From: a virus
Lineage: Duplodnaviria > Heunggongvirae > Uroviricota > Caudoviricetes
Length of the DNA stretch: 19,781 nucleotides
IMG/VR virus record: IMGVR_UViG_2548876854_000015
Location: 1 to 19,781 of that record
Reading direction: 5' to 3' (one strand)
Positions 1 to 19,781 of the stretch are shown here, in pieces; position 1 is the first letter of the stretch; every line of letters starts with the position of its first letter. The notes beneath the pieces were generated by a model. It saw only the letters and a program-made list of their open reading frames with translations. It searched no databases and was not told the origin of the DNA. Both the position numbers and the translations under genes were made by a program.

Positions 1-465
1 TTACTTTAAACACTGTTCGGTTATGTATTGCTGAGCACCTTCAAGTTGGGCCTGCATCATTACCAGTCGTTCCCGGAGGGTGAAATAATCCCGTTCAGCG
101 GTGTCTGCCAGTCGGGGGGAGGCTGCATTATCCACGCCGGAGGCGGTGGTGGCTTCACGCACTGACTGACAGACTGCTTTGATGTGCAACCGACGACGAC
201 CAGCGGCAACATCATCACGCAGAGCATCATTTTCAGCTTTCGCATCAGCTAACTCCTTCGTGTATTTTGCATCGAGCGCAGCAACATCACGCTGACGCAT
301 CTGCATGTCAGTAATTGCCGCGTTCGCCAGCTTCAGTTCTCTGGCATTTTTGTCGCGCTGGGCTTTGTAGGTAATGGCGTTATCACGGTAATGATTAACA
401 GCCCATGACAGGCAGACGATGATGCAGATAACCAGAGCGGAGATAATCGCGGTTACTCTGTTCAT
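1..465 (-). CDS. Rz: Rz i-spanin (inner-membrane spanin subunit)
   Basis: ORF 1..477 translation from [29 protein letters not shown]... is near-identical to lambda Rz as I recall it. Start taken at MNRV (ATG 465-463), directly abutting the endolysin stop (462-464). N-terminal TM segment. Confidence 0.9.
60..245 (-). CDS. Rz1: Rz1 o-spanin lipoprotein, embedded in Rz in the +1 frame
   Basis: 61-aa [27 protein letters not shown]...[15 protein letters not shown]: lipobox VVGC and proline-rich region as in lambda Rz1, lying wholly inside Rz. Confidence 0.85.
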
Positions 466-959
466 TGCTGACCCCACAAACAGATTTCACGCTCAATCTC
501 ACGACGAGTCATGAGACCTTTCCATTGCTTACCGCCAGCATATGTCCAGCGACGTAGCTGATCACATGCGCCTTTGATATCGCCCTGGTTTATTTTGCGA
601 AGAAGCGTCGATGTTCTGAAATTGCCAGCACCCACGTTGTAAACGAATGAGTAAAGAGCGCCGCGCGTTGTTTCCGGTATATCGACTTTGATGTACGGGT
701 TAATTTGTCTGGCGACAGTGGCAAGGTCTTTATTCAAGAGTGCTTTGCATTCTGCTTTGGTATACGTTTTACCGAGCATGATGTCTTTTCCTGTATGCCC
801 GTGACATACAGTCCATACACCAACAATATCTTTGTATGGTATGTAGCTGACACCTTCCAGACCATCGTTACCACTTGGGCCAGTGATTAACACTGATGCT
901 ATAGCAATTGCTCCGCCACCAATAGCAGCAGCAACGGCTTTTCGTAATGATGGAGGCAT
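462..959 (-). CDS. R: SAR endolysin (phage 21 R / RrrD-type lysozyme)
   Basis: 165-aa [30 protein letters not shown]... matches the DLP12/phage 21 lysozyme as I recall it, with a Gly/Ala-rich N-terminal signal-arrest-release segment. ATG overlaps the holin stop (TAATG at 957-961). Confidence 0.9.
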
Positions 960-1174
960 TATTCACCTCTCGCAGCCTTGCGCTTATCTTCTTTAATCTT
1001 GAAATAAAGGTTTGTCAGGTACGTCAGCAGGCCAAAAACCAGACTACCCAGCACACCGATTGCAGCCCACTGTGACGGAGTTACTCTATCGAGCAACTGT
1101 AAAAACCAGTAGCCAGCACTGCCTGCGGAGGTGCCATAGGCGACACCCGTTGTTAACTTATCCATGGATTTCAT
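959..1174 (-). CDS. S: Class II pinholin (S21-like), dual-start motif MKSM
   Basis: [26 protein letters not shown]...[17 protein letters not shown], 71 aa from the ATG at 1174. SD GAGGTGGGGG lies 5 nt upstream. The longer 102-aa ORF is an unsupported extension. Confidence 0.85.
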
Positions 1175-1514
1175 AACCCCCACCTCGCAGATGCGGGCGC
1201 TGTGTAATGGAAACAAAAAATGGCCACCAGCGGCCCGTAAAAAACACCCCGTCAAAAGCACCGGCATCCGCAGATGCCCTTTGCGTGGCGTTATTTGATG
1301 CGCGCCAGATGTGGCGCAAAGAAATGAAATAAGACTTATCGTAAATTAAGGTTAATTTGATGATTTAAACCACTTCTGAAGCTTAGTAGTATGAACATGT
1401 CCCCAGAAGGGGGCCAATACTTATTATTCTTCATGGACTTTGTCCCGCGGTCTTAATCCGACGACCGCGCTACTTTTCACCCTCTCGCAAATTGCTATCT
1501 AAAGGACGTTGTCC

Positions 1515-1547
1515 CACGAGTATTCCTGGATGCTCGTGTCTTTTTTT
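1515..1547 (+). terminator. Possible intrinsic terminator on plus strand (CACGAG stem, 12-nt loop, T7 run)
   Basis: cacgag-tattcctggatg-ctcgtg then tcttttttt. No annotated plus-strand gene upstream. Confidence 0.3.
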
Positions 1548-1560
1548 GTCCTGAGAAAGG

Positions 1561-1588
1561 AATAAAAAAAACCGCCAGATATGGCGGT
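1561..1588 (-). terminator. Intrinsic terminator on minus strand (candidate tR'-like terminator upstream of lysis genes)
   Basis: Perfect 7-bp stem ACCGCCA/TGGCGGT with a 4-nt loop, followed on the minus strand by a U9 tract (plus-strand aataaaaaaa at 1561-1570). Confidence 0.6.
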
Positions 1589-1953
1589 TGGTCAATGCAA
1601 GGGATGAATTTTTTAATTGTTATTAAACCGAGGCGTCGGGTGCCTCCCGAAGTATTCCGTGCTGTATGGATACTGTGGTTTCCCGCTAAACCGACTCTTT
1701 AAACCACCCTCGCACTGAGGAGCGCCTCTGTGGTGCGATTTACAACACCAGAATGATGCATCACCGACCCTGCTAGGAAATACAAAATCTCCACCGATAA
1801 TGCACCATTCTGCTGCCGTAAAAAAATCAGCACTGAGGCTACACCCGGCCTCAAATCATAGCCAGAGAACAGAATGCTTTTTCAAAACAACCTGCTCCCA
1901 CGTAATAAAAAAATACGCCAGTGCCGTAATACAATAAGGCTTGTTTCAAATGC

Positions 1954-2028
<75 letters not shown>

Positions 2029-2031
2029 ATA

Positions 2032-2107
<76 letters not shown>

Positions 2108-2340
2108 ATTGGTTCTTCAGGGGAGCGATATCACCGTTCAAAGAAGAGTTCCCCCTCAGAACCGTTTTCGATGATACGATTTAATATTCCAATCGCAACA
2201 ACAGCTTGCGTCAAGTTATGTAAATTTATTTATATGTTTTTATTTTATGTAAATAATTCACTTTCACTTAAAATATATACAACAACATATAAATAAATTT
2301 ATTTTGAAGGCGATGATTAAATGTCGTTTCTGATATCACA

Positions 2341-2375
2341 CCACAGAAACAACAAAACCCGCTCGATGGCGGGTT
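2341..2375 (-). terminator. Intrinsic terminator-like hairpin about 85 nt downstream of the Q-like gene
   Basis: 7-bp stem AACCCGC/GCGGGTT with loop tcgatg, followed on the minus strand by TTTTGTTGTTT. Confidence 0.45.
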
Positions 2376-2460
2376 CTATTAAAGTTTAATTGCGCTTGAT
2401 TCGCCTCGCGATACAGCTTTGCGAAGCGTAGCAAAATTGAAGCAGTTTATGCGTAAAAAA

Positions 2461-3003
2461 TCAAGCCGTTTTTTGAGCGAATGATTCTCGCATGGGAATG
2501 TATAGCGCATACTCAGCAACGGCCAACCAATTAGCAATTCGCTTTTCGCATGTGCTAAAACACCACTCTGGGTGTGCATCATTTAGCAATTCAGCCATTT
2601 TGCGTTTGGTCATCCCCCGCCCCTCATACCGTTGCCGAAGGACGCTAATCAATCCTGGATGCTCTGCCAGCACCTCACTTATGACCCGATCAATACATAA
2701 CGCCTCTGCATCAGTACAATGCGCCAGCCAGCTCTTTTGCTTACCGTTAATCATATCCCGCAAAAAAGCCTCAAGTTCAGACTTGTTCAGACCTGCTTTT
2801 TTCATCCTCCGGAGCGCCTCGTTAATTGCCGTTTTTGTCAGCTTTTTAGAGGCCAACAACTGGTTGAACATATTCCCCGTCTTACCGCCGCCAATATACG
2901 ACCAGCGCCCCCACATACGTAGTTTTCCCTGAATCCAGACACTTTCCAGCGTGGTGAGACGAAGGTGTTCTCCGCTTTTTCCTGTATTCGTTGGGTAAAT
3001 CAT
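2461..3003 (-). CDS. Putative late-gene antiterminator (Q-like) by position; family not recognised
   Basis: 180-aa ORF from the ATG at 3003 (MIYPTNTGKSGEHL...), preceded by AGGAGG. Its ATG overlaps the stop of the upstream ybcO-like gene (ATGA). Lies between nin-like genes and the tRNA/lysis region, where lambdoid Q sits. Sequence does not resemble lambda Q as I recall it. Confidence 0.45.
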   Translation of the reverse strand: MIYPTNTGKSGEHLRLTTLESVWIQGKLRMWGRWSYIGGGKTGNMFNQLLASKKLTKTAINEALRRMKKAGLNKSELEAFLRDMINGKQKSWLAHCTDAEALCIDRVISEVLAEHPGLISVLRQRYEGRGMTKRKMAELLNDAHPEWCFSTCEKRIANWLAVAEYALYIPMRESFAQKTA

Positions 3004-3290
3004 AAATATCCCTCCTTTCTCCAGATTTCTTGTGTGCGAAGAACACCTTCTGCATGCATCAGGCGTAATTCTTCTTTGGTGTAATCGATGGTTTTTACCC
3101 GCCCGTCGATTAGATCGTGGCATGAGCTACAGGCAATCGCCGCCTGCATATCGTGTGGTTTTGTCGCTGTTCCGCACGTTCCCGCCAGTCGGTAATGCGC
3201 CAGCACAGACGTTTCCGGATCGTGATTGCAGTAGCCAGGAATTCTGACGGTGCACATCTGCCCCCGCGCCGCTTTACGTAAATCCACCAT
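3000..3290 (-). CDS. ybcO: YbcO-like DUF1364 putative nuclease (nin region)
   Basis: 96-aa MVDLRKAARGQMCTVRIPGYCNHDPETSVLAH...CSSCHDLIDGR with a Cys/His cluster, resembling DLP12 YbcO from memory. Start overlaps the stop of the upstream gene. Confidence 0.7.
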   Translation of the reverse strand: MVDLRKAARGQMCTVRIPGYCNHDPETSVLAHYRLAGTCGTATKPHDMQAAIACSSCHDLIDGRVKTIDYTKEELRLMHAEGVLRTQEIWRKEGYL

Positions 3291-3889
3291 TACGCAAACT
3301 CCAGCAGCTGCGCGGCCACATTTTCGACTTGTTCCGGAGAGGAAAATTTACGGAACAGAATCCAGTTCCACAGCACATTCAGAACAGATTTATAAACCTG
3401 CTGAAACTCGGTTTCGTCCATATTCGCAAAAGCGATGGATTTCGCCCGACGCCCATGGCTACCGTCCGGATAAAAATGTTCGGTGTAAAATCCAGCCTGA
3501 ATGGTTACCCACTCGCGAAAAGCCTCAAACGACTTTAACAATGCCGTATCCCGGGTTCTGCGTGTCGCAACTGTATTCAGATATTGCTCTGCGGCATCAC
3601 TCAGGGCTGGCGTGTGTTCCCGACCAACTGATTCGCACAGGTAATCAACGAAACCAGACAGCAGTTCTCGTTCGCGAGGCGTGATCGCCCCACCGACCGG
3701 AGTCCAGTAATCGAATCCCAGTTGCAGGAGTTTGAAAAAACGCTTGTGGAATGCGTAGTTACGCACACGCTTAAAGTCTGCGTGTATCCACTCGCCTATT
3801 TTGATTTGATGCAGAAAATCACAACTCTCCGGCGTCGCCGGGAGAAGTAATCCGGAAGAGGTTTGTTTGACCAGTTGTATATGCGCCAT
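3290..3889 (-). CDS. Phage protein, DUF1367-like (nin-region neighbour of DUF1364)
   Basis: 199-aa ORF MAHIQLVKQTSSGLLLPATPESCDF...; family assignment is from memory of the DUF1367/DUF1364 gene pair and is unverified. Confidence 0.45.
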   Translation of the reverse strand: MAHIQLVKQTSSGLLLPATPESCDFLHQIKIGEWIHADFKRVRNYAFHKRFFKLLQLGFDYWTPVGGAITPRERELLSGFVDYLCESVGREHTPALSDAAEQYLNTVATRRTRDTALLKSFEAFREWVTIQAGFYTEHFYPDGSHGRRAKSIAFANMDETEFQQVYKSVLNVLWNWILFRKFSSPEQVENVAAQLLEFA

Positions 3890-4162
3890 TTCTCAATCTC
3901 TCGATGGCGCAGCGCAGCAGATGCCAGTTGTTCAGGCTGACGTATGAAGTATAAATAAACTGGCTCCAGTGTAAAGCCCCCACCTTAATGGAATAAAAAC
4001 CAAACAACAGATTGCTGGGATACAAACAACGCTTATTATTAAAAGCGGTTAAACAAATTAAATTTTAATGTTATGCAAATTTGTCAGATCACCATAATAT
4101 CTCATTTGAAAACCGCTGAAATAACAACCCTATCAGGGTTAATCATATTAAGGTGAGTAAAT

Positions 4163-4249
4163 ATGGAAAACAACAAATCTGCACATTACGTTCCTTTTTT
4201 ATCTGTAATACTTTTTGTTTTATGCTGTGCGTGGGCATTATTTTTATAA
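4163..4249 (+). CDS. Candidate 28-aa hydrophobic small protein (MENNKSAHYVPFLSVILFVLCCAWALFL)
   Basis: ATG with SD AGGTGAG 7 nt upstream; single predicted TM helix. Sits in the otherwise non-coding gap between hok and the DUF1367-like gene. No homolog recognised. Confidence 0.2.
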   Translation: MENNKSAHYVPFLSVILFVLCCAWALFL

Positions 4250-4357
4250 AAATATTCACAGATAAAATATACCCGCCAAAGCTGGTTAAGTGCGGGTGCG
4301 TTGAGGATGCCTGACACATCAGAGGTGGCGGGAGATTACTCTCCCGCCTGGTCACTC

Positions 4358-4513
4358 TTACTCTCTAGATTCGTAGTCTACGAAGACAGCGACCTCCGTC
4401 TGGCCGGTTCGGATTCGCACCTCGCAGAGGTCTTTCCTCGTTACCAGTGCCGTCACTATGACGGTTAAACAGATGACGATCAGGGCGATTAACATCGCCT
4501 TTTGCTGCTTCAT
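4358..4513 (-). CDS. hok: Hok/Gef-family type I toxin (51 aa)
   Basis: MKQQKAMLIALIVICLTVIVTALVTRKDLCEVRIRTGQTEVAVF... matches the Hok family almost residue for residue from memory. The GC-rich hairpin GGCGGGAG/CTCCCGCC at 4327-4348, just 3' of the stop, is consistent with a hok mRNA 3' stem. Confidence 0.9.
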   Translation of the reverse strand: MKQQKAMLIALIVICLTVIVTALVTRKDLCEVRIRTGQTEVAVFVDYESRE

Positions 4514-4940
4514 AGCCTGCTTCTCCTTGCCTTTCGGCACGTAAGAGGCTAACCTACATGTGTTCAGCATGGATTGAGCCTCAGATTAATGTTAAGCGTC
4601 CTGCAAGACGCGTAATGTTAACTGGGGCTTTTCTCTATCTGCCTTTTGGTGTTCATGCCTGAGACAGATAGCCTCAAGCACCCGCAGCGATTTTTACTTA
4701 ACTCTTCTTTTCACGCAAACCGTTTTTATCCTCAACGTAAATTTTACCAATATCGCCTAACACATCTCCCCTGCCCTGACGATGCTTACCTCTTTACACA
4801 GCCCCCTATTTATGTATTATCTTTTACAAACAACCAGTTAAGAGCTATCGGTGGGTGGGTTCGCCCTGCGGTAGCTTTTCCTTTATACATTGCATCTATT
4901 TATGTTCTAGTATATTCCTATATGTTCAAAAGGACTTTTC

Positions 4941-5873
4941 ATGCACAGCGTTAATTTCTATTCATTCCGCGTATTGACCCATAAAGGCAGTCGAGCCAGC
5001 AAAAAGCTTAATGAATTGGGTTTAAGTAATAAAAAAACGGCATATGAACTTTTTGTTGATTATTTTACTCTATATAAAAACACCCCCATCGAGTTTGGCG
5101 TATCCAAAACTAAAATATCTCTAGAACAACACGCTAAACTTCACTTTGATAACACAAAGAAAATTATATATGGTTATATAAAAGTTGGGAAATATGGAGA
5201 AAGTAGTGAAATAAAGGATGTAAAACTCAAAAAAATCCACTACAGGACAACTGCTTATGATGTAACACTCAAAGAACGTTATATTTTAATATACCTACCA
5301 GACACCCTTGAAGAAGGAATTATTGCATTCCATTCTTGCGATAATATTTCTGCTCGAGGTGTCCTTTCTGATTCTATCACTGAATATCTAAAAAACAAAT
5401 TTCAACTCGAAGCAAGAATCAATCCATTACATCATAAGAAAATCCCTCAATATATTCTCAATTCCGAATTAAAACAAATTAAGGCTCAAGGATATAAAGC
5501 ACCAAAAGACATTACTGATTCCTTTGGTCAAAACAAAACAAACATCAAGACAGACTTAATAATAAAAGCAAACGATGGCATGTTCGGAAGTTTCAGGGAT
5601 TTAAGAAACAAGAATATAGGAAACATCATTGAGATTATTGAAGATAAATGTGATGCAATAAAAGTAAGCTTACAGCTCGGCAGTCGGACTGTCGTTTTCA
5701 ATTATGATACCATACTAAAAAAAGGAATTTCCGCAGAGTTAGATGATAATGATCTAAAAATCGACCCATTAACAGGCATACCTGATCTAACAGCACTTCA
5801 TGACACGATAAAAAACCTTTCTAATGATATATTGTTAGAACTGCATAGCGGAAACAAAGGGGTGATCATATGA
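4941..5873 (+). CDS. Unknown 310-aa soluble Lys/Asn-rich protein; first gene of the AT-rich cassette
   Basis: Long ORF with SD AAGGA 6 nt before the ATG. About 30% G+C by hand count (19/60 in one line) against about 53% in a flanking phage line (32/60). No catalytic motif recognised. Confidence 0.7.
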   Translation: MHSVNFYSFRVLTHKGSRASKKLNELGLSNKKTAYELFVDYFTLYKNTPIEFGVSKTKISLEQHAKLHFDNTKKIIYGYIKVGKYGESSEIKDVKLKKIHYRTTAYDVTLKERYILIYLPDTLEEGIIAFHSCDNISARGVLSDSITEYLKNKFQLEARINPLHHKKIPQYILNSELKQIKAQGYKAPKDITDSFGQNKTNIKTDLIIKANDGMFGSFRDLRNKNIGNIIEIIEDKCDAIKVSLQLGSRTVVFNYDTILKKGISAELDDNDLKIDPLTGIPDLTALHDTIKNLSNDILLELHSGNKGVII

Positions 5874-6424
5874 ATAAAATAAATGTGCTGGGTGTAATAA
5901 TAAAACACTACAAAACAATGTCAGATCAGCGTGGAACAATGTTGATGAGCGACATTATCGTACATTTTATTGTTCCGCTATCTCTTTCTTTCGTTCTGTG
6001 CTGGACATACGGAATAATGAAACCGGCAATTGCTTCCGTCTTCGTTAACTTCGGGGCTATTACAACAGCACTATTAATGAGTGCAGTAATAATGATTTAT
6101 GAACAAAAACAAAAAACCATTACTAAGATATCAGACATAATTGAAGGACACAAATCCCGAGACAAATTGATATCATTAAACACTAACAAAACCATATATG
6201 AGCAGTTATGCCACAACGTCGCTTATGCAATATTAACTTCAATAGTATTGGTTATATTTTCAGTGATAATATATTTCCTGCCTGACAATGCAGTGGATTT
6301 AATGAAATGGTATTTTCGCGCACCTGCATATATTGTTAGCTTTTTAGCCTATACATCCTTTTTTATCACTGTTATAACGTTCTTAATGGTAATCAAAAGG
6401 TTTAGCACAATTTTAGATAATTGA
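5870..6424 (+). CDS. Unknown 184-aa integral membrane protein (4 predicted TM helices); second gene of the cassette
   Basis: ATG overlaps the upstream stop (ATGA at 5870-5873) with SD GGGGTG. Hydrophobic segments IIVHFIVPLSLSFVLCWTYGI, AIASVFVNFGAITTALLMSAVIMIY, VAYAILTSIVLVIFSVIIYFL, YIVSFLAYTSFFITVITFLMVI. 18/60 G+C in one line. Confidence 0.7.
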   Translation: MNKINVLGVIIKHYKTMSDQRGTMLMSDIIVHFIVPLSLSFVLCWTYGIMKPAIASVFVNFGAITTALLMSAVIMIYEQKQKTITKISDIIEGHKSRDKLISLNTNKTIYEQLCHNVAYAILTSIVLVIFSVIIYFLPDNAVDLMKWYFRAPAYIVSFLAYTSFFITVITFLMVIKRFSTILDN

Positions 6425-6435
6425 ACAGCGGAACA

Positions 6436-6467
6436 GCCGCCCTTTCGGGCGGCCTCCTGATGTTTTG
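6436..6467 (+). terminator. Hairpin GCCGCCC-tttc-GGGCGGC after the cassette, possible terminator
   Basis: Perfect 7-bp GC-rich stem 12 nt after the cassette stop; the downstream T-run is interrupted (ctcctgatgttttg). Confidence 0.4.
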
Positions 6468-6557
6468 AGGGTGCAGGAACCCCTCCGGTTAAGGATTTAA
6501 TAAAAATCACTTCTGATTTAAATTTTCAGTGTTTTGTTGTCAGGTGATTTATCGCCT

Positions 6558-6869
6558 TTACGCTTCAGCTTTATTTCGCAACCAGACACAAACCGGGCCA
6601 TCTTCGGTGTCATGTATTGAACCAATAAACCATCCATCGCCCTCTGGTCGTTCCGGTTCCCATGCAGAAATATCAGCATCACAAGCATCAAAGTCAGCAC
6701 ATCCTTCGTCTCTGAAGCAGAGGACGTATTGAAGTTTATTTTCCTCCATCCATGCGTTAAACTCTTCCGTTGAAATATGTTCTCTACCATCACAGAATTT
6801 TTCATATTCAGGATGCGTCCAGCAGCCATATTCATCACGTACTACTGGTATTTCTCTAATTTCTTTCAT
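6558..6869 (-). CDS. Unknown acidic Cys-containing 103-aa phage protein
   Basis: MKEIREIPVVRDEYGCWTHPEYEKFCDG... with SD GGGAGAA 6 nt upstream. About 28 Asp/Glu against about 10 Lys/Arg by hand count. Confidence 0.6.
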   Translation of the reverse strand: MKEIREIPVVRDEYGCWTHPEYEKFCDGREHISTEEFNAWMEENKLQYVLCFRDEGCADFDACDADISAWEPERPEGDGWFIGSIHDTEDGPVCVWLRNKAEA

Positions 6870-7119
6870 TTCTGTTCTCCCACGTTTTCAGACTTTCACC
6901 ACAGAACGGGCAAAAACACATTGCAACACCACGACCGATATATTGCCCAGAGTGAATTTGAGCAATATCTATGCCTGACTCGCCGGTGTTTATGTTCACA
7001 CGTTCCGGGATAAATATGCCTTTACTCTTGAATGTTGGATTTCCATATTCGAGAGATTTTGCCAAAGCCGCGCACGGTTCTATCTTGTTGCCATTAACCT
7101 GACATTTTGATGCGTTCAC
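6856..7119 (-). CDS. Unknown 87-aa protein with C-terminal CxCxxC motif
   Basis: Start taken at GTG 7119, overlapping the upstream stop (GTGA), with a strong SD AGGAGGT 6 nt upstream. The ATG at 7197 would overlap the upstream gene by 82 nt and has no SD. Confidence 0.5.
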   Translation of the reverse strand: MNASKCQVNGNKIEPCAALAKSLEYGNPTFKSKGIFIPERVNINTGESGIDIAQIHSGQYIGRGVAMCFCPFCGESLKTWENRNERN

Positions 7120-7532
7120 AGTACCACCTCCTGAAAATTTCCCTGATAGAAATCCAGTACACGCTGCATAGCTTCGCTCTGACGGCACTCGCGACAAATT
7201 ATGTTCTGTCGTCTGTTGTAACAGCGTATTTCACCATCCGGCAATGAATAAATCAGCTCGGGGTCTCTCTTCTTTTTCGCTGTACCTTTCGACATCTCTT
7301 TACGGGCCTTTATCCAGTCCTTGCGCGCCTGCTCCGAAGGAAATATCCCGTGCCCCGAACCATATACTATGCCACTGCCCACCAGCTCTTTCGCCAGAAC
7401 TTCTATCAGGTGTCTCGTTGCTCCGGTTTCATCTTCCAGTTGCTTACGCGTTTTCCTCCCGTCTCTGCGCACCAGTTCCACAATACGCGCCTTCAGTTGC
7501 TCCCGGTATTCAGGTGTAAAAACGTTTCTCAT
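7116..7532 (-). CDS. Unknown 138-aa phage protein
   Basis: Start taken at ATG 7532 (MRNVFTPEYREQLKARIVELV...) with SD GTGAGG, 7 nt after the upstream stop. The longer ORF from 7589 overlaps the upstream gene. Confidence 0.55.
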   Translation of the reverse strand: MRNVFTPEYREQLKARIVELVRRDGRKTRKQLEDETGATRHLIEVLAKELVGSGIVYGSGHGIFPSEQARKDWIKARKEMSKGTAKKKRDPELIYSLPDGEIRCYNRRQNIICRECRQSEAMQRVLDFYQGNFQEVVL

Positions 7533-7539
7533 AAGCGCC

Positions 7540-8301
7540 TCACTTTTCCAACACAACGCGACTGGTGGAATCGACAATCTGTCGGACAATATCCCGGTGT
7601 TTATTCAGCTCCCGCAGTGCGGCGCAGACACGCTCCCACTTCTGGACATGATTTTTCGCCCGGCGCAGTTCGCGGTTTGCCAGATGCAGCGATGGTAAAA
7701 TCAGGTCATCCGCCCGCGTTTCGGTGAACGATGGCAGCGACTGCACAATGTCCGCCACAGTTCCTGTTTTAATTTCTTCCTGTATTGCAGCTTCCTGTGC
7801 TGGTAACGCAACACCTGCTGGCTGAGGAAAGGCTTTACCATCAGTTTCCGTTACCAATGCAGCTTTCGGCTCTGCTGGTAAATTATCGTCCGGCATGCAG
7901 TAACGAAATTTACCGTTCTGATTTACGCGAATCAGGCGACCTTTGCTGATTGCCTGAGCCAACGTTGAAGCCACTTTGCGTGATGTGATACCGAACAGCG
8001 TAGCCAGCTCATCAGCCGTTTGTGGTCCGCGTTGTTCAATCGTCGCGGTTAAATCGCACTCTGAGATTTTCGCTACTGTTGCCGTGGTGGTTTCTTCCGG
8101 CAGTTCTGCCTGCTCTGGCTGTTCCTGCTGAACGTTGTTATCAGCCACACGCCAGGTGTATACGCTTTTATCAACGAAGCCAGCCTTTTTAAGTTCCCAC
8201 AGCTCGTTCAGCACTTCTTCACGACTGATATCAAGTCGCGCAGCCAGTTCTACCGACGTGGCTTTTCCCATTGCTTTCAGTACATCAAAAACGGTTTCCA
8301 T
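7540..8301 (-). CDS. ydaW: YdaW-like (DUF1627) protein, apparently full length
   Basis: [45 protein letters not shown]... N-terminus as in Rac ydaW from memory; SD GGGAGGAAA. K-12 ydaW is a truncated pseudogene. Confidence 0.65.
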
Positions 8302-8323
8302 TAAAATTTCCTCCCGGTAAAAA

Positions 8324-9070
8324 TCACTTCGCAATTCCTGGCTGGACGACATTCGGACGCCAGCTCTCCCAGTTAAAATTCACCCATCGCCCGCCGTTCA
8401 TGGTCATGCGATCCATAATCCGCTCGCCGAGCAATGTTTTCATGGCCTCATAGTTCAGGTTTGTCAGCATCCCCACGCTGCGCATCGACGCTGTCCGGCG
8501 ATCAACAATCTGGTGCAGCACCACCTGCTCGTTTTTTGTCTCGCGCTGAATGCCAATTTCATCAAGAACCAGCAGATCCACTTGGCACAGTTCCCGCAAA
8601 AATTTTTCGCCTGATTGCCCGTCGTCATAGCTGGCGTGTAGAGCACTCATGACATCAGCCACGGTAACCACAATCACTGTCTGGCCATCTTTCAGCAGGC
8701 GATTCCCGATAGCCGCCGCCAGATGGTTTTTTCCGGTACCAGGTTTTCCGCTGAACGCAAAATTTGTACACCCGGTCATCAGTTCATCAGCGATAGATTT
8801 CGCCTGGTTCAACGCGTATCGCTGACCGTCGTTCTGCACCTGGTAATTCGCAAACGAGCATTTGCGGTGCAATGGCTGGATGCCAGAGCGATTCAGAATT
8901 TTTTCCACCCGCAACTGACGATTCTGACGGTTGATCTCCTCACAACGTTTCTGGCCTTCGGAAAGTTGCCACTCGCGCCACTCCGCTACCGTTTTGAATG
9001 GGGCGGTTACATGTGGCGGGGCCAGTCTGCGGATACGTTCAAGAATGCCTCCTGCCGCAATATTTTTCAT
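8324..9070 (-). CDS. ydaV: DnaC-like replication/helicase-loader ATPase (YdaV)
   Basis: 248-aa ORF with Walker [12 protein letters not shown] and Walker B LLVLDEIG, directly downstream of ydaU. Length matches K-12 YdaV. Confidence 0.85.
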
Positions 9071-9076
9071 GGTCAG

Positions 9077-9934
9077 TTACCCCCTGAAGCCTGGCGGGAT
9101 CGCACTATCCGGTAACGAGACGGTGTTAACCTGTCGGAGTAACGTCTCAGGTCGAACACCTTTTGGCGCGAACAAGCCCTGGTATTCATTGGCGATGCTG
9201 TGTCGAATCACCTGCTCAGGTGAAAAACCCTGCTGGCGGAATTTTTCCAGCTCCCGTATCGCCCCGTTAGCGCCCTGCTCCGTTCGAATCGGTTTACGCA
9301 ATGCCTGGCGAAATTCAACCCACTCACGCCAGAGCGAGACAGAAATCCAGTTCGGCAAAGCAATATCCAGAGGGTCAAACTTTTTGACACCTCGATTCCC
9401 CCGGGGGGGATTTAGGGGGGGATCTGTTTTTAGATCTTTATCTGTATCTTTATTAGTTGCCTTTGTGTTGACATCATGTTCAAACACCACTTCAACATCT
9501 GTTTGAACACCTGTTAAATTTCTCTCTTGTTTTGTTTGAACATCTGCTTCCTTTCTGCTTCTTCTGGCCTGAACCGATGCTTTTCCTGCGGCTGATTTTT
9601 TGGTTAATTTTTCCCTGACTGATGCCAGATCTTCCTCAATCCGAAGATGCACCCATTCCTCGCCGTTATCGCAAAAAAACTCCCGCAAGGACGGTTCAAC
9701 ATCAGCCCATCGCTCGTTAGTCAGACGGGCAATTTTTGCCAGCCTGTTTTTAGGTATTGGCTTTCCTGTTTGCCAGTAATTGAACATCAGCAACAAATAC
9801 GCACCATGCTCCTCTGCTGACAAATGCATGGTGTCAGCCAGGTAATCAGCTATGTACAGTTGCATGTATGGTAATGCGGCCATAATTGCCCCGTATGATG
9901 CTGCCCGATTGCTTAGAATAAGCACAAACAGCAT
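9077..9934 (-). CDS. ydaU: Replication initiator, O-like (YdaU, DUF1376)
   Basis: 285-aa ORF containing MAALPYMQLYIADYLADTMHLSAEEHGAYLLL, matching K-12 YdaU length. An alternative start at ATG 9883 is possible. Low-complexity linker in the middle. Confidence 0.8.
   Translation of the reverse strand: MLFVLILSNRAASYGAIMAALPYMQLYIADYLADTMHLSAEEHGAYLLLMFNYWQTGKPIPKNRLAKIARLTNERWADVEPSLREFFCDNGEEWVHLRIEEDLASVREKLTKKSAAGKASVQARRSRKEADVQTKQERNLTGVQTDVEVVFEHDVNTKATNKDTDKDLKTDPPLNPPRGNRGVKKFDPLDIALPNWISVSLWREWVEFRQALRKPIRTEQGANGAIRELEKFRQQGFSPEQVIRHSIANEYQGLFAPKGVRPETLLRQVNTVSLPDSAIPPGFRG
9370..9545. repeat. Ori-like iterons and palindromes inside the ydaU linker region
   Basis: Three copies of a 10-bp palindromic core (TGTTCAAACA at 9477-9486; TGTTTGAACA at 9500-9509 and 9533-9542), plus GTCAAActtTTTGAC, CCCCCGGGGGGG and GATCTgtttttAGATC nearby. 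Confidence 0.45.
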
Positions 9935-9946
9935 GGAAACTTTTGC

Positions 9947-10369
9947 TTAATGAACAATGACAGAATCGTCGGAAGACCCGCCGCCGCTGAAATGCGCTTT
10001 CCGGTAAACGGCCTGGACTGCATCATCATGCGCATCAATTGCCGTACTTAACGCTTCCTGCGCCGCCAGTAATGCACGGCGTTCCAGGGTATCGAAGATG
10101 CAGAGTCGGTGACGCAGCTCGCGAGGAAGAATTGCCAGAACCGCAGGGATCAATTTCTGAATTTTTTCCCTTTGCGCATTCGTTTCACCTTTCAACCAAC
10201 GGTGATAGATATTCTGCTGATTGTTCCAGTCCTTGCCTGGAACCAGGGGCAATTCGCCGCCCCCCTGGCGCAGATATTCTTCAGTAATGGCATTGGCTAC
10301 CCATGCCTGCCCTTTTTCGGCTGCTAGGGCAAACAACACTGATTCGATGTGCTCATGCTTGATTTTCAT
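9947..10369 (-). CDS. ydaT: YdaT (cII-position early protein, toxic on derepression in Rac)
   Basis: 140-aa MKIKHEHIESVLFALAAEKGQAWVANAIT..., matches K-12 YdaT in length and sequence from memory. Confidence 0.85.
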   Translation of the reverse strand: MKIKHEHIESVLFALAAEKGQAWVANAITEEYLRQGGGELPLVPGKDWNNQQNIYHRWLKGETNAQREKIQKLIPAVLAILPRELRHRLCIFDTLERRALLAAQEALSTAIDAHDDAVQAVYRKAHFSGGGSSDDSVIVH

Positions 10370-10391
10370 GAATCATTTGCCTCTTGATGTT

Positions 10392-10688
10392 TCAGGTATG
10401 ATCAAATGAGGATTTGTTACTGTCATTTAGTTGCTTCACTGACATATTCTGCGAACAACATGCCGAACGTCGTAAATATGACCAGTCAATATCAGGACGA
10501 AGTTCTTCGCACAGAACCTCACCTCTTGTTGCACGTTCAATTGCTGGACATCTCTCGGCAGGCAATTGACGTACCCCTTTGATCCATTGATTTACGCTTG
10601 GAGGTGATACACCTAAAAGCCTAGCCATTGCTGATTGCCCACCGACAACAGCACAAGCTTGCTTGAATGAATAGTTCTCTTTTTTCAT
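10392..10688 (-). CDS. ydaS: YdaS (Cro-like HTH regulator)
   Basis: 98-aa MKKENYSFKQACAVVGGQSAMARLLGVSPPSVNQWIKG..., HTH; transcribed divergently from racR. Confidence 0.85.
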   Translation of the reverse strand: MKKENYSFKQACAVVGGQSAMARLLGVSPPSVNQWIKGVRQLPAERCPAIERATRGEVLCEELRPDIDWSYLRRSACCSQNMSVKQLNDSNKSSFDHT

Positions 10689-10715
10689 CGAATGAACTCC
10701 AAAAACACACAGAAA

Positions 10716-10792
10716 TATTAGGCGACGCCTAATATAAATGTCAATAGGCTATGCCTAATGCAATGAGGGTAGGGATTGCCTAATGCAATGAG
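10716..10792. promoter_or_regulatory. racR/ydaS divergent operator region
   Basis: Perfect palindrome TATTAGGCG-a-CGCCTAATA (10716-10734), TAGGC-tat-GCCTA (10745-10757), and a 16/17 direct repeat ATGCCTAATGCAATGAG / TTGCCTAATGCAATGAG (10751-10767 and 10776-10792). Shared half-site TTAGGC. Confidence 0.6.
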
Positions 10793-10811
10793 CATAGGAG
10801 AATATTAAGCA

Positions 10812-11288
10812 ATGCTTAGTGGTAAAGACTTAGGCCGAGCGATAGAGCAGGCCATTAACAAAAAAATCGCATCGGGATCCGTCAAATCAAAGGCGGAGGT
10901 CGCACGCCACTTCAAAGTCCAACCACCATCAATTTATGACTGGATTAAGAAAGGCTCCATAAGTAAAGATAAACTTCCAGAATTATGGCGTTTCTTTTCT
11001 GATGTTGTTGGTCCAGAGCATTGGGGGCTTAACGAATACCCCATACCAACCCCCACCAATTCAGATACAAAAAGTGAACTTTTAGATATAAACAACCTTT
11101 ATCAAGCAGCCTCTGATGAAATAAGAGCGATTGTAGCTTTCCTGTTATCTGGAAATGCTACAGAACCAGATTGGGTTGACCACGATGTTCGCGCCTACAT
11201 AGCAGCGATGGAAATGAAAGTGGGTAAGTATCTGAAAGCTCTAGAATCTGAACGGAAAAGCCAGAACATCACAAAAACTGGAACTTAA
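10812..11288 (+). CDS. racR: RacR prophage repressor (CI-like)
   Basis: 158-aa MLSGKDLGRAIEQAINKKIASGSVKSKAEVARHFKVQPPSIYDWIKKG..., N-terminal HTH; matches K-12 RacR length. Confidence 0.9.
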   Translation: MLSGKDLGRAIEQAINKKIASGSVKSKAEVARHFKVQPPSIYDWIKKGSISKDKLPELWRFFSDVVGPEHWGLNEYPIPTPTNSDTKSELLDINNLYQAASDEIRAIVAFLLSGNATEPDWVDHDVRAYIAAMEMKVGKYLKALESERKSQNITKTGT

Positions 11289-11360
11289 ACTTATATGGTC
11301 TGACGGAAAACTCCTGGATTCCGTTATTTAACCCCCCATCACTTTCTCCTGTCGTCATCA

Positions 11361-11425
11361 CCTATTAGGTTACGCTCAAAACATTAGGCATAGCCTATTG
11401 ACAATCAATTAGGCATTACCTATAG
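11361..11425. promoter_or_regulatory. Second operator-like cluster, inverted copy of the racR/ydaS operator, upstream of ydaG-ydaF
   Basis: ATTAGGCATAGCCTATTGACA (11383-11403) is the exact reverse complement of 10739-10759; further TTAGGC/TTAGGT half-sites at 11364-11370 and 11409-11414. Confidence 0.5.
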
Positions 11426-11595
11426 TTCCAGCATACCACCCACCCCGCCCCACAGAACGCCTGGCAATACTTCGAGTTACCAGGCCGTGGTAAGGGGTTA
11501 AGTAGCCAGCCCGAGGCGTATGAACATGACGGCGGGATTCAAATTTTGCAGTGCAGCAGTTAGTTCCGCCACCCGGCGTTAAGGGGAGAGATAAG

Positions 11596-11730
11596 ATGGT
11601 GCATTACGAAGTAGTTCAGTATTTGATGGATTGTTGCGGCATCACTTACAACCAGGCTGTGCAGGCTTTACGCAGCAACGACTGGGATCTCTGGCAGGCA
11701 GAAGCCTCTATCCGCAACAACAAGATGTGA
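11596..11730 (+). CDS. ydaG: YdaG small protein (44 aa)
   Basis: MVHYEVVQYLMDCCGITYNQAVQALRSNDWDLWQAEASIRNNKM, SD GGGGAGAG; below the 60-aa cut-off of the ORF track, translated by hand. Confidence 0.7.
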   Translation: MVHYEVVQYLMDCCGITYNQAVQALRSNDWDLWQAEASIRNNKM

Positions 11731-11740
11731 GGTGCGAAAA

Positions 11741-11896
11741 ATGCAAAAAATCGACCTCGGCAATAACGAATCCATGGTGTGCGGCGTGTTCCCCAACCAA
11801 GATGGAACGTTCACTGCTATGACGTATACCAAAAGCAAAACATTTAAAACCGAAACTGGTGCGCGCCGATGGTTGGAGAAGCACACAGTAAGCTAA
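11741..11896 (+). CDS. ydaF: YdaF small protein (51 aa)
   Basis: MQKIDLGNNESMVCGVFPNQDGTFTAMTYTKSKTFKTETGARRWLEKHTVS, translated by hand; 3' end overlaps the sieB stop convergently. Confidence 0.7.
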   Translation: MQKIDLGNNESMVCGVFPNQDGTFTAMTYTKSKTFKTETGARRWLEKHTVS

Positions 11897-12381
11897 CGAT
11901 TAAAACGTCTACTCCTGCTGTTCCAGAATAACTTCATAAAATGGGAGTATTTTTCGGTGACGAGATAATAAGAACAGTTTGCGCTATCACTCTGATGTTG
12001 AATGATGCCCTTCCGTTCTAATTTTTTCATAACCGGGTTACGGCAAGGAGAAGTGATAATAAGATTTCCGGTTTTAAGGAAATCTTTAAATACAGCTATT
12101 TCTTTCTCAGATAAACGAAGCAATACTCGTTGCTCTGGTAGTAATGAATAATGCTTTTGAATATGTGCTCGCAATCTTGAGAAGGAAATGGCGACCACGA
12201 AAGAAAAGGCAAAAACGATAATCTGAAAGAGCCAAGGTATTTCAGTATAAGCATTGAATGCGACAGTAAACTCTTTCGGTATCAGCCAGAGAGTGAGGCC
12301 AAAAATGATAATCGTATACATAAGTCTTTCGAGTGGCTCGTTAGCAAAAAGTTTCAACAATGGAGTAAATACATCCAACAT
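11893..12381 (-). CDS. sieB: SieB superinfection-exclusion membrane protein
   Basis: 162 aa from MLDVFTPLLKLFANEPLERLMYTIIIFGLTLWLIPKEF... with TM segments. The 203-aa upstream extension is rejected. Confidence 0.85.
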   Translation of the reverse strand: MLDVFTPLLKLFANEPLERLMYTIIIFGLTLWLIPKEFTVAFNAYTEIPWLFQIIVFAFSFVVAISFSRLRAHIQKHYSLLPEQRVLLRLSEKEIAVFKDFLKTGNLIITSPCRNPVMKKLERKGIIQHQSDSANCSYYLVTEKYSHFMKLFWNSRSRRFNR

Positions 12382-12599
12382 ATCAATAACTCTCAACTGT
12401 AAGGGTATTGAAATGTTAACACAAGCTCTCGCTGTAGGGGTATAGCCGAGACCACCGAAGCCCGGAGGTGGTGAAATAAAACTGGGCGCAACACGAAGGC
12501 GCATTTCCGATATCCATAAAGAGTCGGTCTTGTCTGTTAAATTTAAATGGTGGGAGTGCGCCTCCGGTTGTAAATAACGACATTGCTGTGTGTAGTCTT

Positions 12600-12646
12600 G
12601 GCGGCATCAGTTTTTTCTTGAAGTTCGGCTGATGTCCGCCCTTTTT
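12600..12646 (+). other. Long-loop hairpin GGCGGCATCAG...CTGATG(T)CCGCC followed by CTTTTT, upstream of kilR
   Basis: 11-bp stem with one bulge and an 18-nt loop, then a T5 run. Could attenuate read-through from the immunity region into the kil operon. Confidence 0.3.
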
Positions 12647-12811
12647 AAAGTGAATTTTGTGATGCGGTGAATGCGGCTAAGCGCACGCGGAACAGTTAAA
12701 AGCATCAGTGTTATGGGGGGATTATCCGGCGTTAATTGTTAACTGGTTAACGTCACCTGGAGGCACCAGGCACCGCATCAACAAAGTTCATTTGTGAAAA
12801 TGGAGATAATT

Positions 12812-13033
12812 ATGATTGCTCATCACTTCGGAACTGATGAAATACCTCGTCAGTGTGTGACTCCTGGTGATTATGTTCTTCATAACGGCCGGACATATAT
12901 TGCCTCGGCAAACAATATTAAAAAGCGAAAACTTTATATTCGAAACCTGACCACAAAAACATGCATTACTGACTGCATGATTAAAGTCTTCCTCGGTCGT
13001 GATGGTTTACCTGTAAAGGCGGAGTCATGGTGA
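12812..13033 (+). CDS. kilR: KilR (FtsZ/cell-division inhibitor)
   Basis: 73-aa [46 protein letters not shown]..., SD GGAG 7 nt upstream. Confidence 0.85.
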
Positions 13034-13203
13034 TGACTAAGAAAATAAAATGTGCTTACCACCTTTGCGATAAAGAAGTTAAAGAAAGCAAAAGCATTAA
13101 AAGACCACTTCATTTCATGCGTGGAGTTATCCCAACGACGGAAATGAAAAAATATTGTAGTGAAATATGTGCCGAAAAAGACCAGATGGCACACGAACTT
13201 TAA
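13033..13203 (+). CDS. ydaE: YdaE small Cys-rich zinc-binding protein (56 aa)
   Basis: [56 protein letters not shown], translated by hand; start overlaps the kilR stop. Alternative in-frame ATG at 13027. Confidence 0.7.
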   Translation: MTKKIKCAYHLCDKEVKESKSIKRPLHFMRGVIPTTEMKKYCSEICAEKDQMAHEL

Positions 13204-13277
13204 TTAACTGACTATGCGAAACTGAATTTATGCCAGCAATGGCAGGGATTCGCTCAACCTTAATTAAGGAGAAAAAC

Positions 13278-13553
13278 ATGATTACCAGTTATGAAGCCAC
13301 TGTTGTAACTACTGATGACATTGTTCACGAAGTTAATCTGGAAGGAAAGCGTATTGGCTACGTGATTAAAACAGAAAATAAAGAAACCCCATTCACTGTG
13401 GTTGATATCGACGGTCCATCAGGCAACGTTAAAACACTTCACGAAGGTGTCAAAAAAATGTGCCTGGTGCATACCGGAAAGAATCTGCCCGCAGAAAAAA
13501 AAGCCGAATTTCTGGCAACTCTAATTGCAATGAAATTAAAAGGTGAAATCTGA
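13278..13553 (+). CDS. racC: RacC
   Basis: 91 aa from MITSYEATVVTTDDIVHEVNLEGKRIGYVIKTENKETPF..., SD AAGGAG. Confidence 0.85.
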   Translation: MITSYEATVVTTDDIVHEVNLEGKRIGYVIKTENKETPFTVVDIDGPSGNVKTLHEGVKKMCLVHTGKNLPAEKKAEFLATLIAMKLKGEI

Positions 13554-13558
13554 AAGAA

Positions 13559-13583
13559 ATAGCCTGCGTATGACGCAGGCTAT
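13559..13583. other. Perfect 11-bp inverted repeat with 3-nt loop between racC and recE
   Basis: atagcctgcgt-atg-acgcaggctat, 6 nt after the racC stop. No U-tract on the plus side; a TTCTTTC-type run follows on the minus side. Confidence 0.4.
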
Positions 13584-13654
13584 GAACAGTGTGTATCCGG
13601 CAAGATCATTCACTGAACAAAACGAATTTTAATCTGAGTTGAGGTTAAAAAACA

Positions 13655-16600
13655 ATGAGCACAAAACCACTCTTCCTGTTACGGAAAGCGAAAAAATCAT
13701 CCGGTGAACCTGACGTCGTCCTGTGGGCAAGCGACGATTTTGAATCGACCTGTGCCACTCTGGACTACCTGATCGTTAAGTCAGGTAAAAAACTGAGCAG
13801 CTATTTTAAAGCTGTTGCCACGAATTTTCCTGTCGTTAATGACCTGCCCGCTGAAGGTGAGATCGATTTTACCTGGAGTGAACGCTATCAACTCAGCAAA
13901 GACTCCATGACATGGGAACTAAAACCGGGAGCAGCACCAGACAACGCTCACTATCAAGGCAATACCAACGTCAACGGCGAAGACATGACTGAGATTGAGG
14001 AGAATATGCTACTCCCAATTTCTGGCCAGGAACTGCCCATTCGTTGGCTTGCTCAACACGGCAGCGAAAAACCGGTAACGCACGTTTCACGCGACGGACT
14101 CCAGGCATTACACATTGCTCGGGCTGAAGAACTACCGGCTGTTACTGCCCTGGCTGTTTCCCACAAAACCAGCCTGCTCGACCCGCTGGAAATTCGCGAT
14201 CTCCACAAACTGGTTCGTGACACTGACAAAGTTTTCCCTAATCCTGGTAATTCAAACCTGGGACTGATAACTGCTTTTTTCGAAGCATACCTGAACGCTG
14301 ACTACACCGATCGAGGACTGCTGACAAAAGAGTGGATGAAGGGTAATCGTGTTTCACACATCACTCGCACGGCTTCCGGTGCTAATGCTGGCGGCGGAAA
14401 CCTCACCGATCGCGGCGAAGGTTTCGTACACGATCTGACGTCACTGGCGCGCGACGTAGCCACTGGCGTACTGGCCCGTTCAATGGATCTGGACATCTAT
14501 AACCTTCATCCGGCACACGCTAAACGCATTGAGGAAATTATCGCTGAAAATAAACCGCCCTTTTCTGTTTTCCGCGACAAATTCATCACCATGCCTGGCG
14601 GGCTGGATTATTCCCGCGCCATCGTGGTTGCGTCCGTAAAAGAAGCACCAATTGGGATCGAGGTCATCCCCGCGCACGTCACTGAATATCTGAACAAAGT
14701 ACTGACTGAAACCGATCATGCCAACCCTGATCCGGAAATCGTGGATATTGCCTGCGGTCGCTCCTCTGCCCCGATGCCGCAGCGAGTAACAGAAGAAGGA
14801 AAACAGGATGATGAAGAAAAACCGCAACCATCTGGAACAACGGCAGTTGAACAGGGAGAGGCTGAAACAATGGAACCGGAGGCAACTGAACATCATCAGG
14901 ACACGCAGCCGCTGGATGCTCAGTCACAGGTAAATTCTGTTGATGCGAAATATCAGGAACTGCGGGCAGAACTCCATGAAGCCCGGAAAAACATTCCATC
15001 AAAAAATCCTGTCGATGCCGATAAATTGCTTGCTGCATCACGTGGTGAATTTGTTGACGGAATTAGCGACCCGAACGATCCGAAATGGGTTAAGGGGATC
15101 CAGACTCGCGATTCTGTGTACCAGAACCAGCCAGAAACGGAAAAAACCAGCCCGGATGTGAAACAACCTGAGGCAGTAGTGCAACAGGAACCGGAAATAG
15201 TCTGCAATGCCTGCGGTCAGACTGGCGGAGATAACTGCCCTGACTGTGGGGCGGTGACGGGCGACGCAACATACCAGGAAACATTCGATGAAGAGAATCA
15301 GGTTGAAGCTAAGGAAAAAGATCCGGTGGAAATGGAAGGCGCTGAACATCCGCACAATGAGAATGCTGGCAGCGATCCGCATCGTGATTGCAGTGATGAA
15401 ACTGGTGAAGCGTCAGCTCCTGTAGCAACTGAAATCATGTGGCCGTCATATTTCGAGCCTGGCCGCTATGAAAACCTCCCGAACGAGGTTTATCACTCCG
15501 CCAACGGAATAAGCAGCACGATGCTGAAGGATGCCCGTATCAGCCTGATGTATTACCACGGACGGCACATTGCCGGAACTATTCCGAACGAGGAAAGTGA
15601 TGCACTGCTGCGTGGGCGGATCATTCACAGCTATGTTCTGGAAACGGATAAATTCGCTGATGAATATGCCATTCCGGTACCGGTTCCTGAATATGTGGTT
15701 ACTACTTCTAGCGAACTGATCGCCATCATTAAAAAACACAATGCCAGTCTGCCAGCACTGATGACACCAGAGCAGATGAAAGAGTGGATCGAAAGCTACA
15801 ACAGCACTCTTATACAGCCACTGTCTGTAAGTGCCGGGGCCGAAGAAACAGGCATCCTTTACGGTTCGCTTCCGGTGGAATTTCGGCGTATTCCTGAGGG
15901 GGAAAAACACACAGCATCAGCAATGAAAGCCTGTATTAAAGAATACAACGCAAGCCTCCCTCCTCTGTTGAAAACCAGTGGAGCACGGGAGCAGCTTCTG
16001 GATCAAATTGAAACTGTAGCCCCAGAACTGGCAAAAAAAGAACGTGCTAAATCTTTGCCTTACAACATCAGTGGCACAAAAGAGCAATTAACCGAAATCG
16101 CACGGAAAATTCGCCCGGAACTGGTGACACTGGAGGACTGGCAAAAACGCCAGCAAGAAGAAAATGCCGGGAAAACGTTTATCAGTCCGGAGATGTATGA
16201 ACAGGCAAAAAATATTCACGCGGCACTGCAAAACAATACCGATGCAGCAAGGCTACTCAACCACCCGGATCGCAAATCTGAAATCAGCTATTTCGGGTTT
16301 GATGAAGAAACCGGGCTGGAAATCAGGGTCCGTCCTGATATCGAAATCCGGCTGCCATACGAAAGCATTTGCGCTGACGTGAAGTCAGTCAGCCTCGGTT
16401 ATGTGCGACAGGAACGACTTAAAGATCGCCTGCACCGTGAAATTATTGAGCGTGATTATCACCTCAGCGCCGCAATGTATTGCGATGTGGCAAACCTGGA
16501 CAAATTTTTCTGGATCTTCGTCAACAAAGATGCTGGCTATCACTGGGTGGCAGTCGTGGAAGCCTCGCAGGAACTCCTGGAACTTGGTCGACAGGAATAT

Positions 16601-16726
16601 CGCCGGACGCTACGCCAGATAAACGAAGCCCTGGAGACAAACAACTGGCCAGCACCGATTACCGAAAGTTATACCGACGAATTAAACGACTTTGATCTTC
16701 GTCGTCTTGAAGCACTGAGCATCTGA
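13655..16726 (+). CDS. recE: RecE-family exonuclease VIII, 1023 aa, with divergent expanded C-terminal nuclease region
   Basis: The first roughly 590 aa are near-identical to K-12 RecE as I recall it. The C-terminal part is only distantly alignable to the RecE nuclease core (RVRPDIEIR...ICADVKSVS against RCRPDKIIPE...IMDVKTTAD) and carries an extra segment of about 150 aa with an internal repeat ([10 protein letters not shown] / [11 protein letters not shown]). Confidence 0.85.
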
Positions 16727-16737
16727 GGAAGGACACA

Positions 16738-17790
16738 ATGAACGAATTAACTCAACAAGAAAATATTAACTCTAATGTTGCGGTTTTCAGCCCTCAGTCC
16801 CTGGCTGCAATTCAGACATTTTCCCAGGTAATGGCTTCCGGCATGGCTACTGTACCGGAACACCTCCGGGGAAATCCATCAGACTGCATGGCCATCACCA
16901 TGCAGGCGATGCAGTGGCAAATGAACCCTTACGCAGTAGCTCAGAAAACTTTCGTTGTGAATGGTGTGCTCGGATATGAAGCGCAACTGGTTAATGCCGT
17001 AATCAGTACTCGTGGGCCGCTAACCGGGCGTATTGAATATGACTGGTTCGGGCCGTGGGAAAAAATTATCGGGAAATTTGAAATCAGGAAGAGCGACAAA
17101 GGGAAAGAATATCGTGTACCTGGCTGGAAGCTGGCCGATGAAAACGGGATCGGTGTTCGTGTCCAGGCAACACTACGCGGCGAAAGTAAACCACGCGTAC
17201 TGGAATTACTTCTGGCGCAGGCCAGAACACGTAACTCAACGCTATGGGCCGACGATCCTCGCCAGCAGCTTGCCTATCTAGCGCTGAAACGCTGGGCGCG
17301 CCTTTATTGCCCCGAAGTGATTCTTGGAGTGTACACCAGGGACGAACTGGACGAGCCACAGGAAAAAATCATTAATCCGGTTCAGGAACATAAAAACACT
17401 TCCGCTTGCCGCGCGGAACGTGAAACAACAATTATTGAGCAGGATGCCGGGGAAAACTGGATCGATGCTTTCCGTGAACGTATTGAGCAGGCACAAAGCA
17501 CCGGGGAAACAACAGCACTTCGCCAGGAAGTGGAAGATCATAAAAATACACTTGGCGCTCTCTATACGGAACTTAAAGGAAAAGTGGTTCAGCGTCATCA
17601 CCGTCTCAATGCTATTGCCCGTATCGAGAAGATGATAAATGACCTACCTTCTTCAGGTGATCCAGAAGCAGAACAAAAATTTACTGCTCTGGAAAATACG
17701 CTGAATGCTGCCCGGCCACATCTGGGTGAATTATATGAGGCGTATAAAACGACACTGACAGATATGAAACCAGAATATATCGGCTCCTGA
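16738..17790 (+). CDS. Putative single-strand annealing protein in the RecT position; family not recognised
   Basis: 350-aa ORF immediately after the recE-like gene with SD GAGGAAGGA. Sequence does not match K-12 RecT (269 aa) as I recall it; function inferred from position only. Confidence 0.45.
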   Translation: MNELTQQENINSNVAVFSPQSLAAIQTFSQVMASGMATVPEHLRGNPSDCMAITMQAMQWQMNPYAVAQKTFVVNGVLGYEAQLVNAVISTRGPLTGRIEYDWFGPWEKIIGKFEIRKSDKGKEYRVPGWKLADENGIGVRVQATLRGESKPRVLELLLAQARTRNSTLWADDPRQQLAYLALKRWARLYCPEVILGVYTRDELDEPQEKIINPVQEHKNTSACRAERETTIIEQDAGENWIDAFRERIEQAQSTGETTALRQEVEDHKNTLGALYTELKGKVVQRHHRLNAIARIEKMINDLPSSGDPEAEQKFTALENTLNAARPHLGELYEAYKTTLTDMKPEYIGS

Positions 17791-17800
17791 TATTGACTTT

Positions 17801-17838
17801 GGCGGTGTAGCCTCACCGCCATCACAAAATTTTATTTT
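17801..17838 (+). terminator. Possible terminator: hairpin GGCGGTG-tagcct-CACCGCC then A/T-rich tract
   Basis: 7-bp stem 11 nt after the stop of the annealing-protein gene; the T-run (ttttatttt) begins 9 nt after the stem, so this is weak. Confidence 0.35.
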
Positions 17839-17853
17839 ATGAGAGAAAAGACA

Positions 17854-18048
17854 ATGCGGTATGAAAAAGTCAAACCATGCCCTTTTTGTGGTTGTCCATC
17901 AGTAACGGTGAAAGCCATTTCAGGATATTACCGCGCGAAGTGTAACGGATGCGAATCCCGAACCGGCTATGGTGGAAGTGAAAAAGAAGCACTCGAACGA
18001 TGGAATAAACGAACCACTGGAAATAATAATGGAGGTGTTCATGTATAA
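17854..18048 (+). CDS. ralR: RalR/Lar (restriction alleviation protein; type I toxin of the ralR/ralA pair in Rac)
   Basis: 64-aa MRYEKVKPCPFCGCPSVTVKAISGYYRAKCNGCESRTGYGG..., four-Cys zinc ribbon. The ralA antisense partner was not located. Confidence 0.85.
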   Translation: MRYEKVKPCPFCGCPSVTVKAISGYYRAKCNGCESRTGYGGSEKEALERWNKRTTGNNNGGVHV

Positions 18049-18229
18049 AATTACCGCCACTATTGAAAAGGAAGGTGGCACTCCTACTAACTGGACAAGG
18101 TACTCAAAAACAAAATTAACCAAATCAGAATGCGAAAAAATGCTCTCAGGTAAAAAAGAAGCAGGCGTTTCCAGAGAGCAGAAAGTAAAACTGATAAATT
18201 TTAATTGCGAGCAACTTCAGTCCTCGTGA
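18029..18229 (+). CDS. ydaC: YdaC (DUF1187) small protein
   Basis: MEVFMYKITATIEKEGGTPTNWTRYSKTKLTKSECEKMLSGKK...; start overlaps the ralR 3' end, SD GGAGGT. An alternative start at 18041 (MYKIT) is possible. Confidence 0.65.
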   Translation: MEVFMYKITATIEKEGGTPTNWTRYSKTKLTKSECEKMLSGKKEAGVSREQKVKLINFNCEQLQSS

Positions 18230-18328
18230 ATTGCATTGTATTCAAATTAAAACTTCATAGCTGATTATTAATAATCAACATCGGGCGTCAATTTCAGTCT
18301 AACATTGGCGCCTGCCAGAGGTGATGCG

Positions 18329-18544
18329 ATGGCACAAGTAATCTTTAATGAAGAGTGGATGGTTGAATACGGCCTGATGCTTCGCACTGGTCTGGGGGCC
18401 AGACAAATTGAAGCATACCGCCAGAACTGTTGGGTGGAAGGCTTCCACTTCAAACGAGTATCTCCTTTAGGGAAGCCAGACAGTAAGCGAGGGATTATCT
18501 GGTACAACTATCCAAAGATAAATCAGTTTATCAAAGACTCATGA
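18329..18544 (+). CDS. xisR: Excisionase (XisR/YdaQ-like)
   Basis: 71 aa from [43 protein letters not shown]..., SD GAGGTG; ends 1 nt before int. Confidence 0.8.
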
Positions 18545-18545
18545 T

Positions 18546-19781
18546 ATGTCTAAATTACCAACAGGTGTCGAGATTCGAGGTAAATACATTCGCATCTGGT
18601 TCATGTTTCGAGGAAAACGATGTCGGGAAACATTGAAAGGCTGGGAGGTTACTAACAGTAACATTAAAAAAGCCGGGAATTTAAGAGCGTTGATAGTTCA
18701 TGAAATCAATTCCGGTGAATTTGAGTATTTAAGACGTTTCCCCCAGTCCAGCACTGGGGCAAAAATGGTGACAACGAGGGTCATAAAAACGTTCGGGGAG
18801 CTTTGTGATATCTGGACAAAAATTAAAGAGACAGAGTTAACAACAAACACAATGAAGAAAACGAAATCACAATTAAAAACACTCAGGATAATAATTTGTG
18901 AGAGTACCCCAATATCACATATTCGTTATAGCGATATCTTAAACTACCGGAATGAACTGCTGCATGGAGAAACGCTTTACCTGGATAATCCAAGATCCAA
19001 CAAAAAAGGAAGAACCGTGCGCACAGTTGATAACTATATCGCCCTGCTCTGTTCGTTGTTACGTTTTGCGTATCAGTCGGGATTTATATCAACCAAACCA
19101 TTTGAAGGAGTAAAAAAATTACAGCGAAACAGAATAAAGCCTGATCCGTTATCTAAAACAGAATTCAATGCATTAATGGAAAGTGAAAAAGGACAGAGCC
19201 AGAACTTGTGGAAATTTGCCGTTTACTCCGGGCTTCGTCACGGGGAACTGGCTGCTCTGGCGTGGGAGGATGTGGATTTCGAGAAGGGAATTGTGAATGT
19301 CAGAAGAAACCTGACGATACTTGATATGTTCGGTCCCCCAAAAACAAATGCGGGGATTCGGACGGTAACACTACTGCGGCCTGCTATTGAAGCACTGAAG
19401 GAGCAATACAAACTAACCGGGCATCATCGCAAAAGCGAAATCACTTTTTATCATCGGGAGTACGGCAGAACCGAAAAGCAAAAACTGCATTTTGTTTTCA
19501 TGCCCAGGGTGTGTAACGGAAAACAGAAACCTTATTACTCGGTAAGCAGTCTGGGGGCGAGATGGAATGCAGCAGTAAAACGTGCTGGTATTCGCCGCCG
19601 TAATCCGTACCATACGCGGCATACTTTTGCCTGCTGGTTGTTGACGGCAGGAGCGAACCCGGCATTTATAGCCAGCCAGATGGGGCATGAAACTGCGCAG
19701 ATGGTGTATGAAATTTACGGTATGTGGATTGATGACATGAACGACGAACAGGTAGCTATGTTGAATGCGCGGTTATCATAG
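18546..19781 (+). CDS. intR: Tyrosine integrase (IntR-like)
   Basis: 411-aa ORF with the C-terminal catalytic region (...RHGELAALAWEDVDF...HTRHTFACWLL...) typical of lambda-family integrases. Stop codon TAG is at the window end. Confidence 0.92.
   Translation: MSKLPTGVEIRGKYIRIWFMFRGKRCRETLKGWEVTNSNIKKAGNLRALIVHEINSGEFEYLRRFPQSSTGAKMVTTRVIKTFGELCDIWTKIKETELTTNTMKKTKSQLKTLRIIICESTPISHIRYSDILNYRNELLHGETLYLDNPRSNKKGRTVRTVDNYIALLCSLLRFAYQSGFISTKPFEGVKKLQRNRIKPDPLSKTEFNALMESEKGQSQNLWKFAVYSGLRHGELAALAWEDVDFEKGIVNVRRNLTILDMFGPPKTNAGIRTVTLLRPAIEALKEQYKLTGHHRKSEITFYHREYGRTEKQKLHFVFMPRVCNGKQKPYYSVSSLGARWNAAVKRAGIRRRNPYHTRHTFACWLLTAGANPAFIASQMGHETAQMVYEIYGMWIDDMNDEQVAMLNARLS

Follow-up and report, generated by a model that had tools for sequence, protein, structure and literature searches.

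A hok/mok/sok type I toxin–antitoxin module of the hokW-sokW kind and its divergent neighbour in a Rac-like prophage of Escherichia coli

The 19,781-nt window analysed here (IMG/VR record IMGVR_UViG_2548876854_000015, Caudoviricetes) very probably carries a hok/mok/sok type I module that is intact, self-contained, orthologous to hokW-sokW of the Stx2 phage 933W and the Sakai prophage Sp5, and regulated independently of the divergent cassette next to it. Every element of the module is present, intact, and conserved, with its structure predicted, and the locus is nearly identical to one that has been tested experimentally (Table 1). Positions 4283-4730 share 95.3% identity with the annotated mokW/hokW/sokW locus of 933W, which together with the match of the leader to Rfam RF01794 (E 5.6e-27) excludes chance. 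By homology to that locus, we infer the transcription, processing, toxicity, and role of hok/sok in the prophage. The earlier note, made from the letters of the window, had proposed a stand-alone type I toxin under mok/sok-type control of its own, a reading borne out by the presence of mok, Sok, and the RF01794 leader.

Table 1. Features of the hok/mok/sok module, the adjoining interval, and the divergent cassette (window coordinates).
Feature	Position	Strand	Basis
Degenerate intrinsic-terminator-like hairpin, outer edge of the module	4262..4286	minus	Sequence; Qin-type copies
Full-length hok mRNA, inferred	4262..4683	minus	Rfam leader match, fold, homologues
fbi element, CCUCAACGCACCC, complement of tac	4294..4306	minus	Fold, homologues
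GC-rich 3' stem-loop just past the hok stop codon	4327..4348	minus	Fold, covariation
hok CDS, 51-aa membrane toxin	4358..4513	minus	ORF list, Pfam, comparison with 933W translation
mok frame, 70 codons, ATG 4570-4568	4358..4570	minus	ORF list; annotated mokW; K-12 mokC
Candidate TadA A-to-I editing site, CUACGAA	4370..4376	minus	Motif similarity
sok promoter: -35 TTGCCT 4527-4532, 17-nt spacer, -10 TAACCT 4550-4555, +1 G4562	4527..4555	plus	Sequence
Sok antisense RNA gene, 71 nt	4562..4632	plus	Mapped from annotated 933W sokW misc_RNA
mok Shine-Dalgarno GAGG	4579..4582	minus	8 nt upstream of mok AUG
tac element, mRNA 5' end, GGGUGCUUGAGG	4672..4683	minus	Fold, homologues
hok promoter: -35 TTGCGT 4718-4713, 17-nt spacer, -10 AAAAAT 4695-4690, 6 nt to +1	4690..4718	minus	Inferred from position; alignments
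Junction spacer between hok and cassette modules	4731..4790		Homology limits on either side
Candidate cassette promoter: TTTACA, 16-nt spacer, TATTAT (10/12 matches)	4793..4820	plus	Scanner
Conserved 5'-leader element of the cassette: hairpin GGGUGGGUUCGCCC, then UGCGGUAGCUUUUCC	4853..4881	plus	Flagged terminator-like
Divergent cassette (context, outside hok/sok)	4941..6424	plus	ORF list, fold prediction
Gene A, 310 aa, RexA/RdgC-like predicted fold	4941-5873	plus	
Gene B, 184 aa, four-helix membrane protein	5870-6424	plus	
GC hairpin GCCGCCC-TTTC-GGGCGGC after gene B	6436..6453	plus	

Toxin, leader, and antisense RNA

The hok gene encodes the protein MKQQKAMLIALIVICLTVIVTALVTRKDLCEVRIRTGQTEVAVFVDYESRE, which has a single N-terminal hydrophobic segment (residues 1-30) and is matched by Pfam PF01848 HOK_GEF (E 4.3e-23, 81 bits against a cutoff of 22). 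It shares 49 of 51 residues with HokW of 933W; the final two are RE here and EK in HokW. RefSeq labels the same ORF “Hok/Gef family protein” in E. coli MEI003, a strain with 99.9% identity to the window. The open reading frame, the Pfam match, and the hairpin at 4348-4327 confirm the 51-aa Hok with a GC-rich 3' hairpin that had been read from the sequence; the strand, left implicit in that reading, is the minus strand. No relBE genes precede hok, as had also been stated; its upstream neighbour is the divergent ORF of 310 aa at 4941. The CUACGAA motif within hok resembles the anticodon loop of tRNA-Arg and holds the Tyr47 codon UAC (4375-4373), which makes it a candidate site at which A-to-I editing by TadA would recode Tyr47 to Cys. 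A-to-I editing has been described for hokB/C/D/E (bioRxiv 10.1101/2025.08.07.668861).

The mok frame overlaps hok in the same reading frame. Its 70-aa architecture and 19-residue N-terminal extension are both the same as in annotated mokW, and mokC of K-12 has the same arrangement. In the R1 system, translation of hok requires translation of mok (PMC9841398). The Shine-Dalgarno sequence of mok pairs with AGCCCC (4624-4629) in the predicted full-length fold and with AGCCUC (4545-4550) in the local fold; these partners are ucb-like and dcb-like, respectively, in the terminology of PMC9841398. On the hok-sense strand, the leader matches RF01794 over the full model (1-157) with 118.9 bits, compared with a gathering score of 59. 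The match begins at 4683, which places the +1 of the inferred mRNA at G4683.

The predicted fold of the 398-nt hok RNA has a minimum free energy of -161.6 kcal/mol (z -7.0). It was projected on 32 distinct homologues from Escherichia, Kluyvera, Photorhabdus, Pantoea, Citrobacter, and Erwinia, where 86.8% of the cells pair, as opposed to 37-44% when the partners are slid. Pairs with double changes number 38 (13-19 in the slid controls) and the covariation score is 0.164 (0.05-0.07); these counts are biased towards the structure and against the slid controls, since one of the aligned sequences served to derive it. Compensatory changes occur in six pairs of the helix that holds the mok Shine-Dalgarno sequence (helix 4) and in four pairs of the 3' hairpin (helix 16), whose cells are paired in 96.9% of cases over the 32 homologues.

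Pairing of tac with fbi is part of the minimum free energy structure of the full-length RNA; removal of the 3' 40 nt is predicted to refold tac into a local hairpin. The 12-bp duplex forms in all 32 homologues (-18 to -25.6 kcal/mol), with position 4 being U:A in 20, C:G in 10, and U:G in 2 of them. Duplex energies of cognate and non-cognate combinations, used as a test of specificity, did not discriminate (on average, 63% of the non-cognates bound equally well) because G-U pairs tolerate the changes seen; support for tac/fbi is therefore taken from the per-pair covariation counts in place of the energy comparison. The counts for helix 1 underestimate pairing at positions 7-12 because, where the bulged C is absent, MAFFT offsets the inner half of fbi by a column; the anchored duplex calculation corrects for this offset.

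The GC-rich hairpin downstream of hok reads GGCGGGAGAG-UAAU-CUCCCGCC and, judging from the predicted structure, is likely to mark where the processed, translatable mRNA ends and to act there as a barrier to exonucleases. In R1, toxicity is lost when the last stem-loop of the truncated mRNA is mutated (PMC9841398). A function of this hairpin as transcription terminator was rejected, given that a U tract is absent and that fbi lies downstream of it. The primary transcript would end either right after fbi (~4286) or at the degenerate terminator (~4262). The latter reads ACCAGC-UUUG-GCGGGU followed by UAUAUUUUAU, whereas Qin-type copies have a perfect terminator (AACCCGC-UUCG-GCGGGUU, then a U run); in the window, by comparison, the stem contains an A-G mismatch and the U tract is interrupted. 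The homology shared with E24377A and Qin starts at 4271.

Sok begins with a 14-nt single-stranded 5' tail, the complement of the region around the mok start codon, continues as a long hairpin (4576-4630), and ends in UUUU. Its predicted fold (-28.9 kcal/mol, z -4.3) comprises the 5' tail and the terminator hairpin. Like sokW of 933W, it is 71 nt long and has a long hairpin inserted relative to the Rfam consensus; the differences between the two RNAs are confined to the hairpin loop. At the sok promoter, the window is 100% identical to 933W. The sokW northern probe YO-592 (PMC8621323) matches the window exactly, and the primers YO-421/YO-422, which generated the promoter-less sokW in the same study, replace exactly the TAACCTA of the sok -10 region. 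Sok is thus predicted from its sequence to be transcribed as a cis-encoded antisense RNA with its own promoter and terminator. The mok frame (70 codons, 4570..4358, in frame with hok), the plus-strand Sok with promoter and terminator hairpin, and the covariance-model match are the features by which the earlier note had suggested that its reading be checked, and each of them was found. The Rfam “sok” model reports the hok-sense strand, and automated annotation can therefore put Sok on the wrong strand. Two plus-strand ORFs in this region (4646-4954 and 4558-4662) were treated as spurious overlaps.

The -10 box of hok is AAAAAT (TAAAAAT) in the window, TAGAAT in 933W, E24377A, and strain 64.1, and TATAAT in hokC; hok transcription may therefore be weaker than in these relatives. 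Both the hok and the sok promoter were missed by a scan for consensus promoters, and their assignments rest on homology and position.

These elements suggest the following mechanism. A weak promoter would give rise to an hok mRNA of about 400 nt that starts at G4683. In the full-length RNA, pairing between tac at the 5' end and fbi at the 3' end would sequester the mok Shine-Dalgarno sequence, so that the RNA is not translated and Sok cannot bind. Slow trimming of the 3' end back to the GC hairpin would free tac and allow the leader to refold, which would open the mok initiation region to either ribosomes or Sok. As long as the unstable Sok RNA is made, with its 5' tail lying over the mok AUG, the duplex would be destroyed; once its synthesis stops, mok and then hok would be translated, and Hok would insert into the inner membrane and depolarize it.

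Relatives and probable role

The closest relative is hokW-mokW-sokW of 933W and Sp5 (NC_000924.1 58460-58734), which resembles the present locus over the whole module and has an identical mok leader peptide. The 5' tail of Sok, the initiation regions of mok and hok, and the first 49 residues of Hok (1-49) show 100% identity to 933W. The two copies are set apart by a few paired changes, located in the leader and in the 3' hairpin, and the differences in the stems keep the pairing. In 933W, hokW is located near the genome end, downstream of ea22-like genes, whereas the copy in the window adjoins the divergent cassette. hokW-sokW is toxic, is neutralized by sokW from its own promoter, and is activated on induction with mitomycin C (Takada et al. 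2021, PMC8621323); the probes and mutagenesis primers of that study match the window. By analogy, the most likely role of the module is that of hokW-sokW: Sok would be lost and Hok made on prophage induction, which would aid lysis and release. Prophage stabilization and abortive exclusion of other phages are possible side effects. According to a survey of Hok proteins, chromosomal hokA, hokB, and hokC could not mediate post-segregational killing, so that the role proposed here is tentative even for a working module.

The archetype of the system, hok/mok/sok of plasmid R1 (PMC9841398), has the same architecture and shares the 70-codon mok, the GAGG Shine-Dalgarno sequence, tac/fbi, ucb/dcb-like boxes, the 3' stem-loop, and the Sok antisense RNA. 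Amino acid identity between HokW and R1 Hok is 44% (PMC8621323). By contrast, the present copy is borne by a prophage instead of a plasmid, its 71-nt Sok has a longer hairpin, and prophage copies are not known to mediate post-segregational killing.

Among the K-12 loci, hokD (relF) of the Qin prophage belongs to the same Hok subfamily (the NCBI pipeline names close relatives hokD) and occupies the same position in lambdoid prophages. It is 92.6% identical over 4271-4527, with homologous coding region, 3' hairpin, fbi, and terminator; homology stops at 4527 because relBE replaced the leader. In Qin, where hokD comes third in the relBE operon, relBE stands in place of the leader, mok start, sok, tac, and promoter, whereas the leader is complete in the window. 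The locus is therefore the full-length form of an hokD-type locus, of which K-12 carries only the relBE-truncated form. The hokC (gef)/mokC/sokC locus of K-12 aligns in leader, mok frame, and Sok position, with sokC annotated on the strand opposite hokC, as is Sok relative to hok here. Hok proteins of the hokC type are ~78-80% identical to the present one; K-12 hokC differs by a shorter Sok that lacks the 18-nt hairpin insertion and by an IS186 immediately downstream.

Of 5426 complete E. coli genomes, 3923 carry at least 80% of the hok module. The module as such is already known, with most E. coli genomes carrying it and the closest relative having been tested experimentally, and one more copy matters little for hok/sok itself.

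The divergent cassette

The adjoining cassette comprises two genes that overlap by 4 nt. In PADLOC, NCBIfam, and Pfam, neither protein found a match, and the Pfam RexA model (PF15969) was not matched either; PHROGs returned only families of unknown function, and PDB sequences gave no match to a profile of gene A. hhalign gave gene A a probability of 0.1-0.5% against lambda RexA alone and against a RexA family alignment (0.5% with the shallow profile); only a deeper profile reached 23% against a RexA family profile (E 8.7e-4, 119 co-linear columns). Gene B is predicted to form four long helices (pLDDT 86) and has four hydrophobic segments, like RexB; sequence similarity to RexB was not detected by hhalign, and Foldseek against BFVD gave no match at E <= 0.001. 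Judging from the predicted folds, the cassette is a candidate for a distant RexA/RexB-like phage-exclusion pair. Its closest known counterparts are lambda RexA/RexB and the RexAB-type system of Pseudomonas putida (PMC11077077, PMC12894663). A RexAB-type pair would be expected beside the immunity repressor and in one transcript with it, but the cassette in the window is ~4.4 kb from racR (10812-11288) and has a candidate promoter of its own.

The cassette family has no Pfam model and comprises ~577 representative clusters. The gene pair is kept in Serratia and Pantoea; the second gene appears to be disrupted in Providencia. In these three genera, both hexamers of the candidate promoter keep their position upstream of the cassette. 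The leader element is likewise kept across genera, with changes in the stem that preserve pairing. The locus provides a candidate RexAB-like pair from a sizeable unannotated family that is stably linked to hok in lambdoid prophages of E. coli.

The hok–cassette interval and alternative readings

The coding sequences of hok and gene A are separated by 427 bp (4514-4940), which the earlier note had regarded as a shared control region. The length stands, but the control elements of hok are confined to 4514-4730, where homology to 933W stops, and those of the cassette (promoter and 5' leader) to ~4791-4940. No feature was detected in the spacer between them, which is 73% identical to that of strain 64.1, close to the value for the cassette genes (72-75%). 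The hok and cassette promoters are arranged back to back. A search of 4684-4960 revealed only two short direct repeats, 90 bp apart (4773-4787/4863-4877, and CTATTTATGT at 4806-4815/4896-4905). In the Rac-like prophage, hok is located between the replication genes and the DUF1367/DUF1364/DUF1133 block. Early rightward transcription of the prophage would pass through the region 4271-6460.

Several chromosomal hok loci of K-12 are inactivated (hokC has an IS186 directly downstream, hokD lacks the leader), and the -10 box and distal terminator of the present hok deviate from those of its relatives, as would be expected of a decaying, non-functional relic. However, the hok and mok ORFs, both Shine-Dalgarno sequences, the sok promoter, Sok, tac, fbi, and the 3' hairpin are all intact; the core has 100% identity to hokW-sokW, whose activity has been shown experimentally, and the stem differences from 933W keep their pairing, which makes such decay highly improbable. 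Gene order would suit a different reading, in which, on induction, hok is expressed mainly by read-through from the minus-strand early rightward operon (ydaS to ydaV onward). The gene follows the pR-side genes (10688 to 6518) in the same direction and precedes the DUF1367/DUF1364/DUF1133, tRNA, and lysis genes, so that early transcription would have to cross it; hokW of 933W is likewise co-directional with upstream early genes, and HokW production depends on RecA and induction (PMC8621323). This reading is nevertheless doubtful: the hok promoter lies at canonical distance from the conserved mRNA 5' end and keeps its position in hokC and 933W, and hok is therefore not solely a read-through product. 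Moreover, tac, which covaries with fbi, must be 5'-terminal to pair with it, and a read-through transcript would, before reaching hok, have to run for 1.5 kb antisense to the cassette and pass the hairpin at 6436-6453. Read-through is compatible with a self-contained module if it serves as an additional trigger, for instance by head-on interference with the sok promoter.

The earlier note had also placed hok and the cassette in one accessory islet with linked regulation. Physical linkage within E. coli is evident: all 22 close copies of the cassette among the 5426 genomes adjoin hok, as do two diverged copies (strain 64.1, STS63-1-E), and ~15 further genomes that match the junction probably share the adjacency. 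Adjacency survives ~25% divergence of the cassette, with the junction having diverged at a similar rate; both transcription units end in hairpins at their outer sides, and a 2.19-kb block (4271-6460), whose right outer edge is marked by the hairpin at 6436..6453, is common to E24377A at 97% identity in a different prophage backbone. These observations would be consistent with a single functional unit whose regulation is coupled through the 427-bp interval, be it by a common operator, by supercoiling-coupled divergent promoters, or by hok/sok addiction stabilizing the cassette. Linkage does not extend beyond E. coli, however: the cassette promoter and leader (from ~4791) occur without hok in Serratia, Pantoea, and Providencia, where the cassette loci yielded neither an Rfam sok match nor a Hok match by tblastn. 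Conversely, 933W has the hok half (4514-4730), with unchanged module boundaries, in another genomic context and without the cassette, and so do thousands of genomes have the module without it. The identity of the two halves to E24377A is unequal (87-95% and 98-99%), indicating separate recombination histories. The -35 boxes are ~75 bp apart, neither an inverted repeat nor an operator was found in 4684-4960, nor a regulator gene in the interval, and a survey saw no enrichment of hok near known defence systems. Coupled regulation is therefore unlikely, and independent regulation of the hok/mok/sok module is preferred. There is a correspondingly small chance that the 2.19-kb block is a composite islet that aborts phage infection via the cell membrane, with hok/sok coupled to the RexA/RexB-like pair. 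If so, read-through on induction could meet the sok promoter head-on while running antisense to the cassette, which would stop exclusion and release Hok for lysis.

The hok/mok/sok module and its controls

The locus is a hok/mok/sok module, an orthologue of hokW-sokW, correctly recognised in the earlier note but ordinary. The 51-aa hok ORF described there matches Pfam HOK_GEF (E 4.3e-23) and is labelled 'Hok/Gef family protein' in RefSeq; the peptide has one hydrophobic segment, at its N terminus, and the GC-rich 3' hairpin (GGCGGGAGAG/CUCCCGCC) is located where the table indicates. As the note held, no relBE precedes hok: the upstream neighbour is the divergent 310-aa ORF from 4941 (gene A of the cassette), and the intergenic length of 427 bp is confirmed.

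The control of hok by a mok/sok-type system of its own is likewise borne out, with a full mok, Sok and leader, and the module is autonomous in its controls. The mok frame overlaps hok and continues in frame into it, the arrangement also annotated for mokC of K-12 and mokW of phage 933W. The antisense gene sought on the plus strand was placed by mapping the annotated sokW RNA of 933W. In the predicted fold of its 71-nt RNA (-28.9 kcal/mol, z -4.3), a free 5' tail of 14 nt precedes a long hairpin that is followed by UUUU, and the tail is complementary to AAUCCAUGCUGAAC, where the mok AUG lies. The proposed covariance-model scan matched Rfam RF01794 ('sok') with E 5.6e-27, scoring 118.9 bits where the gathering threshold is 59. 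This match lies on the hok-sense strand and extends from GGGUGCUUGAGG (the mRNA 5' end) to the hok AUG, so what the model captures is the leader of the hok mRNA; annotation copied directly from RF01794 ('sok antitoxin') would assign the antitoxin to the wrong strand.

The AAAAAT of the hok promoter aligns with TAGAAT in 933W and in E. coli strains E24377A and 64.1, and with TATAAT in hokC. The -10 region (4690-4696, minus) reads TAAAAAT in the window strain versus TAGAAT in the former three, and hok transcription may be weaker in the window strain given this -10. In the coding region, the Tyr47 codon UAC (4375-4373, minus) lies inside CUACGAA (4370-4376), the motif of the tRNA-Arg anticodon loop that TadA recognises, with a 4-bp stem UAGA/UCUA on both sides. 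This is a candidate site for A-to-I editing, which would recode Tyr47 to Cys; such recoding has been reported for other hok genes (bioRxiv 10.1101/2025.08.07.668861).

Features of the hok locus, the adjoining interval and the surrounding prophage
Feature	Coordinates	Strand	Details
hok ORF	4513..4358	minus	51 aa
GC-rich hairpin	4348-4327		
mok frame	from 4570	minus	70 codons
sok promoter	-35 TTGCCT 4527-4532; TAACCT 4550-4555	plus	17-nt spacer, 6 nt to start; from sequence
Sok gene	4562-4632	plus	
RF01794 match	4683..4508	minus	
hok promoter	TTGCGT 4718-4713; AAAAAT 4695-4690	minus	17 nt, 6 nt to G4683; inferred from position
Cassette promoter candidate	4793-4820	plus	TTTACA-16-TATTAT; kept upstream of same gene pair in Serratia, Pantoea, Providencia
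Cassette leader element	hairpin 4853-4866	plus	GGGUGGGUUCGCCC, then GCGGUAGCUUUUC; kept in Serratia, Pantoea, Providencia
ydaS-ydaT-ydaU-ydaV	10688 down to 7540	minus	
Several small ORFs	between ydaV and DUF1367 block	minus	
DUF1367/DUF1364/DUF1133 genes	3889 down to 2461	minus	
Two tRNAs	1957-2107	minus	annotated tRNA-Thr and tRNA-Gly in MEI003; between DUF1133 gene and lysis genes
Lysis genes	beyond the two tRNAs	minus	
racR, kilR, recE, ralR/RalA	further right in window	plus	

Relatives of the locus and folding of the hok mRNA

Over 4283-4730 the window shares 95.3% identity with the mokW/hokW/sokW locus of 933W (NC_000924.1), and between the Sok hairpin and Hok residue 49 inclusive the two differ once, synonymously; HokW differs from the window Hok in its last two residues and is otherwise the same. 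HokW of Sakai prophage Sp5 is toxic and is neutralised by sokW expressed from its own promoter (Takada et al., PMC8621323). Mitomycin C causes sokW of Sp5 to disappear and HokW to appear in a RecA-dependent manner, and deletion of the Sp5 locus halves phage release (PMC8621323). The Sp5-derived primers of that study agree with 933W wherever 933W and the window disagree, its two northern probes match the window exactly, and its promoter-less sokW construct substitutes exactly TAACCTA.

Of 5426 complete E. coli genomes, 3923 carry at least 80% of the module, and a recent survey reported enrichment of hok in prophages. Homology to the K-12 Qin prophage is confined to 4271-4527 because relBE replaced the leader. 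What NCBI's pipeline names hokD is complete in the window copy. The tac end (the mRNA 5' end) or the entire leader is missing, with the coding region and fbi (the complementary 3' element) kept, in loci of E. coli ECMA0423 and Photorhabdus khanii, which are further cases of the 5'-truncated kind represented by K-12 hokD.

For the 398-nt RNA spanning 4683-4286, the predicted fold has an energy of -161.6 kcal/mol (z -7.0). In it the tac/fbi lock is formed between the first 12 nt and CCUCAACGCACCC (4306-4294), and AGCCCC at 4629-4624 is the partner of the mok GAGG; when the last 40 nt are deleted, the 5' end folds as a local hairpin and the GC hairpin becomes 3' terminal. These features agree with the mechanism of R1 hok (summarised in PMC9841398). 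The structure was projected on 32 distinct full-length hok mRNAs (one genome per species; Escherichia, Kluyvera, Photorhabdus, Pantoea, Citrobacter and Erwinia). Standard pairs occupy 86.8% of cells versus 37-44% with slid partners, pairs changed on both sides number 38 versus 13-19, and the covariation score is 0.164 versus 0.05-0.07, a comparison biased towards the projected structure by its derivation from one alignment member. Each of the 32 sequences has the 12-bp tac/fbi duplex, at -18 to -25.6 kcal/mol, with U:A in 20, C:G in 10 and U:G in 2 at position 4.

The interval and the divergent cassette

The 427-bp interval had been proposed as a control region shared by hok and the cassette (genes A and B), which is contradicted by its composition. 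Homology to 933W ends at 4730, slightly past the hok -35 box; cassette-type sequence runs from about 4791 onward, and no feature was detected in the remaining 60 bp (4731-4790). The cassette half also occurs without hok/sok, which is absent from the three cassette loci of Serratia, Pantoea and Providencia. The full leader element (4853-4881, plus; hairpin GGGUGGGUUCGCCC plus UGCGGUAGCUUUUCC) precedes cassette copies of four genera, and stem changes across genera preserve pairing; it may act as an attenuator or as a binding site. Neither an inverted repeat nor a regulator gene was found in the interval. Two short direct repeats 90 bp apart (4773-4787 with 4863-4877; 4806-4815 with 4896-4905; plus), including the exact 10-mer CTATTTATGT, may represent a duplicated promoter-like segment or chance.

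The idea of a single accessory islet stands for physical linkage, in a limited number of E. coli prophages, and fails for linked regulation, of which no sign was found. The cassette is present at >95% identity in 22 genomes, all with hok adjoining, and hok plus the junction is at least 80% covered by a match in 37. In two of the more diverged of these 37, the cassette also lies beside hok: strain 64.1 (by annotation) and STS63-1-E (by matching coordinates). E24377A shares 4271-6460 with the window at 97% in a prophage backbone that is otherwise unrelated (rem, DUF968, RusA, Q). Compared with strain 64.1, the junction is 73% identical, a divergence close to that of the cassette genes (72-75%), with the hok half at 82-92%; compared with E24377A the pattern is reversed. 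The adjacency is therefore old, with separate recombination of the hok half. According to the survey, hok is not enriched near known defence systems.

Hok/sok is physically linked to a candidate exclusion cassette. Its two proteins have no match in Pfam, NCBIfam or PADLOC. Viral fold matches of gene A include RdgC proteins; a profile search placed it in a family of 577 representative clusters, mostly of about 300-320 aa, and no consistent Pfam match emerged among the 78 members scanned. Gene B is confidently predicted as a four-helix membrane protein (pLDDT 86); it has four hydrophobic segments, as RexB does. The cassette is a reasonable RexA/RexB-like candidate, not counted as a member; profile-profile comparison of gene A with the RexA family alignment gave a probability of only 23%. 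In other genera the cassette lies in what look like defence hotspots: in Pantoea a P4-like satellite, in Providencia a tmRNA island that also carries a reverse transcriptase.

Prophage setting

The window is a Rac-like lambdoid prophage of E. coli, with 99.9% identity to strain MEI003 (NZ_CP071263) over 4250-4950. On one side of the hok locus are the replication genes, on the other the DUF1367 block. An unannotated ORF of 28 codons (4163-4249, plus; MENNKSAHYVPFLSVILFVLCCAWALFL) is convergent with hok; it has AGGTGA as its Shine-Dalgarno and encodes a single hydrophobic segment. Of 5426 E. coli genomes, 1176 contain the surrounding 400 bp; none of 15 sampled matches has an annotated feature there, and the ORF length is unchanged in a 76%-identical relative without hok. 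The ORF probably encodes a genuine small membrane protein belonging to the prophage backbone. Rfam RF02694 detects the RalA antitoxin sRNA (215 bits) at 18047-18225 (minus), and on the other strand an 86-codon ORF occupies the ralR position (17969-18229, plus); RalR/RalA, the Rac type I pair, would be a second RNA-antitoxin system of the same prophage.

Follow-up and report, generated by a model that had tools for sequence, protein, structure and literature searches.

A putative RexAB-type phage-exclusion gene pair carried as variable cargo by a Rac-like prophage

Two translationally coupled genes of low G+C content form a cassette in the E. coli Rac-like prophage considered here, within a window that denotes the whole 19,781-nt stretch of viral DNA analysed. 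The first, ORF A (4941..5873, + strand), encodes a basic, soluble protein of 310 aa with a predicted RexA/RdgC-like two-domain fold, and is the putative sensor or DNA-binding component. The second, ORF B (5870..6424, + strand), encodes a 184-aa inner-membrane protein with four predicted TM helices, the putative membrane effector. The stop codon of A and the start codon of B share the ATGA at 5870-5873, an overlap of 4 nt. An SD-like AAGGA is located 6 nt 5′ of the start of A and an SD-like GGGGTGA is 5-6 nt 5′ of the start of B. The annotated flanking genes are all on the strand opposite to that of the cassette. An earlier, sequence-only reading had described two coupled ORFs with an ATGA overlap and their own SD sequences, oriented against their neighbours and followed by a hairpin; all of these are present at the coordinates it gave. 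Its estimate of about 30% G+C against about 53% in the flank is also close to what was found, 33.2% in the cassette versus 46.7% in the window outside it, with nearby phage genes at about 50-53%. In every sampled host the G+C content of the cassette is lower than that of its flank.

Both ORFs are under strong purifying selection. Compared with a 92%-identical homologue, dN/dS is 0.06 for ORF A and 0.07 for ORF B, and for more distant pairs pN is 0.12-0.23 with synonymous sites saturated. These values show A and B to be real genes and not chance ORFs.

Several potential cis elements surround the cassette. A promoter-like sequence, TTTACA-16 nt-TATTAT (4793..4820, + strand), has 10 of 12 matches to the consensus and could be the cassette's own promoter. 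TTTAC(A/G) and TGTAT blocks are kept in cassettes whose proteins are just 66-78% identical. In the promoter scan, promoter-like sites were no more frequent than in shuffled sequence, and the 4793..4820 element is a candidate only. A leader element, TGGGTG-N4-CRCYC-(T/G)G-GCGGTAGC (4852..4875, + strand), lies in the putative leader 5′ of ORF A and comprises a small hairpin and an invariant box. It is a feature of the Enterobacterales clade of the family, where it is present as a single copy per locus and always 50-105 nt 5′ of the A start (24 loci), with 0 chance occurrences expected in the window. In its hairpin 98% of cells are paired, versus 40-60% when it is slid, and the changes are one-sided only. 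The element had no match in Rfam at E<=1.

At the other end, 12 nt after the stop codon of B, is a perfect GC-rich hairpin, GCCGCCC-TTTC-GGGCGGC (6436..6453, + strand), with a 7-bp stem and a TTTC loop. The stem returned by the hairpin scan overlaps this one and has TGTTTT as its tail. Since the T-run is weak and displaced, the hairpin is described as terminator-like only, and it serves here as a terminator-like boundary of the module. Four phage genomes that are otherwise unrelated contain the 34 bp at 6437-6470 at 97% identity. Together, the opposite strand, the cassette's own promoter-like element and the hairpin suggest that it is expressed independently in the Rac-like prophage.

The slot occupied by the cassette is between hok/sok and the replication genes. 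Immediately upstream is sok RNA (Rfam RF01794; 4508-4683, − strand) with Hok/Gef, and downstream is an ORF for an acidic protein of 103 aa (6558..6869, − strand). In other prophages the same slot contains QueH or methyltransferases. The A/B pair is present in 69 of 5,426 E. coli genomes (among the carriers are many ETEC reference genomes), compared with 4,985 for the hok flank and 2,894 for the DUF977/DUF1627 flank. The pair is rare, variable cargo of foreign composition; the sequence-only reading had supposed foreign cargo next to hok, and the comparison of the slot across genomes that it proposed shows a patchy pair and not a constant part of the prophage core. In all contexts the pair is prophage-borne, and it occurs also in prophages with unrelated immunity regions. 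It does not adjoin the immunity repressor in the Rac-like prophage; in the filamentous Pseudomonas Pf phage PfAC16 it does so, and there it sits in an accessory region in which sister Pf phages hold IetAS, Avs, AbiE and similar systems.

The family to which A belongs is large; at a 50% identity threshold it comprises at least 577 clusters. Its range covers lambdoid dsDNA prophages of Enterobacterales, elements in Pseudomonas, Halomonas and Glaesserella, and the ssDNA filamentous Pf phages. A scan of species-representative genomes added just two loci. All A homologues examined, at identities between 100% and about 20%, are followed directly by a B homologue; they come from 36 lambdoid loci, from six loci that are metagenomic or in Pseudomonas, and from PfAC16.

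Searches of Pfam, NCBIfam and PADLOC gave no assignment for either protein, and both fall only in PHROGs of unknown function. The models for RexA (Pfam PF15969 and PADLOC PDLC02339) matched neither A (E<=1) nor any of 135 of its relatives (E<=0.01), those for RexB (PF15968 and PDLC02340) matched neither B nor its 54 relatives, and PADLOC PDC-M53A and PDC-M53B matched none of A, B and their relatives. The positive controls were lambda RexA (9e-110), lambda RexB (8.6e-61) and the Pseudomonas putida system RexABpp (locus L020), which scored 8.4e-157 and 2.8e-72 with PDC-M53; all 36 RexA homologues carry PF15969. The Pfam RdgC model, PF04381, did not match A or its relatives, and neither DUF4868 nor the PADLOC set, in which Kiwa models were assumed to be present, matched A, B or relatives. 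Kiwa, CBASS-type and holin readings were dropped on zero model matches and the wrong gene order or context. No earlier description of the family was found in the literature, including by WP_ accessions and in the DefensePredictor main text and supplements.

The protein encoded by ORF A, with a pI of 9.1, is rich in K, I, L, D, S and N and has zero hydrophobic segments. Its predicted structure has the two-domain fold of RexA, in which a dimerisation domain is inserted in a split globular domain, and residues 183-237, which are modelled with low confidence, are inside the region that would match that dimerisation domain. The best match of the predicted fold among solved structures is lambda RexA (PDB 8TWQ). 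Models of phage RdgC proteins are significant Foldseek matches of A, and lambda RexA is absent from its top 50 Foldseek/BFVD matches. Across the wide A family the invariant or near-invariant residues are only Gly, Pro and the initiator Met, and A, being without conserved residues of catalytic type, is by this pattern non-enzymatic.

Comparison of profiles gives a further, weak pointer in the direction of RexA. With hhalign, a 135-sequence profile of the A family (A3) and a 30-sequence profile of the RexA family formed a collinear alignment of 143 columns (A 106-249 to RexA 83-236), with a pairwise E of 0.005 and a probability of just 6.9%. Its score is 27.3, and none of the 160 controls with shuffled columns reached it (max 25.0, mean 15.0, sd 2.4), which suggests a signal that is weak and non-random. 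The deep A3 profile alone gave it: there was no match of the narrow A4 profile to the RexA family, nor of an A profile to the single sequence of lambda RexA, and searches of PDB sequences returned noise only, whether the query was a single protein or A3. A two-sequence profile of RexApp, the A component of RexABpp, failed to recover the published HHpred link of that protein to RexA, and negative hhalign results with thin profiles therefore weigh little.

Four segments of the ORF B protein are hydrophobic, and its N-terminus, central loop and C-terminus carry positive charges. This positive-inside distribution leads to the deduction that both termini are cytoplasmic, and B is accordingly of the predicted topology characteristic of the RexAB-class partner, an adjacent 4-TM inner-membrane protein with N-in/C-in orientation. 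Its AF2 model consists of four long helices (pLDDT 86). The second TM segment, VNFGAITTALLMSAV, is almost invariant and is the most conserved part of the whole A-B pair. A 4-TM bundle is a generic architecture. When the model was compared with viral predicted structures nothing matched at E<=1e-3, RexB included; consequently there is no tie of B to RexB beyond topology. Similarity of B to RexB or RexBpp was undetected, the hhalign probability for the A2 profile against RexB being 0.5%. Of 54 B homologues, 15 matched Pfam DUF6419 (best E 2e-4) and two the SMODS-associated S_4TM effector (E ~0.007); these weak matches were judged to be probable noise from TM composition.

Each step in the sequence-only reading is supported by these results. 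The four hydrophobic helices that it saw in the second protein correspond to the four segments and the four long helices of the AF2 model, the unassigned status that it suspected is what the three databases and PHROGs return, and the Pfam, PADLOC and hhalign searches bear out that A and B do not resemble RexA/RexB or Kiwa in ordinary sequence comparison. Its suggestion that the pair may be novel applies to the sequence lineage, which is new, but not to the type of system, which was already known.

The A/B pair is probably a phage-exclusion (abortive-infection) module of the RexAB type that the Rac-like prophage carries as cargo and that would be expressed in the lysogen. Pairs of this type classically adjoin the repressor. 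Most likely it belongs to a sequence-distinct, widespread branch of the RexAB type that is without annotation. The analysis itself establishes the gene structure, the selection, the strict co-conservation of A and B, the cargo status, the 4-TM topology, the predicted RexA-like fold and the lack of conserved catalytic-type residues. DNA binding, activation of B by A, pore formation and an anti-phage phenotype are what we infer from lambda RexAB and RexABpp. By experiment the RexAB class is defined by exclusion of heterologous phages that needs both genes, by membrane depolarisation or damage through B when A is overexpressed, and by an A that binds DNA non-specifically as a dimer. On this analogy A, as a basic, probably dimeric, non-enzymatic protein with a RexA/RdgC clamp-like fold, would be a cytoplasmic sensor that binds DNA, or an intermediate of phage protein and DNA that arises early in infection. 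Triggered A would activate B, which would oligomerise to give a channel or pore in the inner membrane. Depolarisation or leakage of the membrane and a drop in ATP would follow, and growth of the infected cell would be halted before the phage could finish its cycle.

The strict co-occurrence of A and B and their tight translational coupling would fit a toxin and its neutraliser equally well. In such an arrangement A would be a growth-inhibiting or antiviral effector which B sequesters and silences until infection, as with Butters gp30/gp31. Five Rex-like systems have been described, and while Butters is one in which the roles are reversed in this way, in three of the five (Sbash, CarolAnn and RexABpp) the effector is reportedly the membrane protein, as in lambda Rex (PMC12894663). 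Reversed polarity is considered unlikely here, given also that conservation within the pair peaks in TM2 of B, which points to B being active, and that A is without conserved catalytic-type residues.

A shade less probable again is a regulator that serves the prophage itself, with A modulating the lysis-lysogeny switch or host recombination/replication restart and B as its membrane-anchored accessory or stabiliser. Non-specific DNA binding is a property of lambda RexA, which also biases the bistable switch without needing RexB; RdgC, a structural relative, modulates RecA. Phage RdgC proteins are among the structural matches of A, and the pair adjoins the repressor in the Pf phage and in a P. 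putida relative (L018). However, accessory defence fits better than core regulation with a membrane partner that is obligate, a spread that is rare and patchy, a low G+C content and cargo slots that in other elements hold defence or modification genes, and the pair occurs with unrelated immunity regions.

Superinfection exclusion at the envelope is a frequent role of small inner-membrane prophage proteins (SieB, Imm and PfsE, for example); sieB is also carried by the same Rac-like prophage and PfsE by the Pf phage. B could in the same way block DNA injection or receptor function, with A as a cytoplasmic cofactor and no abortive infection, but this is improbable, as known Sie proteins need no DNA-clamp-like cytoplasmic partner of 310 aa and the RexA-like predicted fold of A points to intracellular sensing. 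In Kiwa a 4-TM protein has a soluble partner of ~310 aa, and a divergent Kiwa-like system (a 4-TM KwaA-like sensor with a ~310-aa KwaB-like DNA-binding effector) would resemble A/B in component sizes and pairing, but the 4-TM KwaA gene is upstream of KwaB, the reverse of the A/B order, and the prospect is very slight.

RexAB, the earliest abortive-infection system to be discovered, has posed the question of what triggers and activates it since Benzer's rII experiments. The chances are about even that A/B is the largest Rex-like abortive-infection branch yet, one missed by PADLOC 2.0, Pfam and NCBIfam and with a membrane family unrelated in sequence to RexB. As a RexAB-type module it would add a sixth sequence-distinct, and much larger, Rex-like lineage, present in E. 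coli prophages and Pseudomonas Pf phages, and modules of a RexA-fold sensor with a 4-TM effector would be a broad class and not a lambda curiosity. If A/B defends, it would offer a genetically tractable system, native to E. coli, in which to study how sensors of the RexA fold recognise infection and open the membrane protein paired with them. The family alignments are usable for building detection models.

RdgC (PF04381; PDB 2OWL), of ~303 aa versus 310 for A, is of the same fold class as RexA. It is encoded by a stand-alone gene, whereas A is always paired with B, and its likeness to A is at the level of fold only. The prophage pairs Sbash gp30/31, CarolAnn gp44/43 and Butters gp30/31, compared with A/B by description only, are of a cytoplasmic and a 4-TM protein and mediate heterotypic exclusion in actinobacterial hosts; their position relative to the repressor varies and their A components are longer (337-372 aa).

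The experimentally proven RexABpp of P. putida prophage P1 (PP_5643/PP_5644; Sci Rep 2026, PMC12894663) is the PADLOC candidate PDC-M53. Located downstream of a CI-like repressor, it is a sequence family separate from A/B. Its locus (L020) was recovered with a degenerate pattern from primer-derived termini in the supplement of PMC12894663. Membership of the A/B family was ruled out by profile scores (about −1 bits for the RexApp-like protein with the A3 profile and 3.6 bits for the RexBpp-like protein with A2) and by the six PDC-M53 models, none of which matched A/B, whereas RexABpp matches these at 8e-157 and 3e-72.

In lambda, as in the A-B pair, the soluble gene is first (rexA) and the 4-TM gene second (rexB). 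A has 310 aa and a pI of 9.1 (lambda RexA 279 and 8.6; RexApp 330 and 9.2), and B 184 aa and a pI of 9.3 (lambda RexB 144 and 9.3; RexBpp 188 and 9.2), A being 31 aa longer than RexA and B 40 aa longer than RexB. The A and B genes overlap by 4 nt, whereas rexA and rexB are 15 nt apart, and lambda RexAB is in the immunity region, whereas A/B of the Rac-like prophage is in the hok/sok-replication slot, on the opposite strand and with its own conserved leader. Neither protein has family-level sequence similarity to its lambda counterpart, and the RexA family is narrow, with 36 clusters whose named members are from Enterobacterales, compared with at least 577 (at 50% identity) for the A family. 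The architectural analogy with RexAB that had been drawn from the sequence is strengthened by the predicted fold of A, with lambda RexA as its best solved match, and by the weak profile-profile signal.

The cassette consists of ORF A (4941–5873, plus strand), whose 310-aa product is soluble and basic (pI 9.1), and ORF B (5870–6424, plus strand), whose product has 184 aa. The two overlap in an ATGA at 5870–5873, each is preceded by a purine-rich Shine Dalgarno-like stretch, and 3′ of ORF B is a GC hairpin with a perfect stem of 7 bp (6436–6453, plus strand); the sequence-only reading had all of these features and their coordinates right. It had also placed the pair on the strand opposite to its surroundings, as is the case for every annotated neighbour: on the left a Hok/Gef gene with sok RNA (4508–4683, minus strand; Rfam RF01794), then DUF1367, DUF1364 and DUF1133 genes, and on the right two small ORFs, DUF977, DUF1627 and ydaV/U/T/S. 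Cassette G+C is 33.2%, whereas the remainder of the window has 46.7% and adjacent phage genes about 50–53%, which bears out the low value claimed. A and B are real genes, because dN/dS is 0.06 and 0.07, respectively, against a 92%-identical homologue, and pN is 0.12–0.23 in more distant pairs whose synonymous sites are saturated.

The host element is a Rac-like prophage with racR, ydaS/T/U/V, sieB, kilR, recET and ralR, and the E. coli MEI003 chromosome is a 100% match to the window over the region tested. The prophage holds several toxin or exclusion functions (hok/sok, sieB, kilR, RalR/RalA). RalA, the antitoxin sRNA of the type I toxin–antitoxin system RalR/RalA, is at 18047–18225 (minus strand), and two tRNA genes, Gly and Thr in the RefSeq annotation, are at 1957–2107 (minus strand). 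The 34 bp at 6437–6470, which start inside the hairpin 3′ of B, recur at 97% identity, always as unannotated DNA, in Escherichia phages vB_EcoS-640R1, vB_EcoS-813R8 and PhiR42_1 and in Actinobacillus phage vB_Apl-pPE4, four phages whose genomes are otherwise unrelated, and may be a shared terminator or module-junction sequence.

That the cassette is variable cargo, as had been proposed, is upheld by its distribution. Of 5,426 complete genomes of E. coli, 69 have it (at least 80% of its length being covered in 37 of the 69), versus 4,985 with the left flank (hok region) and 2,894 with the right (DUF977/DUF1627); a second clade of the cassette has about 75% DNA identity. Other prophages that share the backbone have different genes between DUF977 and hokD: QueH in one, and in another two methyltransferases (one for DNA cytosine, one an O-methyltransferase), small ORFs and an ATP-binding protein that runs off the edge of the locus. 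Cargo of various kinds seems to accumulate in this slot. Among 37 fetched loci, every intact A on a contig that extends further is followed by B, mostly at an offset of +929 to +932 (the 4-nt overlap); the deviating offsets are +1164 (L027 and L028), +734 (L034), +713 (L037) and +968 (L047). The flanking genes and the cassette vary in identity independently of each other (DUF977 can be at just 53% where A is at 99%), so the cassette behaves as an exchangeable module. A 35–39%-identical pair in prophages of Enterobacter, Brenneria and Erwinia follows the DUF1627 gene and, unlike the cassette of the window, shares the strand of the replication genes.

The epoxyqueuosine reductase QueH that occupies the slot in an ST131 prophage (L051, 4979–5644) also directly adjoins the divergent A′/B′ pair in Enterobacter prophages (L003–L006, about 6900–7560). 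Some copies of the cassette look degraded, with an IS1 insertion in strain DS26-1 (NZ_CP035879.1, 830728–833114, H3), ORF A seemingly shortened or interrupted in loci L037 and L044, and the aberrant A-to-B offset in L027 and L028. Among the E. coli genomes with a cassette of about 98% identity (E24377A, O169:H41 strains, TW11681, WS1933D and others), many are from strains that we take to be reference isolates of enterotoxigenic E. coli, which hints at lineage-linked carriage of the Rac-like prophage variant.

Upstream of A, two blocks are conserved among cassettes whose proteins have only 66–78% identity. One is promoter-like, TTTAC(A/G)-N16-TGTAT (4793–4820, plus strand), and about 30 nt downstream of it is the invariant element TGGGTG-N4-CRCYC-(T/G)G-GCGGTAGC (4852–4875, plus strand). 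The latter occurs as one copy per locus, 50–105 nt before the start of A, in 24 loci (L001, L002, L021–L031, L033, L035–L037, L039–L045), with none expected by chance. All cassettes of the 66–100% clade have it, just the GCGGTAGC box being left in L032; it is absent from the 35–39% clade and has no Rfam match. Its small potential hairpin is 98% paired versus 40–60% in slid controls. Because the changes in the hairpin are all one-sided and its 5′ arm is invariant, the element could equally well be a sequence-specific DNA site or an RNA structure. In the clade of the window, an outer stem together with TTTTCCTTT gives the element the look of an attenuator or terminator.

Neither A nor B has a match in Pfam, NCBIfam or PADLOC 2.0, in keeping with the earlier failure to recognise similarity to known components, nor in a sequence search of the PDB; the PHROGs to which they belong, phrog_15676 and phrog_15250, are of unknown function. 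There are 33 clusters of close A homologues and 60 of close B homologues, and those with a source name are all from Enterobacterales and all termed 'hypothetical protein'. A profile search for A among 1.84 billion representatives gave at least 577 clusters at E≤1e-3, 115 of them at E≤1e-10; the matches listed are mostly of 300–315 aa and aligned over most of their length. Most members of this wide family are metagenomic, the named ones being from Halomonas/Vreelandella, Pseudomonas cedrina and Glaesserella parasuis, and 135 sampled members have no meaningful Pfam or PADLOC match. The only invariant or near-invariant residues across it are Gly, Pro and the initiator Met, which argues against A being an enzyme. 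Of the 54 B relatives in the A2 alignment, 15 weakly match Pfam DUF6419 (E 2e-4 at best) and two weakly match S_4TM, the SMODS-associated 4TM effector domain (E about 0.007); both are probably noise from transmembrane composition.

The pair is an obligate unit. All six distant A homologues tested, of about 20% identity, have a same-strand gene immediately downstream (176–215 aa if complete, one being cut by the contig end), and every product is a B homologue (hmmsearch E 4e-8 to 8e-35). Four hydrophobic segments are present in each complete protein, and the shared motifs are N-terminal KINV, VNFG.I.TALL in TM2 and C-terminal LMIVKR. The sole cultured phages with the family are Pseudomonas filamentous Pf phages. 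ORF1 and ORF2 of PfAC16 (OR863247.1; L052, 412–1883), left as hypothetical proteins by its authors and in the record, overlap by 4 nt; ORF1 (311 aa) scores 3e-94 against A3, the deep A-family profile, and ORF2 (179 aa) 5e-50 against the wide B profile. A filamentous ssDNA phage thus has a clear A/B homologue pair. The G+C of the pair is 42% versus 59% for the rest of the locus and it directly adjoins the phage repressor gene, in the accessory region, where sister Pf phages have defence genes such as IetAS, Avs and AbiE.

The AF2 model of B has four long helices (pLDDT 86), as the four hydrophobic helices seen earlier would have it, and the positive-inside pattern of its four segments points to an N-in/C-in topology. 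That of A (mean pLDDT 72) is confident for residues 1–165 and about 240–305 and poor for 183–237; the predicted fold opens with an antiparallel sheet flanked by helices, continues through a central beta/alpha region and closes with a long C-terminal helix. Its best solved fold match is lambda RexA; among alignments of over 120 residues, Iml3, CENP-N, Chl4 and the C. glutamicum epimerase 3oh8 come next. Of these, Iml3, Chl4 and the epimerase are named as structural relatives of RexA in the paper on the RexA structure, as are RdgC and Cas2. Structure searches had been proposed for both proteins, and for A Foldseek against viral models yields six uncharacterised phage proteins of 277–322 aa (E 6e-15 to 1e-4), followed by RdgC proteins of phages (E 2.4e-3, probability 0.98). 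One of those phages, Siphoviridae sp. ctylc9, is also the source of the second-ranked structural match of B.

The A-family profile does not match RexA as a single sequence. Against a RexA family profile of 30 sequences, hhalign aligns the deep A profile collinearly over 143 columns, A 106–249 to RexA 83–236 (pairwise E 0.005, probability 6.9%). The conserved INPL of A is paired with IEPLMR, adjoining the published hinge loop of RexA, and ElvIKak with IEIiIKPK. The score of 27.3 exceeds those of all 160 column-shuffled RexA profiles (mean 15.0, sd 2.4, maximum 25.0), which suggests a weak but non-random signal, short of family membership.

Anatomy, selection, co-conservation, cargo status, topology and predicted fold are directly established for the cassette, and by analogy it is fairly likely to serve in abortive infection or exclusion as a module of RexAB type. 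In that case A would be a dimeric, basic, clamp-like sensor that binds phage DNA or protein–DNA intermediates and activates B, a putative 4-TM effector that would form a pore and so depolarise or permeabilise the membrane; an anti-phage phenotype is inferred on the same grounds. It is unlikely that the polarity is reversed as in the Rex-like pair of mycobacteriophage Butters, where the soluble protein is the effector and is silenced by the membrane protein. Slightly less likely again is that the pair regulates lysogeny or recombination, and superinfection exclusion at the level of the envelope is improbable. A divergent Kiwa is the most far-fetched of the alternatives.

A published RexAB-type system is the P. 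putida pair PP_5643/PP_5644 (RexABpp), one of just five Rex-like systems counted in the most recent paper, which shows that it protects against phages, that RexApp is DNA-binding and that overexpressed RexApp brings about RexBpp-dependent growth arrest and membrane damage (PMC12894663). Retrieved via primer sequences in the supplement of that paper, its locus (L020, 2501–4062, IMGVR_UViG_637000222_000004) has the exact rexBpp reverse primer, 6 of the 7 published mutated RexBpp residues at their published positions and a RexApp whose mass fits the reported 37.5 kDa; a locus of the same type is at 8536–10097 of L018. RexABpp is the PADLOC candidate system PDC-M53 (8e-157 for PDC-M53A, 3e-72 for PDC-M53B), a cross-reference seemingly absent from PMC12894663. 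RexApp and RexBpp have no detectable membership in the A and B families, and A, B and their relatives do not match the PDC-M53 models; lambda RexA and RexB, as positive controls, match their own. [RexA 100% identical to that of lambda is also present in the 48-kb MW057783.1, 'Campylobacter phage CJLB-4', and in M. tuberculosis assemblies, as 'protein rexA, partial [Mycobacterium tuberculosis]', most likely through lambda contamination or mislabelling.]

A RexA-type fold with a 4-TM partner is therefore common to three sequence families, lambda RexAB, PDC-M53/RexABpp and the A/B family, across which the sizes and isoelectric points of the components are very similar. A literature search found no mention of the A/B proteins or of a third Rex-like family in E. 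coli. The pair is best classed as a further form within the known Rex-like kind and is not categorically new. It resembles the known systems in its two-component logic and, as modelled, its sensor fold, but differs from them in the new sequence families of both components, a larger membrane partner, another prophage position, a leader element of its own and a far wider distribution.

Follow-up and report, generated by a model that had tools for sequence, protein, structure and literature searches.

Positions 9398-9545 of the window (the whole stretch of DNA analysed here, 19,781 nucleotides of a Rac-type prophage) are probably the core of the Rac replication origin, oriJ, embedded in the linker-coding part of the gene ydaU. 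In phage lambda, the replication origin, with the iterons bound by the O protein, lies inside the O gene, and every testable prediction that such a lambda-like origin inside an initiator gene makes at the sequence level agrees with what is found in ydaU. The initial annotation had proposed that the repeats in this gene are the prophage origin, and comparative evidence (synonymous-site conservation, relatives, module linkage, the match to lambda and gene context) supports that proposal. We favor it because the repeats cluster far beyond chance, because selection in the array and the neighboring A+T-rich block acts on DNA and not on protein, and because the same architecture is present in distant DUF1376 phage genes. 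Further reasons are that natural chimeras link the repeats to the N-terminal module and the C-terminal tail to the helicase loader, that position and polarity agree with those of the lambda origin, and that there is no competing array candidate in 6500-12500.

Organization of the replication module

The features of the module are as follows, in order of coordinate.

8324-9070, minus strand: ydaV, DnaC/IstB-like helicase loader, directly downstream of ydaU
9077-9883, minus strand: ydaU, candidate initiator; predicted DUF1376 winged-helix N-domain, disordered linker and DnaT-like C-domain ending in IPPGFRG
9398-9421, minus strand: C7-TAAAT-C7-G5 runs; coding strand CCCCCCCTAAATCCCCCCCGGGGG, encoding PPLNPPRG, the start of the C-terminal module
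9421-9465, minus strand: A+T-rich block, proposed DNA-unwinding element; coding strand ...GGCAACTAATAAAGATACAGATAAAGATCTAAAAACAGATC
9466-9475, minus strand: degenerate site; reads GATGTCAACA on the coding strand, ortholog of the family AACg block
9477-9486, minus strand: iteron core 3, exact match; coding strand TGTTTGAACA, forward strand TGTTCAAACA, ortholog of the family cCGTT(T/G)GAACA
9488-9497, minus strand: degenerate site; reads TGTTGAAGTG on the coding strand, ortholog of the family GTTgA block
9500-9509, minus strand: iteron core 2, exact match; coding strand TGTTCAAACA, forward strand TGTTTGAACA, orthologous to the family-wide cGTTCAACgg
9512-9521, minus strand: partial lattice site; coding strand AAATTTAACA, AACA half-site only, counterpart of the conserved AACG half-site of relatives
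9533-9542, minus strand: iteron core 1, exact match; coding strand TGTTCAAACA, forward strand TGTTTGAACA, first in the direction of ydaU transcription
9694-9701, minus strand: possible outlying site; TGTTGAAC on the coding strand, left over from an upstream cluster
10715-10744, minus strand: pR-like promoter (TTGACA-18-TAATAT) upstream of ydaS, from a consensus scan only

The mechanically defined open reading frame of ydaU reaches 9934, and relatives begin at M18 (9883), which is taken as the real start. Counted from M18, residues 124-179 of YdaU have no secondary structure in the AlphaFold model (pLDDT 39-55), and the residues encoded by the array are predicted to lie in or beside this disordered segment, so that the original placement of the repeat zone in linker-coding DNA agrees with the model. 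A winged-helix fold is predicted for the N-domain. At E <= 0.01, the only Pfam family that YdaU matched was DUF1376, and the lambda O family gave no match to the N-domain; the PHROG 'O-like' match is limited to the C-half (residues 112-259). Because Pfam gives only DUF1376 and the O-like match covers only the C-half, YdaU is, as judged from sequence, an analogue of lambda O and not a homologue or a member of the O family. The label 'O-like' first given to the gene is corrected accordingly.

The C-terminus of YdaU aligns with the C-terminal domain of DnaT, including the terminal ...NTVSxPDSxIPPGFRG (PDB 2ru8, 9zbt), and sister alleles match the Pfam DnaT family PF17948. Initiators with the IPPGFRG tail occur together with a ydaV-type loader in all such loci examined (15/15). 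The pR-like promoter lies among operator-like repeats; the consensus scan revealed no internal promoters in ydaU, terminator-like matches were no more numerous than the shuffle expectation, and no Rfam family was found in or near ydaU.

Repeat array

The sequence TGTTYRAACA has three exact matches in the whole 19.8-kb window, all inside 66 bp (9477-9542). The chance expectation is 0.17 per whole window, and three copies were reached in none of 200 dinucleotide-preserving shuffles. The initial annotation had listed three copies of TGTT(C/T)(A/G)AACA within 70 bp; there are exactly three, but they belong to a larger lattice of 6-7 sites, in which three or four partial copies accompany the perfect ones. 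Partial sites at 9466-9475, 9488-9497 and 9512-9521, read from the sequence, complete this lattice with the perfect copies at a spacing of 11-12 bp. The 4-bp half-sites TGTT and AACA number 10 within 9460-9550 compared with a mean of 1.15 per 91 bp, which is the maximum of the window. Relaxing the TGTTYRAACA search to two mismatches was uninformative, with 40 matches compared with 39.6 expected and nothing gained locally. No other iteron-like arrays exist in 6500-12500, where the only further repeats are the immunity-region operators. The window is devoid of matches to the DnaA box TTWTNCACA, and therefore no DnaA involvement is claimed.

Core 1 is restricted to Rac-type genes, in which it lies within a four-codon insertion, and it is missing from relatives that are 65-84% identical. 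Of the three cores it is also the one least conserved in E. coli, in which three haplotypes (one a pseudogene) carry TGTTCAAAAA. The dispensability of core 1 in relatives and its mutation in some E. coli haplotypes were counted against the origin reading. Core 2 is constant in 51 haplotypes apart from one T>C change, which gives CGTTCAAACA. The asymmetric center of core 3 is oriented opposite to those of cores 1 and 2, and the sole variant seen at core 3, TGTTCGAACA, is still within the TGTTYRAACA pattern. At 9488-9497 the TGTTG half is retained and the flank is highly polymorphic in E. coli, and at 9466-9475 AACACA is retained whereas GATGTC varies. Two of the core copies encode V-Q-T in one frame, and the third, in the opposite orientation, encodes (V)FEH in another; this difference of frame and orientation indicates that the repeats belong to the DNA level and not to the peptide level.

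Relatives have a second cluster upstream, consisting of three copies of CGTTG at exact 11-bp spacing within the codons of the predicted recognition helix. The identical-codon fraction of these codons (56-66) is 0.82 compared with 0.47 expected. The site at 9694-9701 is the one copy that survives in Rac, and for that reason its role there is uncertain.

A+T-rich block and C/G runs

The block at 9421-9465 has a G+C content of 0.31 compared with 0.48 for the gene, and holds hexamer repeats (period 6 at 9434-9453, detected with TRF) and two GATC sites (9421-9424 and 9433-9436); G+C content drops to 0.34 at 9450-9549. Within the ydaS-ydaV module, duplex stability over 40 bp is lowest at approximately 9420-9460, where it is in the lowest 1.8% of the window. 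The block is thus the least stable DNA within the replication module but not within the whole window, and the latter point was counted against the origin reading. Its consensus among relatives is CAAC.AATAaAGAt.cagAtA.AgAt...cTAAaAgA, and its codons are identical in 90% of same-residue pairs across genera compared with 60% expected.

The C/G runs at 9398-9421 form the boundary of the origin zone and are frameshift-prone. They include the palindrome CCCCCGGGGG; other short palindromes and G/C homopolymers had been listed in the initial annotation. In strain 95-3192, ydaU is inactivated by an 11-nt duplication and frameshift at these runs. A similar CCCCCTAAATCCCCC is found in a Bordetella phage and in the initiators of loci L006 and L007, which have a different N-domain.

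Comparison with lambda and other replication systems

The lambda origin, and the equivalent ones of other lambdoid phages, are among the nearest known counterparts of the array. The annotated iterons of lambda are at 0.39-0.48 of the O gene and are followed by a block with a G+C content of 0.23; the cores of ydaU are at 0.42-0.50 of the gene and are followed by the block of 0.31, with the same polarity as in lambda. Both systems have a dyad-symmetric repeat array 0.4-0.5 of the way along the initiator gene, in a segment coding for an interdomain linker, and an A+T-rich block with a purine-rich coding strand directly downstream of the repeats in the direction of transcription. In both, the helicase-loader gene comes next after the initiator gene, a cro/cII-like pair and a pR-like promoter precede the replication module, and the N-module goes with the repeats as the C-module does with the loader. 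In contrast, the predicted DNA-binding domain of YdaU (DUF1376) is unrelated to that of lambda O, its C-domain is DnaT-like, and YdaV is DnaC-like and not a lambda P protein, although in sister alleles the partner is P-like. The repeat units also differ, being 9-10-bp cores on an 11-12-bp lattice in ydaU and four 18-19-bp iterons approximately 20-24 bp apart in lambda. The architecture is that of the lambda paradigm, and concepts are unchanged.

Iteron plasmid origins also use winged-helix Rep proteins (pPS10, R6K and F; staphylococcal RepA_N, PDB 4pta/4pt7), but YdaU has no sequence homology to the Rep families, and plasmid iterons are usually 17-22 bp long and intergenic, whereas the origin candidate in ydaU overlaps coding sequence. 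The E. coli dnaTC operon resembles the ydaU-ydaV pair in that the C-terminus of YdaU is DnaT-like and the next gene is DnaC-like. DnaT, however, works in PriA-dependent restart instead of at a sequence-specific origin, and lacks both DUF1376 and an embedded array.

By analogy with lambda, once RacR repression is lifted, transcription from the pR-like promoter would cross ydaS, ydaT, ydaU (with the origin) and ydaV, and might activate the origin. The N-terminal winged-helix domain of YdaU, specifically DUF1376, would bind the lattice of YGTT(N1-2)AACR sites, which at 11-12 bp apart would all be on one helix face. The resulting YdaU nucleoprotein complex could destabilize and unwind the 45 bp of A+T-rich DNA next to it (9421-9465). 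The complex of YdaV (DnaC-like) and DnaB would be recruited by the DnaT-like C-terminal domain and the IPPGFRG tail, presumably by contact of the tail with the loader, and the helicase would be loaded.

Relation to oriJ

The Rac replication origin oriJ was reportedly defined genetically by Diaz and Pritchard in 1978-79, and oriJ plasmids are said to be the subject of work by Potrykus et al. in 2000; these works are cited in PMC11014345 and PMC3945230. If the array is this origin, it provides a testable base-level model for an origin that has been known for >45 years in the best-studied bacterium and is unmarked in its reference annotation; the MG1655 RefSeq record annotates ydaU only as 'DUF1376 domain-containing protein' and has no origin feature there. 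Such a model could be used in predicting prophage origins, in reading Rac excision and replication phenotypes, and in designing compatible phage-derived replicons. In the literature searched, which lies outside the primary oriJ papers, we found no base-level definition of oriJ, and the repeats may already be noted in those papers; searches on ydaU/ydaV and DUF1376 found no paper on an origin or on the function of the protein. Rac has been described as having a functional origin, oriJ (PMC3945230), and the 'oriJ' PCR primers published in that study map to 8659-8813 of the window, in ydaV and 660-820 bp from the array. One recent paper calls the K-12 Rac 'replication-defective' (PMC11014345). 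Both this description and the location of the published amplicon in ydaV instead of ydaU were counted against the origin reading.

The array might instead be a real cluster of YdaU sites that serves regulation (autorepression, copy-number control or handcuffing, or a transcriptional roadblock before ydaV), with the true origin elsewhere in Rac. Plasmid iteron clusters often have control roles, the second upstream half-site cluster of relatives suggests more than one function, and the published amplicon does map inside ydaV. However, the amplicon region, as read from the sequence, is without repeats, and the replication module contains no other repeat array or A+T-rich candidate. Moreover, the conserved A+T-rich block and the match to the position and polarity of the lambda origin correspond to what an origin needs and not to what an operator needs. 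We consider a purely regulatory cluster unlikely.

Related phages and natural chimeras

The arrangement in ydaU is found throughout the family. The DUF1376 gene of Moraxella Mcat30 has four copies of CCGTTCAAC, spaced at 11 bp, and then an A+T-rich block, in the corresponding position. Bordetella IFTN6 has five 11-bp units followed by an A-rich stretch and CCCCCTAACCCCC, Pseudomonas UFJF_PfDIW6 and AH02 have related arrays in their DUF1376 genes, and an Acinetobacter phage has another repeat at the same two places. The conservation among related prophages that the initial annotation had named as a check on its proposal therefore extends to distant DUF1376 phages, in which a related array and an A+T-rich block occupy the same place.

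Locus L005 has retained the N-module and all three cores, together with a different C-domain and a lambda-P-like loader, and L006 and L007 have retained the C-domain and ydaV, together with another N-domain and, at the same place, another repeat (GCGTTAC/GTAACGC). The type of C-terminal tail agrees with the type of loader in every locus examined (about 25). These sequences indicate that the N-terminal module brings its repeats along, and that the type of loader goes together with the C-terminal tail. Four loci (L028 and L030-32) have a 65-78% identical DUF1376 domain, yet they carry a T5orf172 domain and quite different repeats (CCGTAG/CTACGG), so that the sequence may be read by another domain besides DUF1376 or in place of it; the other repeats of this subgroup were counted against the origin reading. 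Comparison of the TGTT-type N-domains (Rac, L005 and L013; n=3) with those of the CGTT type gave no clean candidate for the residues that separate them.

The sites might instead be bound by some protein other than YdaU (a host factor, RacR/YdaS or the CII-like YdaT, for example) and form an internal regulatory region. DUF1376 binding is itself deduced, and the T5orf172 subgroup combines a similar DUF1376 with different repeats. Against this, the repeats co-segregate with the initiator N-module and not with the ydaS/ydaT/repressor alleles, which differ among L003, L004, L005 and the window while the cores are constant. RacR-type operators are unrelated in sequence (ATTAGGCnnnGCCTAAT), and there is neither a promoter-like site inside ydaU nor a DnaA box in the window. 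Recognition by another protein is accordingly very unlikely in our judgment.

If the array is a YdaU-bound origin, as we prefer, YdaU and DUF1376, the latter common in prophages of Proteobacteria, would acquire an origin-binding initiator function and a cognate site. A broader proposal, for and against which we see the case as evenly balanced, is that YdaU/DUF1376 represents a widespread class of phage replication initiators that are distinct in descent from lambda O and have not been described in this role. An origin of this class would consist of a YGTT..AACR lattice with sites one helical turn apart and an A+T-rich element in disordered-linker codons, preserved over the distance between the Moraxella and Bordetella phages and E. 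coli Rac, and the DnaT-like tail (IPPGFRG) would be an adaptor for DnaC-type loaders. Were this true, the host dnaT-dnaC pair would be a domesticated half of such a phage module.

Selection on DNA and on protein

Conservation was compared in 16 non-redundant relatives that range from Citrobacter to Pseudomonas. In these, the array has an amino-acid identity of 0.45 compared with 0.81 for the N-domain, and the use of identical codons in same-residue pairs is 0.81-0.90 compared with 0.52. After correction for composition, identical-codon use is 0.84 observed compared with 0.54 expected, and the excess of 0.31 greatly exceeds the maximum among 5000 random column sets (0.079). Low peptide identity with high codon identity is the opposite of what peptide constraint or recent transfer would give. 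The repeat zone and the A+T-rich block are thus under purifying selection at the DNA level while the peptide diverges. Cores are conserved and spacers variable both across genera and within E. coli haplotypes, the within-E. coli polymorphism being descriptive only, with low power and distortion by a gapped Citrobacter row. The linker is a clean case of dual coding, in which a disordered segment owes its sequence mainly to selection on the DNA signals that overlap it, and calls for caution in dN/dS and codon-based analyses.

Alternatively, the inverted copies could pair as a hairpin in ydaU mRNA and thereby influence its translation, its stability or its coupling to ydaV. The coding-strand RNA of 9380-9560 does fold better than shuffled sequences (z = -2.7, with 1/200 as good), with the inverted cores paired. 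In the 16 relatives, however, RNAalifold gives only an 8-pair hairpin (-4.8 kcal/mol), which comes from the palindromic half-sites themselves, and several relatives have tandem repeats in the same orientation, which make poor hairpins. An RNA structure matching no Rfam family, and leaving the conservation of the A+T-rich block, the 11-bp lattice and the upstream cluster unexplained, is even less probable than recognition by another protein. The least probable explanation is that the repeats have no role as DNA and are a side effect of a low-complexity or duplicated peptide linker, or of a recombination-prone linker segment having recently been exchanged horizontally; the zone encodes a linker predicted to be disordered, and mosaic junctions do fall in it (megablast breakpoints at query 362-365, window 9438-9441), but the third copy in another frame and orientation, the alternation of conserved cores with variable spacers and, above all, the contrast between peptide and codon identity largely refute it.

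Gene order and immunity region

The prophage is of the Rac type of E. coli, and the order racR-ydaS-ydaT-ydaU-ydaV is the order repressor, cro, cII, initiator, loader of lambdoid phages. The features of this region are as follows.

10812-11288, plus strand: racR
10392-10688, minus strand: ydaS, Cro-like product
9947-10369, minus strand: ydaT, CII-like product
9077-9934 (mechanical ORF), minus strand: ydaU, Pfam DUF1376 near the N-terminus
8324-9070, minus strand: ydaV, DnaC/IstB-like product
10745-10794: 25-bp direct repeat, two copies of TAGGCnATGCCTAATGCAATGAGGG
10715-10735: perfect palindrome ATATTAGGCG-T-CGCCTAATAT, overlapping the pR-like promoter
11383-11423: second repeat pair, two copies of ATTAGGCATAGCCTAT, downstream of racR

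The operator-like repeats surrounding racR (10715-10794 and 11383-11423) are probably RacR/YdaS operators on either side of the repressor gene, as OR and OL flank that of lambda. The annotated start of the 285-residue YdaU is probably 17 codons too early: MAALPYMQLY (M18, ATG at 9883) is the start in all relatives and in the allele of strain ECO2947, and profile matches also start at residue 18-22. Elsewhere, Rfam matches the RalA antitoxin sRNA (18047-18225), a pair of tRNA genes of the late region (1957-2107), and a sok-like antitoxin RNA (4508-4683), which implies a locus of the hok/sok type.

Repeat array and A+T-rich block in ydaU

Exact matches to the palindrome TGTTYRAACA number three in the 19,781 bp (9477, 9500 and 9533), where shuffles give an expectation of 0.17 and none of 200 had three; this bears out the cluster of three cores in ydaU reported in the initial annotation. 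The window averages 1.15 half-sites (TGTT/AACA) per 91 bp; 9460-9550 has ten, the highest count anywhere in it. The coding strand of the array reads GCAGA-TGTTCAAACA-(23 nt with AACA)-TGTTCAAACA-GA-TGTTGAAGTG-G-TGTTTGAACA-TGA-TGTCAACACA, so that site centers lie approximately 11-12 bp apart. It is followed by GGCAACTAATAAAGATACAGATAAAGATCTAAAAACAGATC, an A+T-rich block (GC 0.31) with hexamer repeats and two GATC sites, and then by the C/G runs of CCCCCCCTAAATCCCCCCCGGGGG. A 40-bp segment at approximately 9420-9460 is among the 1.8% least stable of the window. V-Q-T is encoded by two of the perfect copies, in one frame, and the third copy is inverted and read in a different frame; thus, the repeat is a feature of the DNA and not of the peptide.

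The C7/C7/G5 runs (9398-9421) are a mutational hot spot. In strain 95-3192 (L003:1501-2369), an 11-nt duplication (CCCCCCTAAAT) and a frameshift make ydaU a pseudogene, which also lacks one core (TGTTCAAAAA), and a single nucleotide is deleted from the C/G run of one IMG/VR haplotype.

The array resembles the lambda origin in its fractional position and in the low-GC block downstream. The lambda RefSeq annotation places four iterons at nt 349-433 of the O gene, which is 900 nt long (fraction 0.39-0.48); the block downstream of them has a GC of 0.23 and a purine-rich coding strand. The cores of ydaU (807 nt when counted from M18) occupy nt 342-407 (fraction 0.42-0.50), and the block of GC 0.31 that follows has an A-rich coding strand.

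Selection on DNA in related genes

Twenty-eight loci were retrieved from contigs, one genome per species, and 16 non-redundant DUF1376 genes with a common linker architecture were aligned by codon; the genera include Escherichia, Citrobacter, Enterobacter, Kluyvera, Pantoea, Klebsiella, Buttiauxella and Pseudomonas.

Amino-acid identity, and identical-codon use among same-residue pairs
N-domain: 0.81; 0.52
Repeat zone: 0.45; 0.81
A+T-rich block: 0.58; 0.90

Once amino-acid composition was corrected for, identical codons made up 0.84 of same-residue pairs in the repeat zone and A+T-rich block taken together, where 0.54 was expected. None of 5000 random column sets gave an excess above 0.079, and no contiguous control window one above 0.098, compared with 0.31 here. 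These alignments indicate that selection acts on the DNA of both parts. Peptide constraint or recent transfer would produce the reverse of this pattern, in which the protein diverges and the codons remain fixed; both are contradicted as the source of the repeats.

The column consensus, AACG..cGTTCAACgg..GTTgA....cCGTT.gaa ca..a.g..AACg..AA..CAAC.AATAaAGAt.cagAtA.AgAt...cTAAaAgA, consists of conserved words with free spacers between them. The outer position is T (TGTT/AACA) in Rac, the ECO2947 allele and Citrobacter braakii, and C (CGTT/AACG) in most others; the Rac core at 9477-9486 is orthologous to YGTTKGAACA, found family-wide. In 51 haplotypes from E. coli and IMG/VR, one variant each was seen of core 2 (9500-9509; CGTTCAAACA) and core 3 (9477-9486; TGTTCGAACA) and the spacers are strongly polymorphic, while core 1 (9533-9542), a Rac-specific insertion, is less conserved.

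Enteric hosts have one to three GATC sites in the A+T-rich block (AAAGATCT motifs); Pseudomonas prophages have GAAGAG purine runs in its place, with zero or one GATC. This contrast fits Dam methylation, which is present in the enterics only, and hints that Dam may control the putative origin, as in oriC and P1.

Arrays in distant relatives

The initial annotation had proposed comparing iteron conservation in related prophages; related arrays with an A+T-rich block do lie at the same place in relatives. Phage DUF1376 genes with N-domains only 27-55% identical share the plan and its distance from the start codon.

Repeats in distant phage genes
Moraxella Mcat30: four copies of CCGTTCAAC (nt 384, 395, 417 and 428) ahead of an A+T-rich stretch
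Bordetella IFTN6: an array of five 11-bp units, followed by (AACCAG)4, A-rich sequence and CCCCCTAACCCCC
Pseudomonas UFJF_PfDIW6: CGTTGAA at 183, 194 and 208, and again at 366, 375 and 386, then a purine-rich run
Pseudomonas AH02: AACG words, then (ACAGAT)5
Acinetobacter phage: a different word (CGAATGGGTTC) in tandem, in the same two places

Most enteric and Pseudomonas genes also have an upstream cluster of three CGTTG exactly 11 bp apart, with raised codon identity (0.82 versus 0.47 expected). In relatives L015-L034 it reads AACGAcCGtTGG-N5-CGTTGAA-N3-TCGTTG, at codons 56-66 (window 9683-9718), which encode the predicted recognition helix. It has mostly decayed in Rac, where only TGTTGAAC at 9694-9701 is left.

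Natural domain swaps and loader linkage

Comparison by megablast with 5,426 complete E. coli genomes revealed that ydaU is mosaic, with breakpoints at query positions 258 and 362-365, the latter (window 9438-9441) within the A+T-rich block. ECO2947 (L005) carries the Rac N-module (nucleotide identity 95%), in which none of the three cores is altered although their flanks are mutated; its C-half differs, with a Pfam DnaT domain and an acidic tail, and the next gene is lambda-P-like and not ydaV. Conversely, KFu024 and 98197 (L006 and L007) have the Rac C-domain and ydaV with an unrelated N-domain that has no Pfam match. Another repeat, GCGTTAC/GTAACGC, occupies the equivalent mid-gene place, where it includes the palindrome GGTAACGCTGCCAGCGTTAC. 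In these genes (L006:1501-2295, L007:1501-2289) the repeat is found twice, near nt 145-185 and near nt 320-420. This looks like a second, uncharacterized initiator-origin specificity in E. coli prophages.

The initiator tail P(D/E)xxIP(P/D)GFRG is followed by a DnaC-like gene in 15 of 15 loci; it is absent from the six loci with a P-like gene next, four of which end in an acidic tail. Together with the chimeras, this pairing indicates that the repeats travel with the N-module and the loader with the C-tail. The same logic holds in lambda O, whose N-domain binds ori and C-domain binds P.

The YdaU protein

The AlphaFold model (101-sequence alignment; residues counted from M18) predicts a helix-helix-helix-helix-beta topology with a long exit helix for residues 1-123 (pLDDT 95-98), no structure for residues 124-179 (pLDDT 39-55), and then a helical C-domain; the repeats thus do sit in linker-coding DNA, as first annotated. 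Foldseek matches are weak and nearly all winged-helix DNA binders. The description of ydaU as O-like agrees with PHROGs ('primosomal protein'; C-half 'replication initiation O-like') but does not extend to the N-domain, for which no homology to that of lambda O was found. The YdaU C-terminus aligns with DnaT, including the terminal IPPGFRG; the tail (9077-9130), ...NTVSLPDSAIPPGFRG, differs little from the C-terminal residues of E. coli DnaT, and among the loci examined (L005-L034) such a tail is present only in front of a DnaC-like gene. The host dnaT-dnaC and phage ydaU-ydaV pairs may therefore share ancestry, and the tail may be a loader adaptor.

Four relatives (L028, L030, L031 and L032) have a T5orf172/MUG113 domain in place of the disordered linker, with conserved CCGTAG/CTACGG palindromic repeats inside its coding sequence (about 2800-3050 of each locus; e.g. 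CCGTAGTAGCTACG); these may be another origin, read by a different domain. That similar DUF1376 domains accompany other repeats bears on which domain would read the DNA.

The probable Rac origin

An mRNA hairpin in the ydaU transcript is suggested by a folding z of -2.7 in Rac, although the consensus structure across the family is negligible. Binding of the array by a protein other than YdaU is unlikely, because the cores stay constant while neighboring immunity alleles change; the immunity operators are also unrelated in sequence. There is little chance that the array is a purely regulatory cluster of binding sites, which would leave both the conserved A+T-rich block and the match to lambda unexplained.

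The original reading, a prophage origin inside the initiator gene, is supported by conserved DNA, relatives, domain swaps and the lambda match. Most likely, the array and A+T-rich block form the core of the Rac origin (oriJ) at the sequence level. This origin would be lambda-style, inside its own initiator gene, with a non-homologous winged-helix (DUF1376) protein with a DnaT-like adaptor end as its putative reader. This finding is useful and testable, and should not surprise a phage-replication specialist.

The literature searched, which did not extend to the primary oriJ papers, contained no base-level description of oriJ and nothing on the function of ydaU, ydaV or DUF1376, and the MG1655 record has no origin feature in ydaU. 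A functional Rac origin, oriJ, is reported in the legend of Fig. S3 of PMC3945230, and oriJ plasmids are cited in PMC11014345 (its ref. 62). The 'oriJ' primers in the supplement of PMC3945230 map to 8659-8677 and 8795-8813, a 155-bp amplicon inside ydaV and outside the repeat array; by these positions, the field places oriJ in the ydaUV module. One of these primers has three mismatches to the allele of this window.

Follow-up and report, generated by a model that had tools for sequence, protein, structure and literature searches.

The window, the 19,781-nt stretch of DNA analysed here, carries the immunity region of the Rac prophage, in which racR and ydaS are divergent genes (plus and minus strands, respectively) with 123 bp between them. 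Both recET recombineering and the cell-division inhibitor KilR come from Rac, which is a much-used model of cryptic-prophage silencing; in recent studies RacR figures mainly as the repressor of the ydaS–ydaT 'toxins', and the remainder of its regulon is described as uncharacterised. Annotation was taken from RefSeq for the identical MEI003 region (locus coordinate, window + 201) and, together with the list of open reading frames, defines the following layout.

10392–10688, minus strand: ydaS, Cro-like gene transcribed from PR (ORF list; Pfam YdaS_toxin, 2.6e-31, and P22_Cro, 3.4e-9; RefSeq annotation)
10812–11288, plus strand: racR, 158-aa repressor (ORF list; RefSeq annotation; Pfam, a weak HTH_17 match only)
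11433–11595, plus strand: predicted untranslated leader of the PL transcript, counted from a predicted start
11596–11730, plus strand: ydaG, first gene after PL (ORF list; RefSeq)
11741–11896, plus strand: ydaF, next after ydaG (ORF list; RefSeq)
12812–19781, plus strand: rest of the early-left operon, with kilR, ydaE, racC, recE, recT, ralR, a DUF1187 gene, xisR and intR (RefSeq)

From ydaG to intR, every gene lies on the strand of PL except sieB, which is on the opposite strand; the Pfam matches of ydaG–ydaF are UBA_4-like and DUF1391. RacR has a two-domain layout in a published description of its AlphaFold model (PMC9638921), and its 158 residues hold no Pfam match to the S24 peptidase domain. 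Both its size and the absence of S24 fit the Gifsy-type group of short repressors (GfoR, GtgR, DicA and RacR; Lemire et al. 2011, PMC3121763), a group characterised by small size, lack of a cleavage domain and inactivation through binding of a small antirepressor. Relatives of 350–366 aa with a RacR-type N-terminal domain and the same operators carry PF00717 (E = 1e-13, GDSMEP motif), and these fusions of the RacR-type DNA-binding domain to Peptidase_S24 have the same operator layout.

Operator clusters on both sides of racR

RacR has been footprinted on the racR–ydaS intergenic region, with the consensus (T/A)TAGGC-n3-GCCTA(T/A) (PMC9638921). Its operators O1–O3 (Krishnamurthi 2017, PMC5700373; Wisniewska 2022, PMC9638921) have the half-site ATTAGGC and a 7-3-7 geometry; the 17-bp palindrome ATTAGGC-N3-GCCTAAT served as the consensus. 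The motif scan across the prophage that the initial annotation had proposed (ATTAGGCNNNGCCTAAT, at most three mismatches) returned six matches in the whole 19.8-kb window, all of them inside two clusters flanking racR, with starts at 10717, 10743, 10768 and 10804 in the first cluster and at 11383 and 11408 in the second. The number expected by chance is 0.88, and six were reached in 0 of 200 shuffles. A weaker, seventh operator-like site with four mismatches occupies 11364–11380. The second cluster, which shares the half-site and geometry of O1–O3 and is presumed to be bound by RacR too, sits 76–136 bp beyond the end of racR (stop at 11288), with about 170 bp left to ydaG (11596). The sites and the promoters associated with them are listed below.

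10715–10744, minus strand: PR-type promoter of ydaS–ydaT (promoter scan, 10/12)
10717–10733, no strand: OR1, perfect operator ATTAGGCGACGCCTAAT, covering the PR −10 (0 mismatches)
10743–10759, no strand: OR2, AATAGGCTATGCCTAAT, abutting and overlapping the PR −35; core of the repeat's left arm, 10739–10760 (1 mismatch)
10768–10784, no strand: extra weak operator GGTAGGGATTGCCTAAT (3 mismatches)
10804–10820, no strand: operator ATTAAGCAATGCTTAGT over the racR start codon, 'O3' of PMC9638921 (3 mismatches)
11364–11380, no strand: possible OL3, ATTAGGTTACGCTCAAA, with a good left half-site only (4 mismatches)
11383–11399, no strand: OL2, ATTAGGCATAGCCTATT, core of the repeat's right arm, 11382–11403 (1 mismatch; in register in 12 aligned sequences)
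11408–11424, no strand: OL1, ATTAGGCATTACCTATA, whose right half-site carries the −10 hexamer (3 mismatches)
11398–11426, plus strand: predicted PL-type promoter (best promoter match in 10300–12600, 11/12)

All the sequence features that the initial annotation named lie where it placed them. The perfect palindrome with 9-bp arms that it saw in the racR/ydaS intergenic region is present at 10715–10735 (ATATTAGGC-GAC-GCCTAATAT), and the 21-bp stretch at 10739–10759 is the exact reverse complement of 11383–11403. By direct comparison the identity runs one base further, giving a 22-bp exact inverted repeat between 10739–10760 (TGTCAATAGGCTATGCCTAATG) and 11382–11403, which extends to 33 nt at 88% identity when mismatches are allowed; when the window was shuffled 100 times with its dinucleotides preserved, the longest exact inverted repeat without overlap measured 12–19 bp and none reached 22. 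With K-12 MG1655 as the comparison, this exactness (22/22) is a trait of the window's strain: the K-12 downstream cluster, OL/PL included, is identical to that of the window although OR differs between the two, its racR–ydaS copy having one different spacer base, so that the K-12 copies match at 21/22 positions with a longest exact run of 14 bp.

On the ydaS side, PR consists of a −35 TTGACA (10744–10739), an 18-bp spacer and a −10 TAATAT (10720–10715), and the ydaST promoter has been placed on operator O1 (PMC9638921). The gap between the divergent genes, its edge included, holds four consensus sites, the last of which extends 9 bp into racR. Escherichia loci have four sites (at −95/−69/−44/−8) and other genera three (−68/−43/−8), and the operator at −8 was found in the window and in each of 15 related loci, 16 sequences altogether. 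The extra weak operator at 10768–10784 is the product of a 25-bp tandem duplication (10745–10769 and 10770–10794, a direct repeat at 80%) found in Escherichia loci only. So far, EMSA, footprinting and ChIP-qPCR of RacR have covered the racR–ydaS intergenic fragment only (PMC5700373; PMC9638921); these papers do not mention the downstream cluster, its promoter or the ydaG side, and one of the two considers few further RacR targets likely.

The predicted left promoter

The initial annotation had suggested that RacR may control promoters on both sides of its gene, which would place ydaG–ydaF under repressor control. Four independent lines of evidence support a second, RacR-operated promoter downstream of racR: the overlap of the sites with the best sigma-70 match of the region, the conservation of this arrangement behind RacR-type genes, published transcriptome data and the behaviour of the equivalent promoter in a related prophage.

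The first line concerns the promoter itself, which reads towards ydaG. PL combines a −35 TTGACA (11398–11403), a 17-bp spacer and a −10 TATAGT (11421–11426), and with PR it makes up the two best promoter matches in 10300–12600. The two are built alike, with the −35 fused to one operator and the −10 within the next; in PL, the final two T's of OL2 are the first two bases of the −35. Its predicted start would fall near 11433, corresponding to about 1,419,619 on the minus strand of K-12 NC_000913.3, where OL2 occupies 1,419,653–669 and OL1 1,419,628–644. Thus, as in lambdoid phages, a second operator cluster with the same consensus has an outward promoter co-directional with racR, at the head of an operon with kil, recombination and xis–int functions. 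We conclude that the cluster at 11364–11426 is very probably the left operator–promoter (OL/PL) of the Rac immunity region. The weak spots of the predicted OL are OL1, with its three mismatches, and OL3, with four; OL3 has three mismatches in phage 683R6 and E. ruysiae and is not conserved beyond Escherichia.

In the proposed mechanism, RacR dimers in the lysogen would occupy OL2 and OL1, 17-bp palindromes whose starts are 25 bp apart, and bound RacR would exclude RNA polymerase because OL2 overlaps the −35 and OL1 contains the −10. RacR at OL would thereby silence ydaG, ydaF, kilR, ydaE, racC, recE, recT, ralR, xisR and intR, and a drop in RacR would let PL fire along with PR (ydaS–ydaT). PR and PL would then be two copies of one promoter–operator design, pointing apart with racR between them, and the two stretches would be reverse complements because PL mirrors the ydaS promoter. 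We infer that RacR binds at OL, that PL is active from the predicted start site and that the Cro-like YdaS acts there as well.

The downstream sites might instead serve chiefly as a roadblock or terminator for racR transcripts, stopping read-through into kilR, with no promoter of their own. racR and the left operon are indeed co-directional, the literature credits kilR silencing to termination of transcripts from the racR region (PMC4150792), and the palindromes register as weak terminator-like hairpins. However, these hairpins are on the wrong strand and their count is at chance (2 found, 2.2 expected from shuffles), the hexamers keep their register with the operators from genus to genus, which a pure roadblock would not need, and Klebsiella phage KpF5 already has a strong intrinsic terminator ahead of the module. 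Given also the expression data below, we consider a roadblock improbable. As intrinsic terminators in their own right the palindromes were rejected, being flagged on the minus strand only, with three G–C pairs and 3-nt loops. We likewise rejected the identification of PL with the 'PRM' of the Rho-termination studies (PMC4150792): the primer sequences put the start of that promoter at about 10602, inside ydaS, and it is a different, PRE-like promoter.

The first 30 nt of the leader (11433–11462) are C-rich and G-poor (C = 17, G = 3). Folding of the leader gave no sign of a nut/put-like or riboswitch-like element (z = −0.32, no better than shuffles), and Rfam had no match in the leader or in 10700–11600, the whole window yielding RalA, sok and two tRNAs only.

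Conservation of the module among relatives

The 73-bp OL/PL module is present in 593 of 5426 complete E. coli genomes, in 445 of them at ≥99% identity. Among relatives, 13 of 15 loci encoding RacR homologues have the module ATTAGGCnnnGCCTA-TTGACA-nnnn-ATTAGGCnnnnCCTAAT downstream of the repressor gene, at +63 to +2132 bp, the other two having no OL within 4 kb. Module-bearing loci include phage KpF5, Mixta, Morganella, Proteus, two Achromobacter and Burkholderia. The operator/−35/operator/−10 arrangement spans two proteobacterial classes, in each case amid different flanking DNA. OL1 follows OL2 by 25 bp in every locus having the module, the PL hexamers are conserved across genera, and in the aligned loci the half-sites and hexamers are kept and the spacers vary. 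In IMG/VR, 65 contigs have a divergent pair of modules, with a RacR-type gene between the two in 64 of them; the pair spacings fall into discrete classes of about 600 to 2587 bp.

Among ten distant loci, the only genes in common are racR (its N-terminal domain) and ydaS, and eight of the ten keep the OL/PL module. In the one locus to have lost ydaS, OL is missing as well and PR is degenerate. Operators, repressor and cro therefore travel as one cassette, as expected of a lambdoid immunity region that is inherited as a unit while flanking genes are exchanged. OL is also retained by relatives whose repressor C-terminal domains differ widely. The present analysis thus establishes how the sequence is laid out, that this layout is statistically significant and that it is conserved along with the repressor/cro cassette.

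These comparisons bear on a neutral reading, in which the repeat was left behind by duplication, inversion or gene conversion in a decaying prophage and now has no function. The Rac prophage of K-12 is defective, and the PR-proximal and PL units agree at 21–22 of 22 positions in Escherichia, against 15–19 of 22 in other genera; together with the 25-bp duplication in OR, this agreement means that some copying occurred. Probably, the duplication or a conversion put a PL-like O2/−35 unit into OR, accounting for the near-perfect identity in Escherichia. A functionless relic, however, would not be expected to recur with differing flanks and spacings in numerous genera and in phage isolates (KpF5 and vB_EcoS-683R6), nor to preserve its half-sites and hexamers amid varying spacers, nor to have an OL/PL that has stayed the same in K-12 and the window's strain. 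The neutral reading appears largely refuted by these comparative data and is hardly credible, the least probable of those considered here.

Expression data, related prophages and a possible OL–OR loop

On depletion of RacR, RNA-seq showed increases of about 40-fold for ydaF, ydaG, ydaE and racC and of more than 70-fold for kilR, alongside a drop in racR mRNA (PMC6765115; PMC11014345), and CRISPRi of racR likewise raised recE, recT, xisR and intR (bioRxiv 10.64898/2026.09.06.749655, 2026 preprint). Others have thus established that RacR binds this type of palindrome at OR (PMC9638921) and that its depletion derepresses the left operon (PMC6765115). Because ydaF and ydaG rise while racR RNA falls, these two genes need a promoter of their own, contrary to the roadblock reading. 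In these experiments YdaS and YdaT were induced at the same time, and an indirect contribution is possible.

Such a contribution is the core of another explanation, in which the left operon is activated indirectly through induced YdaS/YdaT (a CII-like YdaT or another factor) and the palindromes ahead of ydaG are incidental. YdaT is a transcriptional activator with sites in Rac (PMC11879457), and all the RNA-seq comes from cells in which YdaS and YdaT were also induced. Yet mapping has placed the two YdaT sites of Rac in the intergenic region and within ydaS, away from ydaG, and indirect activation leaves unexplained a near-consensus promoter under two RacR-type operators, conserved in relatives without any ydaT homologue. 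We regard it as slightly less probable than even the roadblock.

A RacR-operated PL would offer a direct and testable cause for the co-induction of kilR, recET, ralR and xis–int upon RacR loss, and may lie behind zygotic induction and some recE-activating (sbcA) mutations. It would also account for the tolerance of the sieB-to-ydaU deletion with kilR intact, because that deletion removes PL. Deletion of racR, the intergenic region and ydaS is viable with PL and kilR retained (PMC5700373); derepressed PL is therefore not lethal. This leaves two options: in vivo, PL falls short of the strength that its hexamers imply, or most of its transcripts end ahead of kilR, where Rho acting on the C-rich leader or convergent transcription of sieB might halt them. 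Exact K-12 coordinates are now at hand for operator and promoter mutagenesis.

The closest experimental parallel is CP-933P of E. coli O157:H7, a Rac-like prophage with a ydaS–ydaT right operon as in Rac (Jurenas et al. 2021, PMC8630535). There, the same reasoning led to a left promoter with −35/−10 hexamers identical to those of its own PR and with OL1–3 resembling the OR operators; reporter assays showed about 100-fold repression by PaaR2 and as much by YdaS, and PaaR2 octamerises, with looping proposed (PMC8630535). CP-933P differs from Rac in its repressor, in its 18-bp palindromes (consensus GTTTAGTAA) and in a toxin–antitoxin pair that adjoins the repressor gene, and its left promoter is known by experiment, whereas that of Rac is predicted from sequence. 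Qin, like Rac a cryptic lambdoid prophage of K-12 with a short, SOS-insensitive repressor, has operators in the dicA–dicC region, with genes for DicA and DicC, and at the PL-like dicBp, which drives a cell-division inhibitor (bioRxiv 10.1101/2023.04.14.536235); this parallels Rac, but the operator sequence is unrelated, the system is experimentally established and its antirepressor, Rem, is known.

The equal repression of the CP-933P left promoter by YdaS and PaaR2 (PMC8630535), together with a weak sequence similarity between YdaS and the RacR N-terminal domain, raises the prospect that the sites serve mainly the Cro-like YdaS, shutting off early-left transcription after induction, and not RacR. 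Such a role is compatible with repression by RacR and does not exclude it; moreover, RacR has been footprinted on this very half-site (PMC9638921), and in lysogens the operon is silent and YdaS undetectable (PMC5700373). As the main function of the sites, we judge it distinctly improbable, more so than indirect activation.

As to novelty, the suggestion that the second site had gone undescribed holds in part: no explicit earlier description of OL/PL in Rac was found in the full-text literature on RacR, YdaT, KilR, CP-933P and Rho, and an earlier mention elsewhere is possible, but the site is an expected lambdoid OL/PL of a kind documented for CP-933P and Qin. The predicted RacR-operated OL/PL of Rac is an ordinary lambda-type layout and conceptually adds nothing new to the lambda paradigm. 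In both lambda and Rac, the repressor gene (cI or racR) is flanked by two operator clusters with one common 17-bp palindromic consensus, the promoters point outward and the two operators nearest to each of them cover its −35 and −10, the repressor gene is transcribed in the direction of PL, and the PL operon includes kil, recombination, xis and int genes. Adjacent lambda operators have a spacing close to the 25 bp of Rac. Morons are tolerated between repressor and OL in Rac relatives, an HSDR_N gene in KpF5 being comparable to lambda rexAB. Unlike lambda, Rac has a 158-aa repressor with a small helical C-terminal domain in place of the S24 autocleavage domain, only two strong conserved OL operators, ydaG and ydaF after PL with no N-like antiterminator gene and, in Escherichia, an OR of four sites that includes the operator on the racR start codon. 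The separation of OL and OR is also shorter, at about 0.64 kb (640 bp between the centres of OR2 and OL2), than that of lambda, which is about 2.3 kb.

A loop between OL and OR formed by RacR, which the initial annotation had raised by analogy with lambda, is plausible, though we would put it somewhat below an even chance. The PDB, searched by sequence for hints of how RacR oligomerises, contained no homologue, and no report of its oligomeric state was found in the literature. In lambda, octamerisation of CI is mediated by the S24 C-terminal domain. The absence of this domain from RacR, and the retention of OL with quite different C-terminal domains, speak against looping. Helical phasing or conservation of distance was dropped as a test for a loop, the spacing among relatives ranging from about 0.6 to 2.6 kb. 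More tentatively still, RacR, short and S24-less as it is, may bridge OL and OR in a loop that tightens repression of both lytic promoters, with feedback on racR through the start-codon operator. If so, the copying of a PL-type O2/−35 unit into OR in Escherichia (22/22) would be an adaptation that matches the sites for pairing, and long-range looping in the style of lambda would arise with unrelated oligomerisation domains on a shared DNA-binding domain.

Operator sites and a probable second promoter around racR

By RefSeq annotation the whole window is a Rac-type prophage running from the lysis genes through the end of intR (locus coordinate = window + 201); positions 10300–12000 match E. coli MEI003 at 100% identity and many other E. 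coli at 98.5–98.8%. The initial annotation reported that 10739–10759 recurs as its exact reverse complement at 11383–11403, on the other side of racR. This is correct, and the exact repeat is one base longer (22 bp, 10739–10760/11382–11403), extending to 33 nt at 88% when mismatches are included; shuffling the window 100 times with dinucleotides preserved gave exact, non-overlapping inverted repeats with a maximum length of 12–19 bp per shuffle. The perfect palindrome with 9-bp arms described in the racR–ydaS intergenic region is likewise present, as ATATTAGGC-GAC-GCCTAATAT at 10715–10735.

RacR binds this intergenic region, giving three complexes in EMSA and a ChIP-qPCR signal (PMC5700373), and its footprints define operators O1–O3 of the form (T/A)TAGGC-n3-GCCTA(T/A) (PMC9638921). 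The prophage-wide motif scan that had been proposed, run over 19.8 kb with the consensus ATTAGGCNNNGCCTAAT and up to 3 mismatches, found six sites against 0.88 expected, a count reached by no shuffle. All six flank racR, starting at 10717, 10743, 10768 and 10804 on one side and at 11383 and 11408 on the other; a seventh, weaker site lies at 11364–11380. A promoter scan of 10300–12600 returned two outstanding matches, one per strand.

Features around racR and the early-left operon
9947–10369, minus strand, ydaT, CII-like activator (RefSeq)
10392–10688, minus strand, ydaS, Cro-like (RefSeq)
TTGACA 10744–10739, 18 bp, TAATAT 10720–10715, minus strand, ydaS promoter PR, 10 of 12 matches
10812–11288, plus strand, racR (RefSeq)
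11364–11380, possible OL3, weaker site
11383–11399, OL2 (operator scan)
11408–11424, OL1 (operator scan)
TTGACA 11398–11403, 17 bp, TATAGT 11421–11426, plus strand, predicted promoter PL, 11 of 12 matches
11596–11730, plus strand, ydaG (RefSeq)
11741–11896, plus strand, ydaF (RefSeq)
11893–12381, minus strand, sieB (RefSeq)
after sieB, all plus strand: kilR, ydaE, racC, recE, recT, ralR, a DUF1187 gene, xisR, intR (RefSeq)

The ydaS promoter has been located on operator O1 (PMC9638921). In PR and PL alike, one operator ends in the first two T's of the −35 element, and the −10 element falls within the right half-site of the next, which starts 25–26 bp further on. Each arm of the inverted repeat thus corresponds to the 'operator 2 plus −35' unit of one of two divergent promoters that share a design. 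Between them lies racR, pointing in the same direction as the downstream promoter, a topology shared with lambda (PR-OR/cI/OL-PL); we therefore denote the downstream sites OL2, OL1 and possibly OL3, and the promoter PL, with a predicted start near 11433. OL1 of Escherichia is a weak consensus match. The 11364–11426 cluster is very probably a RacR-operated promoter.

Conservation of the immunity cassette

A tblastn search with RacR against phage genomes identified homologues in Escherichia phage vB_EcoS-683R6 (99%) and Klebsiella phage KpF5 (56%), and a separate scan of one genome per species yielded 13 further loci (from E. coli, E. ruysiae, Mixta, Morganella, a Pseudomonadota MAG, Klebsiella sp., Proteus, two Achromobacter, Nitrosomonas and Burkholderia). 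Scanned with the operator consensus, all 15 loci carry the OR set, that of the racR–ydaS intergenic region, and 13 carry a downstream site pair 3′ of the repressor gene. On alignment, the starts of this pair are always 25 bp apart and its form is always ATTAGGCnnnGCCTA-TTGACA-nnnn-ATTAGGCnnnnCCTAAT(AT), at distances from the repressor-gene end of +63 bp (Morganella) to +2132 bp (Burkholderia). Such conservation across genera largely refutes the reading of the repeat as a neutral relic, and conservation of the promoter hexamers argues against the downstream sites being a roadblock or terminator for racR read-through. By tblastn of the window genes, distant loci have only the RacR N-terminal domain and YdaS in common, so that the repressor and cro genes, together with the two sets of operators, behave as a single immunity cassette. 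In the Klebsiella sp. locus ydaS and OL are both missing, and PR is degenerate.

Searching IMG/VR for exact matches to a short stretch of the module gave 120 loci. The complete divergent module pair is present in 65, 64 of them with a RacR-type gene between; 17 are RacR loci with one module only (several near the edge of a contig), 7 carry one module without any RacR-type match, and 31 are chance matches with neither module nor RacR. Pair spacings fall into classes of 597–626, 1198, 1455, 1500, 1763, about 1900, 2200 and 2587 bp. The 73-bp OL/PL module also occurs in 593 of 5426 complete E. coli genomes (445 at ≥99%), and that of K-12 MG1655 is identical to the window's.

Several wider spacing classes encode repressors of 350–366 aa that combine the RacR-type N-terminal domain with a Peptidase_S24 domain (IMG/VR contigs L075, L083, L114, L119 and L123; GDSMEP, LexA/CI-like). 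Their DNA-binding domain is ~72–77% identical to the RacR type over 77 aa, and their operators and OL/OR layout are as in Rac. By sequence these are true CI/LexA-like repressors with Rac-type operators, and one DNA-binding domain with its operator set is evidently joined to at least two unrelated C-terminal domains, implying different induction routes for the same immunity. RacR itself has no S24 domain, and it has been grouped with DicA among the short Gifsy-type repressors, which are inactivated by antirepressors and not cleaved (Lemire et al., PMC3121763).

In KpF5, a 1.15-kb HSDR_N/DUF450 gene (L001 3649–4803), followed by a strong intrinsic terminator, lies between the repressor gene and OL; the protein has 384–389 aa (KpF5 and IMG/VR contig L026). 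Because it occupies the position that rexAB takes between cI and OL in lambda, this gene is a candidate defence moron for expression in lysogens. The ~1.9 kb spacing of KpF5 recurs in eleven IMG/VR loci, with gene content checked in L026 only. One compared locus sits on a contig of 5.2 kb assigned to a Saccharibacteria MAG (L005, JARKOR010000130.1, labelled Candidatus Nanosynbacter MAG); its RacR is 100% identical to the E. coli protein and its OR and OL are of E. coli type, and the contig almost certainly belongs to E. coli and was binned in error.

Proposed repression and published derepression of the left operon

Depletion of RacR by the C.Csp231I protein lowers racR alone among the Rac genes, with increases of about 40-fold for ydaF, ydaG, ydaE and racC and of more than 70-fold for kilR, ydaC and ralA (PMC6765115); racR CRISPRi lowers racR RNA 11- to 20-fold (bioRxiv 10.64898/2026.09.06.749655). 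As genes downstream of racR go up while racR transcripts go down, a separate promoter is needed in the interval from racR to ydaG, the position of PL. The rise of ydaFG as racR RNA falls also speaks against a roadblock or terminator. Alternatively, the left operon could be switched on indirectly by YdaT; the mapped YdaT sites are elsewhere, however, and the module is conserved without ydaT. The sites might also serve YdaS only, which is compatible with a RacR-operated PL. The proposal of RacR-type operators at a second promoter downstream of racR is thus essentially right, given the promoter–operator architecture, the cross-genus module and the published derepression, and it gives those who study RacR a specific account of their transcriptome data that is easy to test.

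The element is very probably just the usual second operator-promoter found in lambdoid immunity regions, a type already demonstrated in two related E. coli prophages. In CP-933P, PL933P with OL1–3 was sought and found, its −35 and −10 identical to those of PR, and PaaR2, which octamerises, and YdaS each repress it about 100-fold (Jurenas et al., PMC8630535); in Qin, DicA operators lie at dicA–dicC and at the PL-like dicBp (bioRxiv 10.1101/2023.04.14.536235). For Rac it is apparently unwritten: PMC5700373, which argues that many more RacR targets are unlikely, PMC9638921, PMC11014345, PMC11879457 and bioRxiv 10.64898/2026.09.06.749655 make no mention of sites near ydaG.

We propose that RacR dimers on OL2 and OL1 would occlude the −35 and −10 of PL, silencing the early-left operon (ydaG to intR); loss of RacR would free PL and PR together, and YdaS would later probably turn both down again, by analogy with CP-933P. 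Looping had been suggested as well. With the OR2 and OL2 centres 640 bp apart, an OL–OR loop is conceivable but rather doubtful; OL is retained by relatives whose C-terminal domains are unrelated, so its conservation needs no more than simple occlusion of the promoter.

Cells deleted for racR, the intergenic region and ydaS are viable although PL and kilR are still in place (PMC5700373), so PL is not lethal when unrepressed. In the predicted PL leader, the first 30 nt (11433–11462) contain 17 C and 3 G, the whole leader is predicted to be unstructured (z = −0.32), and its C-rich, G-poor start looks like a Rho entry (Rho-utilisation) site. Silencing of kilR is known to be Rho/NusG-dependent (PMC4150792), and we speculate that the two together may explain why unrepressed PL is tolerated.

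Origin of the repeat and further observations

Exactness of the repeat is not the conserved feature. PR and PL units match at 21–22 of 22 positions in Escherichia (the K-12 OR copy differs by one N3-spacer base, giving 21/22) and at 15–19 of 22 in other genera. Only Escherichia OR carries a 25-bp tandem duplication (10745–10769/10770–10794, 80% identical), so that it has four operators (−95, −69, −44 and −8 from the racR start) versus three elsewhere (−68, −43 and −8; loci L001, L007–L009 and L015). The copy equal to OL2 is the PR-proximal one. Together, the duplication and the close PR–PL match suggest copying between OL and OR in Escherichia, the simplest reading being that a PL-like unit was installed in OR by duplication or conversion.

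The operator at 10804–10820 holds the repressor ATG inside its 3-nt spacer, and a start-codon operator at −8 is present in all loci L001–L015, from Escherichia to Burkholderia. Its conservation is partly forced by conserved N-terminal codons (MLSGK/MLNGT); the arrangement would imply family-wide autoregulation at or directly beside the start codon.

The 'PRM' start of a rac-region Rho-terminator study (PMC4150792) maps by its primer sequences to about 10602 on the plus strand, inside ydaS and antisense to it, at 210 nt ahead of racR. It is therefore neither PL nor an intergenic promoter but the YdaT-activated, PRE-like reverse promoter (PMC11879457).

Within the PL operon, sieB is encoded on the other strand and shares 4 bp with the end of ydaF, so transcription from PL would have to cross sieB in antisense before reaching kilR; such convergent transcription could modulate either gene. 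KilS, an annotated sRNA of K-12, lies between sieB and kilR. An Rfam scan (features at 1957–2107, 4508–4683 and 18047–18225) detected two tRNA genes (annotated Gly and Thr), a sok antisense RNA beside a hok/gef gene and the RalA antitoxin sRNA overlapping ralR, all ordinary content for Rac-type prophages.

Follow-up and report, generated by a model that had tools for sequence, protein, structure and literature searches.

Organization of the recET locus

The window, the whole 19,781-nt stretch of DNA that was analysed, is a Rac-type lambdoid prophage at ttcA, and it is 100% identical to E. coli MEI003. It shares with the Rac prophage of E. coli K-12 the prophage type, the ttcA site, and the gene order kilR-ydaE-racC-recE-recT-ralR-xis-int. 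The recombination genes are encoded on the plus strand (Table 1) and are separated by an 11-nt gap, whereas recE and recT of K-12 overlap by 8 nt. The first gene encodes exodeoxyribonuclease VIII, which matches the NCBIfam equivalog NF007259 with 1525.7 bits (cutoff 1269) over residues 1–1022 and carries the N-terminal Exonuc_VIII domain PF06630 (E 7.4e-98, residues 2–178). The RefSeq labels are recE for WP_024229934 and RecT family recombinase for WP_001004422. A promoter and terminator scan of positions 13000–18600 found no more sites than were present in shuffled sequence.

Table 1. Positions of recET features in the window
Feature	Position	Strand	Evidence or remark
Chimeric recE (exodeoxyribonuclease VIII), 1023 aa	13655..16726	+	ORF, NCBIfam, Pfam, RefSeq WP_024229934
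K-12-like recE N-terminal part, aa 1–590	13655..15424	+	98.6% nt identity to K-12
Left crossover interval	15405..15424	+	recE codons ~585–590, just 5' of the first conserved nuclease-domain motif
Replaced cassette, 2375 bp (K-12 counterpart 1640 bp)	15425..17799	+	Without K-12 blastn match
Gifsy-type RecE nuclease domain, aa 596–1023, PD-(D/E)XK fold	15440..16726	+	Alignment, phmmer, Foldseek
Catalytic codon H658	15626..15628	+	
Catalytic codon D895	16337..16339	+	
Catalytic codon D908	16376..16378	+	
Catalytic codon K910	16382..16384	+	
Helical insert in nuclease domain, aa ~665–874	15647..16276	+	At the position of K-12 RecE loops 665–698
Internal repeat copy 1, aa 677–714	15683..15796	+	Smith-Waterman, motif count
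Internal repeat copy 2, aa 746–787	15890..16015	+	Smith-Waterman, motif count
Putative Shine-Dalgarno-like sequence GAGGAAGGAC	16725..16734	+	Overlaps the recE stop; ends 3 nt 5' of the next ATG
RecT-family annealase, Gifsy/'enterohemolysin' subfamily, 350 aa	16738..17790	+	Pfam, PHROG, RefSeq WP_001004422
Annealase core, aa ~11–195	16768..17322	+	
Predicted disordered linker, aa ~196–237	17323..17448	+	AlphaFold2 pLDDT 29–48
Helical C-terminal domain, aa ~238–350	17449..17787	+	pLDDT ~80–91; without counterpart in K-12 RecT
Right junction, then hairpin	17791..17820	+	K-12 homology back at 17800, 9 nt past the annealase stop

Boundaries of the replaced cassette

The original prediction that roughly the first 590 residues of RecE are those of K-12 is accurate: the first 1770 nt of the gene contain 25 nucleotide differences from K-12, and 16 of the 590 residues differ (97% identity). 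This part includes most of an acidic low-complexity linker (residues ~361–595; 22.5% D+E, 8% P). In a recent review, no function is assigned to the N-terminal region of RecE (PMC11611040).

Homology to K-12 Rac detected by blastn extends over positions 7852–15424 (96.9% identity) and 17800–19781 (96.0%), and the segment in between has no blastn match in the K-12 Rac region. At the left junction, identity to K-12 is unbroken to position ~15410 and collapses past 15424, and the final three amino acid differences before the junction are at residues 586–588. A mosaic junction inside recE had been predicted, and both blastn and alignment to K-12 place a sharp break at codon ~590, which could be narrowed at the nucleotide level to the crossover interval in Table 1. 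The right junction is followed by a hairpin, GGCGGTG...CACCGCC (17801–17820), which is conserved in K-12. The two junctions bound a single block, in which the nuclease domain and the annealase have been replaced together relative to K-12.

Both nuclease domains and both annealases share Pfam families, and the cassette could thus be imagined to have diverged in place by fast evolution, with no recombination. However, within ~20 nt the nucleotide identity falls from 98.6% to below detection, and it is back at 96% at a second sharp point. Furthermore, the cassette is 97% identical to cassettes that follow very dissimilar recE N-terminal regions (68% nucleotide identity in strain PEC240), and relatives show many other breakpoints. 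The sharp boundaries on both sides contradict gradual decay, and divergence in place was rejected as having a negligible probability.

Nuclease domain of RecE

Beyond codon ~590, the alignment of RecE with K-12 RecE is limited to two loose segments with ~25–29% identity. This is the loose alignment of the original prediction; high K-12 identity throughout the C-terminal region, named there as the result that would contradict a swap, is absent. The nuclease domain is instead 52% identical to that of Gifsy-1 RecE and ~55% identical to that of Gifsy-2 RecE. It matches PF12684 (E 1.8e-13, residues 836–1000) and the K-12 RecE structure (PDB: 3H4R; phmmer E 1.8e-7), which is also the first-ranking Foldseek hit of the predicted model (E 4e-5, probability 1.00). 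The model has low confidence in its first ~80 residues (RecE residues 566–646). Residues H658, D895, D908, and K910 align with H652, D748, D759, and K761 of K-12 RecE, and the domain therefore retains the PD-(D/E)XK fold with the catalytic His, Asp, and Asp-x-Lys expected of a RecE protein.

The distance from the conserved histidine to the next conserved strand is 217 residues, compared with 76 in K-12, and the domain therefore contains 141 extra residues, close to the ~150 anticipated. They belong to an insert that is helical in the AlphaFold2 model, with pLDDT values of ~77–96 per 10-residue block, mostly 88–94. The K-12 loops in this position have been proposed to capture DNA (PMC11611040). 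A Pfam search with the 206-residue insert alone identified no family. The internal repeat predicted within the extra segment is present: its two copies align with a Smith-Waterman score of 63, whereas 500 shuffled sequences gave 26.5 ± 4.7 and none scored as high. RecE of the window, of Gifsy-2, and of HK225 each contains three copies of the motif I-x-x-[HY]-N-[AS]-[ST]-L, and K-12 RecE contains none. A kinship of the repeats with SAP/HeH-like DNA-binding motifs was considered as a guess and is not claimed here. The same insert, with three N-[AV]-[ST]-L-P motifs, is found in Salmonella Gifsy-1 and Gifsy-2, as well as in coliphages HK225 and mEp237, with nuclease identities of 52–55%.

Structure and classification of the annealase

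The protein encoded downstream of recE is longer than K-12 RecT (350 versus 269 residues) and has no similarity to it in BLASTP (E 0.36), as the original prediction stated. Its label as a non-RecT protein, however, is wrong at the family level. The protein matches the Pfam RecT family PF03837 with 147.5 bits (cutoff 24; E 4.6e-43) over positions 2–190 of the 198-position profile. It also matches phrog_561 (E 1.3e-145), a RecT-like annealing protein family, and is 49% identical to Gifsy-2 RecT across 97% of its length. It falls outside the K-12 RecT orthologue group defined by NF007351, TIGR00616, and phrog_148: a search of NCBIfam at E ≤ 0.01 gave no hit to TIGR00616 or NF007351, nor was there a hit to the lambda Bet model TIGR01913. 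The protein is thus a RecT-family member of a subfamily other than that of K-12 RecT, and not the high-identity RecT orthologue that had been foreseen as a contrary outcome.

Membership in another annealase superfamily (ERF, Sak, Rad52-like, or gp2.5-like) would be compatible with the missing BLASTP and NCBIfam matches. Moreover, an alignment of 43 sequences of the subfamily did not match K-12 RecT in hhalign (probability 0.3%) and found neither RecT nor Redbeta structures among PDB sequences, and phmmer of the 350-residue protein against the PDB returned only noise. The classification is therefore based on the Pfam model; however, the alignment is shallow (Neff 2.15), and the profile nulls are no argument against membership in the RecT family. 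The Pfam match covers nearly the whole profile, no further annealase family was found in the Pfam search, and the top structural match is Redbeta. A non-RecT annealase was consequently rejected on the strength of the Pfam match, and another superfamily is extremely improbable.

Homologues with 58–70% identity carry the source name 'enterohemolysin', and the name suggests a place in the EHAP1-like branch. PMC8093625 cites this family (Iyer et al. 2002) as a distinct E. coli and Salmonella subgroup of RecT/Redbeta proteins. The annealase has the same arrangement of core, linker, and C-terminal domain as its Gifsy counterparts. The linker and the ~110-residue helical domain are additional to K-12 RecT, and the C-terminal domain resembles generic three-helix bundles.

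C-terminal domain of the annealase and nuclease type

The C-terminal domain of the annealase is associated with the type of the nuclease, an observation that goes beyond the original prediction. Among 80 viral loci with a Gifsy-type nuclease, 78 encode a downstream protein with this domain. The cores at the 80 loci are of three kinds: phrog_561-type in 75 (73 among the 78 domain carriers), phrog_148 in four, and phrog_3657 in one. The domain is missing from all annealases at 80 loci with a K-12-type nuclease; this set is nearly clonal (99–100% identical nucleases), and the absence is therefore weak evidence. In Aeromonas phage pAEv1818, a nuclease that aligns without gaps at 50% identity is paired with an annealase that combines a K-12-RecT-like core (E 1e-27) with the Gifsy-type C-terminal domain (E 2e-13). 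The domain has only 51 matches among 1.84 billion representative proteins, and it is located at the C-terminal end of the matching proteins, apart from a few weak or multi-stretch matches. As in Gifsy-type pairs, the insert-bearing nuclease in the window is followed by an annealase whose C-terminal domain ends in MKPEY.

The occurrence of the domain with the Gifsy-type nuclease in 78 of 80 loci and on three cores makes it a probable partner-docking module, and we propose that it docks on the nuclease. The agreement between domain type and nuclease type fits a cognate pair. The unit that has to travel together may be even smaller, comprising the Gifsy-type nuclease domain and the ~110-residue annealase domain as a portable docking adaptor, with interchangeable cores; we put this forward tentatively, as possible rather than probable. 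The three cores with this domain, phrog_561, the K-12-RecT-like phrog_148, and the uncharacterised phrog_3657, are unrelated or barely related. The adaptor would possibly bind the 141-residue helical repeat insert, likewise unique to the Gifsy-type nuclease. If so, grafting the domain onto any annealase would re-target it to a Gifsy-type nuclease. Alternatively, by analogy with Redbeta, the C-terminal domain could bind the host SSB.

Individual alleles have also been exchanged within the Gifsy type. In 11 of 38 close viral loci, a match to the window of at least 94% nucleotide identity across the nuclease domain stops at ~16720–16729, at the boundary of recE and recT, and in E. coli 042 this nuclease domain (98.2% nucleotide identity) is accompanied by a different recT core. 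Within the type, recT alleles thus move separately from the nuclease domain, which makes the unit less rigid than a fixed pair. The predicted swap to a different cognate pair holds insofar as the block was replaced and the C-terminal domain tracks the nuclease, but alleles are not strictly co-inherited, and the replacement may have run in either direction.

Distribution of the cassette and direction of the exchange

Of 5426 complete E. coli genomes, 193 (~3.6%) contain the cassette and 1751 the K-12-type cassette. The complete 52-kb genome of phage Rac-SA53 also carries, and annotates, a Gifsy-type recET cassette. Together with the RefSeq annotations, this means that the Gifsy-type RecET pair described here is not new.

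K-12 Rac is a cryptic prophage with a silent recET, and the cassette in the window might likewise be a decaying, non-functional remnant, to which the low-confidence stretch of the RecE model could be added. Against this, both ORFs are intact, the catalytic residues are kept, and the cassette is 96–100% conserved across 159 complete genomes, besides its presence in the complete phage. Relative to PEC240, dN/dS is 0.13 in the nuclease domain and 0.07 in recT (range 0.07–0.14), and the cassette is under purifying selection. A pseudogene reading was rejected on the basis of the intact ORFs, catalytic residues, and low dN/dS, and decay is very unlikely.

The exchange could have occurred in the opposite direction, with the Gifsy-type cassette being original in Rac-like phages and the K-12 allele having acquired the short nuclease domain and phrog_148 RecT. 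In full-length RecE of Gifsy-2 and HK225, as well as in many viral contigs, a RecE-like N-terminal region is joined to a Gifsy-type nuclease; the complete phage Rac-SA53 has the Gifsy-type cassette, and K-12 Rac is a defective remnant. The K-12 cassette is, on the other hand, nine times commoner in the complete E. coli genomes, although frequency gives no polarity. We estimate that the chance of such a reverse swap falls a little short of even.

Model of the chimeric RecET pair

We conclude that the recET genes of this Rac-type prophage are very probably a natural chimera, in which a Gifsy-type nuclease and annealase unit is joined to a Rac/K-12 recE N-terminal region and works as RecET. Recombination at two points, one where the acidic linker gives way to the nuclease domain and one just past the annealase stop, has left residues 1–590 of Rac/K-12-type RecE linked to another version of the nuclease and annealase unit. 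The first component of this unit is a putative PD-(D/E)XK 5'-3' exonuclease with its 141-residue helical repeat insert, and the second a predicted single-strand annealing protein of the Gifsy/'enterohemolysin' type, composed of the core, disordered linker, and helical domain. The nuclease would resect double-stranded DNA ends in the 5'-3' direction, and the annealase, bound to it through the C-terminal domain, would be loaded onto the 3' overhang and pair it with complementary DNA.

The chimera combines features of known systems. It shares with K-12 Rac the recE N-terminal part, the nuclease fold and catalytic residues, and the Pfam family of the annealase, but differs from it in the sequence and insert of the nuclease domain and in the PHROG family and architecture of the annealase. 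The Gifsy prophages of Salmonella have the same gene order, and their recET is reported to function in vivo upon derepression, with mutational activation suppressing recombination defects (PMC3121763; PMC8496262). In contrast to Gifsy-2, recE in the window has the Rac/K-12 allele of the N-terminal region, which shares ~41% identity with the Gifsy-2 region, and the Gifsy prophages have another host, integration site, and immunity region. The lambda Red system of lambda exonuclease and Redbeta (PDB: 6M9K, 7UJL) is likewise a two-component exonuclease and annealase module, although its nuclease belongs to another family and forms a different oligomer. In Redbeta, too, a flexible linker connects the N-terminal annealing domain to a small helical C-terminal domain, which binds the nuclease and SSB. 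The annealase in the window may dock similarly; its C-terminal domain is about twice as long as that of Redbeta, with no detected sequence similarity.

The recET swap is in itself ordinary, a case of routine mosaicism among phages that affects a well-known recombination module. Its modest value is that of a natural experiment on the specificity of exonuclease and annealase partners, in which two very different nuclease and annealase units have been joined to one recE N-terminal region. How RecT recognizes RecE was described as still unknown in a 2023 review (PMC11611040), and a 2026 paper offers only a beginning of the classification of RecT C-terminal architectures (PMC13490951). The C-terminal domain, tracking the nuclease type over different annealase cores, is a concrete candidate for the docking module, and its linkage to the nuclease may serve as a rule in designing portable recombineering pairs.

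Junctions of the recET cassette with K-12

The window is a lambdoid prophage of the Rac type that sits adjacent to ttcA. Its recE-recT interval (13655-17790) is 100% identical to that of E. coli MEI003 (NZ_CP071263), in which RefSeq annotates racC on one side of the two open reading frames and ralR-xisR-intR on the other. Upstream of the annealase gene lies GAGGAAGGAC, overlapping the stop codon of recE. Elsewhere in the prophage, adjoining plus-strand open reading frames at 4941-5873 and 5870-6424 (310 and 184 aa) lie on the strand opposite to their neighbours and have a GC content of 0.31-0.37, compared with about 0.5 for the prophage. Both are hypothetical in RefSeq and gave no match in Pfam or PADLOC; perhaps they represent a moron or a defence pair.

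Comparison of the window with the K-12 Rac region by blastn produced two long matches, 7852-15424 (96.9% identity) and 17800-19781 (96.0%), and no match between 15424 and 17800. The two boundaries therefore delimit a cassette at 15425-17799 that is 2375 bp long, versus 1640 bp in K-12. The first 1770 nt of recE differ from K-12 at 25 nucleotides, which agrees with the original prediction that roughly the first 590 residues are K-12-like: 16 of the 590 differ, the last three being residues 586-588. The breakpoint, for which alignment to K-12 recE-recT had been proposed, could be placed on both sides. On the left, K-12 identity is continuous to approximately 15410 and is gone beyond 15424; on the right, homology returns at 17800, 9 nt past the annealase stop codon, at a point marked by a hairpin common to both prophages. 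The cassette is "replaced" in the sense of this comparison between the window and K-12, and the data give no direction of the swap.

The K-12 junction is one among many breakpoints in related viral contigs. Where closely related contigs match the window at high identity across the nuclease domain, the matches begin at approximately 13960, 14300, or 15160, which are recurrent breakpoints in the recE N-terminal region. Their right-hand ends lie at about 16720-16729, the recE/recT boundary, in 11 of the 38 loci with such a match, and otherwise far downstream. The E. coli 042 locus has the same nuclease domain (98.2% nucleotide identity) and a differing recT core, and shares only the C-terminal end of the annealase. 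The breakpoints at the gene boundary and the arrangement in E. coli 042 therefore indicate that exchange occurs at the level of the type of pair and not of a fixed combination of alleles. Core residues ~90-175 of the E. coli 042 recT (window 17004-17263) are of a different allele, a sub-mosaic within recT. Separately, Rac-like viral contigs contain nuclease domains at least 96% identical attached to recE N-terminal regions that are just 50-83% identical.

Features of the recET module and of the prophage
Feature	Position	Strand	Details
recE, exodeoxyribonuclease VIII	13655-16726	+	1023 aa; RefSeq WP_024229934 in MEI003
Exonuc_VIII domain	RecE residues 2-178		Pfam
PD-(D/E)XK DUF3799 domain	RecE residues 836-1000		Pfam
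RecT family recombinase (annealase)	16738-17790	+	350 aa; RefSeq WP_001004422 in MEI003
Annealase core	residues ~11-195		AlphaFold2 model
Annealase disordered linker	residues 195-238		AlphaFold2 model
Annealase helical C-terminal domain	residues 238-350		AlphaFold2, pLDDT ~80-91
tRNA-Gly(tcc) and tRNA-Thr(tgt)	1954-2028 and 2032-2107	-	between lysis and late-regulation genes of the prophage

RecE nuclease domain and its helical insert

Past the junction, RecE aligns with K-12 RecE in just two loose segments of ~25-29% identity, the loose alignment that had been expected. The complete product scores above the NCBIfam exodeoxyribonuclease VIII equivalog cutoff (1525.7 bits vs 1269). Residues H658, D895, D908, and K910 align with K-12 H652, D748, D759, and K761, the last three of which are catalytic residues of K-12 RecE. 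His-652 of K-12 RecE is a named active-site residue (review PMC11611040). By sequence, the nuclease region is similar to the RecE crystal structure 3H4R (E 1.8e-7), and an AlphaFold2 model of residues 566-1023, with a mean pLDDT of 70.7, has 3H4R as its best Foldseek match (E 4e-5, probability 1.00), followed by the PD-(D/E)XK exonucleases Cas4, MGME1, lambda exonuclease, and RecB.

The conserved histidine is separated from the next conserved strand by 217 residues in the window RecE and by 76 in K-12, and the former therefore contains 141 extra residues, close to the predicted segment of about 150 aa with an internal repeat. The repeat is real: residues 677-714 and 746-787 align with a score of 63, versus 26.5 +/- 4.7 across 500 shuffles, with no shuffle scoring as high. 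Three copies of the motif I-x-x-[HY]-N-[AS]-[ST]-L are present in each of the RecE proteins of the window, Gifsy-2, and HK225, and none in K-12 RecE. The insert (model residues ~100-300, corresponding to RecE residues ~665-865) is modelled confidently as all-helical, with a pLDDT of ~77-96 per 10-residue block, mostly 88-94, and has no Pfam family match. At this site K-12 RecE instead has long disordered loops, 665-698, which were proposed to capture the dsDNA end (review PMC11611040).

The nuclease domain, taken over its full length with the insert, shares 52% identity with proteins named Gifsy-1 prophage RecE; with Gifsy-2 RecE, which is also full-length and has an N-terminal region 41% identical to that of the window RecE, the identity is ~55%. 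Gifsy-2 RecT and the annealases of coliphages HK225 and mEp237 are 49% identical to the window annealase over 97% of its length. The cassette is therefore a Gifsy-type RecET. Mutational activation of the Gifsy-1 and Gifsy-2 recET orthologues can suppress recombination defects, according to statements in PMC3121763 and PMC8496262 that cite Lemire et al. 2008.

The annealase is a divergent RecT family protein

The partner of RecE is, as predicted, longer than K-12 RecT (by 81 residues) and dissimilar to it, with no similarity detected by BLASTP (E 0.36). It matches the Pfam RecT family (PF03837) with an E-value of 4.6e-43 over profile positions 2-190 of 198, and its description as a "non-RecT" protein is the sole descriptive element of the prediction to fail. 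The proposed swap of a cognate exonuclease/annealase unit stands in substance. The protein also matches PHROG 561, "RecT-like ssDNA annealing protein" (E 1.3e-145); K-12 RecT matches PF03837 too (E 9.7e-56), but belongs to PHROG 148. The narrower NCBIfam models (RecT equivalog, RecT subfamily, and Bet) gave no match to the 350-aa protein, and a shallow subfamily profile of the annealase found neither K-12 RecT nor any solved structure. Homologues with 58-70% identity carry the source name "enterohemolysin", which suggests the EHAP1-like branch of the RecT/Redbeta superfamily; PMC8093625, citing Iyer et al. 2002, describes that branch as a subgroup from E. coli and Salmonella. The AlphaFold2 model of the annealase has a mean pLDDT of 72.2 and consists of three parts.

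Association between the annealase C-terminal domain and the nuclease type

Aeromonas phage pAEv1818 encodes a nuclease domain that aligns without gaps to that of the window at 50% identity. Its adjoining annealase resembles the 350-aa protein solely in the C-terminal domain (34% identity over residues 232-345, E 2e-13), and has a K-12-RecT-like core (31% identity, E 1e-27). We classified the next gene in 80 viral loci with a Gifsy-type nuclease of 51-100% identity. The C-terminal domain is present in 78 of the 80 downstream proteins; one exception is truncated by the contig end, and the other ends in a divergent tail. Of the cores, 75 are of the phrog_561 type, four are of the K-12-RecT/phrog_148 type, and one is phrog_3657, which is labelled "unknown function" and has no Pfam match. 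None of the annealases in 80 loci with a K-12-type nuclease has the domain, which is weak evidence because that set is nearly clonal. Searching 1.84 billion representative proteins gave only 51 matches to the domain. Apart from a few that are weak or made up of several stretches, these lie at the C-terminal end, and a RecT Pfam match lies upstream of the domain in all ten long representatives scanned (full-length in six, partial in the four longest).

The simplest reading of this co-occurrence is that the C-terminal domain docks the annealase on the Gifsy-type nuclease, in the way that the C-terminal domain of Redbeta binds lambda exonuclease (6M9K; review PMC11611040). Host SSB may be its binding target instead or additionally. 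As to docking on the nuclease, the same review states that it is not known whether RecT uses such a C-terminal domain, and a 2026 paper takes first steps towards sorting RecT C-termini by architecture and modelling how RecT contacts RecE (PMC13490951).

The phrog_3657 core belongs to a 414-aa protein encoded after a Gifsy-type recE in viral contig IMGVR_UViG_3300011855_000048 (L066:5332-6576). Its first ~280 residues are phrog_3657 and matched nothing in Pfam or among PDB sequences; the tail corresponds to the annealase C-terminal domain at 44% identity. Homologues of phrog_3657 are named "hypothetical protein" in 96 phage records, including Mycobacterium, Gordonia, Acinetobacter, and Clostridium phages, and in Clostridium phage phiCT19406C (L169:2923-3744) the phrog_3657 gene and the beginning of a gene for a RecE-type nuclease (DUF3799) overlap. 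This looks like an unannotated annealase family. Three representative proteins of 546-756 aa (P0254, P0255, and P0259) carry RecE-type domains (Exonuc_VIII or DUF3799) together with a partial RecT core and the C-terminal domain; they could be genuine fusions of RecE and RecT or artefacts of frameshifts.

Distribution and selection

Of 5426 complete E. coli genomes, 193 contain the cassette, in every case on the chromosome, and 159 of these have at least 80% of its length; 1751 contain the K-12 cassette. E. coli 042 also holds it, as does the 52-kb phage Rac-SA53, where it is annotated as recE and recT. The dN/dS values relative to strain PEC240, in which the recE N-terminal region has just 68% nucleotide identity to that of the window, are 0.13 (nuclease domain) and 0.07 (annealase). 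The recET module is intact, and purifying selection is acting on it. The record PP818812.1, "Actinobacillus phage vB_Apl-pPE4", contains this E. coli Rac recET at 793-4979 (96.6% nucleotide identity, annealase 100% identical), and its assignment to the host Actinobacillus pleuropneumoniae looks doubtful.

The module belongs to the known Gifsy-type RecET group, here inside a Rac prophage, and is already annotated; it occurs in about one in 30 complete E. coli genomes. A useful by-product of the analysis is that the annealase C-terminal domain is tied to the nuclease type, which makes it a testable candidate docking module.
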